From IMG/VR virus record IMGVR_UViG_3300045988_135886: a DNA stretch of 64,000 bases; one strand, 5' to 3'. This document shows positions 1 through 64,000 of the stretch, one piece after another (position 1 is the first letter of the stretch; every line of letters starts with the position of its first letter). The position numbers and the translations under genes are program-made. Below the pieces are notes generated by a model, which had not been told where the DNA came from, ran no database searches, and saw nothing but the letters and a program-made list of their open reading frames with translations. Source of the DNA: a virus.

Positions 1-2
1 AG

Positions 3-641
3 TCTGAATTGTGGGATCTTGGTTATAACTATAGTAAGTTGGATGATTTTGATTTATTCATACTTCTTACTCGTGATATAGGTGTTGAAGATACCTGTCT
101 TCTTTTAGGTGATACTATTTCATTGAAAGATATGACACCTTTAGTCGATCCGGAAACTCATAATATAATGCTTTATGATGAAAATACTGAATTAATAATT
201 ACTCGTGATATATACATAGAAATGATATCTTTCATTCGTGAGATGCACAATATTCATCCTAAGCGTGAACGAGCTGCAAACAAAGAAACCTTACAGCTAT
301 TAGTAGATGAAGATAGAAGGAAAAAAATTCAAAGAGTAAAAGAAGCTTCTCAAGAACCCTCTCCGGGTTCTTTTTTATTGCCTTTAATTTCATCTATGGT
401 AAATAGTCCTGGTTTTAAATATGACATTAACAGTCTTAAAAGTCTTGGAATCTATGCATTTTTAGATTCTGTTCAAAGGATTCAGGCCATTAATACTGCT
501 GCCTCCATCTCTGCAGGAATGTACAGCGGAATGGTTGATATGTCTAAGAATCCAAATCTACTTAAACAATTAAATTGGTTACGTGACTTATCTAATGAGT
601 ACTCCTCTTCGAGCAATGTACGAGTCACTAAAACCGAATAA
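3..641 (+). CDS. hypothetical virion-module protein, 5'-partial (frame is open to the window edge)
   Basis: Long ORF with no stop back to position 3. The listed TTG at 9 is probably internal. No motif recognised. Confidence 0.6.
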   Translation, partial: SELWDLGYNYSKLDDFDLFILLTRDIGVEDTCLLLGDTISLKDMTPLVDPETHNIMLYDENTELIITRDIYIEMISFIREMHNIHPKRERAANKETLQLLVDEDRRKKIQRVKEASQEPSPGSFLLPLISSMVNSPGFKYDINSLKSLGIYAFLDSVQRIQAINTAASISAGMYSGMVDMSKNPNLLKQLNWLRDLSNEYSSSSNVRVTKTE

Positions 642-662
642 TAAATCAAGGAGGAAAATATT

Positions 663-1463
663 ATGGCAAATTTTGATTCTCTGGTTATTGATAGAGTCTT
701 AGAAATTGTTGGTGAAAATAGCGATGGAGATTTACTCTATCTGTTAAACAATTTATCTAATGTTTCTATTAATACAACTTCTGAAAGTAAAGATAAAACA
801 GATGCTCTTGGTGTACTGATTAAGAGATTCTATACATCCAAATCTGTAGAAGTATCTGCTGATTGTAACTTACTTTCATTCTCTATGCTGTCTCAGACAT
901 TTGGCACAGATAAGATTATTGCTTCAAAAGAATCTAAGATTCTTGCACCAAAAATCTTACATATTGATACAACTGGCATTAAGGAATATACAATTCCTGA
1001 AAAGCTGAAACCGAAAGCTCCACTTACAAAGCTTTATGCTCTGGAAGCAAACGGCACATTAGGAAAAGCTTATACTGCTTCTACTACTGCTGCTCCTACT
1101 GCTGATACTTTTGTATACACTGAAGATAGCGGAAAAATTACTCTTCCTACTGGAGTAACAGGTACTCTTATTGCTAAATATGAATATGAGACAGAAAGTG
1201 GTGTTAAGGTTACTAATGAGTCTGATAAGTTCCCGGCCACATCTTCTATTACAATGAAAGTTCTTGTTGCAGACACATGTTCTGTAGATGTAGTTCGTGC
1301 AGCTTATATCGTATTCCCAAGTTTCCAGGTATCACCAGATTGCGATCTGACACTTGAAACAGATAGTACAATTACATTCTCTGGTGTAGCTCAGAGAGAT
1401 TATTGTCAGACAGGTTCTCCACTGTATTACATTGTAATGACAGAGGATGATGTAGAGGAATAA
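663..1463 (+). CDS. putative major tail (tube) protein
   Basis: AAGGAGG RBS. 266-aa acidic, T/S-rich protein upstream of the chaperone and TMP genes, followed by a strong terminator as expected for a highly expressed structural gene. Function is inferred from position and composition only. Confidence 0.5.
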   Translation: MANFDSLVIDRVLEIVGENSDGDLLYLLNNLSNVSINTTSESKDKTDALGVLIKRFYTSKSVEVSADCNLLSFSMLSQTFGTDKIIASKESKILAPKILHIDTTGIKEYTIPEKLKPKAPLTKLYALEANGTLGKAYTASTTAAPTADTFVYTEDSGKITLPTGVTGTLIAKYEYETESGVKVTNESDKFPATSSITMKVLVADTCSVDVVRAAYIVFPSFQVSPDCDLTLETDSTITFSGVAQRDYCQTGSPLYYIVMTEDDVEE

Positions 1464-1476
1464 TCCTTGAATTGTT

Positions 1477-1504
1477 ATGCCCCGGATTCGTCCGGGGCAT
1501 TTCT
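1477..1504 (+). terminator. rho-independent terminator
   Basis: atgccccgga-ttcg-tccggggcat: a perfect 10-bp GC-rich stem with a tetraloop, followed by T-rich sequence. Confidence 0.8.
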
Positions 1505-1528
1505 AATAAGGCAAAGGAGGAATACTCA

Positions 1529-1834
1529 ATGAAATCAAAACCAAGAATTTGTGTAACTTGTGGCACTACTTATGAGTATTGTCCTAAGTGCACTAAAGAT
1601 GCAGATAAACCTGTTTGGATGGTAGCTTTTCATACAGAAGAATGTAGAAAAGTATATAACATTATTGCTAAATACAATACTGGTGATGTGACCAAAGAGG
1701 ATGCAAAAAAAGAATTGGCTGATGCTGTTACTCATAAAACAAGATTTACTAAACCTATTCAGGATAAAGTAAATGAAATTATGAAAGAAGAACAGCCTAA
1801 AGCAAAAACTAAAAAAATAGTGACGGAAAATTAA
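1529..1834 (+). CDS. small zinc-ribbon protein
   Basis: AAGGAGG RBS 7 nt before the ATG at 1529. Contains a CxxC...CxxC motif (CVTCGTTYEYCPKC). Confidence 0.7.
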   Translation: MKSKPRICVTCGTTYEYCPKCTKDADKPVWMVAFHTEECRKVYNIIAKYNTGDVTKEDAKKELADAVTHKTRFTKPIQDKVNEIMKEEQPKAKTKKIVTEN

Positions 1835-1846
1835 ATATTTTATTGA

Positions 1847-1888
1847 GGGGAAAGCCGCACTATTTTTGCAGTTTCCCCTTATTTTTTT
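1847..1888 (+). terminator. putative terminator
   Basis: ggggaaa / tttcccc stem with an 18-nt loop, followed by ttattttttt. Confidence 0.5.
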
Positions 1889-1900
1889 CGGAGGAATTAA

Positions 1901-2110
1901 ATGGAGATTGTAATACCTAACTTAAAAGGAGTTCCTTATGATCCTGTTCAAGCAGTAAAAATTATTGATCCAAATCAACAGAAACTCTACCTCAAACATG
2001 GATTAAAACCTTTAGATGTTTATTATAGTCCAGATGTGATTGTAATGTTGTTTGATAAAAAAGAAAGTTATCCGTATTACAAAGAATATCAAAATTATAC
2101 TTTGGAGTGA
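1901..2110 (+). CDS. hypothetical protein
   Basis: GGAGG RBS. 69-aa ORF. Confidence 0.6.
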   Translation: MEIVIPNLKGVPYDPVQAVKIIDPNQQKLYLKHGLKPLDVYYSPDVIVMLFDKKESYPYYKEYQNYTLE

Positions 2111-2114
2111 TAAC

Positions 2115-2597
2115 GTGAGGAACTATAAAAAAAGATCTAAATATGGTGTCGATCAAACTACTAAAGGTAAACAGAATCGTACTGTTATAGATAGAAAAAC
2201 AGAAAAAGAAGTATGTTTCGATTCTCTATTAGAGAAAAGATTTTATGAAGACATCGTATGCGCTGGATTGGACTCTGGTGAAATTGTAGATTATGAATTA
2301 CAAAAAAAATATAAATTGCAACCGTCTTTCAAACATAATGGAAAGACTATACGTGCAATAGATTATGTTGCTGACTTTTGGGTCAAATACTCAGATGGAA
2401 GCGAACGTGTCTACGACACTAAAGGTGGAATGGTTGATCCTTCTGCCAAGATTAAACGGAAACTGATGTATTATATCTATCCTGATTTGGACTATGTATG
2501 GATCACTCATACTAAGTCTACTGGTTGGATCGATTGGGATGAAAATGAAACTTTAAAAAGAGCAAGGAAGAAAGAGGGAAAAAAGGATGGAAATTAA
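2115..2597 (+). CDS. DUF1064-like (PD-(D/E)xK-type nuclease fold) protein
   Basis: GTG start at 2115 after a GGAG RBS; the track's ATG at 2052 overlaps the previous gene. The pattern FDSxxEkrfYedl...GEIvdyELQkkykLqP...gKtIRaIdYvADF...DtKG...KiKrKLmyyiYP matches the DUF1064 family as I remember it. Confidence 0.6.
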   Translation: MRNYKKRSKYGVDQTTKGKQNRTVIDRKTEKEVCFDSLLEKRFYEDIVCAGLDSGEIVDYELQKKYKLQPSFKHNGKTIRAIDYVADFWVKYSDGSERVYDTKGGMVDPSAKIKRKLMYYIYPDLDYVWITHTKSTGWIDWDENETLKRARKKEGKKDGN

Positions 2598-3102
2598 TAT
2601 TTTAGAATTTGTAAAAGAATATAAAGAGAACCCAGTAGGGGCTTTAGAAAAACTTGAAGTTGAAAATTATGTGCCGTTTGCTACTAAACGAGCACTTATA
2701 GATACAGTTATTGAAAGTATTATTGAATATGATACTTCTCTTCTTACATACGAACCAATGAATAAGCATTTAAACTTTTCTCTGACATGTGTGGTTATCT
2801 ATACTAATCTCACCTACGAAGACGAAGAAGGCCTTGATGCTTATGATGCCTTAGTATCTTCTGGTCTTTTAGATAAAATTATTGAAATGATTGGTGTTGA
2901 TTATGGAGATATGGTTGCTATGTTTGAAGAAACACTTTCTGCTCGTATTTCATTTACTAACTCTATGTCTAATAGATTAAGTGCATTATTTGGGATATTA
3001 GAAAATGTTTTTAAAGAAGCTACTCCGGAACAGTTAGATTATTTACGAAAGTTGGCTGATGTAAAAGATGGGGACAATTCCACAGTTAAGAAAGCTGATT
3101 GA
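2587..3102 (+). CDS. putative tail assembly chaperone
   Basis: 171-aa acidic protein in the position upstream of the TMP. Its 3' end overlaps the next ORF. Confidence 0.45.
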   Translation: MEINILEFVKEYKENPVGALEKLEVENYVPFATKRALIDTVIESIIEYDTSLLTYEPMNKHLNFSLTCVVIYTNLTYEDEEGLDAYDALVSSGLLDKIIEMIGVDYGDMVAMFEETLSARISFTNSMSNRLSALFGILENVFKEATPEQLDYLRKLADVKDGDNSTVKKAD

Positions 3103-3523
3103 CCAGGGAATAACTATTGGTTTACAGCAGTTTGTTAATGACTACAAGCCTAAGATGGAAAGAGATGCACAACAGTCAGAAGAAAAATATTATAATGACT
3201 ATTCCTCTTGGGCGGATGGTTATAGACTTTATGATTTAAAAAATATTCATACAATTACAGGCTTTGCTTATAGTCGAAGTGCAGAGCTTAGAGCACGATT
3301 TGATTCAAGCCATATGTCTGGAGGACATGGCATATGGGAACCATTGGAAGGTGATCCAGAAATAGTTTTTTCTTGGGGATTTGAAACAGGTAATCATGGA
3401 TTTCGTAAAACAATAACTCCTATCAGAAATTATTGGGAACAATATTTTCGTGCTAGAAAAATGCATGCCAAAGGGCAAGCAACAAAATTCGTTATCAGCG
3501 GATTACATTCTGTTGGTTTATAA
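3068..3523 (+). CDS. hypothetical protein (possible chaperone extension ORF)
   Basis: Overlaps the previous ORF by 35 nt in the +1 frame. Weak RBS. Directly precedes the TMP. Confidence 0.5.
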   Translation: MGTIPQLRKLIDQGITIGLQQFVNDYKPKMERDAQQSEEKYYNDYSSWADGYRLYDLKNIHTITGFAYSRSAELRARFDSSHMSGGHGIWEPLEGDPEIVFSWGFETGNHGFRKTITPIRNYWEQYFRARKMHAKGQATKFVISGLHSVGL

Positions 3524-3537
3524 AGTGAGGTGAGAAA

Positions 3538-6096
3538 ATGGCTGATTATATAATAAACGTTGGTGTACAAGTCGAGGACAGTGCGCTAAATGCATTAGAA
3601 ACACGAATTAATTCTTTAAAAGAGAAGCACATTAAACTAGGTGTGGAATTAAGTAATACTAAACAGCTAACTAAAAATGCACAGACAGCGGTAAAGACAA
3701 TAAGTAAAGCAACTGCCAAAGCCGCTAAAAATACTCCTGTTATTAAGGGATCTAATCTTGTAGAACAGATGGTAAATCCTGAAGAAGCTTTAAAATCTAT
3801 GGCTAATACAGTCAGTAAGCTGTCAAGGTATCAGGACAAGCTTGATCTAGGAGAAGTAAAACTTTCCGTAAATCAAGGTATTATGGGGGAGCTTGATGGA
3901 CTTTTAGCCAAACTTAATGAAATAAAATCTACAGCTAAAAACATGGGCTCTATTAAGCTTACTGTTGGAGACAATATAAAAACTAAAGACGGTAAAATAG
4001 TTGTTGGAGAAACTACTAGTTCTTCTAATACTGCAAGATCTACAGGCATTACTCTTAGACAAGCTCAAGCTGAAATTAAGAGAAATATGAAGACAATAGG
4101 AACCCTACAGGAACAGTATATAAGTGGGATTATTGATGAAAGTACTTATAAACAGTCAAAGAGAACTATAGGACATAGAAATTCTCAGCTGGCTAGACAG
4201 ATACAAAATCAAGGTACTGCTTCTGATTGGGTTACTTCTGCATCTGACATTCGAGGAGCACAGGCTAAGAATCAAGAAGCATACAAAGCAATGACTCAGA
4301 GTGCTTCAGAATATGACAAAGTTATCACTAATTTGGGTGAGAAACAGAAGACATTCAATAAAATGGCTCAAGTATATAATCCTAACAATGGTAAACCATT
4401 AGATAAAACTCTAGGACAAGGTTATGATGAAAGATTAAAATCTTTCAATGATACATATGAGCAATTAAAAAAATCTCGTGATAGTCTTGCGACTCTTACT
4501 GGAGACGAAAGAGACACTGAGCAAGTACGTTTTGCTGCTCTTCGCTCTGAAGCCAATCGTCAAGCTAGATATCTCGGTAATACTAATCAGTTTTTCTCAC
4601 GTACTCCAAATAGATATAGCCGTTCAGAATATATTGGTACAGATTTAGATCCAGCATCTGATAAGGTCCGTCTTAAGATGGAACAAATGTCAGCAGATCT
4701 GGCAAAAGGAAGCAAATACACAACAGAGTTTAATGCAGCACAAGGTAAAATGTATGCTACTATTGATAGAGGGTCTGGTGTATTTGAAAAATATCAATTA
4801 GCATATAAAAATGGTCCAGGTAATATTGACCAGTCTCTTACTAAAGTTACACAAAGTGTAAAACCTTTATCTAGTTATCTTTCTGAAATGGGACAAAAGT
4901 TCCGTAGTCTTAGCCAGTATCTTGTAAGCAATTTTGGATTCCAAGCATTAACAACGGGTGTCAGATCCGGTGTCGAATCAATAAAAGAATTAGATTCAGC
5001 GATGACTGAACTTAAGAAAACATCAGATGGTACAAAACAAGAATATAGAGACTTTACTACTCAGGCCAGAACTGATGCCAAAGACATTGGTAGTACAACA
5101 ACTCAGATTACTAGTAGTGCTGCTGATTTTTCTCGTCTTGGATATAGCTTAAATGAATCTCAGACTTTAGCTAAAAATACAGGTATTTTAAAAAATGTAT
5201 CAGAATTCGGATCTATAGATGATGCAACAACCGCTATGATTTCCATGATGAAAGCATACGATGTAAAAGTTGATGATTCTATGGATCTCGTTGATAAAAT
5301 GAATCTTATTGGTAACAACTATGCAATTTCTACAGACGGAATTGCCACTGCTTTACAAGATTCAGGTTCAGCATTAGTAGCAGCGGGAAATGACTTCGAT
5401 AAATCAGTTGCTCTCGTTACGGCAGCAAATAGTGTAGTGCAGGATCCATCGAAGGTAGGTGCTGGTCTTAGAACAATTGCATTACGACTTAGAGGCACTT
5501 CTGCTGAAGAATTATCTTCTATGGGTGAAGATACAGAAGGTCTTGTAGAGACCACTTCTAAACTTAATTCAAATATTAAATCTCTTACTGCCGTTAACGG
5601 TAAGGCTGGAGTTTCTATTCTTGATATGAATGGAAACTATAGAGATACTTATGATATTTTAAAAGATATCTCTCAGGTTTGGGATGATATTGGTAAACAA
5701 GATTTGGCAGATGGTCAGAATAGACAGGCTGCTCTGCTTGAAATGATGGCAGGAAAAAATAGAAGTAATATTCTTGCATCCATATTGCAGCATCCTGAAT
5801 TGCTTACAGATGTTTATAATGATTCCGCAAATAATTATCAAAATTCAGCTCAGAACGAGCTTAATACATACCTTGATTCTATCGAAGCAAAAACAACTAA
5901 AATTAAAGAATCTTGGTCACAGTTATGGCAATCAGAAGGTAGTACTAATACTTTTAAAGGATTGCTTGATATTGGCAACGGCGCTGTAGGACTCTTAAAT
6001 GGTTTGGGACTTAATAAATCCTTAGCCGGAGTCGGCGGTATGCTTGTTAGCCATGCTATGAACTGGGGTGGGACAAATTATCAGTTGGTCCTTTAG
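3538..6096 (+). CDS. tape measure protein, N-terminal piece (TP901-type core region)
   Basis: GAGGTGA RBS. Coiled-coil N-terminus. TP901-family TMP core pattern (NYAISTDGIATALQDSGSALVAAGNDFDKSVALVTAANSVVQDPSKVGAGLRTIALRLRG). Ends abruptly after a Gly/hydrophobic segment. Confidence 0.8.
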   Translation: MADYIINVGVQVEDSALNALETRINSLKEKHIKLGVELSNTKQLTKNAQTAVKTISKATAKAAKNTPVIKGSNLVEQMVNPEEALKSMANTVSKLSRYQDKLDLGEVKLSVNQGIMGELDGLLAKLNEIKSTAKNMGSIKLTVGDNIKTKDGKIVVGETTSSSNTARSTGITLRQAQAEIKRNMKTIGTLQEQYISGIIDESTYKQSKRTIGHRNSQLARQIQNQGTASDWVTSASDIRGAQAKNQEAYKAMTQSASEYDKVITNLGEKQKTFNKMAQVYNPNNGKPLDKTLGQGYDERLKSFNDTYEQLKKSRDSLATLTGDERDTEQVRFAALRSEANRQARYLGNTNQFFSRTPNRYSRSEYIGTDLDPASDKVRLKMEQMSADLAKGSKYTTEFNAAQGKMYATIDRGSGVFEKYQLAYKNGPGNIDQSLTKVTQSVKPLSSYLSEMGQKFRSLSQYLVSNFGFQALTTGVRSGVESIKELDSAMTELKKTSDGTKQEYRDFTTQARTDAKDIGSTTTQITSSAADFSRLGYSLNESQTLAKNTGILKNVSEFGSIDDATTAMISMMKAYDVKVDDSMDLVDKMNLIGNNYAISTDGIATALQDSGSALVAAGNDFDKSVALVTAANSVVQDPSKVGAGLRTIALRLRGTSAEELSSMGEDTEGLVETTSKLNSNIKSLTAVNGKAGVSILDMNGNYRDTYDILKDISQVWDDIGKQDLADGQNRQAALLEMMAGKNRSNILASILQHPELLTDVYNDSANNYQNSAQNELNTYLDSIEAKTTKIKESWSQLWQSEGSTNTFKGLLDIGNGAVGLLNGLGLNKSLAGVGGMLVSHAMNWGGTNYQLVL

Positions 6097-6475
6097 AAAA
6101 CGCCCCATGTAACCTGGTGGTGACACGGAACGATCTCATATGAGAAAGGGGTTACTAAGCAAACAACCGAAACTGTCTTTATTCGAAGGAATAGAGAAAT
6201 GCTTTTAATTTAGCATTCAGGGTGAACCGAAGTATATACTACTCCCCTATTACAGCAATGTAATAGGTATAGTAACAACGTATATATATGGGTGATCTGC
6301 AGCGAAGCTTCTCTCTGAGAAGAACGTTCATCGACTATAATGGGAACTTGGTCTCTGGATCAAGAAGGAATAGTCAGGACTGTTAGGCAGCTTGCGCCGA
6401 ATAAATTAAAGGGTAAATACATCTTACTCTCGTAAGCAATCTTACCTTATGTGCAAAGGTGATGTAAGCACAAAT
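6070..6475 (+). ncRNA. group I intron-like ribozyme core
   Basis: GUUCAUCGACUAUAAUGGG (6326-6344) resembles the R element. CAAGAAGGAAUAGUCAGG (6361-6378) resembles the S element. GACUA/UAGUC can form P7. A 7-bp P8 hairpin lies at 6347-6364. Candidate P3 is CCCAU (6104-6108) with AUGGG (6340-6344). GAUCUGCAGC (6294-6303) is Q-like. A 9-bp hairpin capped by a GCAA tetraloop lies at 6246-6267. Candidate P1 pairs GGGGU (6065-6069) with GUCCU (6088-6092). The boundaries are uncertain. Confidence 0.55.
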
Positions 6476-6476
6476 C

Positions 6477-6505
6477 TTTACTTTATTATTCTTCTATGCT
6501 ATATT
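6477..6505 (+). promoter_or_regulatory. candidate sigma-A-type promoter for the 6526 ORF
   Basis: TTTACT, 17-nt spacer, then TGcTATATT (extended -10). Confidence 0.3.
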
Positions 6506-6525
6506 TCACATAGGAGGGTAAAACT

Positions 6526-6990
6526 ATGATAATAAATAATTCTATCAGAACTTATGCACCAATTGCTCCGCCATATTTTGACGGATGCTTATTTATGAAT
6601 GCAACTTATGAAATGCCAGAGGAACTGGCCAATTTGTTTACTAAAGGATTAGAATCCTTAAGCAAACATTTATATGAAAAAAATATTGATCCTACTAAAT
6701 TATTTCCTGTAAGTTTAATATTTACAAAAGATGGCAGTTTTTCTGTCACCGAAAATGAAGCAACCACTTATGGAAGATGTATGTCTTTTTTAGTATACTC
6801 CATGGAACGAATAATTACATCTAACAATCAACACATGCAGCTATTCGCATTTATTGAAGAATTAGTGCATTACTATTTTCAAGAAACAAATGAAACAAAA
6901 GTCAAACTAACTACTTTTTCTGTTGTCCAGAAAATATTCCCAGAAATAACTTTCGAGGAGGTAACATCATGGGGAGTAAATTGGAGTTAA
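6526..6990 (+). CDS. hypothetical protein (island ORF)
   Basis: Strong AGGAGGG RBS 8 nt upstream. 154 aa. No recognised nuclease or other motif. Confidence 0.7.
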   Translation: MIINNSIRTYAPIAPPYFDGCLFMNATYEMPEELANLFTKGLESLSKHLYEKNIDPTKLFPVSLIFTKDGSFSVTENEATTYGRCMSFLVYSMERIITSNNQHMQLFAFIEELVHYYFQETNETKVKLTTFSVVQKIFPEITFEEVTSWGVNWS

Positions 6991-7098
6991 TGTTTATTAG
7001 CAAAGAGAAAAGTCAAATAATTAATTCTCCTATTATAAAAGGTATTACTTGTGATACTTATAAAACAAACTTACAAAATTCATCAAAAGAGCAAAAGA

Positions 7099-7209
7099 CT
7101 ATTCAGTCTCCTGCTCTTTCTTAATATAATACGTACAATCTTCGTTTTCAAAGTACGGACATTCCTCTTCCCTGCACTCTTTATAAAGAGGACATTCTAA
7201 TATTTCCAT
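7099..7209 (-). CDS. small Cys-rich hypothetical protein (36 aa)
   Basis: Not in the ORF track. GGAGG RBS 10 nt upstream. Sequence: MEILECPLYKECREEECPYFENEDCTYYIKKEQETE. Confidence 0.35.
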   Translation of the reverse strand: MEILECPLYKECREEECPYFENEDCTYYIKKEQETE

Positions 7210-7254
7210 AATCTTTAAACCTCCATAATATAGTTTTGAAAGTAGGTGTATTTA

Positions 7255-7425
7255 ATGGATAAAAACATTTTTGATAGATTAGTTCCTAAATATCTTCAAA
7301 AGCTAAGCTCAGACGAAATTACAGATTTACTTATAGAAATCAGTGATATTGGCAGAACAAAATTTATCAGTAATTACCCAAAAGAAATTGCTGATCAACT
7401 CCCAGGATATGACTTATACGAATAA
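7255..7425 (+). CDS. small hypothetical protein (56 aa)
   Basis: Not in the ORF track. AGGTG RBS. Divergent from the 7209(-) ORF. Sequence starts MDKNIFDRLVPKYLQKLSSDEITDLLIEISDIGRTKF. Confidence 0.4.
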   Translation: MDKNIFDRLVPKYLQKLSSDEITDLLIEISDIGRTKFISNYPKEIADQLPGYDLYE

Positions 7426-7500
7426 TCTTTTTCGGTTGTATTCAATGCAGTCGAGATTGTTAACTTTCCTATAGTATTGTGCAGAGTGTTAGTGTACAGA

Positions 7501-7528
7501 AAGGAGAACTGTGGTGGCAGTTCTCCTT
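7501..7528. terminator. bidirectional terminator hairpin
   Basis: aaggagaactg-tggtgg-cagttctcctt: an 11-bp perfect stem between convergent genes, with AT-rich flanks. Confidence 0.65.
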
Positions 7529-7604
7529 CTATTAAATAAAAATTTTAAAAAGAGAAATACATATGACGAAGTAATTAAATGATAAAGTAGAACATTATTA
7601 GCGA

Positions 7605-7790
7605 TTAGTCAACTTTTTTATTCTTGTATTGTCTTTTCATCATTCCGGTGATAAATTTGACTTTCTCATCAGATAATTCTGGATGATTGCAAATTTGATC
7701 AACAGTATGATTTTTCGAGTTGTAATATAGACCAGCTAATATTACAACAAGTAAAAGACTACTAAGAGATATTATTATTCCAGTATTCAT
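7605..7790 (-). CDS. small single-pass membrane protein
   Basis: ATG at 7790 preceded by a GGGGGTGA RBS. TM segment IIISLSSLLLVVILAGLYY. The track's TTG start at 7913 has no RBS. Confidence 0.6.
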   Translation of the reverse strand: MNTGIIISLSSLLLVVILAGLYYNSKNHTVDQICNHPELSDEKVKFITGMMKRQYKNKKVD

Positions 7791-8037
7791 ATTCTTCTTT
7801 TCACCCCCTTCCCTTATAAATTTCTTTATTGGGGAAGTGTATTGCCCAGAACGGGCAGATTCTTCGTCCACATCAACAATACAGAATGTATGCCAACACT
7901 TCTGCATGATCAAAAGAAATGATCAAGTATATTATCGTGCAGCGAGTTATAATGCAGCACCTATAACCATAATATACCTAGTAGTATAATAACAATATTC
8001 GACAACTTTGTATATACAGAACATTAGTTTATTATAA

Positions 8038-8538
8038 TCAAAACTTAGCTCCACACTTACAGCACTGATAAGTCTTACCAAGATCACCTGCTCCAAAAAG
8101 ACCAAACAGACCTATCTTCATTGCTTTTCTTGTTCCAGTGATTTTCTTAAGATTTGTGCTGCCGCAGATTGGACACTTAGGCCCAGTAGAGAATTTCTGA
8201 GCATTCTGTTTGGCATACCACTGGTCTGTGTTTTTGTTTCGTTGCTCTACTCCTTCAGGAGATTCCCAGTATTTTCTTTCTGCAGTGGCTGCTTTGGTAA
8301 CATCAGAGTCTAGCTTGCCATAGAAATATTTCTCTCGGAGCATTTCATCAGATTCTTCTATGCTAGGATAATCACCATTATGTGTTTTTTTATACTCTTC
8401 TGTTACTTCTGCATAAGCTTTAGAAAAGTTTATTGTTGTACCTATAAGATTACCCTTTAAACAACTTGAACATAAATCACCTATAGTATTTGAACAACTC
8501 ACTGCTCCACATTTATTACAAAATAAAAGTTCACTCAT
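8038..8538 (-). CDS. double zinc-ribbon protein
   Basis: ATG at 8538 after an AAGGTGA RBS. N-terminal CNKCG...CSSC and C-terminal CPICG...CCKCG ribbons. Confidence 0.7.
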   Translation of the reverse strand: MSELLFCNKCGAVSCSNTIGDLCSSCLKGNLIGTTINFSKAYAEVTEEYKKTHNGDYPSIEESDEMLREKYFYGKLDSDVTKAATAERKYWESPEGVEQRNKNTDQWYAKQNAQKFSTGPKCPICGSTNLKKITGTRKAMKIGLFGLFGAGDLGKTYQCCKCGAKF

Positions 8539-8566
8539 AATTTTCACCTTTTATATAGTTTTTAAG

Positions 8567-11500
8567 ATGAACTATATTATATCACAGTATCTGGTTTTTG
8601 AAAAGAACGATCAAGGTGGAATTTTACCAGAAACACGTTGGAGTAGAAGAACAAGATTGTACAACGAAGGTCGTGCGGAGGCTTTATCAAATTGGAAAGA
8701 ATATGATAATGACACAAGAGCATTGACCCAGCTTAATAATGCACTTCAGAATAATGGTCAAACTATTACCGATAACGCAGAAAGACAGAAAATTGCTGAT
8801 AAAACTCTAAAAAATGCCAGTGAAAGAGCGAAAGAATATGGTAACCAAATTGTAGCGAATACGAAAACTCTTAGTGACTTTAAGAAAGAGAATGAAGTAG
8901 AGGACCCCAATAAGCAAGTAAAACCTAAATTTACTGATGGATTAAAAAGTTTTGCTTCTTCTGCACTTTCATCAATTGGTAATGCTGTTGTTTCTGCCGG
9001 TACAGCAATGATTGCACAGCAATTAATCTCATGGGGACTTCAAGGTATTGATGCTATTGTTCATTGGAATGATAACATTATTGCTAAAGGAAAAGAAGCA
9101 AAAGAAACAATCCTTGAGCAAAATCAAACTTATAAAGATCAGAAGTCTCAATTAGAAGAGCTCCAAGAACAATATACAAAATACGCTTCAGGTGTCAAAA
9201 TCTCTGGTAATATTATTAAAAATGCCACTCTTTCGGATGAAGATTTTCAAGCGTTTCTCGATACAAGTAATCAAATTGCTAACTTAGCACCTTCTATGAT
9301 TGATGGTTGGGACTCTGAAGGCAATGCTATTCTTAAATTTGGAACGGATACCAAAGAAGCTAATCAGCAAATTTCAGATTATATTCAACTCCAACGTGAC
9401 GTAACACATCTATCCATTAGAGATAATCTACAGGATGAGTATAAGGGTGTAGTTAAAGATGCAGAGAAAACTGGAAAAGAAATTTCTAATAAAAAAGATC
9501 AAAAAAAGGAAGCAGATACTATTACATCTGGATGGACCGCATTAAAAAATGCAACCGAAACAGATGGACCTATTACTTTTACTACAACTGCACCACAAAA
9601 AGAAGTTGAAGAATTACTAGATAAATATAAAGTTACATCGTTAATAACTAGCGATGTAAATGGTGATACTTATACAGTAGATATGTCAGAGCTTTCTGCG
9701 GCAGATAAAAATGCTCTTAAAACGTCTCTTGAATCTAAAGAAGCATTAGCTCAAGGTAATGCCAATTTAATTGAATCTGAAAAACTTGCTCAAGAAGCTG
9801 TACAAGCATCTAAATGGAAAGATTTACTTCCAAGTTTACAAGCATATGTTGAATCATCAAATATGTTTGATAACATGGATTCAGATGTTGCAGAAAGAGC
9901 TAAAAATGGCATTAACACAATGCTATCCAATATTGATATTTCTAAAATGACAGATCAAATAAAAGATGCTGGTGGTATTGATGATTGGATTGATAAGACT
10001 TTAATCGCTCCTATGACATCGGGTTCGAAAGATGTTCAAAAAGCTTGGGCTGACCTTTTTTCATTGGAAGACTCTTATGGTTCCGAAGATTCAAAGATGA
10101 CAGTTGGAGAATGGTCCAAACAGCGAAATGATTATCTTAAAACAATTTCTGAAGGTACTGGTGAAAGTTTTGATAGTCTTGCTAAAAAATTAGGATATAA
10201 AACTGATGAAGGTTGGACTGTTAGAGAACAGATTAACAATGCAGCTGCTCGTCTTTATGGAAAAAACTATGATAGAGATCAAAGAGCGGAAATAGGTAGT
10301 TATTTAAATGGATTGACCAAAGATAATTATGAAATAGCTATTGATTTACTTATTAATGGTGATAAAGCATTTTCTTCTTTAGATGAATTTAAAGAAAAAG
10401 TTAATGAAGCAATAAGCAATGCTAAGAATCAGGCAGATGAAGCTGCTGTTTCTTTAGATTCAATGGAAACGAAAGTATCAACTGCTAAGTCTACTCTTTC
10501 TTCTATGGGAACTATTCTTACAGAGACTACTTCTGCAGGTGGAATTTCTAAAGACAATGTTAAGATCCTTTCTACTGCTTTCAAAGATGTGAAAGATCCT
10601 CGTGGCATTGAGCAAAATGTTAATGATTTATTCACCACTACTTCTGATGGTATCAAACTAAACATAGATGCTTTGAAAACCTTTACGGAATATCAGGCTG
10701 AAGCCACTGATGGAGATTTCGAAAAGGGTATTAAGTTACAGACTAAAGCTATTGCCGAGCAAGCAGAAGAAACAGATAAAGCTTGGAAAGCTATTGCTAA
10801 AGCCGATGACAAGGAAGCAGCTAGAGCAACTTATGACGCAGAAAAAGATAAATTAAAAGATGCTAGAGACGAATATTTATCCTATATGCAATCTCAGTCT
10901 GAATGGCAAGCGACTAAGAAACAGCAACAGGAACTTCTCTCCTATTATTCTCAGTGGCAACGTGCTCAGAGTACGGAGAATGCCGGAGATAAATATAATA
11001 ACATTGTCGCAGGACTAAAGAATGCTAAAGATGCATATGATAAAGGTCTTGTAGGTACAGATGATTTTAAATCATTTGCTGCTCTTATTTCTCCTACAGG
11101 TTCAGATGATAGAGCAAACTTTGCAGAGAATTATGGTAAAGCTGTAAGATACCTCACAGAAGATAAGACAGGTGTTAATAATTTCTTAGCTGATCTTAAA
11201 TCTAAGGGTATGGCATCTTATGATGATGCAAGTAAAAGATGGTCATTTGACATAGATGATATGAGTAAAGCCGCTCGATCAATGGGAATCAGCAAAGAAT
11301 TCATGAGTGCTAACTTCGGTCGTCTTCGTGATTATGGCATTGATAATAACTTTATATCATCTATAGAGGAAGGTATAGACAGAACTCAAGAACTTACTTC
11401 TGCCCTTTCAGATGAACAGAAACGACTCGAAGAACTGAAAAATACAGATAGTACTAACACTACTGCTATTTCTGCTTCTGAGGATAAAGTTAATAAATAT

Positions 11501-14500
11501 AAACAGGATTTAAAAGAAACCTATGATAACATGGAGTCTTATTCAGAAGATGCTGCTCAAAATGCTGTTGATAATTTCAATTCATCTGCCATGGGAGCGC
11601 AAGCCTACGAAGAAGAGATAAAAAGAGTTCAAAAAAATGATCAATTGACAAATGATCAGCGAAATGCAGCTATTAATCAATTAAAAGCTAAACAAGAAGA
11701 GCTAGCTGCTTCTGCCGGTACAACTGTTGAAGCTCTTTTAGGAACAGATGTATCTTCATTAATGGATGGTATCATAACAGATTCTGCTTCTGTTACTACA
11801 GCTCTTGATGGTATCAATAAAGCATATGAAGAACAGAACACAGATGTTACTTCTTTAGTAGACACTCTTGGAAAATATACTTCTGAACAGTTAGAAGGTA
11901 TAGATTTCAATGATGGTAAATGGGACACTGAATTAGGTGATGCAGAAAAAGCTGTTGAATCTTTATGCGAAAAACTCGGTTTAACTAAAGACCAAGCTCG
12001 TTCTGTTATTGAGGCTTTAAAAGAAGCTGGTAAATTAAAAGATTCTGAGAAAAGTAGTGATTCCTCTAAAGAAACTACTAAGGGGTCTTGGGAGAAACCA
12101 CAGACTGCTGAACAGATGGGATTCGGTGATGATCCTGATAGGGCTGCTGAATATACACATTCATTGGAAGCTCTTACTGCTGCCCATAAAGAAAACGATG
12201 CCGCTACTGAAAAGTCATTTGAAACCCTTTCTAAATATAACCGTACACAATTAGAGGGCATCAAATTAAATGATGGTGCTTATAATGTTGAGGGTATGGA
12301 ACAGGCTGAAGATGCCATACAACAGTTAGCAGATAAGACTCAGTTGTCTAAAGATCAGATCCTTACTGCTCTTGAAGGTCTTGGTGTTTTGAAAGTTAAT
12401 GCTCCTACTATGGATGCGACAAAAGGTTTGGAAGATTTAGTTTCTGAGGCTAAAGATGCACAGGACGAATTGTCTGACCTTACTGGTAAAACATACACAT
12501 TTGATTTTGATACTACTGATTTAGATACTGCTCATAAACAGGTAGCTGACCTGCAGGAAGAAGTAAATAAATATAGAGATCGTGATGGTAAATACCATCC
12601 AGAGATTACTGGCGGAGAACAGGTGCAATCAATGTACAAAGCCGCTATTGCTCAAGAACAGAATGCTGAATATAGTTCTTCTGCTATTGGACAGTCTAGC
12701 TTATCATCAGATGTCGTACAAGCTGCTCAAGATTTCATGCAAGCCAAGAATGAAATGGATCAACAAACACAACTCTATCAGAATGGTATGGACAACACCC
12801 TTGATCAGGCTACTCAAGATGCCAATGCAGCTTTTGAAACCTTACAACAGGCTCAGACTGATTCAGGTATCAAATTAGTAGATACAGACAATATTCAAAC
12901 TGCCGAAGATCAGTTATTACAATTATCCAATGAAGATATTGGTGATAAAATCAAAATAGATGTTGATACAACTTCTGTTGATGACGCTCTTGCCGATGTA
13001 CAAGCACTTGCAGCAGACGGAAAAATGGGAAGTATTGACTTAGATTTTAATGTTAATACGATGTCTATTGATGATATAGATTCTAAGATAGAAGAATTGA
13101 CAAATCAACAGAAAGTATTAACTATTCTAGGAGATGTTGAGGGAGCAGATAAAGTACAAGCTCTTATTGATGCCTTGCAGCAAGTACATGACAAACAAGT
13201 TGAAGTTGTTGCACAGACCCAAGGTGCAGATTTAGTAGACCAACTTCAGTCACGAATAGCCGAATTGCAAGATAAGAATGTATCTATTGATGCAATTGTT
13301 CAAGATGATAAAGTTCAAAGTCTTATAAGTGAAATTGCTGCTCTCCCACCAGAAGTCCAAATAGCTATTGGTGTAAATGAAAATAATGTAGGAAATGCAG
13401 AAGCTATCAAAGCTCAGATTGAATCCGATCCTGCAAGTATTACTGTAAATTATGTTAAAGGTGAAGAACCTGAAAAAGCGGATGACATTGAAGGAAAAGC
13501 TAATTTTACTCTTGGAGAACATCCTACAAAAGCTCCAGACATTTCAGGTACAGCTAATTATAGTCTTGGTAGTTATCCTAAAACTGCTCCAACTATTTTT
13601 GGTACTGCTGTTTATACTAAAAAGATTCAAGCTTCTGGCACAATGACATCAGTTGCTCACGCTTCTGGAACAGCTTATAACGTTCTTAATATGAGACCTC
13701 TCTCTTCTGCTCATGCAAAAGGTGATGTAGCACTTAAACATGATGAGCAAGCACTTATTAATGAGGTATGCATCAACGGTCATTCTGAATCCATAGTGCG
13801 TGATGGTGTATGGTCGCTTATTCCTGGTGGTGCTCATATTGAGAATTTGAAAAAAGGTGACATCATCTTTTCAGCTACTCAAACAGAGGATTTATTAAAA
13901 CATGGTGCTACACATGGTCATGCTAGAGCATATGCACAAGGCACTGCTTCCAGTGTAACCCTTGCTCCTGCCTATGCAGACGGTACATCAGAATTAGATG
14001 ATACAATTAAAAAAGTAAGTACTCAAGCTAAAGACTGGATAGAAACTGCTCTTGATCGTTTAGAGAGAATCGTTGAAAAGTATCAAGATATCGCTGAAAG
14101 CGATTATAGTAATTATAAGTCTTCTGAGAAGAATTATGATAAAGCACTTAAAAATCTGAATAAACAATTACAGACACAAAAAGATTCCAGAGCAAAATAC
14201 GTAGCTAAAGCAAATGAAGTTGCTTCTGCTGTTGGTTTATCTGACGAACTGAAAAAGAAAGTCCAGAATGGTACAATCAATATTGAAAGTTTATCCGAAG
14301 ATGATAAGAAACGTGTTGACGCATATCAGGAATGGTATGAAAAAATCTTGGATTGTGACAAAGCGATTCGTGAACTCACTAAGTCACAGAAAGATTTAGC
14401 TAAAGCAAAGGTCGAACGTGTTATTGAAGCTTATGACACCGTCATAGGTAAACGTGAGAATAAAGCTGACTATTACAAAGCTAAACAGGAATTGAGAATC

Positions 14501-17179
14501 TCACAAGGGTATAATCAGAAACCTGGTTCTAAATATGAAAAATACATGAAAAAGGAACTCTATTATACCAATGAACAGAAACGTCTTACTGATAAAGAAA
14601 TAAAAGAATATAAAGGTAGGATGAAAGAATATCTTAAGGTAAATGGACATAAAACTGTCGATCCAGAATACCAAAAGATGAAGAAACAGCTTTATAGTCT
14701 CCAGACAGAGGCTGTTAAGTTAGAAAATGAAGCTGCTGAATTAGTTCAGGCTTTACAAGATAATCGTGAACAGATAAAACAATGGGCTGTTGACCGCTGG
14801 GATCGTGCAGGTTCCAAGCAGGATGCAGTAATTGATTACGCAAAAGCAAATGATAATCCTGAGTATCAGATTAACGAAAAGATTTATCAGGAGCGCATTA
14901 AATCTAATGCGAGACAGATCAATGCACTTCAAAAGCTTCGTGCAGAAAAAGCCGAATACTATGATACTCATTTTTCTTCTATGAATAATGAAGAAGCCCA
15001 GAAATATCTTAATTCTATAGCACAGATTGACGAACAAATTTTAAAAATCGGCAGTGATATAGAAAATCTGAAAAATGAAATCATGGAACTTCGCTGGAAA
15101 CCATTTGATGATGCACAAGATAAACTATCAAATGTTATCACTGAATATCAGACTATGCAAAAACTTCTCGGTGACGCTGAAAGTTTTTACAATGATGATG
15201 GTTCATTTACTACAAATGGATTAACTAACATTTTATTAACTCAAGAATCTATAGATGCGACAAAACAGAAGATTGCTAACTATAGGGAAGGTCTTAATAA
15301 GCTTGAAGAACAATATAAAAATGGTTGTTACAGCTTAGACGAATACAATGAGAAAAGCAAACAACTTCTTGATGGTATTCAACAAGAATCTACTGCTCTT
15401 TCTGAACTGAAACAGAATATGCTTGATATGTATGAGACTCAAATTAAGAAAGAGAATGATTTACTTCAGGAAAATATTGATAAGCGTAAAGACGCTCTTT
15501 CTGCTAAAGAGAAATATTACGATTATGACAAAACTTTAAAAAAGAAGTCTAAAGATATTAATACTCTTAAATCCCAGATAGCTGCCCTTGAAGGAACCAG
15601 TAATGCTGCCGCCAAAGCTCGTCTTGAGAAATTACGTGCGGAACTTGCAGATGCCGAAGATGATATGGCAGATACCATGCATCAACACGAAGTCGATATG
15701 AAAAATACCGGCTATGAGAATTTCTCTAATGAAGCGAATAAAGCTCTTGATAATACACTTGATGCAGTAAAGAAAAATTCTTCGTTTCAGGAAGCTATTA
15801 TTAATGGAATGCTTACCAATGTAACCACTAATTATGATAACACATATAAACATTTACATACTGTGATGGATCAGTATGGTGTTAAGGTGTCTGGCACATT
15901 TGATACTATGATAGGTAAGTCTGCTGATTTCAATACAAGTTTAATTCAACAGATAAAAGCATTAGAAACCATTTCTAATATGAAAGTTACTCTTCCATAC
16001 GGAACAAGCAATGGACAAGGTGGTTCTACAACTGGTAATAATACATATACCGGTGCTGAGAATGGTATTCACAATACATTTAATAGCAATAAAGACTCCA
16101 CTGGTGCTGGAAATGAAACTCCAGGTACAGTTAATAACAAGAAATACAGTTTAAAACTAAACGCTACTGATATTTATTTAACTTATGACCATATTAAACA
16201 GCAGCTTAAAGCAACATGGTCACCAAGCAAACCGGAACACTCTGATATTGAGTGGAAAAGTTCTGATGAATCTATTGCAAAAGTTTCTTCTGATGGTACA
16301 GTTCGTGGTGTGTCTTCAGGTCTTAATAAGAACGGTTTAATGGCGCGTGATGAGTCTAAAACAAGAAAATGTATCATTACTGCTATTGGCGGTGGTGGTC
16401 TTGCTAAAGCTACTTGTACCGTTCATGTAATGCCAAATGCTCATTACGAAGCAATTAAATCCTATGCAGCTAATGCAGGGATTGATGTTACTTCTGGAGA
16501 TAACTTAAGAGCCGCCATGCAATATGCATATCAAAATGGGGCTAATCATAGCTACCAGTCTGATGTCGCAGTTGAAGGATTCAAAAAGGCATATCTGAAG
16601 GATTGGACAAGCTCTCTACCTAATCGTCCAGATGGAGCAACTGATATTCCATCTGGTGTTAGTCAGTTAGTAGGTTACTTCAATTCCAAAGGTAAAAAAG
16701 TCGGACCAAAAGAAATGCAACAGCTTGCAGATATTCTTGGAATTAGTACTCCAGGTGTTAAAAAATATGATTCATGGGGTTCTGCTTTAAAAAATCAGAT
16801 ACTTCAAAAGTATAAATCATATGGTTTTGCTACTGGTGGAATAATAAATAAGCTAATACCTGCTGATATGAGTACTCTTTTAGGTAAAGCTATTATTAGT
16901 AATGGAGATCAGGGATTCATTGGTGCAAAAGTTGGCGAATCAGTAATGACCGAGGAATTTACTCGTCTGCTCAAACCTTCTATTGCTGCAATGAATGACT
17001 TTACCAATATGTTTAACCCGGTTACTCCTACTGCCACAAATAATGATTATACTATCAACAACGAAGTGAACATTAATGTAGCAAATATGAGTAATGATTT
17101 AGACATCCAAGATGTCGCAAACAAAGTTTCTACAATTATTAATAAAAATATGACTAGAGACTGGAGAAAGCTTAGATGA
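8567..17179 (+). CDS. tape measure protein, C-terminal piece (giant coiled-coil protein with an Ig-like domain)
   Basis: 2870-aa ORF. Gly/hydrophobic segment near the N-terminus (SSALSSIGNAVVSAGTAMIAQQLISWG). Kilobases of E/K/Q-rich coiled coil. Repeated A(H/Y)AxGT motifs (AHASGT, AHAKGD, AYAQGT, AYADGT, GFATGG) typical of TMP C-termini. Big_2-like Ig domain around 16140-16430. No SD before the ATG at 8567. Confidence 0.7.
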   Translation: MNYIISQYLVFEKNDQGGILPETRWSRRTRLYNEGRAEALSNWKEYDNDTRALTQLNNALQNNGQTITDNAERQKIADKTLKNASERAKEYGNQIVANTKTLSDFKKENEVEDPNKQVKPKFTDGLKSFASSALSSIGNAVVSAGTAMIAQQLISWGLQGIDAIVHWNDNIIAKGKEAKETILEQNQTYKDQKSQLEELQEQYTKYASGVKISGNIIKNATLSDEDFQAFLDTSNQIANLAPSMIDGWDSEGNAILKFGTDTKEANQQISDYIQLQRDVTHLSIRDNLQDEYKGVVKDAEKTGKEISNKKDQKKEADTITSGWTALKNATETDGPITFTTTAPQKEVEELLDKYKVTSLITSDVNGDTYTVDMSELSAADKNALKTSLESKEALAQGNANLIESEKLAQEAVQASKWKDLLPSLQAYVESSNMFDNMDSDVAERAKNGINTMLSNIDISKMTDQIKDAGGIDDWIDKTLIAPMTSGSKDVQKAWADLFSLEDSYGSEDSKMTVGEWSKQRNDYLKTISEGTGESFDSLAKKLGYKTDEGWTVREQINNAAARLYGKNYDRDQRAEIGSYLNGLTKDNYEIAIDLLINGDKAFSSLDEFKEKVNEAISNAKNQADEAAVSLDSMETKVSTAKSTLSSMGTILTETTSAGGISKDNVKILSTAFKDVKDPRGIEQNVNDLFTTTSDGIKLNIDALKTFTEYQAEATDGDFEKGIKLQTKAIAEQAEETDKAWKAIAKADDKEAARATYDAEKDKLKDARDEYLSYMQSQSEWQATKKQQQELLSYYSQWQRAQSTENAGDKYNNIVAGLKNAKDAYDKGLVGTDDFKSFAALISPTGSDDRANFAENYGKAVRYLTEDKTGVNNFLADLKSKGMASYDDASKRWSFDIDDMSKAARSMGISKEFMSANFGRLRDYGIDNNFISSIEEGIDRTQELTSALSDEQKRLEELKNTDSTNTTAISASEDKVNKYKQDLKETYDNMESYSEDAAQNAVDNFNSSAMGAQAYEEEIKRVQKNDQLTNDQRNAAINQLKAKQEELAASAGTTVEALLGTDVSSLMDGIITDSASVTTALDGINKAYEEQNTDVTSLVDTLGKYTSEQLEGIDFNDGKWDTELGDAEKAVESLCEKLGLTKDQARSVIEALKEAGKLKDSEKSSDSSKETTKGSWEKPQTAEQMGFGDDPDRAAEYTHSLEALTAAHKENDAATEKSFETLSKYNRTQLEGIKLNDGAYNVEGMEQAEDAIQQLADKTQLSKDQILTALEGLGVLKVNAPTMDATKGLEDLVSEAKDAQDELSDLTGKTYTFDFDTTDLDTAHKQVADLQEEVNKYRDRDGKYHPEITGGEQVQSMYKAAIAQEQNAEYSSSAIGQSSLSSDVVQAAQDFMQAKNEMDQQTQLYQNGMDNTLDQATQDANAAFETLQQAQTDSGIKLVDTDNIQTAEDQLLQLSNEDIGDKIKIDVDTTSVDDALADVQALAADGKMGSIDLDFNVNTMSIDDIDSKIEELTNQQKVLTILGDVEGADKVQALIDALQQVHDKQVEVVAQTQGADLVDQLQSRIAELQDKNVSIDAIVQDDKVQSLISEIAALPPEVQIAIGVNENNVGNAEAIKAQIESDPASITVNYVKGEEPEKADDIEGKANFTLGEHPTKAPDISGTANYSLGSYPKTAPTIFGTAVYTKKIQASGTMTSVAHASGTAYNVLNMRPLSSAHAKGDVALKHDEQALINEVCINGHSESIVRDGVWSLIPGGAHIENLKKGDIIFSATQTEDLLKHGATHGHARAYAQGTASSVTLAPAYADGTSELDDTIKKVSTQAKDWIETALDRLERIVEKYQDIAESDYSNYKSSEKNYDKALKNLNKQLQTQKDSRAKYVAKANEVASAVGLSDELKKKVQNGTINIESLSEDDKKRVDAYQEWYEKILDCDKAIRELTKSQKDLAKAKVERVIEAYDTVIGKRENKADYYKAKQELRISQGYNQKPGSKYEKYMKKELYYTNEQKRLTDKEIKEYKGRMKEYLKVNGHKTVDPEYQKMKKQLYSLQTEAVKLENEAAELVQALQDNREQIKQWAVDRWDRAGSKQDAVIDYAKANDNPEYQINEKIYQERIKSNARQINALQKLRAEKAEYYDTHFSSMNNEEAQKYLNSIAQIDEQILKIGSDIENLKNEIMELRWKPFDDAQDKLSNVITEYQTMQKLLGDAESFYNDDGSFTTNGLTNILLTQESIDATKQKIANYREGLNKLEEQYKNGCYSLDEYNEKSKQLLDGIQQESTALSELKQNMLDMYETQIKKENDLLQENIDKRKDALSAKEKYYDYDKTLKKKSKDINTLKSQIAALEGTSNAAAKARLEKLRAELADAEDDMADTMHQHEVDMKNTGYENFSNEANKALDNTLDAVKKNSSFQEAIINGMLTNVTTNYDNTYKHLHTVMDQYGVKVSGTFDTMIGKSADFNTSLIQQIKALETISNMKVTLPYGTSNGQGGSTTGNNTYTGAENGIHNTFNSNKDSTGAGNETPGTVNNKKYSLKLNATDIYLTYDHIKQQLKATWSPSKPEHSDIEWKSSDESIAKVSSDGTVRGVSSGLNKNGLMARDESKTRKCIITAIGGGGLAKATCTVHVMPNAHYEAIKSYAANAGIDVTSGDNLRAAMQYAYQNGANHSYQSDVAVEGFKKAYLKDWTSSLPNRPDGATDIPSGVSQLVGYFNSKGKKVGPKEMQQLADILGISTPGVKKYDSWGSALKNQILQKYKSYGFATGGIINKLIPADMSTLLGKAIISNGDQGFIGAKVGESVMTEEFTRLLKPSIAAMNDFTNMFNPVTPTATNNDYTINNEVNINVANMSNDLDIQDVANKVSTIINKNMTRDWRKLR
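8576..8604 (-). promoter_or_regulatory. sigma-A-type promoter driving the 8538(-) gene
   Basis: On the minus strand: TTTTCA, 17-nt spacer, then TGaTATAAT (perfect extended -10). It lies inside the first codons of the 8567 ORF. Confidence 0.55.
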
Positions 17180-17180
17180 T

Positions 17181-17209
17181 AAAAGGACTGCTTCGGCAGT
17201 TCTTTTATT
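17181..17209 (+). terminator. terminator hairpin with a UUCG loop
   Basis: aaaaggactgc-ttcg-gcagttctttt followed by a T-run. Confidence 0.6.
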
Positions 17210-17241
17210 GTATGAAATTATAAAATGAAAGAGGTGAATAA

Positions 17242-18186
17242 ATGTTACAATTTGAATTTGATGGACATAATTCTAGTGAATACGGGATTATAATGACTGG
17301 AATCACAGACAATGATAATCTTGAAAGCAGATCTTTACAGTTAGGAGAAAAGAATAGATATAGAGCAAGAGAAAATCATTTCGGAGCAGTGTACGGTGAT
17401 AATTATAGCTTTACACTTAGCATCATGAAAAATCCTTGTCACAATACAAATGTGACACCTGAATTATCTAGTGGAATCATCACATATCCAGAAAAATGTA
17501 CTCCTATATTGAAAAATGGTATTATTACTTTCCCATTGGAGTACATTCCAGATGTTAAATTAGGTGTTATACAGATGAATGATACGGATTACCTTTCTTC
17601 AAGCAATATCCGTATTATTAATGGCTGGTTAACTTCTCCACAAACACCAAAATTATTTAAGATAATTGGTGGTGACTACTTCTACGAAGATATAGAGTTC
17701 TTTGCTACATTCACAGAAATTACTACTGATCATGTTGTGTTCCCATATGAAATGAATTTTACAGTCACTTGCGACAGTCCATATGGTTACACTCCTGAGA
17801 TTACGCATAATATCACCTCTTCTTCTACTCTTCCAAAAACTTATATAATTAACAACACTTCTGACTGTCATGAAGATTACATCTATCCTCTTATTAAAAT
17901 TTCCCCTAAAAGCCATGGCACTATTACAATCCAAAATGTAACAGACAATAACGGAACAATGAAAATAAATGCTTTAAAAGATGATGACTTTTATATTGAT
18001 TGCCAGCATTTAAAAATATATGACATTACTAATTCAATTATAAGTTTTGAAGATTTGGGTGTAAAAGATATAGATAATATATACTGGCTTAGATTGGCTT
18101 ACGGTGAAAATGAATTAAGATTCACTGGTGATGCTACATTTGAGCTTATTTATAGAGAACCAAGAAAGGTGGGTGCGTTTGGGTGA
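17242..18186 (+). CDS. distal tail protein (Dit)
   Basis: AGAGGTGA RBS. Lies directly after the TMP. N-terminus (LQFEFDGHNSSEYGIIMTGI) is typical of siphovirus Dit proteins. Confidence 0.65.
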   Translation: MLQFEFDGHNSSEYGIIMTGITDNDNLESRSLQLGEKNRYRARENHFGAVYGDNYSFTLSIMKNPCHNTNVTPELSSGIITYPEKCTPILKNGIITFPLEYIPDVKLGVIQMNDTDYLSSSNIRIINGWLTSPQTPKLFKIIGGDYFYEDIEFFATFTEITTDHVVFPYEMNFTVTCDSPYGYTPEITHNITSSSTLPKTYIINNTSDCHEDYIYPLIKISPKSHGTITIQNVTDNNGTMKINALKDDDFYIDCQHLKIYDITNSIISFEDLGVKDIDNIYWLRLAYGENELRFTGDATFELIYREPRKVGAFG

Positions 18187-21100
18187 AAATAAATCATAAG
18201 TATGATATTTATGGACGTACTGAGCCTTCTATTATTTATTTAGCTAAACCTGGCAAAAGATTATATTGTGCGCTAGGAGGCATTGATACATCTACCGTTT
18301 CATTGTCATTAAAAACTAATAATACAGCTGAATTAACATTTACTGTTGATAAATACATAAACAATACTGTTACTGACGGGTATGAAGAACTTGATGAGCT
18401 AATGGAGCTATACTGTGATGGCATTTGGTTCAAAATAGTAGATCCGCCAACTATTAATAACGATGGTTTGCGTGAAACTAAAGAGATTACTGCTGAGTCT
18501 TATGAAATCATGCTTACTCAATATAAACTGAAAAACTTTAAAATTAATATGGGCGAAGAAGATTCCTATGAAATGATGTATCAGGCAACTCATGATACAA
18601 ATAAGTTTTATCAGATTAAGTTTTATGATTCAGAAAATGAAGATCTAAGTTTTTTACATTTAGTATTAAAACATGCAGATGTTCCTGGTTGGCATATAGG
18701 TTATGTGGATAATATTACTCCTGATGACGACGGAAAATTACTCCCTAATAATATATGTAACTTTGAAGTAGACGATCAAAATGTATATGCTTTCTTAACA
18801 CAAGAGGCCGCACAAGCCTATAAATGTGTGTTTGAGTTTGATACTGTAAATATGACCATAAATGTTTATAGACCTGACAGCTTAGGTAAAGATACAAATG
18901 TAGTTTTGGGTTTTAGAAACATTCAGAATAGTATAACTATTTCCAGAGATGAAAATTTAGTTACACAATTTTATGTTGAAGGCTTAGATGATTATAATAT
19001 TGATGCAGTCAATTTTGGTGATTCTGTAATTACTGATCTTTCCTATTTTGTATGTGAGCCTTACATGGACACTTCACTACAAGAAAAATATAATGCATGG
19101 CAAAGCTACCGGGAGTCCCGCAGAGAAGAGTTTATTAATTTATCCAAAGAATATAATAAAAATCTGGAAGTTCTTACTGAATTAATGAATAGAGTCCCAA
19201 TTGATACTGCTCAAACAAATTGGTTCGGGAAAAAAGTTGAAGATTTAAAAGATGCATATAATGCTAACATGGCAATCATTAAGGGTTTAGAAGCTCTATA
19301 TGTTGACGATGAAAAGAATTTTGATTTAGAAGCTTTAAAAAAGTCACATGATTGGCCTTTATATGAATCAATTATGAACTACACTCTTCCATCTATTGTG
19401 GCTGCATTACAAGCTCAAGACGAAACCGTAGAAGGATTCGGTAAAGGAAATATTATTTCATGTGTAAATCCGATTGTATTGGGCCAAGATTGGTATATGG
19501 TAAACCCTGGAACTTCTTCTTTTCAAACTATACAAATTGATGATGCTCCTGCTTATGGAATCACTCGTGGAGTTAAAGTAACTGGTACTAATGGAGGAAT
19601 TTATCAACACAATATTAGTATTGAACCATCTCAGAGATATACTCTTAGTTGTTTTGTAAAAGGATCCGGTACATTTTATCTTGGTTATAATAACACCGGA
19701 GAGGACAGAAAGAATATTTCTTATAACATCACATCTTCTTGGACCAGAGTTTATACTTCTTTCAATCTTTCTTCTCGTTTAATTGATGTAGCATTCACTG
19801 GAACTAATGATTTCACTATATGCGGTATGCAATTAGAGATGGGCGATTCACCTAGCCAGTTTGGGTATTTCACGCAATCTGAAAATATTATAAAAGCTTA
19901 TGAAACTGATTGGAAGTTATATGGAATCTCAGAATTAAAAGTAAAGATTTCAACTTACGATAGCTGTATTAAAGAATTAAAAAAGAGTGGTTATGCAGAT
20001 GGGTATAATCCTTTATCTGGATATGAAGAAGCATATTTTACTCAGATGCATCAAAAATATCTGGATTATCTGAATTTAAAAGATCAGGCTGAGACTGCTT
20101 TAAAAGAACGCCAGGCTGAATATGATAAGGCTAAGAAACCTGAAATTCAAGAGAAACGAAACCAGATTGCAAAAGATGTATTACTTGAAAATTTTGGTAA
20201 AGTACAGAACAAATACTCAGCTTTTACTGATAAAGAAACATATATTATTAAGAGTTTATATAGCCAATCCACTTATACAAATGAAAATATTATTATTACT
20301 ACTCTTGACAGTACTGCTGATGCCGTAGATAAGTCTAAAGTTCTTTATGACGATGCATTGGAAGAATTGTATGTGGAATCACATCCACAATATACATATA
20401 CTGATGATGTAGAGAATGTATACGCTCTTCCAGAATTTAAGGAGTACCATGAACAGCTTGCGGTAAATGATTTTGTACGTGTAGGAATCACTGATACTAA
20501 TTATATTAAACTAAGAGTAATTGAGATCACATATAATCCTTGTGATTTAGATGAATCTATGGAAGTTACTTTTAGCAATATGATTCAGTACAAAGCTAAA
20601 AGGAATGATTATAATACTCTTTTAAACGATGCTCTTAATACTTCCAACCGTAATGGTGGTCGTGTTAACTCAGTCAACAAATCTTCTACTTCTGATTATG
20701 TCATCACATCAGAAGCTATCAAACAAATCTTTTCAAATCCTCTATTCAATTCAATGTTAGGTGGAACTGTCACTGGAGGATCCGGATCTGGTGGAACCAT
20801 TACCGCTGATACAATTATTGCAGAACTCGTGAAAGCAAAAGAAGGTATATTTGATAAGCTTACTGTTGACACTGCTTTCATGAAATATCTCGATGTAAAA
20901 CTTATTTCCGCAGATAAGATCACAACTCGTATTCTCGAAGCGGAACAGGCAAATATTGAAAAGCTGTCAGCTAAGATTATAGAATCTAATCAGATTAATG
21001 CTGATATGATTAATGTAAAAAATCTTCTTGCAGGTCATGCAGGAGTTGGAGAATTACATACAATTCATCTTACTGTAGAAAATGCAGAAATTGATCAGGC

Positions 21101-24100
21101 TGTTATTACTAATCTCATCGCAAAGAAAATTGCAGTTGGAGATTTAATGGCTCAAAATGCTCTTGCAAATCAAATTGTACTTATCTCTAAAGACAATAAA
21201 CCTACTATTGCATTTCAAGAAAGTACTCAACAGTTTTATGATTCCAAAGGAAATGTTCGTGTGCAGATTGGTATGGACGGTAAAGGGGATTTCAACTTTA
21301 TTGTTAAAAATGGAGACAGAGCCGCTTTATTTGATGAAAATGGTATTACCCAGACAGGTATTCCAGATAATACAATTCTTGGAGACATGATTAATAACGC
21401 CACCATTACCAAAGACAAACTTGGATTTCAAATCATAGAACCAAATGAACAAGGTGGTATTGACATCACTAATATTTATGATGGCAAAGGAAATCAATGG
21501 TGGGGAATAGAAAAGACGACTATTACAGATGACTACACAAAGCAGATTAAGAATGTTACAGATACTCTGACCGGACAAATCGAAACTAAGGTTAGTAATA
21601 CTCAATATCTTAAAGATCAAGAATCTATCCGAACAGATTTTTCTGATATCAAACAAAATGTTTCTGGGATTACATCTACTGTAAGCAGTATGCAAACAGA
21701 TCTTTCTGAAGCTCAAGAAAAAATTAAAGCAAACACCTCTTCTATTACTCAGAATTCAGATAAAATCAGTTTTATGGTAACTGGTGACAAAGAGTCTGAG
21801 TTCACAGTTACTGATAAATTTATTCAGATGATTTCTGACCATATTAGCATTGATGCCAGCACCATTGACATTAATGGTATTATCACTGCAATGAATACAC
21901 ACACTGGACCAGGTAAAACTAAAATCGACGGTGGTATTATTGAAACCAATACTATTACTGCTGATTCTATTAAAGTTGATGCAATCAGATCAAAAATATT
22001 TGAAGATGATCTGACATCTAATTATTCACTAAAAGGTATCTGGTTTGATTTATCAGAGAACGGTGCTATTAAAGGTAAAAATTTTGCTGTTGATTCTAAT
22101 GGTAATGCTTATATTCGTGGTGACAGCACTGTTGAGGGAACCATTATAGCTAATAAAGGTTATATTGGTGGTATTGGCGGTTTCCATATTGAAGCGGGAA
22201 AATTGTATTCTGGTATGGATAGCCTTCCTGAACAACCAACATCAGTATCAAAGGATAAAAATGTATATATTGGTACAGACGGAATTGCTCTTGGTAGTGG
22301 AAACTTCAGAGTTGATTCAAATGGTAAGCTTTATGCTAACTCTGGTACATTCTCAGGAACTATTTACGCTGATGGAGGAACTATTGGCGGTTGGAATATA
22401 TCTGCAAATTCATTAAGCAACAGAGACGGATCCATAAGTTTAAATCCTGATGGTTTAAAACTTGGCAATCAGTTAAATGTAGATAATCAAGGGAATGCAA
22501 CTTTTGGTGGTAAACTATCAGCTGCTACCGGAAGTTTTTCTGGTGAATTAGTTGCAGCAACAGGTAGCTTTTCTGGAGAATTAAAAGCTGCAAGAGGTAG
22601 TTTTAAAGGAGAACTTTCTGGTGCAACTGGAAGTTTTACAGGTAGTGTTATTGCTACATCTATTACTGCAAAGCAATCATATTCTATTTATTATAACGAT
22701 GTTGGAACTGGTGAACCAACTGATTCAGTACAAGTAATTACTGCATTTGACTGGGGAACTAATACAACTCAAATTGGATTTGGGTTGATAGATTCATCTT
22801 TAGACTCTTCAAAAATGCATGGAATGCTTCTGATAAAAGAACAAGGCGCAAGAGTTCTAACATTAATTGCAGATGATATTAATACAAATGGATGGTTAAA
22901 TGTTAATAAACTTAATATTACTGATTCATTCGGACAGTATAAAGGAGTGCCATATAAATCAATTATGTGGAAACCAACAGACACATTTGACTTTAATGGT
23001 TATAATCATCATCACACTATTCTTCCTTATAAAAACGGTAACTTTGCAGTAGGTATGGAAAGTACGACTACAGGAATGTTATCTATTAGTTTATTACCAT
23101 ATTTGTTATCAACTGAAACCGATGCATATGGTAATATTACAGTAAGTAAAACTAAAGATACTACTTCTCAGATAAGCATTGGAGCAACAGCTAATCCATA
23201 TGCATGTATTTATGTAGATGCTATTTATCTTACTGGTGATAAAAAAACTTATACTTCACTGGCTAATTTAGGTGAAGGCGGCACAACTAATTATAATGGA
23301 CTTACAAATAAACCTAAAATTAATAATGTTGAATTGGCAAGCGGAAATAATACATTATCTAATTTAGGGATCGCTGCACGATCACATTCCCATTCAAATT
23401 CTGACATTAATTGGAGTACTACGTTAGGGTATAAAGGATTTGGTCACAACCATACCATGATTTATGATGGAAATGGTAAAAAAGCTATTGCTATTGCAGG
23501 TTCTGGTTCAAATACGGGGTTGATTCCATATGATGTGTCATATAATAATGCGGATAATATTTCTCTGACTCGTGGCGGGACTATGTATCTTGGTGCGGCT
23601 TATTATTCTAATAAATTAACTGCTTATCCTTTTGAATGCGGATATTTTAAAAACATTAAAGTTTACAAAGGTAGTGGAGATGCAAGTGATATAGATAATT
23701 ATATTACTCCATCTGGTAGTGATTCTTCTATCACTGGTGGATTGACTATTAAACTAAATGGAACACCGAAAATTAGTTCGTGGAAAGGGGCATCAGATGT
23801 CTCTGTGAACATAACGGCAAGTAGTATTGGAGCTGCAACTTCTAACCATTCACATGATATGAGTAGTTATGCTACTACAAGTTGGGTTAAAAGGGCATTT
23901 GGAAGTACAATAGATGTTTCTAATGGATATTTATACTTATATAACAATAATGGTACTCAATTAAGCTCCGTACAATTACCAACAAGTTCTGGTGGAAGCT
24001 CCATTCCTTCACACGCTATTGCATCGGATGGCACAACTAGACCTATTGTTACATCTGGAACAGCGGGCAGCAATACCTATACTGCATGGATCGGAACATA

Positions 24101-24536
24101 TTATGAAAGTAGCAATTATGTATTAAAAGTCAATGGTAGATGGGGTTCTTCATCATCGTGGGAAACACATGGATTCAAATCAAATTATTCGGATATTAGA
24201 TTAAAAACAAATATTTCAAATTCAAATAGAAAAGCTTTAGATATTATTAATTCTATAAAAATTCGTCAATTTGATTGGATACGAAGTGGAGAACATCAAG
24301 ATATTGGATTCATAGCAGATGAATTAGAAACTCTTGATCAACATTTTACATTTGGTGGAGGATATGAAGAAGATGGATCTATGAATATTAAATCTGTGGA
24401 TTCCTTGTATCTTCAAGGTTATGAAGTAAAAGCTATTCAAGAATTATCTCAAGAAAATCAAAAACTTAAAAACACTATTCTCTCATTGCAAGGAGAAATT
24501 GCAATCATAAAACAAAAATTGGAGGAATTAGCATGA
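18183..24536 (+). CDS. tail-associated protein (Tal) with a CBM-like insert and a C-terminal S74 intramolecular chaperone domain
   Basis: GTGA start/stop overlap with Dit. The N-terminus resembles the prophage-tail endopeptidase family. C-terminus (SDIRLKTNI...IRQFDW...IGFIADELE...LQGYEVKAIQEL) matches the endosialidase chaperone (peptidase S74) pattern. Confidence 0.7.
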   Translation: MKINHKYDIYGRTEPSIIYLAKPGKRLYCALGGIDTSTVSLSLKTNNTAELTFTVDKYINNTVTDGYEELDELMELYCDGIWFKIVDPPTINNDGLRETKEITAESYEIMLTQYKLKNFKINMGEEDSYEMMYQATHDTNKFYQIKFYDSENEDLSFLHLVLKHADVPGWHIGYVDNITPDDDGKLLPNNICNFEVDDQNVYAFLTQEAAQAYKCVFEFDTVNMTINVYRPDSLGKDTNVVLGFRNIQNSITISRDENLVTQFYVEGLDDYNIDAVNFGDSVITDLSYFVCEPYMDTSLQEKYNAWQSYRESRREEFINLSKEYNKNLEVLTELMNRVPIDTAQTNWFGKKVEDLKDAYNANMAIIKGLEALYVDDEKNFDLEALKKSHDWPLYESIMNYTLPSIVAALQAQDETVEGFGKGNIISCVNPIVLGQDWYMVNPGTSSFQTIQIDDAPAYGITRGVKVTGTNGGIYQHNISIEPSQRYTLSCFVKGSGTFYLGYNNTGEDRKNISYNITSSWTRVYTSFNLSSRLIDVAFTGTNDFTICGMQLEMGDSPSQFGYFTQSENIIKAYETDWKLYGISELKVKISTYDSCIKELKKSGYADGYNPLSGYEEAYFTQMHQKYLDYLNLKDQAETALKERQAEYDKAKKPEIQEKRNQIAKDVLLENFGKVQNKYSAFTDKETYIIKSLYSQSTYTNENIIITTLDSTADAVDKSKVLYDDALEELYVESHPQYTYTDDVENVYALPEFKEYHEQLAVNDFVRVGITDTNYIKLRVIEITYNPCDLDESMEVTFSNMIQYKAKRNDYNTLLNDALNTSNRNGGRVNSVNKSSTSDYVITSEAIKQIFSNPLFNSMLGGTVTGGSGSGGTITADTIIAELVKAKEGIFDKLTVDTAFMKYLDVKLISADKITTRILEAEQANIEKLSAKIIESNQINADMINVKNLLAGHAGVGELHTIHLTVENAEIDQAVITNLIAKKIAVGDLMAQNALANQIVLISKDNKPTIAFQESTQQFYDSKGNVRVQIGMDGKGDFNFIVKNGDRAALFDENGITQTGIPDNTILGDMINNATITKDKLGFQIIEPNEQGGIDITNIYDGKGNQWWGIEKTTITDDYTKQIKNVTDTLTGQIETKVSNTQYLKDQESIRTDFSDIKQNVSGITSTVSSMQTDLSEAQEKIKANTSSITQNSDKISFMVTGDKESEFTVTDKFIQMISDHISIDASTIDINGIITAMNTHTGPGKTKIDGGIIETNTITADSIKVDAIRSKIFEDDLTSNYSLKGIWFDLSENGAIKGKNFAVDSNGNAYIRGDSTVEGTIIANKGYIGGIGGFHIEAGKLYSGMDSLPEQPTSVSKDKNVYIGTDGIALGSGNFRVDSNGKLYANSGTFSGTIYADGGTIGGWNISANSLSNRDGSISLNPDGLKLGNQLNVDNQGNATFGGKLSAATGSFSGELVAATGSFSGELKAARGSFKGELSGATGSFTGSVIATSITAKQSYSIYYNDVGTGEPTDSVQVITAFDWGTNTTQIGFGLIDSSLDSSKMHGMLLIKEQGARVLTLIADDINTNGWLNVNKLNITDSFGQYKGVPYKSIMWKPTDTFDFNGYNHHHTILPYKNGNFAVGMESTTTGMLSISLLPYLLSTETDAYGNITVSKTKDTTSQISIGATANPYACIYVDAIYLTGDKKTYTSLANLGEGGTTNYNGLTNKPKINNVELASGNNTLSNLGIAARSHSHSNSDINWSTTLGYKGFGHNHTMIYDGNGKKAIAIAGSGSNTGLIPYDVSYNNADNISLTRGGTMYLGAAYYSNKLTAYPFECGYFKNIKVYKGSGDASDIDNYITPSGSDSSITGGLTIKLNGTPKISSWKGASDVSVNITASSIGAATSNHSHDMSSYATTSWVKRAFGSTIDVSNGYLYLYNNNGTQLSSVQLPTSSGGSSIPSHAIASDGTTRPIVTSGTAGSNTYTAWIGTYYESSNYVLKVNGRWGSSSSWETHGFKSNYSDIRLKTNISNSNRKALDIINSIKIRQFDWIRSGEHQDIGFIADELETLDQHFTFGGGYEEDGSMNIKSVDSLYLQGYEVKAIQELSQENQKLKNTILSLQGEIAIIKQKLEELA

Positions 24537-24757
24537 TTAAAATTAATACAACAACTAATGTAAGTGCAAATATTTATGTTGGGGAAGCAGAAAATCAAAA
24601 GAATGTCGCTTATGCAAACGCATCTGTAAGTAAGAATGGTGACGTTTCTATTAACAAATCCATTCAAGATGGTGAAGCATTCAAAGCTAATAAAGAATCA
24701 GTTCTGAAAGACTTTACAGAGTTTGAAACATACGTATATGGAATTATTCCTGAATAA
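24533..24757 (+). CDS. hypothetical protein
   Basis: ATGA overlap with Tal. GGAGG RBS. Confidence 0.65.
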   Translation: MIKINTTTNVSANIYVGEAENQKNVAYANASVSKNGDVSINKSIQDGEAFKANKESVLKDFTEFETYVYGIIPE

Positions 24758-24810
24758 ATAAGAGGCCATGAGCAATCGTGGTCTTTTATTATGTAAAGAA
24801 GGTGAAATAT

Positions 24811-25185
24811 TTGACCAGTCGAGAATATGAACTTGAATTAAAGAAAATTAAAGCCCAAAATCGGCAGATTGAAATGAAACGAAATCTGAAGGCAGCAAAG
24901 GTTAAGAGATTCAATATTCCAAGAGTCTCTACAAGTAAATTGATACTTGTTGCTGTACTTTTACTTAATCTACAGATTATTCATTTTGTAGAAAAAGCAA
25001 TCATGACCTATGGAGATTTATCTGCTCTCTACGCTCTCATTGCTATTCCAGCAACACTCGTCCCTACAGTTTGGGCTTATTATGCAAAGGCTCGTGCAGA
25101 AAACTGCACAGGAGGCATTACTTATGATTCTGCAATGGAACAACTTAGACAGTCATCTTCAGAAAATGATGAAGCTGTCGGTTAG
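24811..25185 (+). CDS. two-TM membrane protein (holin-like)
   Basis: TTG at 24811 after an AAGGTG RBS; the track's start at 24778 lies inside a hairpin. Two hydrophobic helices follow a charged N-terminus. Confidence 0.45.
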   Translation: MTSREYELELKKIKAQNRQIEMKRNLKAAKVKRFNIPRVSTSKLILVAVLLLNLQIIHFVEKAIMTYGDLSALYALIAIPATLVPTVWAYYAKARAENCTGGITYDSAMEQLRQSSSENDEAVG

Positions 25186-25194
25186 GAGGAAATT

Positions 25195-25593
25195 ATGAAT
25201 ATTAAACAGGGTATTCAGGACGTATTATATCTGATCATTACTGGTATTCTTCCACTTCTTATTACTTATGGAATCCTCTTCCTAAAAGTAAAGATTAAAG
25301 AACAGGAAAAGAACTTGGAGAATGATCAGCTCGTAAAATATATAGACGCTGCTACTGATGCTATTAGTAAAGCAGTGCTCACAGTTAATCAGACTTATGT
25401 AGATGCTTTGAAAAAGGAAGGTAAGTTTGACGCAGAAGCTCAGAAAACTGCTAAACAGATGGCTATTGATAAAGCTAAGGCGTTGATTACAGAAGATTCT
25501 AAAGCGGCTATCGAAACATTATATTCTGACTTTGAAGCATATCTAAATGATGCTATTGAAGAACTCGTCAGAGAAAATAAAGTTACATATTAA
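25195..25593 (+). CDS. LL-H-family-like holin
   Basis: AGGAGG RBS. An N-terminal TM helix is followed by a helical A/K/E-rich region (AISKAVLTVNQTYVDALKKEGKFDAEAQKTAKQMAIDKA), resembling Holin_LLH proteins as I remember them. Confidence 0.5.
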   Translation: MNIKQGIQDVLYLIITGILPLLITYGILFLKVKIKEQEKNLENDQLVKYIDAATDAISKAVLTVNQTYVDALKKEGKFDAEAQKTAKQMAIDKAKALITEDSKAAIETLYSDFEAYLNDAIEELVRENKVTY

Positions 25594-25614
25594 TATAAAA
25601 GGAGTACAAGGATT

Positions 25615-26058
25615 ATGAAAAAAGTTATTGTAAATGCAGACATTATGGCAATGTATAAAACATTAAATTCTATGAAGAGTCGTGCGGATTTAATCGCAGG
25701 AGATGTTGATGTATTCTGGGCGAATACAATGAATCTAAAGGCTCTTAAGGCGCAGGTAGATAAAATCTCAGAGGTCGAGCAGGAGTTAGTTGATTCTTAT
25801 TTTACAGAGGAAAACTCACATCCTATTGTTGACGAAAACGGTAATGAAACAGGAAATCGTGTTCTTAATGATGACATAAAAGATAAAATCATCCCTGAAA
25901 TCCAAGAAAGTCTGCAGAAAATTTATGATAAAACATGTGAACTTGATGTTGAGATGATTCCAGAGGAATCTCTCAAGAAAATGCTTAAATCTAATGAAGA
26001 CAAACTGTCTATGCTTGATATGACAGTACTATATGAATTTGTAGAAAAAGGTGAGTAA
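25615..26058 (+). CDS. hypothetical protein
   Basis: AAGGAG RBS. 147 aa, acidic. Confidence 0.7.
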   Translation: MKKVIVNADIMAMYKTLNSMKSRADLIAGDVDVFWANTMNLKALKAQVDKISEVEQELVDSYFTEENSHPIVDENGNETGNRVLNDDIKDKIIPEIQESLQKIYDKTCELDVEMIPEESLKKMLKSNEDKLSMLDMTVLYEFVEKGE

Positions 26059-26060
26059 TA

Positions 26061-26507
26061 ATGGCAACATATATTCAGGGAATTCAAACCTCTGTTGGTG
26101 TTGTTAAGTATGATTACAATTATCTGGCTAATCTCCCTGAATCAGATATGACATTATCTAAACAGGGTGCATTCGCTGATGCCCTTGTTGTTGGAAGAAA
26201 ACTTACTCAGCTGGGAGCTGATGTGGATAAATTGAAAGAATCTATGACTGCAGTACAGAAATCTATCTCTGATCTGCAGTCTGCAGATTCTTCTTCTAAC
26301 ACTTCAATTGAACAGATCAATACATCATTACTTAGCATGACCAATAATATCGAAACAATACAGAACAATATTACTACTTTGACTCAGAATACTGCTGAGA
26401 TCAAGAAAAGTGCTGATAATGCGAATTCATCAGTCACAACACTGCAGGAAACTATTAAGTCACTACAGACTAGAATTGAAGCTTTAGAAAAAACTCAGAC
26501 TAAATAA
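26061..26507 (+). CDS. coiled-coil fibre-associated protein
   Basis: AAGGTGA RBS. Heptad-rich S/T/Q sequence. Confidence 0.6.
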   Translation: MATYIQGIQTSVGVVKYDYNYLANLPESDMTLSKQGAFADALVVGRKLTQLGADVDKLKESMTAVQKSISDLQSADSSSNTSIEQINTSLLSMTNNIETIQNNITTLTQNTAEIKKSADNANSSVTTLQETIKSLQTRIEALEKTQTK

Positions 26508-26521
26508 GGAAGGAGGCAGTT

Positions 26522-27229
26522 ATGTATACACTAAAAATTACAGATGAAAATACTGTTGTAACAACAGTCAAAGAATCAATTGTGGAAAGAAGTAACTATG
26601 TAGATAAGATTCAGATTGTGACAAGCAAACTATACAGAGAACAGATTGATATGACTGATACTACTGTTTATATGAAATATAAGCTTCCGATATCAAATAA
26701 AATCAAAATGACACAGCTGATTCCGAATGATCTTGCATATGAACAGAATTATATCCAGTATTTAATTCCCGTTGATGCCGGACTTACTGCTGAAGCTGGT
26801 GATATTGAAGTATCTTTCACATTTTTAAAACTGATTGCAAATGAAGACAAATCTTACACTTCTTATATTCGCAAGACCACATCAGGTGTTATCCATATCA
26901 CTCCACTTGTACAATTTGATAAATATGAACCTTCAGAAATGTTTACTGAAATTGATCAGAGACTTCTTGTTATGGAAGGAATGATTAAAGATTTAGATGC
27001 TCAGAACAAAGCTGCTTATGAAGGTATGGTAAAAGATATTCGTCTGGATACAGATGGAAGAAAGATTACGCTGACAGACAGAAACGGTGATGACACCGGA
27101 GATGGTATCGTTGTAAAAAATCTTTCTGCTATGGTAGCCGAAGATATGACAGGTAAAGATCCTGATGGAACACAGGATGGAGTTGTCCATCTTGATCAGG
27201 TTGTTGACCTGGATAAATTATTAAAGTAA
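26522..27229 (+). CDS. baseplate/fibre-anchor-like protein (BppU_N-like N-terminus, tentative)
   Basis: GGAGG RBS. The N-terminal roughly 110 aa parallels the N-terminus of the next gene (...AGLTAEAGDIEVSFTF versus ...AAVTANAGDIIFEIMA). Confidence 0.4.
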   Translation: MYTLKITDENTVVTTVKESIVERSNYVDKIQIVTSKLYREQIDMTDTTVYMKYKLPISNKIKMTQLIPNDLAYEQNYIQYLIPVDAGLTAEAGDIEVSFTFLKLIANEDKSYTSYIRKTTSGVIHITPLVQFDKYEPSEMFTEIDQRLLVMEGMIKDLDAQNKAAYEGMVKDIRLDTDGRKITLTDRNGDDTGDGIVVKNLSAMVAEDMTGKDPDGTQDGVVHLDQVVDLDKLLK

Positions 27230-27241
27230 AGGAGTCATGAT

Positions 27242-30200
27242 ATGTCATTTAAAGATTCTAAAATTGCTGCTGCGGCTAATTCGGCAATGACTTTGAGTGC
27301 TGAGTTAGCCGTAGACACTGAGGAATATACATTATGTACTGATGGTCGTTATGAAGTATATACCAAATATCAAGACAATGCATATTCAACAGTGGATAAC
27401 TTAAAAAATATTGCCGTTGATGCTACACAGATTAATATTATGCAGGAAGAAAACAGCCAGTATATGCCATTTAGGATTCCAAGATATTGGGATGGTATGG
27501 ATCTTATGGATATGCTCATCCAGATAAGATATGAATCTGTAGCTGAGAAAAAAGGTAAAGTAGCGACAGTTATCAATGTAGCTTCCAACAATACTTATAT
27601 TCGATTTGGTTGGTTGATTGATGCTGCTGTTACAGCAAATGCCGGAGATATAATTTTTGAAATTATGGCTACTGGCGTAAATGAAAAAGGAAACAATTAT
27701 ATTTGGAGAACCAGACCAAATGGTAAGTTTACTGTTCTTCAAGGATTAAATTATGACGGAATCATTGAACCTTCTGAAGATTGGTATACAAGTTTTGTAA
27801 ATATGATTCTTGGTCATGTAGCCGAAGCAAAACAATACGCAGATGAAGCAAAAGCTTCCGCTGCTTCTATTAATGTAGATGATATAAAAGCAGATGTAAA
27901 AACATCTGTTATGAATGATCTTAATGGAACAGTAACTGAATCTCTGAAAGCATATTATACAAAAACAGAAGTTGATACAAAAGTCAAAGAATTAAACACT
28001 GCTATTTCTGGTATTGACAGTTTGAAGAACTTAAAAGTTGAATATGACAACACAACTGGAAATTTAGTGTTTAAAGATGGAACGGAACCTATTGGAGAAC
28101 CTATTACTATTAACAGTCTTGCAAACCTTATAGTTGAGTATTCTGTTGTCAATGGAAAAGGTTCATTAGTATTCAAAGATGGAGAAACTATTATTCAGAC
28201 TGTAGAACTTAGTTCTATTGAGCCATCTGCTGAGTGGAGAGCTGCATTGAAGCAGGAACTTGAAGCAGAAATGGACGAGAAAGATACAGTAATCTCTAAT
28301 CGAATTGGTCCACTTGAAACAGCTAAAACTGAAATCGAAAAGAATGTAAATGCCAATACTGCTGCTGTCTCAGAGATAAAAACTACTATTTCAAACATTG
28401 AGAAGAAAGTAGAAAGTGCTACTACAAAATCTGATGAGGCCAAAAATGCTGTAGATATCTTGAAACAAAATATGACTTCTTATGATACTCAGTTTGAAGG
28501 AATTAATACAGATATTACAGATGTTAAGGCCGCTATTGAAGAAATCAAGAAAAATCCTGCGGCTGCAGAGTACGATGTTACATACGAAAATAGTATTTTT
28601 ACATTTTTAAAGGATGGAGAAATCCAGAAAAGCTTTAAAATTGAAGGTGGTGGAGGATCTTCCTCAGATACTACTACTATTACTATTAAAAGAATCACAA
28701 ATGCAGATGCTATTTTCTTACTTGGTTCAAAAGCAATTATTGAATATAGTTTTTCATCTGTAGATAATACTGGTGATACAACTGGAGCCGGTACTGCTGT
28801 GTGGAAAGTTGGTAATACTATTGTAGCTACGAATACGGCTGCGCAAGGAAACAATAGTTTTGATATCACTGAATATCTTAATGTCGGTGCAAATACTATT
28901 AGATTAACTATTACCGACAGTTTTGGGACACTTGCCACTAAGACATGGACTGTTACTATTGTAGAATTCAAACTTGAAAGCACATTTGATGATACTTTGT
29001 TATATACAAATACAGATGTAGTATTTAGGTATACACCTTACGGAAATGTCAATAAGACTCTTCATTTTATTCTTGATGGAAAAGACTTAGGCACTGTTGA
29101 AACTCAGTCTTCAGGTAGAATTATGTCTTATAATATTCCTAAACAGGAACATGGCAGCCATTTACTCAAAGTATATATGACTGCGACAATTAACAATAAA
29201 GAAATAACCTCAAATACTATTTGTAAGGATATTATTTGTGTTGATCCTACAAATAGAACTCCTATTATTGGATGTGCTCAACAGGAATTTACAGCACAAC
29301 AGTACCAGGCAACAAGTATTAAATATGTTGTATATGATCCTGATCACAATCCAGCCTCTGTAAAACTATCAATTGATGGTAAAGTACAGAGCACTCTTTC
29401 TGTAAATCGTTCTGCTCAAATCTGGAGTTATAAGTCATCCACTGAAGGAAAACATAACCTGACCATCTCATGTCGTAAAGTGACTAAGATTTTATCAGTT
29501 AATATCACTAAACTTGATATTGATGTTGAACCAATCACAGCCAACTTAGCATTTGATTTTAACCCTGTTGGAAAATCCAATGGAGATACCGACAGACTCT
29601 GGACCGATAAAAATAACTCTGCTATTACTCTTTCAGTATCAGATAACTTTGACTGGGATAATGGTGGATACCAGATTGATGCTTCTGGAAACCAGTATTT
29701 CTGTGTAAAAGCTGGAACAACTGCTCAGATTAATTATAATCTCTTCGGAAAAGACCCGAAACAGACTGGTTCTGAATTCAAATTTGTATTTAAGACTCAG
29801 AATGTTCGCAATGCTTCTGCTACTTTCTTATCATGTATTGATGGTACTGAAGGCTCTGACGTAGGTATTAAAATGGATGTTCACGAAGCATACGTGAACA
29901 CTTCTACTGACAGCTTATATTTTCCATATAGCGAAGAGGATATTATTGAATTTGAATATAATATCAATACAATTGATACAAAAGACACATCTGCAACTTC
30001 TATCATTATGACTTATGAAGACGGAGTTGGAGGAAGACCTCTTATTTATGATAATTCTCATAGACTGCACCAGTATTCTCCTGTTCCGATTACTATCGGT
30101 TCTCCGGATTGTGATGTGTTGATTTATAGAATGAAAGCTTATTCTGCTTCTCTCACAGATTCTGACATTCTTGCTAACTTTATTGCAGATGCTAGAGATT

Positions 30201-33200
30201 CAGATGAAATGATTGCAAGATATAATAGAAACCAGATCTACAATGACAATAATGCTCTTACTCCAGATTCTGTAGCTAATGCTTGCCCGAATTTAAGAAT
30301 TATAAAAATTGAAGCCCCTCACTTTACAAATGATAAGAAGGATTTTGTTAAAAATACTTCTATGGAATGTATTTATAAGAATGGGGATCCTAAATTAGAT
30401 AACTGGAAATTTATTAACTGTTTCCACGCCGGACAGGGAACTACAAGTAATGAATATGGTTTTGCTGCCAGAAATATTGATGTTATTTGTTGTGCGGATG
30501 GTGTACATCAGATCAATAGTAAGATTCCTCTTGATCCTAACTATAAGACAGAGTTAGTTCTTGGTGATGGCACAAAATATGAGGACGGAACTGGTAAGAT
30601 TAGTCTTACAAGAAACTCTGTTCCAAATAATTGGTGGAATTTTAAAGTAAATGTAGCATCTTCAAATATGGCAACTAATGCATTAGGACAGAAGAGATTC
30701 AACGACTTTTTACCATATGAAAGTCCTGCGGTACGTAGAGATCCTAAAGTTAAAAACTCTATGGAATTTGTCAACTGTGTAATCTTTATTAAAGAATCTG
30801 ATCCTGATATTACTACTCATAGAGAATTTCAGGATACAGACTGGCACTTCTACTCTCTCGGTAATATGGGAGATTCAAAGAAGACTGATATTACAAGAGC
30901 TTATGATCCAGAGGATATGAAAGAATTCTGTATTGAAATCAGTGACAATACTCTTCCAAACTCTGCATTCCAGACCGGTATAACAAACCAAGATGGAACT
31001 ATGAAATATCCTATCAGTAAAGCTGAATGGAAAACTGGTAATACAGCATATGATGCTCTGTATAATAACTGGGATGGATCATTTGAATTCAGATATGATT
31101 GTTGCGGCGATTCTAAGGATGGTTCTGCTCTTACTTCTGATGAAGCAAAAAAGAAAATACGTACAGATAATAAACAGATTTGGAGAGACTTCTATGAGTT
31201 TGTAATTACGTCTAGTGATAAAGAATTTAAAGATGGCTTGAAAGATTGGTGTATTCAGGATGCAATGCTCTATTTCTATTTAGTTACACTCAGATATAGT
31301 ATGATTGATAATAGAGCCAAGAATGTTTTCCCGCATTGGGCAAAACATTATATCACTCAGGAAGAAGCTACAACTATGGGTGATAAAGCTAAATATTATA
31401 CTATAGATGATGATGCGGCTGCTCTGCATAATGGTTATAGATTTGATCTATGGGCATATGATATGGACACTCAGCTTGGTATTAATAATTCAGGTGAGCT
31501 GTCATTCCCATATGGTAAGGAAGATACTGACTATAAAGAAGAAGGAAATCCTTCATCTGGTTATGTTTTCAATGCTGCTGAATCTGTATTGTGGTGCAGA
31601 ATACGTGATGTATTTACACAAGAATTAAGAAACATGTATCAGTCTGTAGACTCTAACTGTTGGTCAGACTCCCACTTAATCAATGAGTATGAAGCATGGC
31701 AGAATCAGTTCCCAGAAGAACTGTGGAGAATCCACTATGAAAGATTGTATATAAGAACATATCGTGCTGGAACAGTAAGATTCCTTAATGAGATGATGAA
31801 TGGACGTGGAAAATATCATCTCAGACAATGGGAACGTGACCAGCATATTTATATGGGAACGAAATTCTTACATACAGATGTAAAGTCTGATCAGATTATG
31901 TTCAGATGTAATACACCTAAGAAAGTTGTAGTTAAACCAGATTATACTCTGAAAATCATTCCTTATTCTGATATGTATATTTCTGTACTTTATGGTAATT
32001 CACCAGAAACTACTCAGGTACGTGCAAAAGCCGGACAAGAATATCAGATTACTACGGACTTAACAAATATGGATGATACAGCTATTCTTATCTATGCTGC
32101 ATCAAGAATTGAGGCACTAAATGACCTCTCTGCTTGTTATATTCATGATAATGATTTCTCAAAGGCTTCTAAGCTGAAAACTCTTATCATTGGTAATAAT
32201 ACAGCTGGATATCAGAATACTTTTATGACATCTCTTAATATGGGTAATAATACTCTTCTTGAGACTTTGGATATTCGTAATTGTCCAAATCTTACAGGAT
32301 CTGTTAACCTGTCTGCATGTGAAAATCTTATTAATCTTTATGCTGATGGAACTATTGTAACATCTGTATTATTTGCTAATCATGGTAAGATTGCTCATGC
32401 TTCTCTCCCATCTTCTATCAACACTCTTACACTCAAGAACCTCAAAGACTTAACTGATCTTAAGGTTGCAGGATACGATAATTTACAGACATTTGTATGT
32501 CAGAATTCTATCGTAGATGCTCTTGCTATCTTAAATGCTGCTATTAATACTCTTCGTACCGTAACAATTACTGGTATCTCATGGAATCTTGATGATACTA
32601 CGCTTCTTCTGAAATTATCAAAACTTGCCGGTATTGATGATAATGGCGCTACTACTGAGCAGTCAATTCTTACTGGATCTGTTCATGTTCCTGTAGTCAG
32701 ACAGCAGGAATATAAAGAATTTGTTGGTTCTGAAGATGAACCTGGAATCTGGACAGACCTTGTTCTTACTTACGATTCAATCATTACTCAGTTTAAAATT
32801 ACATTTATAAATGATGATGAAAGTAATACTATCCTTGATATCCAGTACGTAGATAAAGGTGGAAACGCTGTTGATCCTACTACAAGAGAAGTTAATCCGA
32901 TTCCTATTCCTACAAAGAAAAGCACAATTAAGCTTGATTATACCTTCAAAGGATGGGAAGGTTCAATGACAGGAATCTTTGCTGACAGAACTATTACTGC
33001 TGTATATGACAGTAAAATTCGTGAATATACTGTAAAATATGTTTCTAAAGGATTATCTCTTCAAGAATCTACTGCCCAGTATGGTTCTTATGTAAAATAT
33101 ACAGGTGATACTCCTGTATATACTGCTGAGGAATCTGCTTATAAGTACAATCTGTTTAAAGGATGGGATAAGTCAGGATTTGTCGATGGAAATAAAACGA

Positions 33201-34465
33201 TCAATGCAGTATATGAAACCTGCGAATATGTAGATGGATATTTTGATGGTAAGGATCTGGCCAATATGACACAGGTTGAGCTTTATACTCTTATGAAAAT
33301 GGGACTTGAAGCAAAATTATTATCATTAAAAGATACATTAGATTTCAAACTTGGTGTTGATTATAGCTATGGCGACATTGAAGAGCATGAAGTTATTTCA
33401 ACTGCGACTAAATTTGATGGAACAAACTATATTGACACCGGATTAAAGATCATGGAAAAAGACAGAGACTTTACGATTGCTATTGACTTTGAATTTGATT
33501 CAGGAAATAGTGTAAACTCCACTCTTGCTCAGTGTTTTCAGGGTGATGGTTCAAATGGATTCAGACTTTGGTATTCTCAGGAACCTCGTTTCTCATGGAA
33601 TACTGATAGTATAACTCCATCTGCTGGAACAAATCGAGAGATTATTGTATTCCGTCATGAAGCTGGAAGTCAGAAGCTTTATGTATACAATTCAAACATG
33701 ACTGGGAAAGAAGTGTCTTCTACTACTCTGAATGCGATTAGGATTCCAGAGCATAGTTCCACTCTCGTATTTGGATGTTCTAAAGCTGACGACGGAGCAT
33801 ATGAAAACTTTGCAAAAGGCACTATACATTGGGCTAAAGTATGGTACGCAGATCTTGGTGAAGAACAATGTATGGATATTGCTGCATGGATCCACGAAAT
33901 AATCCCTATGGAAGTGGCTAAGTTTAAAGGATATTATCTGTCTGACGTTGCTTCAAAGAGAGCTAACATTACATTTGTTGCTTCAAACCTGTTAGGTACT
34001 GAAAAGCCTTATAATAATAAGAGCACAAATGCAGGTGGATGGGCTGATTCTACATTAAATACATGGTTGAATACTCGTATGGTTAAGGCAATCTCTCCTT
34101 TATGGAAAGCTCTGATCAAACCTGTAAAAGTATACTCTTCTATTGGTAATAAATCAAATGATACATCCGTATCTAATTGCAGATTCTATGTTCCATCTCT
34201 GTACGAAATTGATCCTACTGCTACTTCTGAACCATATATTTCTGAAACAAATGCTCCTATTGCTTATTTCACAGATGATGATACCAGAAAGAAAGCAAAT
34301 TCTTCTACTCCTACGGAGTATAAATCTTACTGGACCAGATCTCCAAATGCTACAGTTGCAAACTGGCTGTATACAGTCAATGAAGCCGGTGGAACATATG
34401 GGTTCTCTTATCCAGGACAGAATTCTGGAATCTTACTTATGTTCTCAATTTCAAGTGAGGGGTAA
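27242..34465 (+). CDS. giant multidomain receptor-binding/adhesin protein (2407 aa)
   Basis: AAGGAG RBS. Contains an anchor-like N-terminus, a coiled coil, Ig-like repeats, a CotH-like segment (NRAKNVFPHW...YRFDLWAYDMDTQLG), an LRR block, two Listeria-Bacteroides-type repeats (YTFKGW, NLFKGW), a LamG-like segment, and a C-terminal domain ending YWTRSP. Confidence 0.6.
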   Translation: MSFKDSKIAAAANSAMTLSAELAVDTEEYTLCTDGRYEVYTKYQDNAYSTVDNLKNIAVDATQINIMQEENSQYMPFRIPRYWDGMDLMDMLIQIRYESVAEKKGKVATVINVASNNTYIRFGWLIDAAVTANAGDIIFEIMATGVNEKGNNYIWRTRPNGKFTVLQGLNYDGIIEPSEDWYTSFVNMILGHVAEAKQYADEAKASAASINVDDIKADVKTSVMNDLNGTVTESLKAYYTKTEVDTKVKELNTAISGIDSLKNLKVEYDNTTGNLVFKDGTEPIGEPITINSLANLIVEYSVVNGKGSLVFKDGETIIQTVELSSIEPSAEWRAALKQELEAEMDEKDTVISNRIGPLETAKTEIEKNVNANTAAVSEIKTTISNIEKKVESATTKSDEAKNAVDILKQNMTSYDTQFEGINTDITDVKAAIEEIKKNPAAAEYDVTYENSIFTFLKDGEIQKSFKIEGGGGSSSDTTTITIKRITNADAIFLLGSKAIIEYSFSSVDNTGDTTGAGTAVWKVGNTIVATNTAAQGNNSFDITEYLNVGANTIRLTITDSFGTLATKTWTVTIVEFKLESTFDDTLLYTNTDVVFRYTPYGNVNKTLHFILDGKDLGTVETQSSGRIMSYNIPKQEHGSHLLKVYMTATINNKEITSNTICKDIICVDPTNRTPIIGCAQQEFTAQQYQATSIKYVVYDPDHNPASVKLSIDGKVQSTLSVNRSAQIWSYKSSTEGKHNLTISCRKVTKILSVNITKLDIDVEPITANLAFDFNPVGKSNGDTDRLWTDKNNSAITLSVSDNFDWDNGGYQIDASGNQYFCVKAGTTAQINYNLFGKDPKQTGSEFKFVFKTQNVRNASATFLSCIDGTEGSDVGIKMDVHEAYVNTSTDSLYFPYSEEDIIEFEYNINTIDTKDTSATSIIMTYEDGVGGRPLIYDNSHRLHQYSPVPITIGSPDCDVLIYRMKAYSASLTDSDILANFIADARDSDEMIARYNRNQIYNDNNALTPDSVANACPNLRIIKIEAPHFTNDKKDFVKNTSMECIYKNGDPKLDNWKFINCFHAGQGTTSNEYGFAARNIDVICCADGVHQINSKIPLDPNYKTELVLGDGTKYEDGTGKISLTRNSVPNNWWNFKVNVASSNMATNALGQKRFNDFLPYESPAVRRDPKVKNSMEFVNCVIFIKESDPDITTHREFQDTDWHFYSLGNMGDSKKTDITRAYDPEDMKEFCIEISDNTLPNSAFQTGITNQDGTMKYPISKAEWKTGNTAYDALYNNWDGSFEFRYDCCGDSKDGSALTSDEAKKKIRTDNKQIWRDFYEFVITSSDKEFKDGLKDWCIQDAMLYFYLVTLRYSMIDNRAKNVFPHWAKHYITQEEATTMGDKAKYYTIDDDAAALHNGYRFDLWAYDMDTQLGINNSGELSFPYGKEDTDYKEEGNPSSGYVFNAAESVLWCRIRDVFTQELRNMYQSVDSNCWSDSHLINEYEAWQNQFPEELWRIHYERLYIRTYRAGTVRFLNEMMNGRGKYHLRQWERDQHIYMGTKFLHTDVKSDQIMFRCNTPKKVVVKPDYTLKIIPYSDMYISVLYGNSPETTQVRAKAGQEYQITTDLTNMDDTAILIYAASRIEALNDLSACYIHDNDFSKASKLKTLIIGNNTAGYQNTFMTSLNMGNNTLLETLDIRNCPNLTGSVNLSACENLINLYADGTIVTSVLFANHGKIAHASLPSSINTLTLKNLKDLTDLKVAGYDNLQTFVCQNSIVDALAILNAAINTLRTVTITGISWNLDDTTLLLKLSKLAGIDDNGATTEQSILTGSVHVPVVRQQEYKEFVGSEDEPGIWTDLVLTYDSIITQFKITFINDDESNTILDIQYVDKGGNAVDPTTREVNPIPIPTKKSTIKLDYTFKGWEGSMTGIFADRTITAVYDSKIREYTVKYVSKGLSLQESTAQYGSYVKYTGDTPVYTAEESAYKYNLFKGWDKSGFVDGNKTINAVYETCEYVDGYFDGKDLANMTQVELYTLMKMGLEAKLLSLKDTLDFKLGVDYSYGDIEEHEVISTATKFDGTNYIDTGLKIMEKDRDFTIAIDFEFDSGNSVNSTLAQCFQGDGSNGFRLWYSQEPRFSWNTDSITPSAGTNREIIVFRHEAGSQKLYVYNSNMTGKEVSSTTLNAIRIPEHSSTLVFGCSKADDGAYENFAKGTIHWAKVWYADLGEEQCMDIAAWIHEIIPMEVAKFKGYYLSDVASKRANITFVASNLLGTEKPYNNKSTNAGGWADSTLNTWLNTRMVKAISPLWKALIKPVKVYSSIGNKSNDTSVSNCRFYVPSLYEIDPTATSEPYISETNAPIAYFTDDDTRKKANSSTPTEYKSYWTRSPNATVANWLYTVNEAGGTYGFSYPGQNSGILLMFSISSEG

Positions 34466-34494
34466 CCATTCCCATCTTATAAGGAGGATATCAC

Positions 34495-34737
34495 ATGTAT
34501 TATAAAGTAATCAAAAATGATGAAGTCGTAGATGTCCTTAATCATATCCTGTATATCAAATATCAGGAGAAACATAGTCTGTTGCTTCTATGTGATATCA
34601 CAGAAGCACAGGCTATTTTAAGTTCAGACGGAAAATATGGATGGCACATTGAAGGTCTCTATAATTTTCCGCCTGATAATGACATCTATGCAATAAAAGA
34701 AATTTCAAAATATGAATATGACAAATTGAAGAGGTGA
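34495..34737 (+). CDS. hypothetical protein
   Basis: AAGGAGG RBS. Confidence 0.7.
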   Translation: MYYKVIKNDEVVDVLNHILYIKYQEKHSLLLLCDITEAQAILSSDGKYGWHIEGLYNFPPDNDIYAIKEISKYEYDKLKR

Positions 34738-34744
34738 TCACAGC

Positions 34745-35608
34745 ATGGCGTTAATTCCAACCTGGTATTCTGCATCAACTAAGCAAATTGCAGAAAAGGC
34801 TTTACAAAGAGGGGTGCTAAAATACCCAGGACTTTGTTACATCCAAGACAGTAAGAGTATAGCGTGGGTGACCATCGACAACACATTAGAATATGTCAAA
34901 GGAGATAAACAGATTACAGATGTAAAATGCATCGGATCAAATCTTATGTTTTTCTCTGGAGATAAACTGCTTTTCTCTTATGACATATCTATGACTGACG
35001 AAGATAAAGGTCATATTATTGAAGAGGTCAAGAAAACAATCGGATTGGATAATTATGTCAAGTCTTCTGAGCTTTCTACTCTTTTAGATAATATAATCGG
35101 TAATCTTGAAGATAAGTCCACTGTTGTAGACTATATCAACAGCTTATCTTATAACAAATTATTTGACGTACCTATTGTAAATCTTATAGGTACACTTACT
35201 GTTCCTGTGAAGATATCATCACTCGATGATGGTATTTATAAAGTAAAAGGCCAATGTATCATTGGCGGAAACAATACTACTGTTCAATCTTCTGCAGACG
35301 ATGTTCTGTATCTTGTATCTCATGATGCTGATACTTCCAGCACAACAATCACAAAAATGCAAGGAAAATCTATTACATTGTATTTCATTCAGCAAGATGG
35401 TGAATATACGACTGATCGTTATGTCACTGAAAGCTGGATTAATGAACAGAATTTTGCAAGTGCTGATTCTGTAAAAGAATATGTTTCAAATATCATTGAA
35501 GAAACTGTTCTGGATGTTTTAGATGAACATATTGACTCTGCTTTAGACCGAAAACTCGGAGGTATTGATTCCGAAGATTTAACAAATATATTTCAAGGAG
35601 GAAACTAA
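34745..35608 (+). CDS. hypothetical structural protein
   Basis: AGAGGTGA RBS. Lies within the fibre cluster. Confidence 0.65.
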   Translation: MALIPTWYSASTKQIAEKALQRGVLKYPGLCYIQDSKSIAWVTIDNTLEYVKGDKQITDVKCIGSNLMFFSGDKLLFSYDISMTDEDKGHIIEEVKKTIGLDNYVKSSELSTLLDNIIGNLEDKSTVVDYINSLSYNKLFDVPIVNLIGTLTVPVKISSLDDGIYKVKGQCIIGGNNTTVQSSADDVLYLVSHDADTSSTTITKMQGKSITLYFIQQDGEYTTDRYVTESWINEQNFASADSVKEYVSNIIEETVLDVLDEHIDSALDRKLGGIDSEDLTNIFQGGN

Positions 35609-35610
35609 TT

Positions 35611-36681
35611 ATGGCAAAATTACAGTTCGCTACACTTTCTAATCTTCAGGAGTTTTTAAATCTGCATAACGTACAGATCGACTCTAAAATCAGTGAGGCT
35701 GTCAAAAACTCAATTAAAACAGTATCTCAGTCAGAAGACGGATACACACTTTATTTCTACACAAAAACTGCTCCAGTAACTATTGATGAAGCAGCATTTA
35801 CTATTACTATTCCTCAGCCAACAGGAAAAGCTGACAAAGTAAAAGGTGCAGTAAAAGGTCATCTTGCAGGATTAGATGAAAATGGTAATCTGGTAGATTC
35901 TGGAAAGACTGTTGCAGATTTCGATGCTGCTGGCGCTGCTAACACAGCAAAAACAGAAGTAATGTCTTATGTTGGTACCATTCCTGCTGATGCAAAAGCT
36001 AAAAATGTAGTTGCTTATATCAAAGAAGCTGTTACTACTGGTCAGTATGATGATTCTGCATTAAAAGCAAGCGTTGCAGCTAATACAGCAGCTATTGGAA
36101 CACTGAATGGCACTGGTGACGGATCAGTAAAGAAAGCTGTTGCAGATGCAGTCGCTAAAATCGTCGCAGATGCTCCAGAAGCATATGATACACTGAAAGA
36201 GATTTCTGATTGGATTTCTACACATACATCTGATGCTGCTACAATGAATTCTCAGATCAAAACAAATAAAGAGGATATCACAAAGCTGAAGACTCTTATC
36301 GGTACTCTTCCAGAATCTGCTACATCTAAAGATATCGTAGGTTATATTGCAGAATACGTATCTAAAGCTCTTGCTGATTCTGATCTTTCTAAGTATGCAA
36401 AAGCTGCTGATCTTGAAGCTGCTGTAGGCAGAATTGATGCTATCGAAAAGAAATTACCTACATTAGAGGCTGCTGATAAAAAGAATGCCGAAGATATTAC
36501 TGCTGTTAAAGGTAGAATGGATACAGCGGAAGGCAAAATTACTGCTGTAGAAAAAGATCTTGCTACTGAAAAACCGAAGATTGCTAAAAACACATCTGAT
36601 ATTGCCGCTCTTAAGGGACTTGTTGGAGATGGATATGAAGCAATTCCAAGTGCGTCTATCAAAGGTTTATTTAGTGCGTAA
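35611..36681 (+). CDS. Ala-rich coiled-coil fibre-like protein
   Basis: AAGGAGG RBS. N-terminal motif FATLSNLQEFLN. A/K/D/T-rich helical repeats. Confidence 0.6.
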   Translation: MAKLQFATLSNLQEFLNLHNVQIDSKISEAVKNSIKTVSQSEDGYTLYFYTKTAPVTIDEAAFTITIPQPTGKADKVKGAVKGHLAGLDENGNLVDSGKTVADFDAAGAANTAKTEVMSYVGTIPADAKAKNVVAYIKEAVTTGQYDDSALKASVAANTAAIGTLNGTGDGSVKKAVADAVAKIVADAPEAYDTLKEISDWISTHTSDAATMNSQIKTNKEDITKLKTLIGTLPESATSKDIVGYIAEYVSKALADSDLSKYAKAADLEAAVGRIDAIEKKLPTLEAADKKNAEDITAVKGRMDTAEGKITAVEKDLATEKPKIAKNTSDIAALKGLVGDGYEAIPSASIKGLFSA

Positions 36682-36732
36682 AGTAAGGGGTTACTCCCCT
36701 TGCTTTAATTAAAGCGAAGGGATGTGCAGATA

Positions 36733-36990
36733 ATGAAAGAACAATTTCTTAATTTACAAGGTCTTACTGAGCTTGTTGATTATATTAAAAAATATATAGC
36801 TGATCAGCAAGAAGTCATCCCTTATGCATCTTATACATTGTTTCCAACAATTGGTAAAACAAACGCAATTTATGTGGACACAACCACAAATGCAATCTAT
36901 AGATGGGATGATAATAATATCAAATATTATGCATTGGCATTTGATCCTGAAAAGGAATTCATCATGCAATGCGGTAGCTCGAAAGGATGA
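36733..36990 (+). CDS. hypothetical protein
   Basis: N-terminal FLNLQGLTELVDYIKKY echoes the N-terminus of the preceding gene. The start (ATG 36733 or GTG 36724) is uncertain. Confidence 0.5.
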   Translation: MKEQFLNLQGLTELVDYIKKYIADQQEVIPYASYTLFPTIGKTNAIYVDTTTNAIYRWDDNNIKYYALAFDPEKEFIMQCGSSKG

Positions 36991-36995
36991 TGTAA

Positions 36996-38765
36996 ATGGC
37001 TACACAGACATTGAATACTCGTATTGCCCTTAAATCGGATACAACCGCTAATTGGGCGAAATCTACGCTTGTTCTTTTAAAGGGTGAACAAGCGATTGAA
37101 ATTACAGAATCTGGTGCTTACAAAATTAAAATTGGTGATGGAGTTAAAACATTTGCTGAATTGCCATATGCAACTATGACACCAGAAGAAATCTCTGCAC
37201 TGATTGGTGATGGTTCAGTACAGAACGTAACTCTTGCTTCCGGTACTAACAACGGTACATTAAAACTGACTGTAGATGGAACAACTACAGATAATATTGC
37301 GGTAAAAGGATTAGGAAGTGCTGCATATACAAATACTTCTGCTTATGCAACTGCCGCACAGGGTGCTCTTGCTACAAACGCAGTCCGTAAAGTAGTTTCT
37401 GGCACTGCGAACGGTACAATCTCTGTAACAACAGGAACTGGAGCAGCAACAGATATAGCAGTAAAAGGATTGGGATCTGCTGCATATAAAGGAGCTGGAG
37501 CTTCACAGGGACAAGTTCCTGTAAATGGAGCCGCTCTTGGAACGACAGCCAATGTTCCTGTAGTAACAAATACTTCCGGACAGTTAGTTCCGCATGCCTC
37601 TGGTGCTCTTGGTTCTGCCGCATTTAAAGGTGCCGAGACATTTGCAACAGCTGCACAAGGTGCTAAAGCAGATAAATCAGTTCAGTCTGTATCTATTACT
37701 TCTGGAACTAATAACGGCACAATTAAATTAACTGTTAACGGCAATGCTACTGACAATATTGCTGTTAAAGGGCTAGGTTCTGCTGCTTACACAGCTTCAG
37801 GTGCCTATGCTACATCCGCTCAGGGTGCAAAAGCAGACGCGGCTATGCCAAAAGCCGGTGGTACATTCACAGGTACAGTAACGCTTGCAGCCGATCCAAC
37901 TGATGCTTTACAGCCAACAACAAAACAGTATGTAGATGCCAAAATTTCAAGTTCTATTGCTGCTTCTGATGCAATGGTGTTTAAAGGAACACTTGGAACT
38001 AATGGTACTGCTACTGCTCTTCCTACATCTTCTGTTGTAATAGGCGATACATATAAAGTAATTACTCAGGTTTCTGTAGTTGCTGATAATTCTTATACAG
38101 GAGCTGCTGTGACAGCTAAGGTCGGTGACTTAGTAGTCGCTATGTCAAAGGATCCAAAATGGATTGTTGTACCATCTGGTGATGAAATCGTTACTACTGT
38201 TAAGTATTCCACTACAACACAGAATCTTACAACAAGTGCTAAATCTGGAGAAATTACAGTAGGTGAAGCTGCTACAAAACAGGTAGATTCTTCTATCGCA
38301 GCCGCTTCTACTTCTACTAAGCTTCCAACTTCAAAAGCTGTTGCCGCTTTTGTTGAAGGAAAAGGTTACAAAACAACTGACCAGAAAGTAAAGAATACTC
38401 TTAATACTACTGCAAAGGCTTATGTAACTGGTACTACAAGTGCAACAACTGGTATTGGAGAACAGGTATTTGATACAGGTGTATATCTTGATACAACTGC
38501 TGGGAAACTTGTTGCTACTACTTTTGCAGGTGCTCTTCAGGGTAACGCAACGACTGCTACTTCTGCGGCTGCTTGTACAGGTAATGCTGCTTCTGCAACA
38601 AAACTTGCAGCATCAAGAAATTTCTCTCTTACTGGAGGTGCCGTTGCTGATGCTGTAGCATTTAACGGTGGAGGAAATGTTGCTCTTAGTGTTAAAAGTT
38701 TAAATACTGATTATTTAACTAATGGAGCCAATACTCTTATTTTAAATTGTGGGACATCTGTTTAA
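36996..38765 (+). CDS. tail fibre protein (paralog A)
   Basis: The N-terminus (TRIALKSDTTANWAKSTLVLLKGEQAIE...KIKIGDGVKTFAELPYA) is the hyaluronidase/fibre-type anchor motif. Internal ~50-aa repeats (SGTNNGT(L/I)KLTV(D/N)G..TDNIAVKGLGSAAYT). Motif KLAASRNFSLTGG. Confidence 0.7.
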   Translation: MATQTLNTRIALKSDTTANWAKSTLVLLKGEQAIEITESGAYKIKIGDGVKTFAELPYATMTPEEISALIGDGSVQNVTLASGTNNGTLKLTVDGTTTDNIAVKGLGSAAYTNTSAYATAAQGALATNAVRKVVSGTANGTISVTTGTGAATDIAVKGLGSAAYKGAGASQGQVPVNGAALGTTANVPVVTNTSGQLVPHASGALGSAAFKGAETFATAAQGAKADKSVQSVSITSGTNNGTIKLTVNGNATDNIAVKGLGSAAYTASGAYATSAQGAKADAAMPKAGGTFTGTVTLAADPTDALQPTTKQYVDAKISSSIAASDAMVFKGTLGTNGTATALPTSSVVIGDTYKVITQVSVVADNSYTGAAVTAKVGDLVVAMSKDPKWIVVPSGDEIVTTVKYSTTTQNLTTSAKSGEITVGEAATKQVDSSIAAASTSTKLPTSKAVAAFVEGKGYKTTDQKVKNTLNTTAKAYVTGTTSATTGIGEQVFDTGVYLDTTAGKLVATTFAGALQGNATTATSAAACTGNAASATKLAASRNFSLTGGAVADAVAFNGGGNVALSVKSLNTDYLTNGANTLILNCGTSV

Positions 38766-38858
38766 ATGAAAGTGGCCTCTTTTATGGGGCTGCTTTACTA
38801 AATATGAAAATTATAGATTATATCTATTTAAATAAAAATTAAAAAAGGGAGGTGCACA

Positions 38859-40274
38859 ATGGGAGAACAAAATCTCAATATACGAATCAAACATAAATAT
38901 GATACGGAAGCTAATTGGAATAAAAATAATCCTGTTCTTTTAAGTGGAGAAATAGCAATTACAAGTGATAAATTCGGTAAACATAAAGTGGGAGATGGAA
39001 CACATAAATGGTCTGAACTATCTTATGCAAAAGCTGAACTTACAAAAGGCGATGTAACAGGCGCTCTTGGCTATACGCCTCCTTCAAGTGACACTTGGCG
39101 AGGTATTCAGGATAATCTAATAAGCAGCTCTACAACTGAGTCTCTATCTGCTGCACAGGGTAAAATATTAAAAGAGTTAGTTGACGGGAAAGCTCCGTCT
39201 TCACATACGCATACTAAAAGCGAAGTCGGATTAGGCAACGTTGACAATACTGCTGATGCCACAAAAAGTGTTAAATATGCTATTTCTGCAGGTAGCGCAT
39301 CATCTGCCGCTGCTCTTACTTCTAATGCTGGATCATCAACTCAGCCAGTATATTTCTCAGGTGGTAAACCAGTAGCTTGTTCATATACACTTGGTAAGTC
39401 AGTGCCTGCAGATGCATTATTTACCGATCATACTTATGGAAACATGAAGGGTGCTACTTCTTCTTCTGCCGGAAGTGCTGGTCTTGTTCCTGCACCTAAT
39501 ATAGGAGAACAATTAAAGTTTCTTCGTGCAGATGGTGCATGGGTAATCCCTACAAATACGACATATTCTGTAGGTACATCAAGTTACTTAGGAATAACTA
39601 AGCTTTATACTGAAACTGGGTCGGCTACAGATGGTACCATGACTCAAAATGCTATTACTTCTGCTCTTAACGGGAAATCTCCTACCTCTCATACGCACAA
39701 TTATGCAGGAAGTTCTTCTGCTGGCGGTGCTGCTACATCAGCAATTAAATTATCCACACCTAGAAAAATTGGTAACGCATCTTTTGATGGTACTGCTGAT
39801 ATTACCTTATCTCAGATGGGACTTAATGTTCCTGTTGAAATTACAAAAGCTAACTATCTTGCAAAAAAGAAAGCTGGAACTTTAAATGCAAATACCTATT
39901 ACAATGTTATTGATGAATATGATTCTGCAAATGTTATTAACGACTCATCTGTAACAGCCAACAGTGCGTTTTCAAGTACTAAATCAGAAAAAACATATGC
40001 GAAGAAAAGTACACTTGTTAATACTACTCTCACAGCAAGTAAATGGACTGGATCTTCTGCTCCATATAGTTATGTATTATCCGTATCTGGAGTAACTTCT
40101 TCAAATATTGTAGAAATAGATTATGCTTCTAATGCTTCATCTGCTGCTATTGAAGCTTATCAAAATGCAATGTTAGCTGACGGAGGACAGACTACAAATC
40201 AAATTACTATAAAAGCAACCGAGAAACCAACTGTAGATATTCCCATTACTATTGTTATAAGAAATGATTTATAA
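38859..40274 (+). CDS. tail fibre protein (paralog B)
   Basis: GGGAGGTG RBS. Same N-terminal motif (IRIKHKYDTEANWNKNNPVLLSGEIAI...HKVGDGTHKWSELSYA). Fibre repeat STPRKIGNASFDGTADITL. Confidence 0.7.
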   Translation: MGEQNLNIRIKHKYDTEANWNKNNPVLLSGEIAITSDKFGKHKVGDGTHKWSELSYAKAELTKGDVTGALGYTPPSSDTWRGIQDNLISSSTTESLSAAQGKILKELVDGKAPSSHTHTKSEVGLGNVDNTADATKSVKYAISAGSASSAAALTSNAGSSTQPVYFSGGKPVACSYTLGKSVPADALFTDHTYGNMKGATSSSAGSAGLVPAPNIGEQLKFLRADGAWVIPTNTTYSVGTSSYLGITKLYTETGSATDGTMTQNAITSALNGKSPTSHTHNYAGSSSAGGAATSAIKLSTPRKIGNASFDGTADITLSQMGLNVPVEITKANYLAKKKAGTLNANTYYNVIDEYDSANVINDSSVTANSAFSSTKSEKTYAKKSTLVNTTLTASKWTGSSAPYSYVLSVSGVTSSNIVEIDYASNASSAAIEAYQNAMLADGGQTTNQITIKATEKPTVDIPITIVIRNDL

Positions 40275-40288
40275 AAGGAGGCGATAAC

Positions 40289-40831
40289 ATGGCAATTTAT
40301 AAAGGTGAACAATGTCTTGCCGGAGTTGGTAAGAATGCAACTATTAAAATTGGTACTGCTAAAACAGGTACTTCGGCTGCGGTAACTAATTCTGGTACTG
40401 ATACAGATGCTATATTGAATTTTACATTACCTAAAGGTGATCAGGGAGTTGGAATTTCAAGTGTTATCCCTCATTATCTTGCAAGTCCTAAATCGCAGGG
40501 AGTGACCAGATCAACTACTGGATGGGCGACTTCCGCTCAAGTTATGACATCTACAAATAAATATTTGTGGTGTTATCATGAATTTGTTTTGACAAACAAT
40601 AATCATTTGTATACAGATGCAACCGTTATAGGTGTTTATGGAGATAAAGGTGATCCGGGTACAACTGATTACAATGGATTGAAGAATAAACCGGTCGTTA
40701 ATGGAGCTGTAACTGCTTATCAGTCAGATATTATGAAATCTCAGTTGAGAAATGTGACATTCTCTACTGAAGAACCTAAGACAACTGATGGTAAACCTGG
40801 TGATATGTGGGTGGTGTATGGCGATGAGTAA
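40289..40831 (+). CDS. fibre adaptor-like protein
   Basis: AAGGAGG RBS. Short collagen-like GDKGDPG. C-terminus GKPGDMWVVYGDE, which overlaps the start of the next gene. Confidence 0.6.
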   Translation: MAIYKGEQCLAGVGKNATIKIGTAKTGTSAAVTNSGTDTDAILNFTLPKGDQGVGISSVIPHYLASPKSQGVTRSTTGWATSAQVMTSTNKYLWCYHEFVLTNNNHLYTDATVIGVYGDKGDPGTTDYNGLKNKPVVNGAVTAYQSDIMKSQLRNVTFSTEEPKTTDGKPGDMWVVYGDE

Positions 40832-42590
40832 TATTAAAACTGGAGATATATTGAACTTTGATTATACTGGTGCTGTTCAGAGCGTAACATTGAAACCTGG
40901 AAAATATGTGCTTGAGTGTTGGGGTGCTCAAGGTGGAAATGGATGTACGGGAAATTCATATAAAGGCGGTGCCGGAGGATATTCCAAAGGTACTCTCACA
41001 CTAGCCAAAACAGAAACTTTATACATATATGTTGGTGGACAAGGAGTTAGCGCTGCAGCTTCTGGCAATGGAAATATTCGAGAAGGTGGATTCAACGGTG
41101 GTGGATCTGGACGTGATTGGGGTAGTACTGGTAATGGCGGTGGCGGAGGTGGTGGCGCCTCTGATATTCGAATTATAACTGATAACTTCTATGCTCGTGT
41201 TATAGTCGCCGGCGCTGGTGGTGGAGCTTCTGATAATGGAGCAGGCGGTGCTGGCGGCGGCACTTCTGGGATTTCATCATCCTCTTCCGCTGGAACAGCA
41301 ACTGGAGGCAGCGGTTTTGGTCAAGCGGCGGCATCAAGTTACACTTCAGGTGAATGTGGTGGCGGTGGCGGTGGCTGGTATGGAGGTTATGGCGGATCCT
41401 CAGAAAATTATTCTGGCGGTGGTGGATCAGGTTATGTCTACACTTCTTCTTCTGCTTCTAACTACCCTTCTGGATGCCTACTAAATTCTACTTATTATCT
41501 TTCTAATGCTCAAACCATTGCAGGAAATCAAACTTTTAAATCGCCTACTAATACAAATGAAACCGGTCACTCTGGTAACGGCTATTGTCGAATTACTGTT
41601 ATTGAATGCAGTAATACAGCACTATATGTCAGAATAAACAATTCTATGAAAAAAGCTACTGCTTTCTATTTCAAATTAAATAACAACAAAATGTACGGTG
41701 TTGGTTCTGCTAATTATAATGGTTCTGTTATGAATTTTGATTATACTGGTTCGGTTCAAACTGCTACATTGACTCCTGGTACATATACAATAGAATGCTG
41801 GGGTGGCCAAGGAGGAAGTTATAATAGTTACATAGGCGGATATGGTGGTTACTCCAAAGGCACAATTACTCTTACTAAAGCAACTACTGTTTATATATCT
41901 GTTGGTGGAGCTGGATCTTCCTCTTCTACTGCTGCAGGATTCAATGGTGGAGGAACTGGTATTTCTTCTGGTAGAGGTGGTGGAGGAGCTACAGATGTTC
42001 GTATAGGTCAAAATTCTCTATATTCAAGAGTTATCGTAGCCGGAGGTGGCGGCGGAGCTGGTGTAACAAGTGCCAATGCTAATCCTTGTGGTTGTGGTGG
42101 TGGAGAATATGGTGGAGATGGCTATTATAATAACACTACCGGTTCTTATACTACTGGTCAAAATAGATCTGGCGGTAGTGCCTCACAAACTGCAGGTGGT
42201 ATAACTTGGAGTACAGGCACCCAGGCTACTTTTGGTCAAGGCGGAAATGCTTCCGGCTACTCTTGTGGTGGCGGCGGAGGCGGCTGGTATGGAGGCGGCG
42301 GAGCCTATGACAATGATTCTGACTCTGATGGACGTTGGGGTGGAGGAGGATCAGGATATGTTTATACCTCTTCTACAGCTAAAAATTACCCTAACGGATG
42401 CCTACTAAATTCTACTTATTATCTTTCTAATGCTCAAACCATCGCAGGAAACACTTCTTTTACTTCTCCTACAGGATCAGCAGAAACTGGTCACACAGGC
42501 AGTGGATTCTGCAGAATTACAAATTTGAACCCAACACAATATGGATTATACGTAAAAACGAACTCTGGTTGGAAACACATAGATTTATAA
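40818..42590 (+). CDS. glycine-rich domain protein (two tandem Gly-rich modules)
   Basis: Two copies of NFDYTG.VQ..TL.PG.Y..ECWG.QGG...GG.GGYS.GT.TL...(I/V)VAG(A/G)GGG...GGGSGYVYTS...ETGH.G.G.CRIT. Confidence 0.7.
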   Translation: MAMSNIKTGDILNFDYTGAVQSVTLKPGKYVLECWGAQGGNGCTGNSYKGGAGGYSKGTLTLAKTETLYIYVGGQGVSAAASGNGNIREGGFNGGGSGRDWGSTGNGGGGGGGASDIRIITDNFYARVIVAGAGGGASDNGAGGAGGGTSGISSSSSAGTATGGSGFGQAAASSYTSGECGGGGGGWYGGYGGSSENYSGGGGSGYVYTSSSASNYPSGCLLNSTYYLSNAQTIAGNQTFKSPTNTNETGHSGNGYCRITVIECSNTALYVRINNSMKKATAFYFKLNNNKMYGVGSANYNGSVMNFDYTGSVQTATLTPGTYTIECWGGQGGSYNSYIGGYGGYSKGTITLTKATTVYISVGGAGSSSSTAAGFNGGGTGISSGRGGGGATDVRIGQNSLYSRVIVAGGGGGAGVTSANANPCGCGGGEYGGDGYYNNTTGSYTTGQNRSGGSASQTAGGITWSTGTQATFGQGGNASGYSCGGGGGGWYGGGGAYDNDSDSDGRWGGGGSGYVYTSSTAKNYPNGCLLNSTYYLSNAQTIAGNTSFTSPTGSAETGHTGSGFCRITNLNPTQYGLYVKTNSGWKHIDL

Positions 42591-42605
42591 AAGGAGGGCT
42601 TAACT

Positions 42606-42881
42606 ATGCCGATTATATTTCACGGAACAGGTAGTGGCGGCTCTGCTAAAAAACTAAAAACCGCACGAACTATTAATGGTACGAATTTTGATGGTACAGC
42701 TAATATTACTACTGCTAATTGGGGAACAACAAGAACCGTTACTGTAGGAAATACAAGTAAATCTGTAAATGGATCTGGAAACGTAAGTTGGTCGTTAGCT
42801 GAAATAGGTATTCATCTTTCAACAACGGAACCTGCAGCTAGTGACGGAAAGAATGGAGATATTTGGATTACTTATGAATAA
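42606..42881 (+). CDS. fibre adaptor-like protein
   Basis: AAGGAGGG RBS. Fibre repeat KLKTARTINGTNFDGTANIT. C-terminus GKNGDIWITYE parallels the C-terminus of the 40289 gene. Confidence 0.6.
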   Translation: MPIIFHGTGSGGSAKKLKTARTINGTNFDGTANITTANWGTTRTVTVGNTSKSVNGSGNVSWSLAEIGIHLSTTEPAASDGKNGDIWITYE

Positions 42882-42905
42882 AAGACTGAAAGGAAGGTGA
42901 GGCTT

Positions 42906-45347
42906 ATGGCTTGTTCTGGTGGATGTGGAACTTCTTGTTCTACTGACTGCACTCATTCATCATCTGGTGGATGTGGTGGTTCTTGTGGTGGTTCTTGCTC
43001 TACTAACTGTACTGGTGGATGTTCTGGATATTGTGATGGAACTTGTAAGGGAGGTTCAGGAAGTACTTGTTCTGACTGTACTGCCAAATGTGCTAATGAC
43101 TGTACCGGAGCTTGTACAAATGCTTGTGTAACCGGATGCACTGGCTGTGGGAACAACTGTGATGGAGACTGTACAAGCGCCTGTGCTCAAAGGTGCTCTA
43201 ATGATTGCAATGCTGCATGTACTGCTACTTGTGCTTATGATTGCGAACATACTTGCACTGCTTCTTGTGCCAACGACTGCACCAGTTGTGGTGGATCTTG
43301 CTCAAGTAATTGCTCAGGAAATTGTGATTCCGGTTGTTATACTGGTTGTTCCGGTTGTGATTCTACCTGTTCTGGATCCTGCACTGGTACTTGTAATACT
43401 ACTTGCACTACCACTTGTGCCAATGACTGCACTGGCGGGTGCAAAGGAACCTGTACAGGTGGATGTGGTGGTTCTTGTGATAATTCATGCGGCTTTTCTT
43501 GTGAAGCTTCATGTGATAACAATTGTACTGCTGTTTGTTCTGTATCTTCTGTGTATGGTGGAAACTCAGAGAAGAGTGTATTGAATTTTGCTTATACAGG
43601 TAAAGCTCAATCTGTAACCCTTGAGCCTGGAAAATATGTTCTTGAATGCTGGGGAGCACAGGGAGGTTATCGTTCTAATTCTAGTTATGGTGGAAAAGGT
43701 GGCTATTCTACAGGGACTTTAACATTGACTCAAAAAACTACTATATACATATATGTCGGTGGATCTGGAAATTCTGTTACATCAGCATCAAATTCAATCT
43801 ATCCCGGAGGTTTCAATGGTGGTGGATATAGATACAATTATAAAGGTGGTGGTGGCGCTACTGATATTCGTATTGGAAGTGCTTCTTTATATGCCCGTGT
43901 TATCGTTGCAGGTGGCGGTGGTTCTGATGGTAGTCCTAATTATAGTGGTGGGTATGCAGGTGGTGTATCTGGTACTAGGGGAAATTTTGGATGTGGTTCA
44001 TATGGATATGGTGGATCTCAAACTGCTTCATATTCATCTTTAAGTGCTATTAATTCACAAGGCACCACAAATTCTTCTTCTAACTGTGCTGCTGGTTTTG
44101 GTTTCGGTGGTTTTGGATGTTATTACGCTTCAGGTTACGGTGGAGCTGGCGGCGGAGGATGGTACGGTGGACAAGGTACTTATCCTGATGGTTCTGGAGA
44201 TGATGATGGCGGTGGCGGAGGTGGATCTGGTTACGTTTATACTTCCTCTTCTGCTTCTAACTATCCTCAAGGCTGTCTCCTAAATTCATCTTACTATCTT
44301 TCTGATGCTTCTAATTTATCTGGCAATGAATCTTTCAAATCTCCTTCTGGTGCTACAGAAACTGGTCATTCTGATAATGGCTATTGTAGGATTACCTGTT
44401 ATATCAAAAAGAAAACTCTACATTGTAAAATGAACAATGAAATTAAAAAAGCAGCTCCAGTATTTATGAAAATGAACAATAAAATTTATGATGCTGGCGC
44501 TAATGCTGTAATGGATTTTGCTTATACAGGAACAGCTCAAGCTATATCACTTCCAAGAGGAAAATATATTATAGAATGCTGGGGCGCTCAAGGCGGTTCA
44601 TATAGTAGTTATTATGGTGGTGCTGGAGGATATTCTGTCGGAACCATAACTCTAACTAAAAATTCTACGGATTTATATATTTATGTTGGTGGACAACCAG
44701 AAGCTACAACTTCAACAGGTGAAACACCTGGTGGATTTAACGGAGGAGGAAAAGGTTGTTCAAGAACTTATAATTATAGTAGTTATGGACAAGGTGGCGG
44801 CGGTGCAACCGATGTTCGTATAGGAAAAAATGATCTTTATGCTAGAGTTATTGTCGCTGGTGGCGGCGGAGGTTCATCATCAGAAAATTCGCTTACAACA
44901 AAATATGGCGGTGGAACTACTGGTGGTTCTTCTGCTTCTGGATATGGAGCTACACAAACTGCTGCAGGTACAAATGGTTCGTTTGGTCAAGGTGGTTCTG
45001 CAACAACTTCTGGAACTAATTATAATTATGGTTCCGGCGGTGGTGGAGGTGGATGGTATGGTGGTGGTGCATGTTCTGATTATAGTGACAGCACTAACTA
45101 CCAAGGCTATAATGGCGGAGGTTCAGGATATGTTTACACTTCAGCTACTGCTGCTAATTATCCAAGTGGTAATTATGTAAATTCTTCTTACTACCTTACC
45201 GATGCGCAAACTATAGCAGGAAATCAATCATTTAAATCACCTAATGGAACAAATGAAACAGGCCATACCGGAAATGGTTTCTGTCGTATCACACGTAAAT
45301 CAGGAAAAATATTTGTAAAACAAAACGGTTCATGGATCAAAGTATAA
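42906..45347 (+). CDS. CXXX-repeat / glycine-rich chimeric fibre protein
   Basis: ATG at 42906 after an AGGAAGGTGA RBS. The first ~210 aa carry 52 Cys, almost all spaced CxxxC. Two Gly-rich modules follow, as in the 40818 gene. Confidence 0.75.
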   Translation: MACSGGCGTSCSTDCTHSSSGGCGGSCGGSCSTNCTGGCSGYCDGTCKGGSGSTCSDCTAKCANDCTGACTNACVTGCTGCGNNCDGDCTSACAQRCSNDCNAACTATCAYDCEHTCTASCANDCTSCGGSCSSNCSGNCDSGCYTGCSGCDSTCSGSCTGTCNTTCTTTCANDCTGGCKGTCTGGCGGSCDNSCGFSCEASCDNNCTAVCSVSSVYGGNSEKSVLNFAYTGKAQSVTLEPGKYVLECWGAQGGYRSNSSYGGKGGYSTGTLTLTQKTTIYIYVGGSGNSVTSASNSIYPGGFNGGGYRYNYKGGGGATDIRIGSASLYARVIVAGGGGSDGSPNYSGGYAGGVSGTRGNFGCGSYGYGGSQTASYSSLSAINSQGTTNSSSNCAAGFGFGGFGCYYASGYGGAGGGGWYGGQGTYPDGSGDDDGGGGGGSGYVYTSSSASNYPQGCLLNSSYYLSDASNLSGNESFKSPSGATETGHSDNGYCRITCYIKKKTLHCKMNNEIKKAAPVFMKMNNKIYDAGANAVMDFAYTGTAQAISLPRGKYIIECWGAQGGSYSSYYGGAGGYSVGTITLTKNSTDLYIYVGGQPEATTSTGETPGGFNGGGKGCSRTYNYSSYGQGGGGATDVRIGKNDLYARVIVAGGGGGSSSENSLTTKYGGGTTGGSSASGYGATQTAAGTNGSFGQGGSATTSGTNYNYGSGGGGGGWYGGGACSDYSDSTNYQGYNGGGSGYVYTSATAANYPSGNYVNSSYYLTDAQTIAGNQSFKSPNGTNETGHTGNGFCRITRKSGKIFVKQNGSWIKV
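42912..43538 (+). repeat. CXXX-repeat coding region (protein-level period 4)
   Basis: 45 of the 51 Cys-to-Cys intervals are exactly CxxxC. The intervening residues are G/S/T/D/N/A-rich and variable, so this is not a simple DNA tandem repeat. Confidence 0.9.
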
Positions 45348-45385
45348 CACTTTGGTCCATATTTAAATTACAAGGAGGAATTGTT

Positions 45386-45784
45386 ATGAAACTTATTTTG
45401 AAAGACGGACAAGAATTAGTTATTACTCGTGCTAACGATACATATTCATATGAAGGATATAAAGATGGGTTGGGAAATGATATGAACAAAAATATTGTAG
45501 CTACTATTTCTATCTTCAATTCTGATAAATCTTTAAACACTATTAAGGATATGATTACTGATGACAATAGAACAGGTTTTAAAATTATTTATGGGAATAC
45601 CCAGAAAGATTATACTGGAATGAAAATTGAAAGTATTTCAGAAGAAATCTCCAATGAAAGAAGTGTTATTAATATCTCATTAGCTACAGATAAAACCATA
45701 GCTCCTACTGAGACCACTGGAACAACAACAGAAAAAACTAAAGAAGAAACTAAAGAAAAAACGGAAACAGCTTCTGATAAATAA
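45386..45784 (+). CDS. hypothetical protein
   Basis: AAGGAGG RBS before the ATG at 45386. T/E/K-rich tail. Confidence 0.65.
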   Translation: MKLILKDGQELVITRANDTYSYEGYKDGLGNDMNKNIVATISIFNSDKSLNTIKDMITDDNRTGFKIIYGNTQKDYTGMKIESISEEISNERSVINISLATDKTIAPTETTGTTTEKTKEETKEKTETASDK

Positions 45785-45809
45785 TTAAGAATGAAAGGAA
45801 TATAAGGAT

Positions 45810-46148
45810 ATGAGAAAAATAATCGTAAAGATTGATAAAGAAAAAGCTACAGAGCTTGAAAGAGTTAATTTTGAATTAAACTTCGTAAAAGACATTGTAC
45901 AGAGAGTTATTGAATCACATCCAAGCGATTTAGAACTCATCAATGGAGATACTCTTATGTCTTACAATAAACGTGGTGCAGAATTACAGAGAAAGTATGC
46001 TGCTCTTGCAAATGAGATGGAAAAGGAATACATCCCAGAATACCTCGAAGGTCATCAGTATAGTTGGATTATTCCAAATAATTCTGATGAAATGACTATT
46101 ACTATTAAATGTAATTGTGAGATTCCAGAATTAGAGGAAATAGCATGA
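45810..46148 (+). CDS. small protein translationally coupled to the radical SAM gene (candidate accessory/partner protein)
   Basis: ATGA overlap with the 46145 gene. 112 aa, helical and acidic. C-terminus is ...TITIKCNCEIPELEEIA. Confidence 0.6.
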   Translation: MRKIIVKIDKEKATELERVNFELNFVKDIVQRVIESHPSDLELINGDTLMSYNKRGAELQRKYAALANEMEKEYIPEYLEGHQYSWIIPNNSDEMTITIKCNCEIPELEEIA

Positions 46149-48544
46149 AAAGGACAGAACAATATTCGGATCAGATAGCTAGACTTTATCCATCTAAGAA
46201 GGTAAAAACCGATGACGGACAAAGAATATTAACACAGAGTATCACTTTTCAAGTAACTGATGATTGTAACCTTGCATGTAGTTATTGCCTTAGTGGAGAT
46301 ACAAAAATCCGTATGGCAGATTATTCGTTAAAATCAATCAAAGATATTCAGTTGGGAGATAAAGTGTTAGGATTTGAGGAATATCCTCAAAAAGGGAAAC
46401 AGACTAAGGTAATTGTTTCAGACGTAGAGAAATTATATTGTCATGAAGCATCAACTATCGAGTTAACATTTAATGACGGACAAATTCTTAATATTACTCC
46501 TAATCATAAAATTTTAGTTCGAAGAAATTCTTATGATAATAGATATGACTATGTTGAAGCTGGTAAACTAAATATAGGCAGTGAAGTGTATTACCTCCCT
46601 ATTATTGATTCAAAATTACATATAGAAGAGCCGATACATGACATAAATTATAAAATAGGATACCTTATTGCAATGATTAAAGGTGACGGTTCATTAAAAC
46701 ATTATAATCGAAAGTCTGATGGTTGTGATGTATTCAAGTTTAGAATAGCTGTAAAAGATACGGAAATAATCGAACGTTGTAAGAAGTATCTTGATGATTT
46801 AGATATTCCGGTTTATTTGAAACCGTATAATGTATCTAAAAAATACGATATATGGAACAATGCTATTTTTGCAAATACAAGATACGTATATAATAAATTA
46901 AATCAATTAATTAGCGATAATTTCTCTCAAAATACTTCTCTTTCATATTATCAAGGATATCTTGCAGGATTTTACGATGCTGAAGGTCATATTTCAAAAG
47001 AACGTGTTATCAGAATTTGCAATACAGATATTAAGATGATTAATGAGGCTACCTTAGGATTGGATTTGTTAAAGATTCCATACATAATCGAAGTTGATGC
47101 AAAAGGAACTGTGAATAAACCATTAAAATACAATATTCGAATAACTGATAACTTAAATTCTATATCTACATATCGTTTTATCAAATCTGTTCATCCAGCA
47201 ATAAAAAGAAAATCTTTTGATAATTTCCTTAATTATTCTCCATTAAAAAAGACTAAAATTATAGATATAAAAAAAAATCCTATTAGTACTACGGTATATA
47301 ACATAGGAACTTCATCTCGTACTTATATCGCAAACACTATTGCTGTACATAATTGTTACCAAGGACATAAAGGAAAAAATCGAATGTCGTTTGAAACAGC
47401 TAAGAAATTCTTTGATTTAGTTGTATCAGGTGAAAAAGGTTTTAAATCTTATATCAATCCAGAGAAATCTCCTGGATTGGTTGTAGATTTCATTGGAGGA
47501 GAACCTTTTCTTGAGATAGAGCTTATAGATCAAATCTGTACTTATATTATGGATAAACTCATAGAGTTGGATCATCCTTGGGCCATGAAAACTATGTTCT
47601 CTATTTGTTCAAATGGTGTTTTATACAGGGACGAAAAAGTACAAGCATTTCTTCGTAAGTGGGCCAATAGATTATCTTTCTCAGTTACTATTGATGGGAA
47701 TAAAGAATTACATGATTCCTGTCGAGTATTCCCAGATGGCAGTCCAAGTTATGACATAGCTGTCGATGCTGCGTCTGATTGGATGAAACGTGGAAATCAT
47801 ATGGGAAGCAAGATCACAATTGCTCCAGGTAATATCAGCTTTCTATACGATGCTATTAAGCATATGGTCGATCTTGGATATGATGAAATCAATGCCAATT
47901 GTGTATATGAAAAGGGTTGGACACCTGTACATGCAACTGTTCTTTACGATCAAATGAAACGCATATCTGATTATTTCTTGGAACAGAATTTTGATTTTGA
48001 ACGTGATTTCTTCTGTTCCCTTTATAATGAAGATTTCTTTCATCCTAAAGATCCTGATGATTTACAAAGCTGGTGCGGAGGCGTTGGTAATTCAATGATT
48101 GCTTGCGATCCTCAAGGTCGCATATTTCCATGTATCAGATATATGGAATCTTCTCTTAATGGAGAGCAAGAACCGTACTCTATTGGTGATGTAGATAATG
48201 GTATAGGATGCACAGAATGTTATAAATGCAGAATTAATTGTATGGCAAAAATAGATAGAAGGACACAGAGTACAGATGAATGTTTCTATTGTCCTATAGC
48301 TGCAGGATGTTCTAATTGTTCTGGTTATGATTATCAAGTGAATGGTACTCCTGACTCAAAAGCTACTTATATATGTGTTATGCATAAAGCTCGTGCTCTT
48401 GGAAACCTGTATTTCTGGAATAAATATTATAGAAAAAATAATATGAATAAACGAATGAAAAACTATGTGCCAGATGAATGGGCGCTTGAGATTATTTCTG
48501 AATCAGAACTTAATATGTTGAAAGAACTTGAAAGAGAGGATTAA
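46145..48544 (+). CDS. radical SAM/SPASM-domain maturase-like enzyme, interrupted by an intein
   Basis: CNLACSY[C...intein...N]C restores CX3CX2C after splicing. GGEP motif (FIGGEPFLE). C-terminal Cys-rich SPASM-like region (CGGVGNSMIACD...CIRY...CTECYKCRINC...CFYCPIAAGCSNCSG). Confidence 0.75.
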   Translation: MKRTEQYSDQIARLYPSKKVKTDDGQRILTQSITFQVTDDCNLACSYCLSGDTKIRMADYSLKSIKDIQLGDKVLGFEEYPQKGKQTKVIVSDVEKLYCHEASTIELTFNDGQILNITPNHKILVRRNSYDNRYDYVEAGKLNIGSEVYYLPIIDSKLHIEEPIHDINYKIGYLIAMIKGDGSLKHYNRKSDGCDVFKFRIAVKDTEIIERCKKYLDDLDIPVYLKPYNVSKKYDIWNNAIFANTRYVYNKLNQLISDNFSQNTSLSYYQGYLAGFYDAEGHISKERVIRICNTDIKMINEATLGLDLLKIPYIIEVDAKGTVNKPLKYNIRITDNLNSISTYRFIKSVHPAIKRKSFDNFLNYSPLKKTKIIDIKKNPISTTVYNIGTSSRTYIANTIAVHNCYQGHKGKNRMSFETAKKFFDLVVSGEKGFKSYINPEKSPGLVVDFIGGEPFLEIELIDQICTYIMDKLIELDHPWAMKTMFSICSNGVLYRDEKVQAFLRKWANRLSFSVTIDGNKELHDSCRVFPDGSPSYDIAVDAASDWMKRGNHMGSKITIAPGNISFLYDAIKHMVDLGYDEINANCVYEKGWTPVHATVLYDQMKRISDYFLEQNFDFERDFFCSLYNEDFFHPKDPDDLQSWCGGVGNSMIACDPQGRIFPCIRYMESSLNGEQEPYSIGDVDNGIGCTECYKCRINCMAKIDRRTQSTDECFYCPIAAGCSNCSGYDYQVNGTPDSKATYICVMHKARALGNLYFWNKYYRKNNMNKRMKNYVPDEWALEIISESELNMLKELERED
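46286..47353 (+). mobile_element. intein (356 aa) with a LAGLIDADG homing endonuclease domain
   Basis: N-terminal splice block CLSGDTKIRM. Two LAGLIDADG motifs (GYLIAMIKGDGSL and GYLAGFYDAEGHI). C-terminal block TIAVHN followed by the +1 Cys. Confidence 0.85.
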
Positions 48545-48560
48545 AAGCCTCTCTTTTTTA
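48533..48560 (+). terminator. terminator hairpin
   Basis: agagagg-attaaaag-cctctct followed by tttttatt. It overlaps the stop codon. Confidence 0.55.
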
Positions 48561-48584
48561 TTGACTAAAAGGAGGCTTGATATT

Positions 48585-50255
48585 ATGGCAGAAATTAAAG
48601 GAATTGATGTTTCCAGATGGAATGGAAACATCGACTGGAAAACTGTTGCTAGTTATGGAATGGGCTTCGCTATCCTAAGAATTACAGAAAAAGGAAATAT
48701 TGTTGATAGCACATTCGAACCTAATTATAAAGGCTGTATTGAGAATAAAATTCCTGTTGGAGTCTATAAATACAGCTATGCTACTACTATTGCTCAAATT
48801 AAAAATGAAGCAAATGTAGTTATTAAAACATTGAATAAAAGAAAACTGGATTATCCAGTGTTTCTTGATATAGAGGATAAATGTCAGGAGAATTTATCTG
48901 ACAATTTAATGATGAAAATGATCGAAGCGTTTAGAGCTATTATTGTCAAAGCTGGATATAAATTTGGTATTTACTGTGGTTATTCTTGGTATCAGTATCA
49001 ACTACCAGAAGGTGCTAAAAAGTATGATTGTTGGGTTGCCCGATATCCTAATAATGATACCGGTGAATTACAGGAAAGATTAAGAGTTCCTGCTTCTACT
49101 GGTGTTATTGGATGGCAATATTCTAGTAAGGCAACCATTCCTGGAATTCCAACAAAAACTGATCGAAGTGTATTCTATAAAGACTATTCTAAATCTTCTA
49201 CTACTTCTACAGACTCTCCCAAACCAACAACTACACAAGGAAGTGATACTATGAATAAAGATAAAGCTATTGATGCTCTTATTGCTTGCGCTGAAAATGA
49301 GGTTGGATATTTAGAGAAGAAATCTAATTCTCAGCTTGATGATAAAACTGCAAATGCAGGTTACAATAACTACACTAAATACTGGAGAGACGTATATCCT
49401 CAGTATCAGGCACAGGCTTGGTGTGCAGCGTTTGTGAGTTGGTGCATGATGAAAACATTCGGTCTTGATGTAGCTAAAAAACTCCTTAAACATTGGCCTT
49501 ATGTATACTGTCCTACTCTTGGAAATCTCTTTACAAAGTATGCAAATCCACAGCGAGGAGACATTGTGATCTTCTATCGTAACGGTACTTTTGCACATAC
49601 AGGAATTGTCACAAAAGTTGAAGGTGATAAGTTTTATACTATTGAAGGGAATACTTCAGCTGGCTCTACTGTTGTTCCAAATGGTGGAGGAGTTTTTGCT
49701 AAATCTTATTACAATTCTAATCTTCCAGGCACTAAATTCTGTCGTCCAGACTATTCTATTGTCACATCTATTTTAACATCTACTGCACCTGTACAGCCAT
49801 CTTATACTGCATGGGTAGGTTCTTGTACAGCTAATGGAACAGATGTATTCTCAGGCGCTACAGGAGCTTCTAAGTTAAGTACATATCCTAAACTTAATGC
49901 AGGTAATCTTGTGGATATCATCGGTGAATCTGGTACAAGATATCAGGTTCGTATCGCTGCAAAATATATAGGGTATGTAGAAAAATCTAACATTAAAAAT
50001 CCTAATACTCCTGCTGCAACAACTACAAAAAAATATCCATTTGTAGGAAAAGTAACTGCAAGTAAATTGAATGTTCGCAAAAAACCCGGTACTGAACATC
50101 CGGTACTTCCAGAGTATCCGATGTTAAATAAAGACAATCTTATTAATGTCCTCGGAGTTACAAAAGATACTAAAGGTGACAGATGGTACAAAGTATCAAT
50201 CACTAAAAAAGAATATGTTGGCTATGTATCAGCCAAATATATTACTAAGGCATAA
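48585..50255 (+). CDS. modular endolysin: GH25 muramidase + CHAP + two SH3 domains
   Basis: AAGGAGG RBS before the ATG at 48585. GIDVSRWNGNIDW...VFLDIED matches GH25. CAAFVSWC...HTGIV...EGNTS matches CHAP. Two SH3_3-like repeats lie at the C-terminus. Confidence 0.8.
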   Translation: MAEIKGIDVSRWNGNIDWKTVASYGMGFAILRITEKGNIVDSTFEPNYKGCIENKIPVGVYKYSYATTIAQIKNEANVVIKTLNKRKLDYPVFLDIEDKCQENLSDNLMMKMIEAFRAIIVKAGYKFGIYCGYSWYQYQLPEGAKKYDCWVARYPNNDTGELQERLRVPASTGVIGWQYSSKATIPGIPTKTDRSVFYKDYSKSSTTSTDSPKPTTTQGSDTMNKDKAIDALIACAENEVGYLEKKSNSQLDDKTANAGYNNYTKYWRDVYPQYQAQAWCAAFVSWCMMKTFGLDVAKKLLKHWPYVYCPTLGNLFTKYANPQRGDIVIFYRNGTFAHTGIVTKVEGDKFYTIEGNTSAGSTVVPNGGGVFAKSYYNSNLPGTKFCRPDYSIVTSILTSTAPVQPSYTAWVGSCTANGTDVFSGATGASKLSTYPKLNAGNLVDIIGESGTRYQVRIAAKYIGYVEKSNIKNPNTPAATTTKKYPFVGKVTASKLNVRKKPGTEHPVLPEYPMLNKDNLINVLGVTKDTKGDRWYKVSITKKEYVGYVSAKYITKA

Positions 50256-50266
50256 GGAGGTATATC

Positions 50267-50815
50267 ATGGGTATTGAACAGATACAGAAAATCCATGAGT
50301 TTGGTGAGATCAATGTGATCATATCTTTACTTCTTTGTGCAATGCTTGTTATAGCTTTAAAAGCTGGATGGGAGAAACTTCTTGATGTTCTTGGTCTCGA
50401 AACAAAAGCATCTCTACAGAAGAAAGCTTTAGAGAAGAAGTTGTCTGATATGGAACAGAAAATTGCTGATTTTGAGCAGTCTCAACATAATTATCATGAC
50501 CAGTCCATTAATATCAGAGATGATCTGAGAACAAATCAAAATACTCTAAGCACACAGCTTACTGATCTTACAACTTTGATGCAGAACTTTATAACTAATC
50601 AAGATGAGTGTACTGTAGCATCATTTAGAAGTTCTCTCTGGAGAATGCATAGAGACTTTATGGCACAAGGGTACATCACACCGGATGGATTAAAGACATT
50701 CCTAGAGATGGGAAAGCTTTATGAAAAGGCTGGTGGAAATGATATTTATCATGAGAAATTACTTCCAGATATTGAATCTCTGGAAGTCAGATATACAAAA
50801 GACAATGTACTATAA
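50267..50815 (+). CDS. N-terminally membrane-anchored coiled-coil protein (lysis-associated?)
   Basis: AAGGAGG RBS. One TM helix (INVIISLLLCAMLVIALKA). Lies immediately after the endolysin. Confidence 0.4.
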   Translation: MGIEQIQKIHEFGEINVIISLLLCAMLVIALKAGWEKLLDVLGLETKASLQKKALEKKLSDMEQKIADFEQSQHNYHDQSINIRDDLRTNQNTLSTQLTDLTTLMQNFITNQDECTVASFRSSLWRMHRDFMAQGYITPDGLKTFLEMGKLYEKAGGNDIYHEKLLPDIESLEVRYTKDNVL

Positions 50816-50820
50816 TTTAT

Positions 50821-50849
50821 GGGTAGTCAAGCATTATACTTGGCTACCC
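50821..50849. terminator. bidirectional terminator
   Basis: gggtagtcaag-cattata-cttggctaccc followed by attttttta. Lies between convergent genes. Confidence 0.7.
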
Positions 50850-50855
50850 ATTTTT

Positions 50856-51122
50856 TTACTTTGATTCTTTATCAAGCATATTCCGAACGTCTTCTACAGA
50901 AAGTCCTTTTTCTCGAAGTAATTTGGCAAGATCTTTCATAGACTGTTCTTCTTTTACGGCTGCTTCTTTCTTCTCTGCTGCAACAAGATCTTTAGAAAGA
51001 TTCTTTTTCTGCACTCTCAAGCCTTTGATATCTTCTGTAAGCTTAGTAATTTGTTCTTCTATAGATGTAATTTGTGCCTTAATTTCTTCTGATGTAAGCT
51101 CTACTTTTCTTACTCTTGCCAT
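50856..51122 (-). CDS. small coiled-coil protein
   Basis: 88-aa K/E-rich ORF next to the attP region. Confidence 0.55.
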   Translation of the reverse strand: MARVRKVELTSEEIKAQITSIEEQITKLTEDIKGLRVQKKNLSKDLVAAEKKEAAVKEEQSMKDLAKLLREKGLSVEDVRNMLDKESK

Positions 51123-51147
51123 TTTTTAACTACCTCTTTTCGATTTA

Positions 51148-51169
51148 ATAAGGGTGAAATAAGGGTGAA
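51148..51169 (+). repeat. two tandem 11-bp repeats ATAAGGGTGAA (candidate integrase arm-type sites, left arm)
   Basis: Direct tandem copies at 51148-51158 and 51159-51169. Confidence 0.6.
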
Positions 51170-51217
51170 GTTTTTAAGAAGTGCTTGTTTTATAAGGCTC
51201 TAAGTCGGTTTTTCATG

Positions 51218-51258
51218 GGTACCGGAAACCACTGCTCTATCCACTGAGCTACAGGCGC
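51218..51258 (-). other. 5' 41 nt of a tRNA-Arg(CCG)-like gene: candidate attP core
   Basis: Minus strand reads GCGCCTG-TA-GCTC-AGTGGATA-GAGC-A-GTGGT-TTCCGGT-ACC. That is the acceptor 5' strand, a complete D arm, and the anticodon stem with a CCG loop. There is no T arm or 3' acceptor strand after it. Confidence 0.6.
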
Positions 51259-51388
51259 GTATCTTGAAAATCAATCTTTTGAAACCTTTGTAAATACTGA
51301 AAAGTATTGATTTTACTGGCTTTAAAGCCACTTTATAAGAGATATTCAGTTGTCAAACTTGATACCTAGTCGTGTTAGTTTATACCCT

Positions 51389-51463
51389 TTTCACCCTATT
51401 AAATTTAATTCATAAGGGGGAAATAAGGGGGAATATTTCATTTTCCGCATTGATAAGGGGGAA
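51389..51463 (+). repeat. cluster of 11-bp repeats ATAAGGGGGAA (three direct copies) plus one inverted TTCACCCTAT (candidate arm-type sites, right arm)
   Basis: Direct copies at 51412-51422, 51423-51433 and 51453-51463. Inverted copy at 51389-51399. Confidence 0.6.
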
Positions 51464-51600
51464 ATAATTATTGCTTCATCCTTATCCTTATGCTATAATT
51501 TACTTAACACATAATTCATATTATCATAATTTTGGAAAAAAGTAAAGTTTTTTATTTTGTAAGTAAAATTAGTGTAATTTTGTACAACGGAGGGATGTAT

Positions 51601-52794
51601 ATGGCAAGAAGGGAAAAAGGTTCAGGATCATGGGATACTGTAACAAAGAATGACATTACATACTATAGGTACCGTAAGAAATATAATGGTATGACAAGCC
51701 GGAAAGAATTTGTAGGAAGGACAAAAGCTGATGTAAAACGCAAGATACAAGAATTTGAAGCTAAGAGTATGAGGGTTAACCAAAAAGATTATCGTAAGAT
51801 GACTCTTGGGGAATGTATAGATAATATCCTGCAGACGTTGGAGCCGACTTTCAAGACAAATAACTATGCTACTCTTCAGTCTACAAATCGCTGCTATATT
51901 AAAACTAATCCGATTGCTGATGTTCAGATGGCTGCTATAGACAAGATTGTCATTCAAACATACTATACAAATATGTCGAAGAAATATTCTGAGAGCACTG
52001 TTAAAAAGACACGCACTCTTTTCAATATTGTTTTCGACTATCTTGTATCCTGTAACATTATCACAGAGAATCCTGCAAAAGGGATTAAGATGCCGCATAA
52101 GTCAAAATATGCAGTACAGAAGAAAGAACACTCTTTCTTATCTTTAGAAGAAGCTGAGAAGTTTTATAAGACGGCTCTTATGAAAGCAAATTCTGCTTTG
52201 CCAGGCGTAAAGACAGGTGATTACATCTATGGACGTAATGCTAGGTTCTGTCTGTTAGTTCTTTATACTGGTATGCGTATAGGAGAAGCTTATGCTCTCA
52301 CATGGAAAGATATAGATTTTAAGAATAATACCATTAACATAGATAAGACAATGGAGCGTATCAAAGTAGATAGCAAATATCAGTGGCTCATAGATACACC
52401 AAAACGTCCTAAGTCAATCAGAGTTATTCCTCTGGCAAATCGTGCAAAGGAACAGCTGCTCTGGCTTAAAACTGTGTCTCCTGGACTGGAAGCATCCGGA
52501 GATGACCATATATTCGTAACTAAGAACAATATTCCACCATCACAGTCAACTCTTACCAGGACGCTTAAAGCGATCCTCAAGAGAGCCGGCATCGAATCTA
52601 ATGGTTTCGGCCTACATGATCTTAGGCATTCGTTCGGATCTATGCTGCTGCAGAAAGGATGGGAACAGAACCAGCCTGTAGATATTAAGGTAATATCAGA
52701 GATACTTGGACATGAAGATGTTTCCACAACTTATAACATATATATGCATATCATGAATAAACATAAATCAGAAGTCATAAATTTACTTGATTAA
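51601..52794 (+). CDS. int: tyrosine recombinase / phage integrase
   Basis: GGAGGG RBS before the ATG at 51601. Motifs GMRIGEAYALTWKDIDF, HDLRHSFGS and LGHEDVSTTYNIYMH (the R..HxxR..Y catalytic pattern). Confidence 0.85.
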   Translation: MARREKGSGSWDTVTKNDITYYRYRKKYNGMTSRKEFVGRTKADVKRKIQEFEAKSMRVNQKDYRKMTLGECIDNILQTLEPTFKTNNYATLQSTNRCYIKTNPIADVQMAAIDKIVIQTYYTNMSKKYSESTVKKTRTLFNIVFDYLVSCNIITENPAKGIKMPHKSKYAVQKKEHSFLSLEEAEKFYKTALMKANSALPGVKTGDYIYGRNARFCLLVLYTGMRIGEAYALTWKDIDFKNNTINIDKTMERIKVDSKYQWLIDTPKRPKSIRVIPLANRAKEQLLWLKTVSPGLEASGDDHIFVTKNNIPPSQSTLTRTLKAILKRAGIESNGFGLHDLRHSFGSMLLQKGWEQNQPVDIKVISEILGHEDVSTTYNIYMHIMNKHKSEVINLLD

Positions 52795-52800
52795 AAATAA

Positions 52801-52829
52801 GGGAGTTATATCATTTCGATATAGCTCCC
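52801..52829. terminator. bidirectional terminator
   Basis: gggagttatatc-atttc-gatatagctccc followed by atttttta. Confidence 0.65.
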
Positions 52830-52837
52830 ATTTTTTA

Positions 52838-53020
52838 CTATAAAAATATTGTTTTACGTATATTATCAGATATCCATTTAAGATACTTTTCTTTAGGAAT
52901 CCTGTATGTATTTCCTATTTTTATTTTAGGAAAAGAACTTAGTTGAATAAGCTGATATGTTTTGTTACGTCCTATTTTTAGATGTTTTTGTATATCTGTT
53001 GGAGTTAACATTTCATCCAT
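52838..53020 (-). CDS. excisionase-like helix-turn-helix protein
   Basis: ATG at 53020 after an AAGGAG RBS. MLTPTDIQKHLKIGRNKTYQLIQ...IGNTYRIPKEKYLKWI matches the excisionase/MerR-type HTH pattern. Adjacent to int. Confidence 0.6.
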   Translation of the reverse strand: MDEMLTPTDIQKHLKIGRNKTYQLIQLSSFPKIKIGNTYRIPKEKYLKWISDNIRKTIFL

Positions 53021-53538
53021 TCCATACTCCTTTTGATTATATGAGCCATATTTAAAGGACTCCATGAATAGCCTTTATTTGAAATTACATAATCTACTTC
53101 ATCCTTAATACCATCAAATTGACCCACATCAGATAGATTTCTCCTATAGGCTTCTTCTATGTCGTCACCACGTTCCAGAATTTTAATTAATCTATCCCTT
53201 CGAGGAACATCAATATAGAAAGATATAATATGCAAATCTTTGTTCTTCTTTAATTGTCTGAGCCCATGAGGAGTCAAGACAACTACTTTATCATCTGTAC
53301 AGTCTTCTTTGGCTGTTCCATATTGCCAACCATTGTAAGAAGCATGTTCAGCAAAAAGATCTTTTTCTATCATATCATTAAATTGCTCTTCTGTAATAAA
53401 ATGATATGTTTCTCCATCTACATCTTCTTTTCTCATAGGTCTAGTAGTATATGTAACTATTTTATTAAAACCTAAAGCAATAAGCTCTCTTTCGATAGAA
53501 CTTTTACCTGATGCTGATTCTCCTACAAGTACTATCAT
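53005..53538 (-). CDS. guanylate kinase-family (d)NMP kinase
   Basis: P-loop GESASGKSS. TTRPMRKEDVDGETYHF motif. Confidence 0.7.
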   Translation of the reverse strand: MIVLVGESASGKSSIERELIALGFNKIVTYTTRPMRKEDVDGETYHFITEEQFNDMIEKDLFAEHASYNGWQYGTAKEDCTDDKVVVLTPHGLRQLKKNKDLHIISFYIDVPRRDRLIKILERGDDIEEAYRRNLSDVGQFDGIKDEVDYVISNKGYSWSPLNMAHIIKRSMEWMKC

Positions 53539-54215
53539 TCTTTAGTCTCCTTTGTATAAGTAATTAACTCTTTAGCATAAGGAAGAGTTAAAATCCAATC
53601 ACAGAACTGATGCCATTCAGTTAATTTATGAGACTTCCTCTGAAAATACATAGAACGAAGATTCTCATAATTCAAACTGAGAGTTCTTGTCTGAAGCCAT
53701 CCATTAGGCAACCAACGTACTAAAGCTTTCCAATAGCGTTTGTCTTTAGTCTCAAGATATTTCTGTCTATAATGCTCACACTGATTAATAATAGTTGTTG
53801 GGTCTTCAATCTCTGAATCGAAATCGTCTGTTTCAAAACATTCCAAAGTAATAGGTGTACTAGCAAGTTTGTGCATTGTACTGGAACTATTAGCTACTGT
53901 TCCTACTTTGTATGTATCGTACTCTTTCCACCAATAAAGCGGTGCGGTAATAGTAACAGCTACAGAAATCTGTCTTAAAAATTTTCTATGCTCTGGTCCG
54001 GCACTGATAAGTCTCTGACATAAATCCATATCGTTTGGACCAATAATATAATCCGTCATACCACACTGGTCATAAGGCCCGTCATCAAATGGGCATTCAC
54101 CACATTCGGCAAGCACACAAGAAACACTATCACTCTTATTATGAGACATTAACGGCAGTCTCATTCCATAAAGTGCTTCCTCAAAGTTATATACATGTGT
54201 TCTTTCAAATTTCAT
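53535..54215 (-). CDS. divergent ThyX-like (flavin-dependent thymidylate synthase fold) protein
   Basis: ATG at 54215 after a GGAGGG RBS. ...TITAPLYWWKEYDTYKVGTVANSSSTMHKL... and ...NYENLRSMYFQRKSHKLTEWHQF... align by eye with the ThyX core, but the RHR motif is replaced (DTY). Confidence 0.45.
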   Translation of the reverse strand: MKFERTHVYNFEEALYGMRLPLMSHNKSDSVSCVLAECGECPFDDGPYDQCGMTDYIIGPNDMDLCQRLISAGPEHRKFLRQISVAVTITAPLYWWKEYDTYKVGTVANSSSTMHKLASTPITLECFETDDFDSEIEDPTTIINQCEHYRQKYLETKDKRYWKALVRWLPNGWLQTRTLSLNYENLRSMYFQRKSHKLTEWHQFCDWILTLPYAKELITYTKETKE

Positions 54216-54217
54216 AA

Positions 54218-54445
54218 TTAAACCCTCCACTTTTTAATAGCTTTATTAAAAATTTCTATATCTATTTCTGGACCCATAATATTTATGTCAATATCTTTTG
54301 GTAATCCAAAAGATAAGACTCCCAGAATAGACTTTAAATCAATAACATATCTTCCGAACTGTGCATCAATATCACAATTTTTAAATCTATTGGCAATACT
54401 GACGATTTCTGTAGCATCTGTTGAATCATTCAGTCGAATTTTCAT
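54218..54445 (-). CDS. HPr/Crh-like small protein
   Basis: VIDLKSILGVLSFGLPKDIDINIMG aligns by eye with the HPr segment NLKSIMGVMSLGIAKGAEITISASG (Ser46 region). There is no His15-equivalent context. Confidence 0.45.
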   Translation of the reverse strand: MKIRLNDSTDATEIVSIANRFKNCDIDAQFGRYVIDLKSILGVLSFGLPKDIDINIMGPEIDIEIFNKAIKKWRV

Positions 54446-54566
54446 CTTTATCCTTTCTTTTTGTTAAATAGTATGATATAGCGTAGATGGTTGTTCTATA
54501 CGCTTCACTTATACACAACCAATACACATTTTTCTTTAGAGGCACTCTATTCAGCGCCTCTATTTT

Positions 54567-55082
54567 TTATTTATCTGTACTTCCAAATCCACCATTACGA
54601 GTACCCTCAGTATTATCATCTTCTGTAATTCCATAAGGTAAGAAAATCCCCTGACAGAAGCCATCACCTTTAGCTACTTTCATAGTTTTAACTCCTTCAT
54701 TGGTAATTTTAACCATAATATGGCCTTCGTTATCTGAATAGAAATAATCACTGTCAATGATGCCAACTGTGTTCTCAAGTCTTATTCTATATTTAAAACC
54801 TAAACCACTTCTTGGAAACAACATTAGCACCCAATCATTGTTCATTCCGCAACGAATACCAGTTGGAATCTTAATTGTTTCTCCCGGCTCTAACACAAAT
54901 GACAATGGTGAATAGAAGTCATAGCCAGCACTACCTTTAGTTGCTCTCTGAGGAAGTTCAATAGGGTAATATGCATCTTTAATTGTTTTATCAGTAATCA
55001 TTGATGGCTTACTGAATGAATCTTTCCATGCTGTTTCAAACTGTTCATAAGATACTTTTTCAAATTTTGCAACTCTTTTCAT
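54567..55082 (-). CDS. dut: dUTP diphosphatase
   Basis: Motifs AGYDFYSP, RSGLG, GIIDSDY and GGFGSTD. Confidence 0.8.
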   Translation of the reverse strand: MKRVAKFEKVSYEQFETAWKDSFSKPSMITDKTIKDAYYPIELPQRATKGSAGYDFYSPLSFVLEPGETIKIPTGIRCGMNNDWVLMLFPRSGLGFKYRIRLENTVGIIDSDYFYSDNEGHIMVKITNEGVKTMKVAKGDGFCQGIFLPYGITEDDNTEGTRNGGFGSTDK

Positions 55083-55771
55083 TTACAAATCTCCTTTTTT
55101 AAATATTCAATATATTTGTCCCATTCACCCAATGAATGGATATATTCTTTAGTTTTTAAACATTTTTTCTTCATATCTTTTTTCAAATCAATTGTCCTAT
55201 ACTGCTTACTTTTTTGAAGTTTATTGGTCAAAAAAGCGTCAGTTACCCTAGAGACTAACAAGTAATCCTTGTTGTCCATAGAATCCAAAATAGCATTGTA
55301 TTCTGCTAAATCTTCCTCAGGAATAGGGTAATCACATTTGGGTAAGTTCTTAGTCGAGAAAGGACTAATATCTGATCCTGCAGTTGCAGGTTTAAGAAAA
55401 GATGCTATGTATTCTAACTTACGAGCATGGAACTTAAATTCTATTTCTTTATCATTTTCCATGATACTTCGTACAGTTCCTTCATCTTCAAGTGCTTTGT
55501 ATAATTCTTCATAAGTCTTATATTCCGGCAACCCAATATCATTAGCTATAGCTTTTAAAATATTGTGTCCTCTTCCTATAGATGGGATATAAGCTACAAG
55601 AGTAGAAAAACCATAATGATATATCTGAGCACCACCATAACATTTAATATAAATATCATCAAAACTTGGATCTATTCCTCCAGAATCATCTCTGGGATAA
55701 TCATTGGTACTTTGATCTATTGCAGCTTTTAGTCTGTAAGTACCTTTATATTTCATTAGATATTTTGCCAT
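55079..55771 (-). CDS. hypothetical protein
   Basis: AGAGG RBS. 230 aa. Confidence 0.7.
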   Translation of the reverse strand: MAKYLMKYKGTYRLKAAIDQSTNDYPRDDSGGIDPSFDDIYIKCYGGAQIYHYGFSTLVAYIPSIGRGHNILKAIANDIGLPEYKTYEELYKALEDEGTVRSIMENDKEIEFKFHARKLEYIASFLKPATAGSDISPFSTKNLPKCDYPIPEEDLAEYNAILDSMDNKDYLLVSRVTDAFLTNKLQKSKQYRTIDLKKDMKKKCLKTKEYIHSLGEWDKYIEYLKKEICK

Positions 55772-55962
55772 TTAAAAACCTCTTTAGAATCAGTTCCTTT
55801 CTTAAATCCAAAGAACGGAACATCTTCTTTAAAAATATAATCATCATTAATATAGTAACATGGATGCTCTTTTGTTTTTATAAAGAAGCATTCCTCTTGC
55901 GTTAACTCACAACAGTTAAATAAATAGCTTTCTCTATAATAATCACAATTGAGACAATTCAT
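55756..55962 (-). CDS. hypothetical Cys-rich protein
   Basis: GAGAGGA RBS. N-terminus MNCLNCDYY...CCE...C. Confidence 0.6.
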   Translation of the reverse strand: MNCLNCDYYRESYLFNCCELTQEECFFIKTKEHPCYYINDDYIFKEDVPFFGFKKGTDSKEVFKWQNI

Positions 55963-55966
55963 TAAA

Positions 55967-56224
55967 TCACTGTCCTCTCATTTCCTTAATAATTTCTTTA
56001 TATATTGGATTGCAATCTTTATATTTACTTGATTGCAAAATTTCTAAGACCAATGTTTCTTTGTCTGTATTAAATCCAAGCGTAAATTTAGGAAATAATA
56101 TACCTCCTGATACTCTAAATGGAGGACTAATTTTTACTGAATTAATCTTTTTTAGTCTTTTGATACAGTCGTGATATGAATATACTGGATTCACTTGATA
56201 ATACTTTCTATTTCTCCAATCCAT
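55967..56224 (-). CDS. hypothetical protein
   Basis: GGAGG RBS. Confidence 0.65.
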   Translation of the reverse strand: MDWRNRKYYQVNPVYSYHDCIKRLKKINSVKISPPFRVSGGILFPKFTLGFNTDKETLVLEILQSSKYKDCNPIYKEIIKEMRGQ

Positions 56225-56442
56225 TAAATCCTTGCCTCCATATTTATAAAATCTATAATCTCACCATTGTCTTTCTTCTCTTCCATATCCTTTATAGCAT
56301 CTTCAATTGAATCAAATTTACAAGTGCAAATGTGTCCTTTTGTAAGATTTACGAAAGAATATGTATGGTCTAATTTATTCATCATAATAGACACAACTAC
56401 ATTATCTTTTTCTCTTATAACTAAATATATATTATCCTTCAT
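56224..56442 (-). CDS. hypothetical protein
   Basis: GAGGAG RBS. Confidence 0.65.
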   Translation of the reverse strand: MKDNIYLVIREKDNVVVSIMMNKLDHTYSFVNLTKGHICTCKFDSIEDAIKDMEEKKDNGEIIDFINMEARI

Positions 56443-56497
56443 CTTTTAAACTCCTCTGCTAAGATTTCAAATTCCACATCCACATTATCACGTAACT

Positions 56498-56617
56498 TTA
56501 ACTCATTAATAATGGTAATAAAAACGCCCATAAGCACCATGGCGATTCTGTAATTTTCATACCTATTATTACTGCTACAGCAGTTGAAATCCATGCTATT
56601 GCTTTTGCAAATTCCAT
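56498..56617 (-). CDS. possible 39-aa membrane peptide
   Basis: Not in the track. AAGGAG RBS. Sequence: MEFAKAIAWISTAVAVIIGMKITESPWCLWAFLLPLLMS. Confidence 0.3.
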   Translation of the reverse strand: MEFAKAIAWISTAVAVIIGMKITESPWCLWAFLLPLLMS

Positions 56618-56620
56618 ATT

Positions 56621-56842
56621 CTAATTCTCCTTCAATACCATAATAACTGCATTACACATACCAATAATCTTTTGAAATTTTTCATCTTTCGAATGAACGT
56701 TTGCACTAGATAAGGCATATCCATTTTCTGCAATTTCTTTTATTGCTGACATCCATTCAACAACAATGTTACTACCAGATTTTTCTTTAAGCTGATTTTC
56801 AGCATACATTCTTTCTTTATCAATAACTTCTTTATCAATCAT
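56621..56842 (-). CDS. hypothetical protein
   Basis: GAGGA RBS. Confidence 0.65.
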   Translation of the reverse strand: MIDKEVIDKERMYAENQLKEKSGSNIVVEWMSAIKEIAENGYALSSANVHSKDEKFQKIIGMCNAVIMVLKEN

Positions 56843-56844
56843 TG

Positions 56845-57114
56845 TTAATATTCCTCATAGTCAGTCTCATCACTGATATTTAATTTATGTTTCTCAGCTT
56901 CATGTACTTTATTCAATGCGACTTTTTTACTATCAAATACTACTTCTCCTACAGTATTAAATCCTAAGAGATACTCATGTTTATCTCTTTTATCCATACC
57001 TACAAAGTAGGTGTCTGTGACTGTACGAACAGTCAAATCACAGACATCATAGATACCTACTGTAGGGAAAATTCTTGTATAATAGAGCTTGTCACCTTTT
57101 TCTATTACTTTCAT
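56845..57114 (-). CDS. hypothetical protein
   Basis: GGAG RBS. Start overlaps the stop of the RNR gene. Confidence 0.65.
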   Translation of the reverse strand: MKVIEKGDKLYYTRIFPTVGIYDVCDLTVRTVTDTYFVGMDKRDKHEYLLGFNTVGEVVFDSKKVALNKVHEAEKHKLNISDETDYEEY

Positions 57115-59363
57115 TAATCACATTTACTCCATCCACAATTCTTGCAAGTGTTACAGCCACCTTCAAAGACTAATTCTCCACCACACTGAGGACATTTCGC
57201 CTTAGAAACTGGTACAATTTTAGGTGTAATAACTTCTAATTCTTTTTCTTCAATATCTGAAAAACCTACTTCATCCATCATCTCTTCATACATTTCAAGA
57301 AGAGCATTTCCAATAGCTACAGGGCAACTGCTGCCTTTAGATGTATCGTGCTTAGTAGCTGTTCTAACCGCATATGATGGACAGGTACCAGAAGATTTTA
57401 ACTGATCTACTATGGAATAAACATCAATTCCGCCTCTAGCTGCCAAAGAAATCATTCTCGAAAGTCCAATCATAAAATTATTACACCCACCGGAAGACCC
57501 TTTACTGAAATAAGTTTCAAGCAACTGGCCATTGTCTGGATCAAAGAAAGCTTCACAATGGAGTGTTCCACAACCTGTCCTAAGAGTTCTCTTTTTGCCA
57601 ATGCAATTATCATCTGCTTTGATGATCATTCCTCTTTCTAATCTGTGAGGTTTTTCTACAATATCTTCTACATTCTCTTTAATAGTAAGAATACCTGCAC
57701 GTTTACATCCATCTCTAAAGATAGTTACACCTTTTAATCCTGCATCCCATGCAGTCATGTATAATCCTTCCACCTGTTCAACTGTAAAATCATTTGGAAC
57801 ATTAACAGTAGAACTGATAGATGCATCAATGTGTGACTGCCAAATACTTTGCATATAGATTCTGTTCTTATAATCCAGTGTCTGAGCTGTTACAAAGTAA
57901 TCTGGTAATTCAGAATCATCTTTTAATCCATGTTTATCCATATATTCTTTTACAATTGAAGTGTAGACTTTATAATATTCATCATGACCTTTAAGAGACT
58001 CTGTTTTTCTTGTATAGTAGTTTGCAAAAATAGGTTCAATACCACCAGACACACCAAGCATAGTTGAAAGAGATCCAGTTGGTGCAATTGTAAGTAACTG
58101 AGAGTTTCTAAGTCCAAATGATTCTACTAATTCTTTTGTTTCTCCTAATGCATTTTTACTATAAAACGCTGATTGTTCTACCGCTTCTGGTTTATATTTA
58201 GGATATACACCATATTCTTTTGCTAACACAGCAGATGTTTTAATTGCCATATCTGCCATAGTATGTCCAATCATGTCACATAAATCAATGGCTTCTGGAC
58301 TACCATATTTAATTCCCAGTTTAATAAGCAAATCGGCAAGACCAAAGATTCCAAGTCCAATCTGTCTCCAATCATATACAGATTCTCTTTGTTCTTTTAA
58401 TGGATGGAGTGGAAGTCCTTCATCTAATACTTCATTTAATGCAATAACAGACGATTTGACACAATGCTTAAAACTCTCAAAATCAAATCCTGTATCACAT
58501 GCAAATTCAGCTAGGTTAATGCTACCAAGAAGGCATGAACCTCCCGCTGGCAAAGGTTCTTCTGCGCATGGATTTGTTCCTGCATATTCAAACTCATCAT
58601 CACAACTAAGTAAATTCCAGTTATTGATTCTGTCCCAGAAAAGCATTCCAGGTTCAGCATAATCCCAGTTCATTTCACACATTTTATGAAACATTTCATA
58701 TGCATCAATTTCTTTAGTGATGGTTTCTCCTGTTTCTAACCTAGTAAATGATAAAGTAAATGGAGTTTTATTCTTTACCGCAGCCATAAACTTGTCTGTA
58801 ATTCTAATAGAAATATTAGCTTTTGTGACTCTATCAAGGTCTGATTTAATACCAATAAACTCTTCTAAGTCTGGATGCTCACATGAAAGACTAAGCATTA
58901 AAGCTCCTCTACGTCCCGCTTGCCCGATTAATCCAGTAACCATAGAATATAAGTCCATAAATGATACAGAACCAGTTGTTTCTTTAGCGGCATTATTGAC
59001 CTTTGCACCTCTTGGAGATAATTTACTAATATCAACTCCACATCCACCACCATAGCTATATGTACGAGCAAGTTTTTTAGCGCAGTCAAAGATACTTTCA
59101 ATATTGTCTTCCGGTGGTTCAATTACATAGCAATTACTGAGACTAATTTTACGTCCTTTATTCTCAAGACCTCTATTAGCAAGAATGCGACCTCCAAATA
59201 AGAACTTTTTCTCTTTAATTAAATTAGCAATTTCTGAATTTCCACCAGATACACGATTAATCCACTCATCAAAAGTTTCATTTTCATATCTGTATTTTCT
59301 TTCCCAAATATCTTGTCCTAATTGATTCTCTGTTCCTAACCATTCCTGTACTGTCATACACAT
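57114..59363 (-). CDS. nrdJ: class II (adenosylcobalamin-dependent) ribonucleotide reductase
   Basis: GTNPCAEEPLPAGGSCLLGSINL active-site pattern. C-terminal zinc ribbon CPQCGG...CNTCKNCGWSKC. The start may be the third codon (ATG at 59357), which has better RBS spacing. Confidence 0.8.
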   Translation of the reverse strand: MCMTVQEWLGTENQLGQDIWERKYRYENETFDEWINRVSGGNSEIANLIKEKKFLFGGRILANRGLENKGRKISLSNCYVIEPPEDNIESIFDCAKKLARTYSYGGGCGVDISKLSPRGAKVNNAAKETTGSVSFMDLYSMVTGLIGQAGRRGALMLSLSCEHPDLEEFIGIKSDLDRVTKANISIRITDKFMAAVKNKTPFTLSFTRLETGETITKEIDAYEMFHKMCEMNWDYAEPGMLFWDRINNWNLLSCDDEFEYAGTNPCAEEPLPAGGSCLLGSINLAEFACDTGFDFESFKHCVKSSVIALNEVLDEGLPLHPLKEQRESVYDWRQIGLGIFGLADLLIKLGIKYGSPEAIDLCDMIGHTMADMAIKTSAVLAKEYGVYPKYKPEAVEQSAFYSKNALGETKELVESFGLRNSQLLTIAPTGSLSTMLGVSGGIEPIFANYYTRKTESLKGHDEYYKVYTSIVKEYMDKHGLKDDSELPDYFVTAQTLDYKNRIYMQSIWQSHIDASISSTVNVPNDFTVEQVEGLYMTAWDAGLKGVTIFRDGCKRAGILTIKENVEDIVEKPHRLERGMIIKADDNCIGKKRTLRTGCGTLHCEAFFDPDNGQLLETYFSKGSSGGCNNFMIGLSRMISLAARGGIDVYSIVDQLKSSGTCPSYAVRTATKHDTSKGSSCPVAIGNALLEMYEEMMDEVGFSDIEEKELEVITPKIVPVSKAKCPQCGGELVFEGGCNTCKNCGWSKCD

Positions 59364-59368
59364 TCTCC

Positions 59369-59794
59369 TTAATCGTAATAATTAATAATATAATCAACAG
59401 CTTCTTCAAGAGTATCAAACACTACATCACAATCTTCAGGAAGCCATTCATATACATTCTGTTTCCCAAATCCAATAACAGGTATCCCTTTATCAACTGC
59501 ATATTGTAATTCCTGTCCAGTTCCCACAGAATTTTCAGTATTATTAAGGTTTACTAAAATCAAATCACTATTGGCGATGAGATACTTTATATAGAAATTT
59601 TTTGTCTGCTTGGCTGTAATAGATTTAGAGCCATCTCTAGGAAAATACTCTGTTGGATCATATAAGTGATATGCAATAAGATCTAAATACTTTTGTGCTA
59701 AAATAAATCTCTCAAAAGCTTCATTCCTCCAAGATGTCCCTTCATCAACTAATCCTTTGCAAGCACCAGCTAAATAAATATTTAATCTTTTCAT
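59369..59794 (-). CDS. nucleoside 2-deoxyribosyltransferase-like protein
   Basis: NIYLAG...SDLILVNL...SVGTGQELQYAVDKGIPVIGF pattern. Confidence 0.55.
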   Translation of the reverse strand: MKRLNIYLAGACKGLVDEGTSWRNEAFERFILAQKYLDLIAYHLYDPTEYFPRDGSKSITAKQTKNFYIKYLIANSDLILVNLNNTENSVGTGQELQYAVDKGIPVIGFGKQNVYEWLPEDCDVVFDTLEEAVDYIINYYD

Positions 59795-59795
59795 T

Positions 59796-60032
59796 TTATT
59801 CCTCCATCATATATTTAATAAACAAAGCTGCATCATCAGGGTTCTCACAATGCAATTCAAGAGTATCTAATAAAGTGTCCCCTGACTGTACCAAAGCAGT
59901 TAAAACAAATCTGCATAACTGACTGTTAAGGACAATATTGTCACCTTCCGGTGAGACAATATCTACTCTTCCTTTACATTTATCTACTACTTTAAAAAAT
60001 GATTCAAAATCTTTAATTCTATTAATTTTCAC
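59796..60032 (-). CDS. hypothetical protein
   Basis: GTG start after an AAGGAGG RBS. Confidence 0.6.
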   Translation of the reverse strand: MKINRIKDFESFFKVVDKCKGRVDIVSPEGDNIVLNSQLCRFVLTALVQSGDTLLDTLELHCENPDDAALFIKYMMEE

Positions 60033-60050
60033 TCTTGTCCTCCTTATCTC

Positions 60051-60404
60051 TCAAATCATCTTTTCTAAACATACTGCGTAATCAACTTTTCGTGAAATTT
60101 CATTGAATACTACATCCTCAGATACTTTGCCAACATACCAAAAATAAGGACTAATACCTTCGTTCATTTTTTCTGCTAATTTATCTGCTCTTTCCTGGTG
60201 CTCATATGCTATATTGCCATATTTAAGTTTCTCTGAATCCCATACAGTATTCCCTATTTTTGTTTTAAATGTTAAATATGATTCATACTCTTTAATATAT
60301 TCTTTAACTACCGAAAGCATTTTAGGGATATTTTCTTCTAGCACTGGATCACCAATAAATTCCACTGGATACACGACAATGATGTTGATATGTGGCGGTT
60401 CCAT
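60051..60404 (-). CDS. hypothetical protein
   Basis: 117-aa ORF in the co-directional gene array. Weak RBS. Confidence 0.55.
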   Translation of the reverse strand: MEPPHINIIVVYPVEFIGDPVLEENIPKMLSVVKEYIKEYESYLTFKTKIGNTVWDSEKLKYGNIAYEHQERADKLAEKMNEGISPYFWYVGKVSEDVVFNEISRKVDYAVCLEKMI

Positions 60405-60457
60405 ACTAGCAACTTCTTTTACACAAAAGTTTTTGTCATCTAAAACTATTATTTTAG

Positions 60458-60730
60458 TTACTTCCCTTCTACTAATTCAAATTCTTCTTTAAATTCTTCG
60501 TCTGTATAGCAACTCCATGTATAATCTTCTAATCCTAAAACATACCACCGATTATAGAAGTAATATGATCTATACCAACCAAGATGTTCAACAATACAAT
60601 GCCTGTCATTATCTTCTTTGATAAATATATGTTCACCATCAATATTAGGCTCAAATATTTTCAAAACTTCTTCTCGATTTTGTTTTGTTAAATATATACA
60701 TTCATATTGTTCTTTCCTCACACATTTCAT
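60458..60730 (-). CDS. hypothetical protein
   Basis: AGGAG RBS. Confidence 0.65.
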   Translation of the reverse strand: MKCVRKEQYECIYLTKQNREEVLKIFEPNIDGEHIFIKEDNDRHCIVEHLGWYRSYYFYNRWYVLGLEDYTWSCYTDEEFKEEFELVEGK

Positions 60731-60914
60731 TGTTGTCTCCTATAAATAATTGAAAATCATTAGCTTCACAACAAGCTGCTTTATATAGAGTAGCCATAGA
60801 AAATACTTCTCCTGGCTGGAATCTATCTACTTCTTTGTATCTATAACAGGATTCTTTTTTAGGACAATCCACTAACTCTCCTGCACAGAAAGTAATATCG
60901 TGACTAAACGCCAT
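60702..60914 (-). CDS. hypothetical Cys-containing protein
   Basis: ATG at 60914 after a GGGAGG RBS. Sequence starts MAFSHDITFCAGELVDCPKKESCYRY. Confidence 0.55.
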   Translation of the reverse strand: MAFSHDITFCAGELVDCPKKESCYRYKEVDRFQPGEVFSMATLYKAACCEANDFQLFIGDNNEMCEERTI

Positions 60915-61101
60915 AATACCCGCCTCCCATCGGTTCATTAATAAATTCATCTATTGATCTATAGTCTTTAAGCATAGCAATTGCTCTACATAAGATGCCT
61001 TCTATTTCACAATATTGAGCACTATCAGCAATATCTGATAATCTATCAATCACCTGTGTAATTGTCATATTCTTATATGATGGCTCTTTGTATTCATCCA
61101 T
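60904..61101 (-). CDS. hypothetical protein
   Basis: AGGAGG RBS. Confidence 0.65.
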   Translation of the reverse strand: MDEYKEPSYKNMTITQVIDRLSDIADSAQYCEIEGILCRAIAMLKDYRSIDEFINEPMGGGYYGV

Positions 61102-61112
61102 ATTTATACCTC

Positions 61113-63272
61113 CTAAAAATCAAATTTCTTGTTACATAATTCATCTAAATCATCCATAAGATAAGTTTGTCTATGGATAATCTGTTCTTTAGTAATTGCG
61201 TATTGCAGAGCCTTAGTCTGAGCACATAGTATAAATTTTTTACTGGCTCTAGTAATCATGGTGTATAAGAGTTCTTTATTAAGCATAATAAACATTGAAA
61301 AGTCTATTCCTCCAATAACTGTATCAAACTGACTTCCTTGAGCTGAATGACAAGTTATTGCATATCCAAGCTCTATATAAGGAGCATGTGATTTAGGTAC
61401 TTCTACATAGCCAATTCCTTGAAAATCTATCAGGATATAGTCATTTTTTATATCTTTTATGATGCCTAAATTCCCGTTGAAAATATCTACAACTGAACCA
61501 TCAGAATTAATTATCTGGTACTTATTCTGTTTGTTTATAACTTTATCTCCTACTTTTAATACCCATTGAACTACTCCACTTTTCATAATTTTGTATTGCT
61601 TTTTTGATTTGGGGTTGTATATCTGTTGAGCTATATGATTTAAAGAAGCTACTGAAGACACTCCTTGTTTACAAGGAACAATGATTTGCACATCCAGAAT
61701 AGATTTAGCATGTTTGATTTCTTCTTTAAAATACTGCACTATATTATGATATGTATTAGATTTATCAGTATAGCAATTAAGAATCATGTCCTGAAGTTCA
61801 CCTCTTGTTTCTTCTCCAGTCCACCCATCAGAAGTTAATTGTTTTCCTTGTCTCACTCGAATACTTTCAGTAATAATCGCTGATTTCTGAGCTTGTCTAT
61901 GAATTTTATCAAGGAAAATTGAAGATATATATTTAGATTCAAGCATATCAGCAGCTACTGCACAGGAACCTATAGATTCTAGCTGCCCCACATCTCCAAT
62001 AAAGATTACTTTTGTTCCAGTAGCACACGCTTTCAGTAATTGCTTAAAAAGATAACCATCAATCATAGACATTTCGTCCACTACAATAATGTCATAATCT
62101 AAAGGATCATACTCATAGTCAAATGGTGTTCTTGGATCTCCATATTTGAGTTTGAGTAACTTATGAATTGTTTGACTTTCTTTACCAGAAGCTTCACTAA
62201 TTCTCGCCGCAGCTCTTCCGGCTAAAGCTACTGTTACACTTTTATAATCTTGCAGGATAGTAAGAATACCATCAATAATACTCGTCTTACCTGTTCCGCC
62301 GTAACCGGAGATACAGCATAACTGATTATCGAGAACCATTTTAATACCCTCAAGCTGTTGCTCTGTATAATCCCATCCTTGAGCTTTTTCTTTCTTTTTA
62401 ATTATCTCTAGCCAGTTACTATACTTAAATTTATTAGGGGCATTTTTTAATCTTACTAAATGTTCAGCTATCGAATATTCTAAGTCATAATACCATTTCA
62501 ATCCTATCTTAGTTTTTTCTTTATTCCATACAATCATTTGGGAATCTTGTAAATCATGTATCGCTTCAGCGATATTCAAATCAGGTACTTCTTCTCCTAT
62601 TTTATCTATTAACTCTTGCATGATTTCTTCTGAATAACTAAATGATTTTCCATTCTCTCCTTGATTCCTTAGAAACATTTTAATACAAGTTTCAATCCGA
62701 TCTATACCATAAGGATCAGCTCCATTCTGCAGTGCTATATCATCGGCTGTTTTCCAACCTATCCCTCTTATGATTGTCAAATCATATGGATGATTTTTTA
62801 CTACATCAACGGCTTTATCTACATCTTCATGATAGTATTTAATAATCTTTTCTATCAATTTATCAGTAATAGAATATCTGGCTAAATCAATATAAGCTTT
62901 GTGTTTGTCATAAGTATCATTAAATTTCTCAATCCACTTAGTAGCTACGTTAGGGCCACATCCTTTAATTTTTGTAAGTTCTTTTACGTTCCCTTCTTTT
63001 AAAGCTAAGTAAGGATTATCTAAAGTCTCATACATTCTTTGTACATGTTTGGGGAATAGTTTGCAGAGAATATATTTTTGACCTCTAATATCAGTTTCAG
63101 CTAAATCATTATTCATAGAGCTTTCAAGAATACTAATTTGCTCTCCCCAGGTGGGGCTATAATCCATTTCACCTTTTATGTCGTAAACTTTTCCTATAAT
63201 AGGCGTATGAATATTTCCTTTAATACAATATCTCATGCCTTTTGTAAGATTTCCTACAGTTATTTCTCTCAC
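61113..63272 (-). CDS. RecD-like SF1 DNA helicase
   Basis: Walker A SGYGGTGKTS. Walker B IIVVDEMSMID. AITCHSAQGSQFD motif. HhH-like N-terminal region. The start codon is uncertain (GTG with a weak RBS). Confidence 0.8.
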   Translation of the reverse strand: MREITVGNLTKGMRYCIKGNIHTPIIGKVYDIKGEMDYSPTWGEQISILESSMNNDLAETDIRGQKYILCKLFPKHVQRMYETLDNPYLALKEGNVKELTKIKGCGPNVATKWIEKFNDTYDKHKAYIDLARYSITDKLIEKIIKYYHEDVDKAVDVVKNHPYDLTIIRGIGWKTADDIALQNGADPYGIDRIETCIKMFLRNQGENGKSFSYSEEIMQELIDKIGEEVPDLNIAEAIHDLQDSQMIVWNKEKTKIGLKWYYDLEYSIAEHLVRLKNAPNKFKYSNWLEIIKKKEKAQGWDYTEQQLEGIKMVLDNQLCCISGYGGTGKTSIIDGILTILQDYKSVTVALAGRAAARISEASGKESQTIHKLLKLKYGDPRTPFDYEYDPLDYDIIVVDEMSMIDGYLFKQLLKACATGTKVIFIGDVGQLESIGSCAVAADMLESKYISSIFLDKIHRQAQKSAIITESIRVRQGKQLTSDGWTGEETRGELQDMILNCYTDKSNTYHNIVQYFKEEIKHAKSILDVQIIVPCKQGVSSVASLNHIAQQIYNPKSKKQYKIMKSGVVQWVLKVGDKVINKQNKYQIINSDGSVVDIFNGNLGIIKDIKNDYILIDFQGIGYVEVPKSHAPYIELGYAITCHSAQGSQFDTVIGGIDFSMFIMLNKELLYTMITRASKKFILCAQTKALQYAITKEQIIHRQTYLMDDLDELCNKKFDF

Positions 63273-63367
63273 TGTTGCATAAAATATGCCCCAGTGAGTA
63301 GAATCATTATAGTATTTTTGCTCTTCTAAAAGACCTTTGAACTGTACCTGTTCAACTACAGTTTCTA

Positions 63368-64000
63368 TTATCCTTCACCAACTTTCTTTCTATCTGTTTG
63401 AGCCAATATTGTTCCATCATTGTAAATTTCCTCAATTCTATTAGTTGTATGAGTATAAACAGTGTCTGCATATTTCGTGACAACAAATTGATCCTCACGC
63501 CTATAACCACAAACAATGATTTTAGAACCTCTTTTAAACCAAGACTCTTCCAGAACTTTTTTCTTGCCTGCAGGTGTCTGCTCAGAAATTCTTTTATTAT
63601 AATAACTATACTGACCTTTGTTATATTTACAGGTCACTACACCATGATTAGTGAGTAAAGTTACCAAATGTTTGTTGTTATCAGAATCTAAAACAGTTCC
63701 AGCTAATCGAACAATCTGGAATTTAGGAGTATGCTTAATTTCTCCTCGTATTCTTCTCGTAATATATTGATATACGAGAGGAGTTTCAGAGAGTGAATTA
63801 TAATCAACTACTCCATATTTTGGCTCATTCAAATTCCACAACTCATGTCGATCCGGGTAATAGCTTAATGATTCCATATCCCATTGTTCTAATGATCCAG
63901 ATGCATAAGATTCCATTGTTGAGTCAAGTTTTTTCTGGTTATATAATTGAAGTGTCTCAGGTAAAGCCATATAATCTTTCAATGGTTGGATAAGAGCGTC
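63368..64000 (-). CDS. C-terminal part of a larger replication-module protein (5' end lies outside the window)
   Basis: The frame stays open upstream of the listed TTG to the window edge. An OB-fold-like segment (FQIVRLAGTVLDSDNNKHLVTLLTNHGVVTCKY) suggests a polymerase or ssDNA-binding C-terminus, but this is not established. Confidence 0.4.
   Translation of the reverse strand, partial: DALIQPLKDYMALPETLQLYNQKKLDSTMESYASGSLEQWDMESLSYYPDRHELWNLNEPKYGVVDYNSLSETPLVYQYITRRIRGEIKHTPKFQIVRLAGTVLDSDNNKHLVTLLTNHGVVTCKYNKGQYSYYNKRISEQTPAGKKKVLEESWFKRGSKIIVCGYRREDQFVVTKYADTVYTHTTNRIEEIYNDGTILAQTDRKKVGEG

Follow-up and report, generated by a model that had tools for sequence, protein, structure and literature searches.

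What separates the two halves of a giant tape-measure gene, and how might these halves be joined? The question is raised by a 64,000-nt stretch of viral DNA (IMG/VR record IMGVR_UViG_3300045988_135886; hereafter, the window), where a first tape-measure frame, ORF1, is followed some 2.5 kb downstream by a second one, ORF2. An earlier reading of the letters had pointed to a group I intron-type ribozyme core at the end of ORF1, and both blastn homology and helix covariation speak for this diagnosis. Overall, positions 6070-8593 probably constitute one 2,524-nt group I intron inside the gene of a giant tape-measure protein (TMP). Such an element would be of a known kind, yet it escapes the standard intron model, and it carries a conserved, backwards-facing gene pair in place of a homing endonuclease.

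The tape-measure gene and its interruption

The interruption is framed by the following features:

3538..6069, plus strand: predicted exon 1 of the tape-measure gene, 844 codons, ending ...AAC TGG GGT
6094..6096, plus strand: in-frame TAG closing the annotated ORF1, nucleotides 25-27 of the predicted intron
8594..17179, plus strand: predicted exon 2, 2,861 codons, beginning GTT TTT GAA (VFEKNDQGG...)

Exon 1 matches PF10145 and PHROG tape-measure families. Homologs of ORF1 (53-99% identity) are 836-854 aa long, the full-length ones mostly 849-854 aa, and have a common intron-encoded tail, NYQLVL followed by the stop (variants NYQFIL and NYQLILS). These final ~8 codons are conserved at the DNA level, and the ~30 residues preceding them are highly variable. 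The stop codon at 6094-6096 had previously been proposed to lie inside the intron, in agreement with its position 25-27 nt after the 5' splice site.

On the other side of the interruption, codon-level conservation begins at V, i.e., at the predicted start of exon 2. No in-frame ATG, GTG or TTG was found upstream of ORF2 in the examined stretch of seven lineages (L123, L152, L157, L125, L153, L158 and L156), and in L011/L127 and L155 the sole in-frame upstream start is the TTG that carries the predicted omega-G. The window's own ATG at 8567 has no visible Shine-Dalgarno sequence in front of it, and other lineages have ATA, ATT or TTT at this position. In L125, the reading frame differs upstream of the 3' splice site. 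Gene callers placed the start of ORF2 at four different positions. That ORF2 has no conserved start codon supports the view that the two pieces would need to be joined.

Removal of the predicted intron restores the frame in all lineages, leaving exons colinear with the TMP of a relative, L149, encoded by a single uninterrupted ORF of at least 3,840 aa; exon 2 corresponds to its distal part. The colinearity extends over three HSPs; the alignment is weak precisely at the exon junction, where it has a 29-aa gap. A search of IMG/VR, JGI metagenomes and a set of 5.8 billion proteins found no spliced cDNA or intron-less allele.

Probable ribozyme core and predicted splice sites

The core was delimited by the alignment of relatives and pair counts, as well as by the blastn homology of its segment 6266-6338; the conserved block ends at ~6474-6480. 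The elements proposed are:

6070..6474, plus strand: ribozyme core
6064-6070 x 6101-6107, plus strand: P1, with the 5' splice site after U6069 and a U6069-G6102 wobble
6071-74 x 6088-91, plus strand: inner P1-extension hairpin with the invariant 12-nt loop AAAUUAUCAGUU (6075-6086)
6096..6101, plus strand: P10 guide strand GAAAAC, directly 5' of the P1 strand, pairing with exon 2 nucleotides 8594-8599
6109-14 x 6150-55, plus strand: P2, with a GNRA hairpin (6115-27) and a further hairpin (6134-45)
6176-97, plus strand: hairpin A
6199-6216, plus strand: hairpin B
6217-21 x 6296-6301, plus strand: P4
6226-93, plus strand: P5 and its extensions
6302-27, plus strand: P6
6331-37 x 6371-76, plus strand: P7, with C6332 bulged
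6347-64, plus strand: P8
6365-70, plus strand: J8/7
6377..6383, plus strand: P9.0 5' strand GGACUGU, directly 3' of P7, invariant in 12/12 sequences
6386-98, plus strand: P9
6411-29, 6432-45 and 6450-72, plus strand: three further hairpins
8584..8593, plus strand: P9.0 3' strand ACAG[UA]UCU and omega-G, with G8593 as the final intron nucleotide

Every motif listed in the sequence-only reading is present: GTTCATCGACTATAATGGG at 6326-6344, CAAGAAGGAATAGTCAGG at 6361-6378, GATCTGCAGC at 6294-6303, GACTA and TAGTC at 6333-37 and 6371-75, a 7-bp hairpin (6347-53 x 6358-64) followed by the 6-nt AAGGAA, CTTCTC-TCT-GAGAAG at 6308-6322, and a 9-bp GCAA-capped helix at 6246-6267. We examined the structure, ~20 helices in all, in an alignment of 12 distinct homologous sequences representing 12 lineages. 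Its 115 pairs are paired in 97.7% of cells, and 41 of them have changed on both sides; shuffled alignments gave a mean of 15.9 such pairs (0/500 reached 41), and slid controls gave 3-7. Compensatory changes lend strong support to P1, P2, P8 (4 of 7 pairs) and P9 (2 of 3), and none to the P3 proposed earlier. The P4-P6 domain is present with its conserved Q/R-type sequences; P6 and the P5 extensions covary, and P4 itself is invariant. All six pairs of P7 are invariant as well, so covariation is uninformative for this helix; its sequence, order and bulged C6332 are canonical.

In P1, the end of exon 1 pairs with an intronic guide, and the 5' splice site follows the U of a U-G wobble. In the 12 sequences its seven pairs are formed in 100% of cells, four of the seven have changed on both sides, and the U6069-G6102 wobble is invariant (12/12). 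Pair 6064/6107 is UA, CG or GC, 6065/6106 is GC or UA, and both 6068/6103 and 6070/6101 are GC or AU, so that the guide tracks exon codons TGG, TTG, CTG, GTG or CGG and GGT or GAT. A 5' splice site after U6069, at a codon boundary, had been predicted in the earlier reading, and P1 covariation supports that coordinate. The guide strand is another matter: the pairing of GGGGU with GUCCU (6088-92) proposed there shows no compensatory change and breaks exactly where the exon varies. The true guide strand is CGCCCCA (6101-6107), while GUCC pairs with intronic GGAC (6071-74) and extends P1.

At the 3' end, the earlier reading had offered a distant site within 8566-8660, giving an element of ~2.5 kb that rejoins the TMP pieces, and this option has proved the better one, with the end at G8593. 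GGACUGU pairs with the final 7-9 intron nucleotides in every lineage, forming 6-7 P9.0 pairs (7 contiguous ones in L011, L152 and L155), and all lineages end in Y-Y-G. In all 11 lineages having both ends, P10 forms 5-6 of its 6 pairs; the first is G-C in the window, A-U in L156 (a compensatory change) and G-U in L153 and L155. The site reads NNG/RYUUUY (slash, splice site) in every lineage and is in frame with exon 1 in the 12 lineages, the aligned G being the sole in-frame G available in L125. By the combined energy of P9.0 and P10, it ranks first to fourth among 146-493 candidate G's; where exon 2 starts with G, that next G would serve equally well as omega-G in terms of energy, and the reading frame alone decides.

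From these sequence features, we infer that splicing occurs, in cis and by self-catalysis. In a late TMP transcript, the first ~405 intron nucleotides would fold into the ribozyme, and the guide 6096-6107 (GAAAAC-GCCCCA) would pair with the exon 1 end UGGGGU to form P1, including the wobble. Free guanosine bound in P7 would attack after U6069. The distant 3' end would then be recruited by the 7-nt P9.0, i.e., by GGACUGU and the nucleotides preceding G8593; omega-G would take the guanosine's place, and exon 2 GUUUUU would pair with the guide as P10. Ligation would produce ...AAC UGG GGU/GUU UUU GAA... and a TMP of 3,705 aa (844 + 2,861 codons) with the junction peptide ...HAMNWGVFEKNDQGGILPETR. 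From RNA left unspliced, nothing but the 852-aa ORF1 product would be made, with intron-encoded GTNYQLVL at its end.

It might also be that the ribozyme is real and the TMP pieces stay apart: only the first step or hydrolysis at U6069 would take place, or the RNA would have another role, with ORF1 (852 aa) and ORF2 made separately, the latter from ATG 8567 or from internal or non-canonical starts. The presence of that ATG fits this account, as do the TTG or ATG starts that gene callers place further in, the failure of any database searched to reveal a spliced product, the antisense transcription signals and strong hairpin of the cargo, and the lack of a canonical P3. However, ATG 8567 is neither conserved nor preceded by a visible Shine-Dalgarno sequence in the window, and codon-level conservation starts upstream of the alternative starts. 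Moreover, an invariant omega-G and P9.0/P10 complementarity on a guide contiguous with P1 would be purposeless if exons were not ligated. Separate pieces appear quite unlikely to us.

Cargo between the core and the predicted 3' splice site

In the various lineages, the intron is 1.1-3.4 kb long, with 0.7-3 kb of cargo between the core and the 3' splice site. The constant part of this cargo appears to be an antisense operon with its own predicted promoter, encoding a double zinc-ribbon protein and a Cys-rich peptide; the variable part consists of extra small ORFs on either strand. In the window, we find:

6526..6990, plus strand: variable cargo ORF, 154 aa, PHROG 33355, with a strong Shine-Dalgarno sequence
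7085..7120, no strand assigned: 16-bp hairpin separating the convergent cargo genes, resembling a terminator and reported for the minus strand
7099..7209, minus strand: conserved antisense gene encoding a Cys-rich peptide of 36 aa (MEILECPLYKECREEECPYFENEDC...), its Shine-Dalgarno sequence being GGAGG
7605..7913, minus strand: variable antisense ORF, 102 aa, one hydrophobic segment, in some lineages only
8038..8538, minus strand: conserved antisense gene encoding 166 aa, with a CxxC...CxxC zinc ribbon at each terminus
8576..8604, minus strand: predicted extended -10 promoter, TTTTCA-17-TGATATAAT, which would serve the antisense operon

A minus-strand gene for 32-36 aa occupies the same place in nine loci (L123, L124, L125/L126, L153 and L155-L158; nucleotide identity 74-96%). 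Another one, for 165-182 aa, lies directly next to ORF2 in eight of the nine loci that extend so far, the exception being L158, where a 157-aa DUF2513 gene is found together with two small plus-strand ORFs. The 166-aa protein has about 140 homologs, none of them named; it has no match in Pfam, NCBIfam, PADLOC or PDB sequences, and its AF2 model (pLDDT 84) has no PDB fold match. The predicted promoter spans the 3' splice site and takes in the first codons of exon 2. It is the best promoter-like site in 6000-8750, with 10/12 matches and a TG extension, promoter-like matches in the region being no more frequent than in shuffles (14 versus 13.1). Eight of ten lineages, including L125 with its different reading frame, have the TATATTATATCA box (8573-8584), intact or with one mismatch; in L153 and L155 it is more diverged.

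The cargo ORFs contain no homing endonuclease domain of the LAGLIDADG, GIY-YIG, HNH, His-Cys box, PD-(D/E)xK or VSR/EDxHD types, and Pfam, PHROGs and NCBIfam reveal no IS200/IS605-type transposase. The comparison with IStrons drawn in the sequence-only reading thus holds for the layout, core first and cargo after, and fails for the transposase. IStrons, such as those of Clostridioides difficile, are described as group I ribozymes fused to an IS200/IS605 element, and in that description, too, the ribozyme comes first, and kilobases of DNA with genes lie between it and the 3' splice site (PMC10690162). Unlike them, the window cargo shows no TnpA, TnpB or IS signature.

For splicing in cis, the cargo is an obstacle: transcription would have to cross 0.7-3 kb with an antisense promoter and antisense genes and, in the window, also the strong hairpin at 7085-7120. 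This hairpin and the antisense operon could stop read-through, as would suit trans-splicing, with exon 1 and the core on one transcript and the last ~30-50 intron nucleotides and exon 2 on another, joined via P9.0 and P10. Plus-strand promoter-like sites do exist at 8530-8559 and 8550-8578, with 9/12 matches, which is no better than chance given the frequency in shuffles noted above. Against this scheme, the two RNAs would be held together by 7 + 6 base pairs only, the short versions of 1,065-1,197 nt (L155, L153 and L156) have no extra plus-strand genes, and we know of no bacterial or phage precedent for trans-splicing of this type. We regard it as very improbable.

Relation to known introns and the missing P3

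When the region was compared by blastn with 50,697 phage records, it matched only the P4'-P6-J6/7-P7 part of proven group I introns that interrupt the DNA polymerase genes of Pseudomonas phages (PhiPA3: 73 nt at 85% identity, E 5e-11; HPP-Temi: 50 nt at 96%, E 1e-12). These introns of jumbo phages share the Q and R elements with the window intron, and everything outside ~70 nt is unrelated. They differ in that their P3 is canonical and that long insertions, at the position of P7.1/P7.2, separate P7 from P3', and HPP-Temi carries a sense-orientation HNH endonuclease, of which none was found here. As controls in Rfam, they were recognized by Intron_gpI with 71.7 (PhiPA3) and 59.2 (HPP-Temi) bits. 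In contrast, RF00028, with its gathering score of 50 bits, gave no match on 3 kb of our region at gathering or at E<=10. On 471 nt of the window it aligned P4-P9 with 15.2 bits (E 0.2), and on the shorter homolog L125 it scored 23.8 bits (E 5e-4), both below the gathering score. On formal grounds, the refuting check suggested earlier, which asked for a significant covariance-model match, came out only half in favor of an intron. RF00028 is reported to be incomplete for phage variants (PMC11878797).

A P3 of canonical form, the helix that makes up the P3-P7 pseudoknot and the P3-P8 stack, could not be identified in the core. The P3 suggested earlier, CCCAU (6104-08) with AUGGG, shows no compensatory change and breaks where the guide covaries with the exon; since CCCAU belongs to the P1 guide, it is not P3. 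The RF00028 alignment deletes both P3 strands, and the covarying local hairpin 6199-6216 occupies the expected place of its 5' strand. The only universally possible P3 (6178-83 x 6339-44) includes three G-U pairs, does not vary in any informative way and is incompatible with hairpin A.

With P3 missing, RF00028 below threshold and only ~70 nt similar by blastn to known introns, one might suppose another conserved structured RNA, such as a regulatory 3' UTR or leader, that gained a P4-P7-like segment from an intron by recombination. This is highly unlikely in our view: a guide covarying with upstream coding nucleotides around an invariant U-G is the signature of a group I 5' splice site; P7, its bulge, J8/7, P8 and P9.0 follow in canonical order; and the 3' site has omega-G and P10. 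Hardly credible is a short intron ending near the core at, e.g., G6513, offered earlier as one option with 444 nt and an in-frame fusion of the TMP to the 6526 ORF: conservation stops at ~6474-6480, the letters between 6469 and 6497 include no G, G6513 allows neither a P9.0 nor a P10 to be drawn, and segment 6475-7106 is missing or different in L028 and most lineages, the 6526 ORF itself being absent from L028, L152, L157, L156, L125 and L153 and, consequently, not part of the conserved element.

Returning to the 2,524-nt intron, it is tempting to speculate, at rather low odds, that it is a functional group I ribozyme with a rewired core. Hairpin 6199-6216 would replace the P3 strand normally provided from between P7 and P8, and its invariant loop UUAAUUU (6205-11) would form a kissing interaction with AAAUUAA (6403-09), which lies downstream of P9. 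As part of this speculation, the intron might be a regulated switch and no passive parasite: the conserved antisense operon, with its promoter across the 3' splice site, would govern how much 852-aa unspliced product is made relative to the 3,705-aa spliced one. Alternatively, the zinc-ribbon protein might be a factor of a novel type, acting in intron mobility or as a maturase.

A similar arrangement is found in the nrdD (sunY) intron of phage T4, where the core is at the 5' end, cargo precedes the 3' splice site, and the choice of this site depends on P9.0 and P10. The window intron is predicted to share all three traits. The sunY intron belongs to subgroup IA2, with P7.1 and P7.2, and its cargo is one sense-strand endonuclease ORF (I-TevII); here, P7 is directly followed by a short strand and P8, and the conserved cargo is antisense.

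As to the host gene, group I introns have been described in tape-measure genes of Bacillus cereus-group prophages (Tourasse and Kolsto 2008, PMC2504315). According to that description, they resemble ours in the type of host gene, in-frame insertion, a stop within the first 27 intron nucleotides, and P1 and P10 fitted to the exon sequence around the insertion; a complete homing endonuclease gene is missing from at least TMP-IVS3b and the tail-tube intron, and the legend of Figure 5 presents standard secondary structures (PMC2504315). The window intron and its relatives, for their part, score 15-24 bits on RF00028, lack an identifiable P3, are 1.1-3.4 kb long, and carry the antisense operon. Several introns per TMP gene are also recorded for the Bacillus prophages (PMC2504315), and here a second one is found in L147 (7562-9337), which served us as a method control within the tape-measure gene: its boundaries are fixed by an intron-less allele, P0112, with which ORF1 becomes colinear upon intron removal. 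RF00028 gave no match to this intron at E<=1. Its guide AUUUUU-GCCUG is arranged as in the window intron, pairing with AAAAAU of exon 2 and CAGGU of exon 1.

Identity and structure of the RNA core

Between a tape-measure-like ORF of 852 aa (ORF1, 3538–6096), matching PF10145 and the PHROG tape-measure families, and an ORF at 6526 lies a non-coding gap of 429 nt. A sequence-only reading had placed a group I intron core here, at the end of the first tape-measure protein (TMP) ORF, and all of the motifs it quoted were found in their places. The region folds slightly better than its shuffles (z = −2.6), which has little meaning on its own. At Rfam gathering thresholds, no Intron_gpI, ROOL, GOLLD, group II or any other family was found in the whole 64 kb, and nothing, including Intron_gpI (RF00028), matched 5800–8800 at E ≤ 10. 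The RF00028 check gave only weak local alignments: 15.2 bits (E 0.2) at 6169–6397 with cmscan limited to 471 nt, and 23.8 bits (E 5e-4) in the shorter homolog from contig L125.

A blastn search of 5600–9200 against 50,697 phage records returned a single type of match, to 6266–6338. Its partners are unannotated stretches of DNA separating the halves of split DNA-polymerase genes in Pseudomonas phages, with 85% identity in PhiPA3 and 96% over 50 nt in HPP-Temi. Both loci score as Intron_gpI in Rfam (71.7 and 59.2 bits, respectively), and the segment common to them and the window is P4'-P6-J6/7-P7. Such a match, taken with the weak RF00028 scores, indicates homology of the core to group I introns, together with a departure from the curated model.

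Relatives of the locus were collected by three routes: a first pattern scan (L004, L011, L025, L028, L058), contigs with ORF1 homologs at 55–90% amino-acid identity (L123–L126, L153–L158) and a protein-profile scan of IMG/VR (L127–L152). The pattern GCAGCGAAGC...AACGTTCANCGACTA occurs in more than 120 IMG/VR contigs. All relatives have the same layout: ORF1 of 836–854 aa, the RNA, variable small genes and, where the contig extends there, a giant ORF (ORF2) of more than 2,400 aa. The neighbouring genes match YomU_Tube, YomW and DUF1064, pointing to an SPbeta-like tail module. Contigs of the clade reach 264 kb; among the 185,579 species genomes of GTDB, neither a core 19-mer nor the TMP found a match or relative.

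An alignment of 12 homologous sequences (A4) supported 20 nested helices and one loop-loop pairing. The structure comprises 115 pairs, with 97.7% of cells paired and 41 pairs changed on both sides; shuffles gave a mean of 15.9 such pairs, none of 500 reaching 41, and slides by 1–3 columns gave 3–7.

Elements of the core in alignment A4, in canonical order
P1 with its extension hairpin, then P2, three-way and bearing a GNRA hairpin
P4, then P5 with a long GCAA-capped extension, which is missing in the L125 clade
P6, J6/7 and P7; P7 is 6331–37 x 6371–76, with C6332 bulged
P8, a 6-nt J8/7, P9 and three more hairpins; up to 6472

Conservation ends at about 6474–6480. Overall, the homology to Intron_gpI loci and the covariation across 12 sequences make it very probable that the RNA is a group I-type ribozyme, and the sequence-only reading was essentially right about the core.

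A canonical P3, or any recognisable one, was not found. The proposed strand, CCCAU 6104–08, lies within the guide and does not stand up to comparison among relatives, and the RF00028 alignment deletes both P3 strands. When all 12 sequences were scanned for segments pairing with 6336–6348, a G-U-rich 6-mer within hairpin A was the sole candidate. No variation is seen in the strand that follows P7, UAUAAUGGGAA, and its sole universal partner, UUUAUU 6178–83, would form three G-U pairs with no informative variation, being mutually exclusive with the covarying hairpin A. The expected place of the 5' strand of P3 is occupied by hairpin 6199–6216, which has three compensatory pairs.

The invariant loop UUAAUUU of this latter hairpin (6205–6211) is complementary to an invariant AAAUUAA at 6403–6409, downstream of P9; complementarity between the loop and 6402–6409 extends over 7–8 nt. 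The two strands represent a candidate loop-strand kissing interaction, for which covariation is uninformative, as nothing varies. The 12-nt loop of the P1 extension (6075–6086, AAAUUAUCAGUU) is identical in all 12 lineages, and AAAUUA within it could compete for hairpin loop 6206–6211. Additionally, UAAGC 6156–6160 in J2/3, after P2, pairs with GCUUG/A 6390–6394 in the P9 loop in 92% of cases, with one compensatory change (L156); this pairing is broken in the L125 clade.

Predicted splice sites and the probable continuity of the tape-measure gene

The 5' splice site proposed earlier, after U6069, agrees with the comparative data. P1 is formed by 6064–6070 x 6101–6107 and is paired in 12/12 sequences. 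Compensatory changes tracking exon codons (TGG/TTG/CTG/GTG/CGG and GGT/GAT) occur at four of its seven pairs, and the U6069-G6102 wobble is invariant. The earlier choice of partner, GGGGU x GUCCU, lacks compensatory changes and is disrupted in three sequences; GUCC pairs instead with intron GGAC 6071–74. The eight codons from the splice site to TAG, encoding the tail ...NYQLVL*, are kept as DNA in all relatives, and the ~30 residues preceding them are highly variable. In this, the window intron is similar to the group I introns of the Bacillus cereus group, which typically have an in-frame stop among their first 27 nucleotides (PMC2504315).

Two 3' splice sites had been considered, G6513 and a distant one near 8566–8660. 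We rejected G6513 on conservation: the sequence past ~6474 is not conserved, and 6475–7106, including the 6526 ORF, is absent in L028 and most lineages. The distant option holds, and three lines of evidence converge on G8593.

First, the start of ORF2 is not conserved. ATG 8567 is replaced by ATA, ATT or TTT in L123, L011, L152 and L157, no in-frame ATG, GTG or TTG lies upstream of ORF2 within the stretch examined in L125, L153, L156 and L158, and the sole upstream candidate in L155 and L011 is the TTG carrying omega-G, the last intron nucleotide. The L125 reading frame is shifted ahead of the 3' site. Upstream of ATG 8567, the window has no visible Shine-Dalgarno sequence, and gene callers place the start of the ORF2 protein at four different positions.

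Second, third-position changes with a constant VF(E/A)KN(D/E)xGGILP begin at GTT 8594. The preceding codon is CTG, TTG, TCG or CCG, with only the G constant. This G (G8593 in the window) is in frame with exon 1 in 12/12 lineages and is the sole in-frame G available in L125.

Third, all three standard 3' elements fit. With G8593 as omega-G, the invariant GGACUGU 6377–83, directly 3' of P7, would form P9.0 with the last 7–9 intron nucleotides (seven contiguous pairs in L011, L152 and L155; in the window, 4 + 3 pairs interrupted by a 2-nt bulge). P10 would join exon 2 GUUUUU/C to GAAAAC 6096–6101, immediately 5' of the P1 strand; 5–6 of its 6 pairs can form in each lineage, beginning with G-C, A-U (L156) or G-U. 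Ligated exons would then pair with the guide across 12 contiguous positions. By a naive P9.0+P10 energy, the site ranks 1st–4th of 146–493 candidate G's per lineage; the usual competitor is a neighbouring G, ruled out by the reading frame.

Such evidence leads us to regard G8593 as the likely 3' splice site. The complete model from the comparative data is an intron of 2,524 nt at 6070–8593 (1,065 nt in L155 to 3,378 nt in L123), the predicted splicing of which would probably join two halves of a 3,705-aa TMP. The predicted 40-mer at the ligated junction is CATGCTATGAACTGGGGT followed by GTTTTTGAAAAGAACGATCAAG, and the predicted junction peptide is ...HAMNWGVFEKNDQGGILPETR. In the sequence-only reading, this comparison corrects the partner of P1, P3 and G6513.

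In L149 (IMGVR_UViG_2700989228_000042), the TMP is encoded by a single unbroken ORF, which covers at least 3,840 aa at 3287–14809 and runs off the locus. Exons 1 and 2 of the window (844 + 2,861 codons) are colinear with it in three HSPs, the first of which spans the junction; at the junction itself similarity is weak, with a 29-aa gap. Searches of the protein collection with the fused protein and the junction peptide found no protein covering both exons. The ligated-exon DNA pattern gave 0 matches in IMG/VR and 62 chance matches in JGI metagenomes, all unrelated and none TMP-like. These collections thus yielded neither a spliced cDNA nor an intron-less allele closer than L149, and no intron-less allele was seen over exon divergence down to ~55% amino-acid identity. 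In this clade of large gut phages, the TMP gene is called as two unrelated ORFs, a 'minor tail protein' and a giant hypothetical. Its real product is probably a single protein of ~3,700 aa, which sets the expected tail length.

Cargo genes and the antisense operon

Constant cargo and predicted promoter between the core and exon 2
8038–8538 (coding 8538–8041), minus strand; double zinc-ribbon protein, 166 aa
7099–7209, minus strand; Cys-rich peptide, 36 aa
8576–8604, minus strand; predicted extended -10 promoter, TTTTCA-17-TGATATAAT, the best promoter-like site in the region

A minus-strand gene of 165–182 aa adjoins ORF2 in 8/9 loci extending to it, the exception being L158. The zinc-ribbon family has ~140 members, all unnamed. 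The protein found nothing in Pfam, NCBIfam, PADLOC or a PDB sequence search, and its confident AF2 model (pLDDT 84) had no fold match in Foldseek. This operon's predicted promoter extends across the putative 3' splice site into the opening codons of exon 2; the conserved TATATTATATCA box before the 3' site, also considered as an RNA structure, is better explained by this extended -10 promoter. Neither a homing endonuclease nor a transposase was detected in the cargo. With a conserved antisense gene pair taking the place of a homing endonuclease, one may ask how the intron stays fixed.

Between the convergent plus- and minus-strand cargo genes there is a 16-bp hairpin (7085–7120). On the plus strand, inside the intron, it could impede read-through to exon 2.

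Mosaicism and a second intron in the same gene

Segment-wise comparison of 5470–9200 with L123, L124 and L011 gave sharply differing identities. Against L123, nucleotide identity is 73% in exon 1, 99% in the core, 98% in the 102-aa ORF, 76% in the zinc-ribbon gene and 77% in exon 2. Such differences indicate that recombination has broken the locus in or close to the intron core, and recombination may take place within the conserved core itself. We do not attribute the 99% identity of the L123 core to homing; the locus is pieced together from segments that differ in identity.

In the L004/L011/L025/L058 lineage (also L146–L151), ORF1 bears an earlier insertion of 1,776 nt (L147 7562–9337). It has Q TTGCAGCGAAG, R ACGTTCAACGACTAGA and S-like ACATAGTCT elements, with a 377-aa helix-turn-helix ORF after the core. 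With the insertion removed, an 852-aa ORF1 is restored that is colinear with the protein P0112, whose gene has no intron there; the empty site in the window is at ~5700 (...GCA GGA/AAA AAT CGT..., the slash marking the site). Its guide AUUUUU-GCCUG pairs with exon 2 AAAAAU and exon 1 CAGGU, with U-G at the site, the same arrangement as that inferred for 6070–8593. RF00028 found no match in the insertion at E ≤ 1. L147 7562–9337 is a further group I intron of this TMP gene, located within exon 1 in a different lineage, and serves here as a control.

According to a recent survey, RF00028 is incomplete for phage introns (PMC11878797). Both the window intron and its L147 neighbour are missed by standard covariance-model screens, so that intron counts in phage metagenomes are underestimates. 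Phage TMP genes are already known to contain group I introns, and the kind is not new. New in this variant are the sub-threshold score with the curated model, no recognisable P3, the antisense operon carried instead of a homing endonuclease and the predicted 3' splice site 0.7–3 kb from the core. A group I ribozyme that is evidently under selection, lacks a recognisable P3 and has its putative 3' splice site kilobases off offers a test case for what is dispensable in the canonical core.

Finally, RefSeq has no feature over the RF00028-positive intron of PhiPA3 (L001 2368–2673, NC_028999.1 ~74590–74895; 71.7 bits). It separates the annotated DNA polymerase CDS from the 'hypothetical protein' that follows, and the latter resembles the second exon of the polymerase.

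Follow-up and report, generated by a model that had tools for sequence, protein, structure and literature searches.

The two open reading frames (ORFs) called for the tape measure protein (TMP) within the 64,000-nucleotide viral stretch analysed (the window; IMG/VR record IMGVR_UViG_3300045988_135886) are very probably the exons of a single 3705-codon gene split by a group I intron at 6070–8593, a reading based on the sequence and its pairings, on co-variation and reading frame, and on comparison with relatives. Introns in TMP genes are already known; the carriage of cargo lying mostly on the opposite strand is unusual. Recognition of the intron would yield a corrected TMP of 3705 aa, among the longest implied, in place of the pair of ORFs wrongly called in each of the public relatives seen, which amount to hundreds of metagenomic contigs.

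The division of the gene into pieces of 852 and 2870 residues, lying in frames 1 and 2 on either side of a 2.5-kb insertion, was confirmed (Table 1). ORF1 matched PF10145 (PhageMin_Tail) over residues 512–722 (Pfam; E 2e-18, 67 bits) and positions 172–922 of the 2625 in the PHROG 4211 tape measure profile, and ended just after a Gly-rich hydrophobic stretch, in agreement with the TP901-type core and terminal Gly/hydrophobic segment of the preliminary description. That account also placed a hydrophobic segment in ORF2, found here at ~aa 120–165, and A(Y/H)AxGT motifs that were thought to close the protein; the A[YH]AxG[TD] motifs are present (aa 1697, 1715, 1788 and 1802) but lie mid-protein with ~1070 aa following, so ORF2 is not closed by them. 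A weak TMP PHROG match extended over ORF2 residues 1693–1830, spanning these motifs, and exon 2 also gave a Big_2 domain match. After the PF10145 core come the Gly-rich hydrophobic segment and then a long stretch of helix, as in a TP901-type TMP, and the gene occupies the expected position, with a Dit-like gene downstream at 17242–18186 and, in relatives, a tube-type YomU gene upstream. In B. subtilis SPbeta the tape measure protein, YomI, is the product of a single gene.

As parts of a gene the two pieces stand, but their called ends do not, the predicted exon ends being 6069 and 8594 rather than 6096 and 8567. Positions 6070–6096, the last eight codons of the called ORF1, would be intron read-through, and when relatives' ORF1 was compared with the spliced query by BLAST, identity ended at aa 844. 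Joining 6069 to 8594 was in frame and generated a single stop-free ORF of 3705 aa (...AMNWG/VFEKND..., the slash marking the junction); the predicted ligated RNA reads ...AACTGGGGT followed directly by GTTTTTGAAAAG..., and the predicted junction tryptic peptide of the fused TMP is SLAGVGGMLVSHAMNWGVFEK. The C-terminus of unspliced ORF1 would be ...NWGGTNYQLVL, while ORF2 translated from the ATG at 8567 would begin MNYIISQYLVFEK (MNYIISQYL). The sequence upstream of that ATG (TATATAGTTTTTAAG) contained no Shine-Dalgarno sequence, as previously reported, and neighbouring genes carried GAGGTGA or GGAGGG. On the textbook estimate of ~0.15 nm of tail per TMP residue, the fused protein would imply a tail of ~556 nm; if spliced, a tail of about half a micrometre is predicted for abundant SPbeta-like phages of about 160 kb.

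Table 1. Features of the split TMP gene and its predicted intron (positions are those of the window).
Feature	Position	Strand	Details
TMP ORF1	3538–6096	+	852 aa, frame 1
TMP ORF2	8567–17179	+	2870 aa, frame 2; 2.5 kb from ORF1
TMP exon 1 (predicted)	3538–6069	+	844 codons, the last being AAC UGG GGU (N-W-G); ends at a codon boundary
TMP exon 2 (predicted)	8594–17179	+	2861 codons plus stop; first bases GUUUUU = P10 3′ strand; encodes VFEKNDQGG...
Group I intron (predicted)	6070–8593	+	2524 nt, last base G8593 (omega G); sites from P1, P10 and terminal G; same architecture in relatives
P1, 5′ strand	6064–6069	+	last six exon bases UGGGGU; 6/6 pairs with 6102–6107
Internal guide	6096–6107	+	GAAAAC (P10 guide, 6096–6101) then GCCCCA (P1 guide, 6102–6107)
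Ribozyme core, P1 to P9-like hairpins	6070–~6482	+	from alignment and helix check
P2	6109–6155	+	GUAACC/GGUUAC; encloses family-specific motif CUGGUGGUGACACGGAACGA and a small hairpin
P4	6218–6299	+	CAGG (6218–6221)/UCUG (6296–6299); encloses extended P5 domain; Q-like element AUCUGCAGC here
P6 hairpin	6308–6322	+	CUUCU/AGAAG; compensatory changes in every family member
R element, P7, candidate P3′, P8, S element	6326–6375	+	R element GUUCAUCGACUAUAA; S element AAGGAAUAGUC
P7	6333–6338/6370–6375	+	GACUAU/AUAGUC
Candidate P3′	6342–6347	+	
P8	6347–6353/6358–6364	+	
Cargo ORF, 154 aa	6526–6990	+	own Shine-Dalgarno GGAGGG; PHROG 33355; only in some variants
Cargo ORF, 36 aa, Cys-rich	7102–7212	−	in 14/14 window-type variants compared
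Cargo ORF, 56–59 aa	7246–7425	+	
Cargo ORF, 100–102 aa	7605–7913	−	one hydrophobic segment, read from translation; in 10/14 variants
Cargo ORF, 166 aa, two zinc ribbons	8038–8538	−	antisense to TMP; start 55 nt upstream of 3′ splice site
Promoter-like site	8576–8604	−	TTTTCA-17-TG-TATAAT; faces left across 3′ splice site; consensus match only

Placement of the splice sites rests on complementarity between the guide and both exons. The pair at the 5′ site is a U·G wobble (U6069·G6102), and the guide, read in reverse complement, gives the ligated exons UGGGGU/GUUUUU if two G·U pairs are allowed, with P10 formed by GUUUUU (8594–8599) and GAAAAC (6096–6101) in 6/6 pairs. Exactly one in-frame site following a G and showing 6/6 P10 pairing was present at each of the loci from the window and from relatives L002, L003 and L004, the chance expectation being ~0.06 per locus. 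Across nine lineages P1 was represented by six different exon/guide pairs, all fully paired with U·G at the site, and P10 co-varied through five different pairs, all 6/6, in seven lineages.

In the proposed mechanism the late transcript would include the whole intron, the ribozyme core, lying at the intron's 5′ end, would fold, and the guide 5′-GAAAAC/GCCCCA-3′ would bring the two exon edges into register, through P1 (U·G at U6069) on the exon 1 side and through P10 on the exon 2 side. Attack by guanosine after U6069 would free exon 1, which would then attack after G8593, giving a ligated mRNA for the 3705-aa TMP. Downstream of the core, 2.1 kb of cargo would be looped out before the 3′ splice site is reached, an arrangement also known from IStrons, the group I introns with large 3′ cargo exemplified by CdISt1 of C. 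difficile and BcISt1 (PMC4227781). Two candidate tethers of the 3′ splice site were rejected: the 6-bp pairing of 6117–6122 with 8579–8584 was kept in four variants but was not conserved across the family, L035, L038 and L040 being exceptions, and the 8-nt match of 6457–6464 with 8544–8551, for which ~0.3 would be expected by chance, coincided with the Shine-Dalgarno sequence of the minus-strand gene.

Within the core, helices P1, P2, P4, P5, P6, P7 and P8 were all fully paired in the window, and Q-, R- and S-like elements were present. The core was near-invariant across 25 IMG/VR relatives, while exons and cargo diverged. Compensatory changes were recorded in P2 of seven family members and likewise in P8 among lineages, and motif CUGGUGGUGACACGGAACGA was common to L003, L035, L037, L038, L040 and L041. 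Six family members had a fully paired P3, among them five different sequences; that of the window lineage was weak, showing 2/5 pairs in the family register and 5/6, three of them G·U, in an alternative with 6201–6206. A 501-nt search with the Rfam group I model RF00028 returned 15.2 bits (E 0.22) on the window core at 6169–6397, with the Q, R and S elements aligned; no match at E <= 1 was obtained in a 4-kb search and none at the gathering threshold (50 bits). Family members L035, L037, L038, L040 and L041 were missed too, and this intron family escapes the Rfam group I model. The different intron found at the same TMP site in L008 scored 37.3 bits (E 5e-8).

Positions 6266–6338 were 85% identical over 73 nt to the core of a group I intron located between gp085 and gp084 of Pseudomonas phage PhiPA3, unannotated in HQ630627 and scoring 71.7 bits on RF00028. 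No tRNA or tmRNA was detected by ARAGORN, so a tRNA does not account for this 73-nt resemblance to other phages. A group II intron was rejected on finding no Rfam match, no reverse transcriptase and no GUGYG start. Only 8 nt (6339–6346) lie between the 5′ strand of P7 and P8, and the P7.1/P7.2 hairpins that mark IStron ribozymes as IA2 are therefore absent.

At least seven intron lineages occupied the same TMP site in relatives, with P1 and P10 co-varying with the exons. In 20 relatives, with identity as low as ~52%, homology to exon 2 (tblastn) began at the first residue past the predicted site. Intron lengths ranged from 1711 to 3846 nt with all three mod-3 classes represented, so that the genomic ORF frames differ between relatives while the spliced junction is still in frame. 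The ATG at 8567 was replaced by ATA, TTT or ACA in several relatives, and in L004 the gene caller placed the start 130 codons downstream though the conserved frame was open.

The preliminary description had also suggested comparison with related phages lacking the insertion. No intron-less allele was found, a degenerate junction pattern giving 0 matches in IMG/VR and, in JGI metagenomes, one match to an unrelated gene. The TMP of Brevibacillus phage Sundance (gp035, 2528 aa) is one gene collinear with exon 1 and exon 2, the latter corresponding to its C-terminal 1470 aa. Both proteins share the order PhageMin_Tail core, hydrophobic segment, long coiled coil and C-terminal region, with weak similarity outside the core (E 3e-6 to 5e-4), but the single TMP genes of SPbeta-like phages, unlike that of the window, are uninterrupted and ~1200 aa shorter. 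A search of 5.8 billion proteins gave no junction-spanning homolog among the 120 matches listed; five protein matches that seemed to span the junction proved to be read-through of homologous introns. Searching GTDB representative genomes with exon 1 gave no match.

It is unlikely that the intron has decayed into a relic that no longer splices, or is simply a mobile island, with ORF1 and ORF2 translated independently and both serving in tail assembly. Such an arrangement would accommodate the weak P3 and low Rfam score of the window lineage, the ATG present at 8567 in the window's own ORF2, and a split that is universal in close relatives, no fused gene being among the 120 matches listed. However, that ATG has no Shine-Dalgarno sequence and is lost in many relatives, protein conservation begins at 8594 and not at 8567, it is the P1 extension that sets the final eight residues of ORF1, and the ribozyme core is conserved far above the flanking exons. 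Moreover, lineages that have diverged retain P1, P10 and the terminal G, with co-variation, and in the absence of splicing there would be no need for this. The preliminary description, which named no intron type and placed no splice sites, had offered both an ancestral TMP, interrupted and then restored by RNA splicing, and the use of two TMP-like polypeptides; the former is favoured by the group I core, the co-varying in-frame junction and the missing ORF2 ATG in relatives, and the latter disfavoured.

Splicing in trans is a markedly more remote prospect. It would require exon 1 plus ribozyme and 3′ tail plus exon 2 to be separate transcripts, on account of internal terminators and antisense transcription, and to be joined via P10 and tail–core pairings. 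The entire catalytic core does lie on the 5′ piece, a 16-bp hairpin is present in the cargo along with a promoter-like site facing left, and the 6-bp pairing of 6117–6122 with 8579–8584 was, by eye, kept in the L017, L020 and L003 variants. Against this, the hairpin is terminator-like on the minus strand only, candidates for a rightward promoter of the 3′ piece are weak consensus matches only, L035, L038 and L040 do not conserve the tail pairing, and cis-splicing with 1–2 kb of 3′ cargo is established for IStrons (PMC4227781). A programmed frameshift, bypass or readthrough that bridged the ORFs during translation, instead of RNA splicing, has a negligible likelihood. The ORFs are indeed in different frames, and frameshifts are common in tail genes; such recoding was nonetheless rejected because the ORFs are separated by 2.5 kb containing five genes and many stops in every frame, and because the frame offset varies among relatives through all three mod-3 classes.

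The predicted intron has an IStron-like layout (core 6070–~6482, cargo 6483–~8540, 3′ splice site 8593), its five small ORFs being distributed over both strands. Most of the cargo may be transcribed leftward as one unit, having a promoter-like site of its own and a terminator-like 16-bp hairpin (minus strand, 7120–7085) that follows the 36-aa ORF. An outward-facing minus-strand promoter had been claimed for the first codons of ORF2: the consensus match at 8604–8576 is real, but promoter-like sites as a class showed no enrichment over shuffles. Such a site would drive the minus-strand cargo genes. Antisense transcription together with the strong hairpin at 7085–7120 could hinder formation of full-length pre-mRNA; the splicing event, its efficiency and expression of the cargo genes are all inferred.

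Every window-type variant retained the two-zinc-ribbon ORF, as did the divergent family members L035, L038 and L041, the last having an intron that is essentially ribozyme plus zinc-ribbon gene. The ORF had no Pfam, NCBIfam or PADLOC match, and its AlphaFold model (pLDDT 81.8) no Foldseek match in the PDB. Searches of the five cargo ORFs with Pfam, NCBIfam, PHROGs and PADLOC revealed no homing endonuclease (LAGLIDADG, GIY-YIG, HNH, His-Cys box or PD-(D/E)xK), and the window intron contained no transposase; divergent relative L003, alone among the relatives, had an OrfB_IS605/TnpB gene inside its cargo, away from the splice site. A variable cargo slot held a HEPN gene in some relatives. Tentatively, the intron might be a gene-carrying platform in which the ribozyme is stably partnered with the antisense two-zinc-ribbon protein as a new mobility or maintenance factor; the slot between the two, inside an essential late gene, would be a safe harbour where phages exchange genes for defence or accessory functions, such as HEPN and a putative membrane protein. 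The unusual cargo of antisense genes, zinc-ribbon partner and variable slot suggests that self-splicing introns may serve as neutral landing pads on which accessory genes settle within essential phage genes.

The TMP-IVS1, -IVS2 and -IVS3 group I introns of B. cereus-group prophages (Tourasse and Kolsto 2008, PMC2504315) likewise interrupt a large siphophage TMP gene; different introns fit P1 and P10 to the same site, near-identical introns occur across different phages, and several TMP-IVS are missing a complete homing endonuclease gene. They are reported to be of the IA1 or IA2 type, whereas the window core has no room for P7.1/P7.2, IA2 hallmarks according to PMC4227781, and unlike them the window intron has 2.1 kb of multi-gene, mostly antisense cargo. 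With IStrons (PMC4227781) it shares a 5′ ribozyme core, 1–2 kb of protein-coding cargo past the P9 region, a distant 3′ splice site, occurrence in Firmicutes, and cargo that is not a classical homing endonuclease. By way of difference, IStron ribozymes are IA2 with P7.1/P7.2 and carry IS200/IS605 or IS607 cargo in sense orientation, whereas in the window intron a transposase is absent and the conserved cargo runs antisense. The segment shared with the PhiPA3 intron comprises P5′/P4′/P6/J6-7/P7; that intron differs in lying in another host gene, in a jumbo myovirus of a Gram-negative host, and in having hairpins between P7 and P3′, a clear P3 and a score that reaches the Rfam threshold.

Genes neighbouring the TMP in relatives were of SPbeta type (YonD, YonB, YomW and YomU). 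Related introns were located, by motif search only, in Oscillospiraceae, Acutalibacteraceae and Eubacteriales metagenome-assembled genomes (MAGs), and the contigs of some relatives came from human gut or faecal metagenomes and gut-type Clostridia MAGs.

Two readings had been offered in the preliminary description for the interrupted tail tape measure protein (TMP) region of the window, namely one TMP split by an insertion and restored by splicing, or two TMP-like proteins; our analysis supports the former, and from the predicted pairings and comparative sequence data splicing at corrected exon boundaries of 6069 and 8594 appears likely, with good confidence. The two ORFs were recovered with the lengths and frames originally reported. 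ORF1 matched Pfam PhageMin_Tail (PF10145; residues 512-722, E 2e-18) and PHROG 4211, 'tail length tape measure protein', thereby bearing out the claimed TMP core; since the latter match covers profile positions 172-922 of 2625 only, ORF1 resembles the N-terminal third of a long TMP, and it does end after a Gly-rich hydrophobic stretch. ORF2 contains long helical regions as well as a Big_2 domain and, at 1693-1830, a weak match to a TMP PHROG; it has the expected early hydrophobic segment (near residue 120-165), but the four A[YH]AxG[TD] motifs taken to close the TMP lie mid-protein (residues 1697-1802), not at its end. As had been noted, no Shine-Dalgarno sequence precedes the ATG at 8567, GAGGTGA or GGAGGG being present at neighbouring genes, and a leftward promoter-like site overlies the first codons of ORF2.

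Coordinates of features in the window
Feature	Position	Strand	Remark
ORF1	3538-6096		852 aa, frame 1
ORF2	8567-17179		2870 aa, frame 2
Proposed group I intron	6070-8593		2524 nt
Intron core	6070-~6482
P1, 5' exon end	6064-6069		UGGGGU
P1 guide	6102-6107		GCCCCA
P10 guide	6096-6101		GAAAAC
P10, 3' exon start	8594-8599		GUUUUU
Candidate P2 loop/3' tail pairing	6117-6122/8579-8584		6 bp
Piece common to window and PhiPA3	6266-6338		73 nt
Q-like element	window core		AUCUGCAGC
R-like element	window core		GUUCAUCGACUAUAA
S-like element	window core		AAGGAAUAGUC
Alternative P3	6201-6206/6342-6347		GCUUUU/GGGAAC
Cys-rich ORF, 36 aa	7212-7102	minus	adjoins core
Terminator-like hairpin	7120-7085	minus	after Cys-rich ORF
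Two-zinc-ribbon protein, 166 aa	8538-8038	minus
Leftward promoter-like site	8604-8576	minus	TTTTCA-17-TG-TATAAT
Giant structural ORF	18183-24536		2117 aa
Giant structural ORF	27242-34465		2407 aa

The six bases that end the proposed exon 1 pair with the P1 guide, setting the canonical U.G wobble at the predicted 5' splice site, and the P10 guide directly 5' of it pairs with the start of the proposed exon 2, the preceding base being G8593. Together these pairings make the guide 5'-GAAAACGCCCCA-3' complementary to the ligated exons UGGGGU/GUUUUU, which is the classical P1/P10 arrangement. The resultant join is in frame and generates a 3705-aa ORF (...VSHAMNWG/VFEKNDQGG...), with 8 codons at the end of ORF1 as called, and 9 at the start of ORF2, being intron sequence. 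Of some 100 in-frame positions near the ORF2 start, this one alone combined a preceding G with 6/6 P10 pairing, against a chance expectation of about 0.06. The 3' splice site lies 2.1 kb from the core, and a candidate pairing between P2 loop and 3' tail that might dock it is kept in four variants, not across the family. At the textbook conversion of 0.15 nm of tail per TMP residue, the fused protein would correspond to a tail about 556 nm long.

The first 400 nt past ORF1 exhibited a G+C of 0.41 versus about 0.33 and folded better than shuffles (z = -2.65). A stretch therein matched unannotated intergenic DNA of highly dissimilar phages, namely PhiPA3, HPP-Temi, Av-05, H101, AgentSmith, Miami and one of Enterocloster. 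Rfam clearly identifies the PhiPA3 site as a group I intron (RF00028, 71.7 bits, E 5e-18), and the common piece corresponds to its P5'/P4'/P6/J6-7/P7 core. P2, P4, P5, P6, P7 (GACUAU/AUAGUC) and P8 are fully paired in the window core. On RF00028 this core reached no more than 15.2 bits (E 0.22, with 501 nt searched) and larger Rfam searches around it returned no match, the low score being a real weakness; five clear members of the intron family were likewise missed by the Rfam model. P3, defined as the 5-mer ahead of GAA pairing with the 5-mer past UAUAAU, pairs completely in six family members, which use five different sequences for it, and in the window lineage (CAACC/GGGAA) makes only 2/5 pairs. 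An alternative P3 with 5/6 pairs, three of them G.U, is placed relative to P4 as is P3 in the PhiPA3 intron, and competes with a local hairpin.

The PhiPA3 intron (2868-3173 of locus L001; HQ630627, about 74.5-74.9 kb) lies between gp085 and gp084, which may represent two exons of a single gene, and is above the Rfam threshold and unannotated in the record. The core matches in HPP-Temi, Av-05, H101, AgentSmith, Miami and Enterocloster CB457P1, at 50-73 nt, also fall in unannotated places.

With the region across the predicted spliced junction as a protein query, 1060 matches were obtained at E ≤ 1e-5; among the 120 matches listed, those of ORF1 type were nearly all 850-aa proteins and none spanned the junction. 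Brevibacillus phage Sundance has a single uninterrupted TMP gene (2528 aa) collinear with both exon 1 (Sundance residues about 697-1060) and exon 2 (1087-1233, 2115-2307 and the C-terminus). No intron-less allele was found among the matches listed or in junction-pattern searches of IMG/VR and JGI metagenomes. Relatives' contigs of ~160-165 kb carried the SPbeta-type structural neighbours YonD_N, YonB, YomW and YomU_Tube, and in all those examined the TMP split point was identical, with a gap of 0.8-3.8 kb. Across the window-type loci (25 from IMG/VR plus L002 and L004) the core was almost invariant and exon 1 sometimes very different up to the P1 bases. Exon 2 aligned by tblastn from its first residue in 20/20 loci reaching that far, at identities down to about 52%, always beginning GUUUU(U/C) with a G ahead. 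Intron lengths (1711-3846 nt) represented all three mod-3 classes, so that ORF1 and ORF2 differ in relative genomic frame from locus to locus, while the predicted spliced join keeps the reading frame in every case. The position of ATG 8567 is ATA, TTT or ACA in many relatives, and in L004 the gene caller's ORF2 start falls 130 codons downstream, within the conserved open frame.

The relatives' YonB-like structural gene, upstream of the window's left end, is split too: that of L003, a divergent lineage, contains two RF00028 group I introns (1807-2162 and 2274-2658; 40.8 and 79.9 bits), and a GIY-YIG ORF lies between two YonB-like halves in L002 (1011-3330) and L004 (1102-3326). This phage group thus carries several introns in late genes.

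The same TMP site hosts further intron lineages, each with its own exon and guide pairs. That of L008 scored 37.3 bits (E 5e-8) on RF00028. Seven introns have in common the P2-loop motif CUGGUGGURACACGGAACGA; in these P2, a hairpin 5' of P4, P4, P6, P7 and P8 pair along their whole length and show many compensatory changes.

Exon and guide pairs of related introns at the TMP site
Locus	5' exon end	P1 guide	P10 guide	3' exon start
L003	GUGGGU	GCCCAC	GAAUAU	AUAUUC
L007	AUAGGU	GCCUAU	GAAUAU	AUAUUC
L006	GCGGGU	GCCCGC
L008	GUGGGU	GCCCAC
L035	GUGGGU	GCCCAC	GAAGGU	ACCUUC
L038	ACGGGU	GCCCGU	UAUCAC	GUGAUA
L040	CUCGGGU	GCCCGAG	GAAUAU	AUAUUC
L041	CUCGGGU	GCCCGAG	GAAUAU	best candidates 4-5/6

Two minus-strand genes, encoding the Cys-rich ORF and the two-zinc-ribbon protein, were present in 14/14 window-type variants compared, the start of the latter being 55 nt away from the 3' splice site and past the leftward promoter-like site. 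The slot between them is variable: the window has a 100-aa ORF with one hydrophobic segment, L004 and L015 a 305-aa ORF, and L012, L026 and L028 a HEPN gene (Pfam pEK499_p136, E 2.6e-16; e.g. L028 1912-2463, minus strand) that might serve in defence or encode a toxin from inside the intron. Plus-strand cargo ORFs (154 and 56 aa) occurred in some variants, and L003, outside these 14, carries a TnpB gene in its intron cargo. As read from ORF translations, L035, L038 and L041 (divergent lineages) also have a zinc-ribbon gene antisense at the intron 3' end, with the conserved C-terminal motif of the window protein, and the L041 intron comprises little beyond ribozyme and zinc-ribbon gene. The two-zinc-ribbon family has about 140 members only, all unnamed, with strictly conserved CxxC pairs; its genes, in the loci examined, lie solely antisense at the 3' end of TMP-site introns. 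Pfam, NCBIfam and PADLOC gave no family match, and a confident model (pLDDT 81.8) no fold match in PDB. Because the gene is constantly associated with the ribozyme, a role in intron spread or maintenance may be speculated.

The IStrons resemble the window element in layout, with the ribozyme on the 5' side and 1-2 kb of cargo on the 3' side (PMC4227781); this identity was rejected, transposase and P7.1/P7.2 both being absent. A classical endonuclease-bearing mobile intron was rejected for want of a homing endonuclease in the cargo, searches of the window intron against Pfam, NCBIfam, PHROGs and PADLOC having found neither homing endonuclease nor transposase. We therefore file the element as a group I intron with unusual cargo. 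Group I introns in TMP genes have already been described in B. cereus-group prophages, where different introns are fitted to one site via P1/P10 and several are without a functional endonuclease (PMC2504315), and the basic phenomenon is already known. New here are the antisense cargo module, the conserved zinc-ribbon partner, the accessory-gene slot, and an intron family that escapes standard detection models.

Past a Dit-like gene the window contains two more giant structural ORFs; the 2-kb stretch between them (24533-27229) showed no sign of another intron, only ordinary small plus-strand genes. In L007, a related phage, a sub-threshold match to HEARO, the IscB-associated omega RNA (5501-5735; 38 bits, E 3e-4), just upstream of a gene for a 415-aa RRXRR/HNH protein, suggests an IscB-type element within the tail module. 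On L035, an Oscillospiraceae MAG contig, a sub-threshold glycine riboswitch match (5383-5566; 62.5 bits against a gathering score of 110, E 7e-11) and host-like genes are found some 1 kb past the short 'exon 2', and this copy may be a truncated prophage remnant.

Follow-up and report, generated by a model that had tools for sequence, protein, structure and literature searches.

A 64,000-nt stretch of virus DNA (IMGVR_UViG_3300045988_135886, hereafter the window), which we attribute to a large phage of gut bacteria, encodes within positions 42906–48544 what is likely a phage-borne, reduced CXXX-repeat radical SAM/SPASM system whose substrate is a tail-fibre-module protein and not a short peptide. 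The feature is real and represents a variant of a known but uncharacterised system—the NCBIfam CXXX system, comprising the TIGR04115 maturase, the TIGR04114/04117/04118 targets, and TIGR04119, is bioinformatically defined, and in the literature searched we found no biochemical study of it, no biochemical evidence for any TIGR04115 member, and no account of the system in phages. A paper that looked relevant (PMC12801897) dealt with an unrelated gene of a cyanophage. The anatomy of the locus is set out in Table 1.

Table 1. Features of the CXXX-repeat cassette and its surroundings, with positions in the window
Feature	Position	Strand	Remark
Paralog, 590 aa, two glycine-rich domains (GRD), without Cys module	40818..42590	+	Pfam E 3.4e-95
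91-aa protein	42606..42881	+	Resembles C-terminal end of a tail-fibre shaft; directly 5' of the Cys-GRD gene
CXXX-repeat and two-GRD protein, 813 aa	42906..45347	+	Proposed substrate, fibre-module protein
CXXX-repeat module, residues 3–211, 52 Cys	42912..43538	+	Spacing counts, shuffle test
Two ALK_LTK_GRD (PF12810) domains, residues ~224–813	43575..45344	+	Pfam E 4.5e-97
132-aa conserved cassette protein	45386..45784	+	No family match
112-aa conserved partner protein	45810..46148	+	Translationally coupled to the radical SAM gene
Radical SAM/SPASM maturase, 799-aa precursor, 443 aa after splicing	46145..48544	+	TIGR04115
Intein, 356 aa, LAGLIDADG homing endonuclease	46286..47353	+	Pfam
Endolysin (GH25 + CHAP + SH3)	48528..50255	+	Marks the end of the tail-fibre module
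Terminator-like hairpin, first strong one downstream	50819..50851	+	

The repeat module of the 42906 gene is defined by the spacing of its cysteines. Translated from the ATG at 42906, the 51 intervals between its 52 cysteines comprise 45 of four residues, exactly the number that a first-pass annotation made from the sequence alone had counted, with four of three and two of eight, and when the same 209 residues were shuffled 100,000 times, CxxxC occurred 12.5 times on average and 25 times at most, as against the 45 observed. That annotation had also placed the periodicity at the level of the protein and not of a DNA tandem repeat, which held: Tandem Repeats Finder recovered only 12- and 21-nt arrays of 2–4 copies with scores ≤55, so the periodicity lies in the protein, and an origin of the repeat in recent tandem duplication of DNA is ruled out. 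Across 33 unique homologs, Cys columns were 99.8% conserved compared with 89% for other columns. Aligned to its counterparts in two related loci (L036 and L037), the module matched 47 of 48 and 49 of 50 cysteines (~98%) at a non-Cys identity of 33–36%; the repeat keeps a strict four-residue register, with indels that mostly comprise entire CXXX units. The cysteines thus hold their positions and register while the residues between them diverge, which shows selection on Cys spacing. All three inter-Cys positions hold mixtures of S, T, G, A, N, and D, and none of these residues is conserved as an acceptor (Asp accounts for 5–9% at each position and is never fixed); the sequence itself does not reveal the cross-link partner. 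Alternative-frame and antisense open reading frames across 42919–43659 were rejected as genes, being by-products of the biased composition.

Recognition of the module by existing target models was weak. The window's Cys module fell below the NCBIfam target cut-offs, scoring 19.7 bits on TIGR04117 (cut-off 50 bits) with no match reported on TIGR04114 (cut-off 20 bits). A free-standing homolog at another locus (L077) passes TIGR04114 at 34.3 bits, and homologs carry a precomputed match to Pfam PF27846 (tSAM_targ_Cxxx_rpt), which is faint on one protein (P0012). Clustering at 90% identity places the 813-aa protein among 3204 member sequences from public assemblies.

The family of the enzyme and the integrity of its cofactor motifs are well established. 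The spliced product scores 523.7 bits on TIGR04115 ("radical SAM peptide maturase, CXXX-repeat target family"; cut-off 350), covering positions 1–359 of the 359-position model, and without splicing the score is 504.6 bits, split over two stretches. Membership of another radical SAM family would have refuted the initial proposal, and this was not borne out: the spliced enzyme reaches 169.9 bits on PapB (NF047865, cut-off 340), 100.7 on the SCIFF maturase model, 97.4 on QhpD (TIGR03906), only 44.6 and 40.6 on sulfatase maturase models, and 35.7 on GrrM/OscB against a cut-off of 310. The CX3CX2C motif and SPASM-like C-terminus claimed for the gene were both upheld, the motif reading CNLACSYC and the C-terminus being Cys-rich; in 17 orthologs the CX3CX2C cysteines (C41/C45/C48) and a seven-Cys SPASM set (C288, C307, C357, C360, C366, C369, and C388) are invariant. 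Of the solved structures, CteB (5WGG) comes nearest (E 1.3e-19), the alignment covering radical SAM core and SPASM domain alike. Because the CteB alignment begins at residue 91, the region of CteB N-terminal of that residue—which we take to be its RRE peptide-binding domain—has no counterpart in the window enzyme, and no PqqD/RRE Pfam match was found in the cassette proteins, which leaves the presence of an RRE unsupported. Among GenBank phages, tblastn with the enzyme returned only two metagenomic fecal contigs above 30% identity, and megablast of 42606–48544 returned no match; radical SAM genes of jumbo phages at ~24% identity were set aside as members of other families.

The maturase gene is interrupted by an intein of Hint + LAGLIDADG type (residues 48–403 of the precursor; Pfam Hint, LAGLIDADG_3, and Intein_splicing), with the expected sequence features all present: CLSGDT at its start, TPNH (block B), the two LAGLIDADG motifs LIAMIKGDGS and LAGFYDAEGH, and AVHN followed by C at its end. 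The third Cys of CX3CX2C is the C-extein +1 residue. Intein-less alleles on other contigs are colinear with, and 100% identical to, the predicted spliced product, confirming the boundaries; that splicing restores the radical SAM motif is inferred from sequence, as is the splicing activity itself. Different alleles carry two unrelated inteins at adjacent positions within CX3CX2C. The full-length product scores 69.1 bits on NF038136, short of its cut-off of 700; this family (Rv2578c) is alike in that a Hint/LAGLIDADG intein interrupts a radical SAM gene, although the radical SAM family differs.

We next consider the association of enzyme and repeat, which is shown by ~110 related loci spanning 34–100% enzyme identity. 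Among IMG/VR loci with enough flank, a CXXX-repeat ORF adjoins the enzyme in all 34 of type A and all 42 of type B; such an ORF also adjoins it in 21 of the 22 bacterial-genome loci and in L001, L002, L105, and L107–L111. In the window it lies two genes upstream. Overall, a CXXX-repeat target stands beside the enzyme at ~105 of ~107 informative loci, so that the predicted co-occurrence across related phage and prophage loci held in essentially all of them. The exception is a close relative (L106) that retains an intact enzyme cassette with no CXXX ORF in 18.8 kb; no Cys module lies within 10 kb, and the enzyme sits beside a protein with three GRDs. By composition-corrected BLAST, 37/38 type A loci carried GRDs and no type B or genome locus did (0/42 and 0/22; initial flags on short CXXX proteins of the genome loci were low-complexity artefacts that vanished under this correction), and the enzyme's constant partner is therefore the repeat.

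The repeat module itself moves among three forms—free-standing, fused to an N-terminal domain, and fused to GRDs. In the window's lineage it is joined to differing glycine-rich domains; in other lineages it is free-standing or follows a conserved N-terminal domain of ~110 aa (whose profile gave no PDB match and no meaningful Pfam match), always within baseplate or tail-fibre modules. Since GRDs accompany it only in the window's own phage lineage, the fusion seen here is derived, and the earlier claim that the target had been grafted onto a fibre protein held as far as the grafting is concerned. Free-standing CXXX proteins of type B are 220–270 aa long, and substrates of the relatives range over 160–430 aa, compared with 813 aa when fused. 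Blautia and other Clostridia harbour the type B relatives, whose genes sit within the baseplate/fibre run and not at its margin; prophages of type A or B include ones in Blautia wexlerae and Anaerolentibacter hominis CSJ-1 (L084 and L087).

Gene order shows that the cassette belongs to a fibre module. In the window, tape measure, Dit, a giant receptor-binding protein of PblB type, and fibre-motif proteins are followed by these genes and then the endolysin, and no hairpin comparable to that at 50819..50851 separates the fibre, cassette, and lysis genes. The 91-aa product matches PHROG tail-fibre families phrog_21722 (3e-12) and phrog_26292, and its counterpart in L108 is the C-terminal 90 residues of a 285-aa fibre-like protein. 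The cassette of L048 lies between baseplate wedge or tail proteins and a tail-fibre protein, and the same arrangement is suggested in L098 from reading translated ORFs only (without a family-library scan of that locus); placement in fibre modules thus recurs in unrelated phage backbones. Gene maps of the relatives revealed no peptidase or exporter genes in the cassette. The two Gly-rich modules reported for the 42906 product, and for a paralog at 40818 devoid of the Cys module, were confirmed as PF12810 domains. The corresponding PHROGs (1589, 5811, and 7388) are of unknown function, and the fibre protein has no match by sequence in the PDB, so virion membership rests on gene position only. 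Position in the gene run and neighbouring fibre-motif proteins favour a tail-fibre assignment, which remains inferred in the absence of virion data.

Two small conserved proteins complete the cassette. The coupling of a small protein to the radical SAM gene was confirmed by an ATGA overlap between the end of the 45810 gene and the maturase start codon. In every IMG/VR locus a homolog of this 112-aa protein immediately precedes the enzyme (38–99% identity). The protein has 225 representative clusters, some of which are tandem duplications; H37, P38, H82, W86, C101, and C103 are invariant. Its AF2 model (pLDDT 90.4) comprises a strand, a long helical hairpin, and a beta-hairpin, for which Foldseek found only generic helical hairpins (best PDB E 0.68), and no NCBIfam, Pfam, or PHROG model matched. 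The identification of this product with a canonical small accessory protein of the CXXX system failed, as no homology supports it; in that system the usual partner is a second maturase of SPASM-like type, TIGR04119. Neither the cassette proteins of the window nor their type B homologs matched TIGR04119, and it was absent from the gene maps of relatives; it is present in L002, a bacterial-type locus, at 235.3 bits. The other small gene starts at 45386 (RBS AGGAGGA), not at 45332, and its 132-aa product likewise has no family match. Homologs accompany the enzyme, before or after it, in type A and most type B loci. The protein has a beta-rich core and a disordered Thr/Glu/Lys tail (AF2 mean pLDDT 73.7, most of the core near 90), and its Foldseek matches to Hcp, tail-tube, and Dit folds are weak (best E 5e-3, none ≤1e-3).

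Compared with the NCBIfam CXXX system, then, the window is alike in that its enzyme passes TIGR04115 and adjoins a target with Cys at every fourth position. It differs in lacking TIGR04119 and having two unrelated small conserved proteins instead, in that the phage targets are 160–813 aa proteins of tail modules and not short peptides (~50–175 aa, for example the signal-bearing one of L002), and in that its module is fused to glycine-rich domains and lies below the target-model cut-offs. Among characterised enzymes, PapB is the second-best family match and shares the SPASM architecture and the many repeated Cys sites per substrate (PMC10177961; PMC12373016). In PapB and Tte1186, the substrate Cys is bound at an auxiliary cluster and S–C bonds are formed (PMC10177961), and in freyrasin PapB joins Cys to the beta-carbon of Asp in repeated CX3D motifs. 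Freyrasin has six such sites, as against 52 in the window protein. The window enzyme does not qualify as a PapB, however: its score is under half the cut-off, there is no fixed CX3D/E acceptor and no conserved Asp in the substrate, and that substrate is a large phage protein. CteB and the SCIFF maturases supply the nearest structure but possess the N-terminal region that the window enzyme lacks. The radical SAM/SPASM enzyme QhpD puts several Cys thioethers on QhpC, the gamma subunit of quinohemoprotein amine dehydrogenase, which remains a structural subunit and is not a secreted natural product; that case differs in involving three cross-links on a small subunit of a bacterial enzyme, with no repeat architecture and no phage context. 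In HK97, autocatalytic Lys–Asn cross-linking builds an isopeptide chainmail in the capsid. The likeness is that a virus particle is stabilised by covalent bonds within and between proteins, whereas here we propose a dedicated radical enzyme acting on a tail-fibre-module protein.

In the mechanism that we propose, fibre, cassette, and lysis genes would be expressed from one strand late in infection of a strictly anaerobic clostridial host. The maturase precursor would remove its intein, restoring the CX3CX2C site for the SAM-binding cluster, and the enzyme would proceed through the 52 cysteines of the module at the N-terminus of the 813-aa protein. The chemistry is taken by analogy from its closest characterised relatives (PapB, QhpD, and the SCIFF maturases CteB and Tte1186): each Cys thiol would be presented to an auxiliary Fe–S cluster and a 5'-deoxyadenosyl radical would take an H atom from a neighbouring residue, giving a thioether. 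The predicted product is a densely stapled rod of small rings, resistant to reduction and proteases, on two glycine-rich and probably host-binding domains. The enzyme itself lacks an RRE-type domain at its N-terminus; handling of the substrate would most likely fall to the coupled 112-aa protein, a role that is inferred. That the Cys module is the substrate is also an inference, and so is the chemistry, which is favoured by analogy: after TIGR04115, the characterised families with the highest scores form thioethers. Post-translational cross-linking and virion incorporation, both suggested in the first-pass annotation, are still inference.

Several observations weigh against this reading. Fifty-two radical turnovers per polypeptide would be far beyond any characterised maturase, TIGR04119 is missing, the target cut-offs are failed, and L106 keeps the enzyme without the module. 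A bolder version—that tailed phages of anaerobic gut Clostridia use an enzyme of their own to staple dozens of thioethers into a tail-fibre- or baseplate-associated protein—is possible, though on balance we lean slightly against it. The same reserve, a little short of even confidence, applies to its particulars: up to 52 staples here and up to ~80 in relatives, giving protease resistance with no need for disulfides. Radical-SAM cross-linking of a virus structural protein is not described in any source that we searched.

One alternative, which we consider unlikely, is that the Cys module is a metal-binding, Fe–S-binding, or disulfide domain without enzymatic modification and that the enzyme serves some other need of the phage. 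In its favour, 25% Cys with small polar spacers resembles a metallothionein-like composition, no acceptor is conserved, and the enzyme persists in L106 without the module. Against it, the enzyme family is curated as CXXX-repeat-specific, and the enzyme adjoins repeats at identities from 34% to 100%, in different phage backbones and a bacterial-type locus. A register as strict as the one described above is, moreover, not typical of metallothioneins.

It is similarly improbable that the cassette is a prophage-carried RiPP or bacteriocin moron, in which a modified CXXX precursor would be released (for example at lysis) against competing bacteria and would not be part of the virion. Supporting this, the system type is classed with RiPP maturases, the cassette lies at the fibre/lysis junction, and type B loci encode free-standing CXXX proteins of a few hundred residues; fibre/lysis junctions are common sites of moron insertion. 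On the other side, there is no leader peptidase, exporter, or immunity gene nearby, the substrates are large even where unfused, the type B genes lie within the baseplate/fibre run, the in-frame fusion to fibre-module domains has no recognisable cleavage motif, and the 132-aa neighbour weakly resembles a tail-tube/Hcp fold.

We also think it doubtful that the enzyme modifies the module by a chemistry other than thioether formation, such as formylglycine generation as in anaerobic sulfatase maturases, or another Cys-derived product. SPASM enzymes catalyse varied reactions, no acceptor is conserved, and weak sulfatase maturase matches do exist, but these score far below the nearest characterised families, all of which (PapB, SCIFF maturase, QhpD, and CteB) form Cys thioethers. 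Finally, the idea that the glycine-rich domain is the real substrate, as for GrrM/OscB maturases of glycine-rich repeat peptides, draws on the three-GRD neighbour of the enzyme in L106 and is very unlikely, being largely refuted by the lack of any GRD in the type B and genome loci that carry the enzyme and by the poor GrrM/OscB score.

The phage-borne CXXX system bears on several fields. For intein biology, two unrelated inteins on neighbouring codons of a catalytic motif are a neat example of essential-site homing. For enzymology, the uncharacterised TIGR04115 family gains a concrete and abundant test case, with a protein-sized, 52-site substrate and a minimal gene set, in which two small proteins join the enzyme and both an RRE domain and a second maturase are lacking, and a portable module stapled in vivo could be useful in protein engineering. 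If the bolder version is true, this would be the first virus structural protein matured by a radical SAM enzyme, and no other substrate of a RiPP-type maturase would come close to it in extent of processing. For phage biology, it would represent a new route to virion hardening, in which enzymatic thioether stapling would suit an anaerobic, reducing cytoplasm where disulfides are not available.

The Cys-repeat/maturase feature is real, and the system to which it belongs is a member of a known, bioinformatically defined kind. On retranslation, the first-pass annotation's counts for the 813-aa protein held: 52 Cys fall within residues 3-211, and 45 of the 51 intervals span four residues (CxxxC), with four spanning three and two spanning eight. 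Across 100,000 permutations of residues 3-211, CxxxC pairs averaged 12.5 and never exceeded 25, against the 45 observed. Because Tandem Repeats Finder returned only short, low-scoring arrays from the underlying DNA (12- and 21-nt units, 2-4 copies, scores ≤55), the four-residue period is a property of the protein; the earlier claim that it is not a DNA tandem repeat held. The spacers consist almost exclusively of S, T, G, A, N, and D in the window and 63 unique related modules, and no fixed residue was found at any of the three spacer positions in this set. In the profile search, the window module scored too low to pass the NCBIfam target models.

Coordinates of features in the window
Feature	Position	Strand	Details
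Giant tail-region ORF	8567-17179		2870 aa
Giant tail-region ORF	18183-24536		2117 aa; PblB-type / Peptidase_S74 chaperone end
Giant tail-region ORF	27242-34465		2407 aa; DUF6273 protein
Small fibre-shaft-like proteins	40289-40831 and 42606-42881		one before each glycine-rich domain (GRD) gene
Paralog of 813-aa protein	40818-42590		same two GRDs, no Cys module
CXXX-repeat + 2 x GRD protein gene	42906-45347	+	813 aa; starts MACSGGCGTSC
Two PF12810 ALK_LTK_GRD domains	residues ~224-813 of 813-aa protein		Pfam E 4.5e-97
132-aa protein gene	45386-45784		between fibre gene and enzyme; good RBS
112-aa protein gene	45810-46148		3' end forms ATGA overlap with enzyme start codon
Radical SAM/SPASM maturase gene	46145-48544		799-aa precursor; 443 aa without intein
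Intein	46286-47353 (enzyme residues 48-403)		CLSGDT...AVHN, then Cys; Hint + LAGLIDADG_3 matches
Tyrosine integrase	51532-52794		Phage_integrase E 2.5e-29; between lysis genes and opposite-strand early genes

The intein-free enzyme carries the motif CNLACSYC, whose third Cys is supplied by the C-extein as its +1 residue. The intein is missing from most close IMG/VR relatives, and its boundaries are confirmed because several such alleles are 100% identical to the predicted spliced product. This product scored 523.7 bits (cut-off 350) against NCBIfam TIGR04115, the 'radical SAM peptide maturase, CXXX-repeat target family' model, and well under the respective cut-offs of the models for PapB (169.9 bits), SCIFF maturase (100.7), QhpD (97.4), and anaerobic sulfatase maturase (44.6). 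The proposed maturase identity thus held, and assignment to a sulfatase maturase or other such family was not supported. Ten Cys—the triad C41/C45/C48 and seven of SPASM type—are invariant in 17 orthologs (34-100% identity). Among solved structures, CteB comes closest (5WGG, E 1.3e-19), but the alignment begins at CteB residue 91, and the earlier part, which is the RRE peptide-binding domain of CteB, has no counterpart in the window enzyme. As a separate observation, different alleles carry two unrelated inteins (33% identical) at neighbouring codons of this CX3CX2C motif, that of the window preceding the third Cys (CNLACSY/C...HN/CYQGH) and that of the related loci L031/L035 (about 8846-11242) the second (CNLA/CFVAGT...HN/CSYCYQGH). 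Free-standing homing-endonuclease-like genes (GIY-YIG/NUMOD1) adjoin radical SAM and lysin genes in relatives L108 (8194-9207) and L106 (17160-18395), adding to the intein traffic around the enzyme.

With the spliced enzyme as query, an IMG/VR scan yielded 188 relatives, from which 80 loci were retained, and a scan of species-representative genomes yielded 22 loci, exclusively from Clostridia (among them Blautia, Anaerosporobacter, Anaerolentibacter hominis, Oscillospiraceae, and Anaerobacterium chartisolvens). A CXXX-repeat ORF adjoins the enzyme in every sufficiently flanked locus from both scans; the expected co-occurrence held, with a single exception in the close relative L106. Type A loci (enzyme ≥81% identical) encode, like the window, a fusion of the repeat module with two GRDs, though the GRDs themselves differ among these phages, the L037 pair resembling the window paralog at 40818 that lacks the Cys module. 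Type B loci (enzyme 67-70% identical, contigs mostly 28-45 kb) encode two proteins: one of ~170 aa, comprising a conserved ~110-aa N-terminal domain and 17-19 Cys, and a free-standing one of 220-270 aa whose MACSxGCGTSC start is homologous to the window module. In genome loci and in L107, a contig with the same phage backbone as the window, one 160-430-aa protein combines the N-terminal domain with CXXX repeats (up to 83 Cys).

This ~110-aa domain precedes the repeats in most phages of the clade, terminates in a conserved SSSCRGxCTGLCxGxC, and occurs in 63 ORFs, among them one in the distant locus L001 (enzyme 34% identical); examples are L048 8132-8473, L087 8516-8845, and L001 8556-8885, with 60 further ORFs. 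It is absent from the window and all type A loci, no Pfam or PDB match was found for it, and it could conceivably serve recognition or attachment. L107 is ordered 3 x GRD fibre, 166-aa protein, N-terminal-domain + CXXX protein, 112-aa homolog, enzyme, and 132-aa homolog. Biased composition yields long spurious ORFs in other frames, both in the window (42919-43659) and in L107, where the public gene call (13497-14234) is in the wrong frame and misses the real 357-aa ORF (13130-14212; N-terminal domain + CXXX repeats, 65 Cys).

Cys columns show 99.8% conservation across 33 unique modules of type A, versus 89% for the remaining columns. Comparison with the divergent modules of L036 and L037 aligns 47/48 and 49/50 Cys, although the non-Cys positions share just 33-36% identity, and differences in module length are mostly of whole CXXX units. 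The cluster of fusion proteins has 3204 members; 3 x GRD proteins without a Cys module form clusters of 1-26.

The canonical system, as in the bacterial-type contig L002, combines a target (TIGR04117, 43.5 bits, slightly below the cut-off of 50) with TIGR04115 (630 bits) and a second maturase, TIGR04119 (235 bits), whereas neither the window nor its relatives encode TIGR04119. Because this canonical partner is missing, the parallel drawn by the first-pass annotation to a known small accessory protein finds no support in homology. Even so, conservation marks the 112-aa protein as a genuine partner: its family comprises 225 representative clusters at 50% identity, and its model (pLDDT 90.4) shows a strand, a long helical hairpin, and a beta-hairpin, with no PDB counterpart and no Pfam, NCBIfam, or PHROG match found. 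A few homologs carry tandem domain duplications in one polypeptide (P0349, P0335, P0323, P0367), perhaps a hint that a dimer is the functional unit. In the AlphaFold model of the 132-aa protein, a beta-rich core is predicted with confidence and the tail is disordered; its Foldseek matches, all weak (best E 5e-3), point consistently toward the Hcp / tail-tube / Dit fold. A hairpin (45332-45360; 12-bp stem, weak T tail) directly follows the fibre gene stop, and a promoter-like site matching 11/12 positions lies inside the gene's 3' end (45085-45113); together they might separate cassette expression from that of the fibre gene.

The window covers late genes of a large phage of siphovirus-like type, and contigs related to it span 85-177 kb. 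Its order runs from tape measure through the 2870-aa giant protein, Dit, the 2117-aa protein, and the 2407-aa DUF6273 protein to several proteins with tail-fibre N-terminal motifs, two GRD genes, and the cassette, and ends with an endolysin (GH25 + CHAP + SH3), the integrase—absent from the corresponding place in the syntenic relative L105—and opposite-strand nucleotide-metabolism genes. The first strong terminator lies at 50819-50851, and none separates the fibre genes, the cassette, and the lysis genes from one another. The cassette of the type B locus L048 is flanked by baseplate wedge / tail proteins on one side and by a tail-fibre protein on the other. Both small fibre-shaft-like proteins share a terminal ...DGKxGDxWxxY motif, and in L108 the 91-aa one forms the C-terminus of a 285-aa fibre-like protein; they may act as adaptors through which the GRD proteins dock to the tail. 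The PHROG families of the GRDs have no known function, and a sequence search of the PDB returned no relative of the 813-aa protein; its status as a fibre rests on gene position alone.

We favor, as the most likely though inferred reading, processing of the fibre-module protein's Cys module by the phage enzyme. The analogy of PapB, Tte1186, CteB, and QhpD suggests that Cys thioethers would be formed there. In PapB and Tte1186, an auxiliary cluster binds the substrate Cys, and H-atom abstraction is followed by S-C bond formation (PMC10177961). PapB can attach Cys at the alpha- or beta-carbon of a wide variety of residues, as substrate fit dictates (PMC12373016); this tolerance makes the missing conserved acceptor less troublesome. 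A ladder of small thioether rings might give a rigid segment resistant to reduction and proteases, one that could be produced in an anaerobic cytoplasm where disulfides are unavailable.

Besides the module's low target-model scores and the purely positional basis of the fibre assignment, counter-evidence comes from the close relative L106, where the two GRDs of the window continue into a third and there is no Cys module. In L106 10001-14828, the 132-aa, 112-aa, and radical SAM genes are intact beside this 3 x GRD fibre, and no CXXX ORF lies within 18.8 kb, leaving the maturase apparently orphaned. Three rivals appear unlikely: that the module binds metal without enzymatic modification, that the enzyme performs another Cys chemistry on it, and that it is a released RiPP product, no peptidase or exporter gene having been found with the cassette. 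That the GRD is the substrate is very unlikely: by composition-corrected BLAST it occurs in 37/38 type A, 0/42 type B, and 0/22 genome loci, which leaves the repeat as the enzyme's invariant partner. Since the GRD is confined to type A loci, the window fusion is a derived state, and the description of the module as grafted onto a fibre protein held.

Enzymatic processing of the module, as originally interpreted, thus passes every computational test run, while the chemistry and virion incorporation remain inferred. In the literature searched, we found no treatment of TIGR04115 or of a phage CXXX system. What is new in the window system is its phage tail-module context, its modular substrate of protein scale, and its partner proteins.
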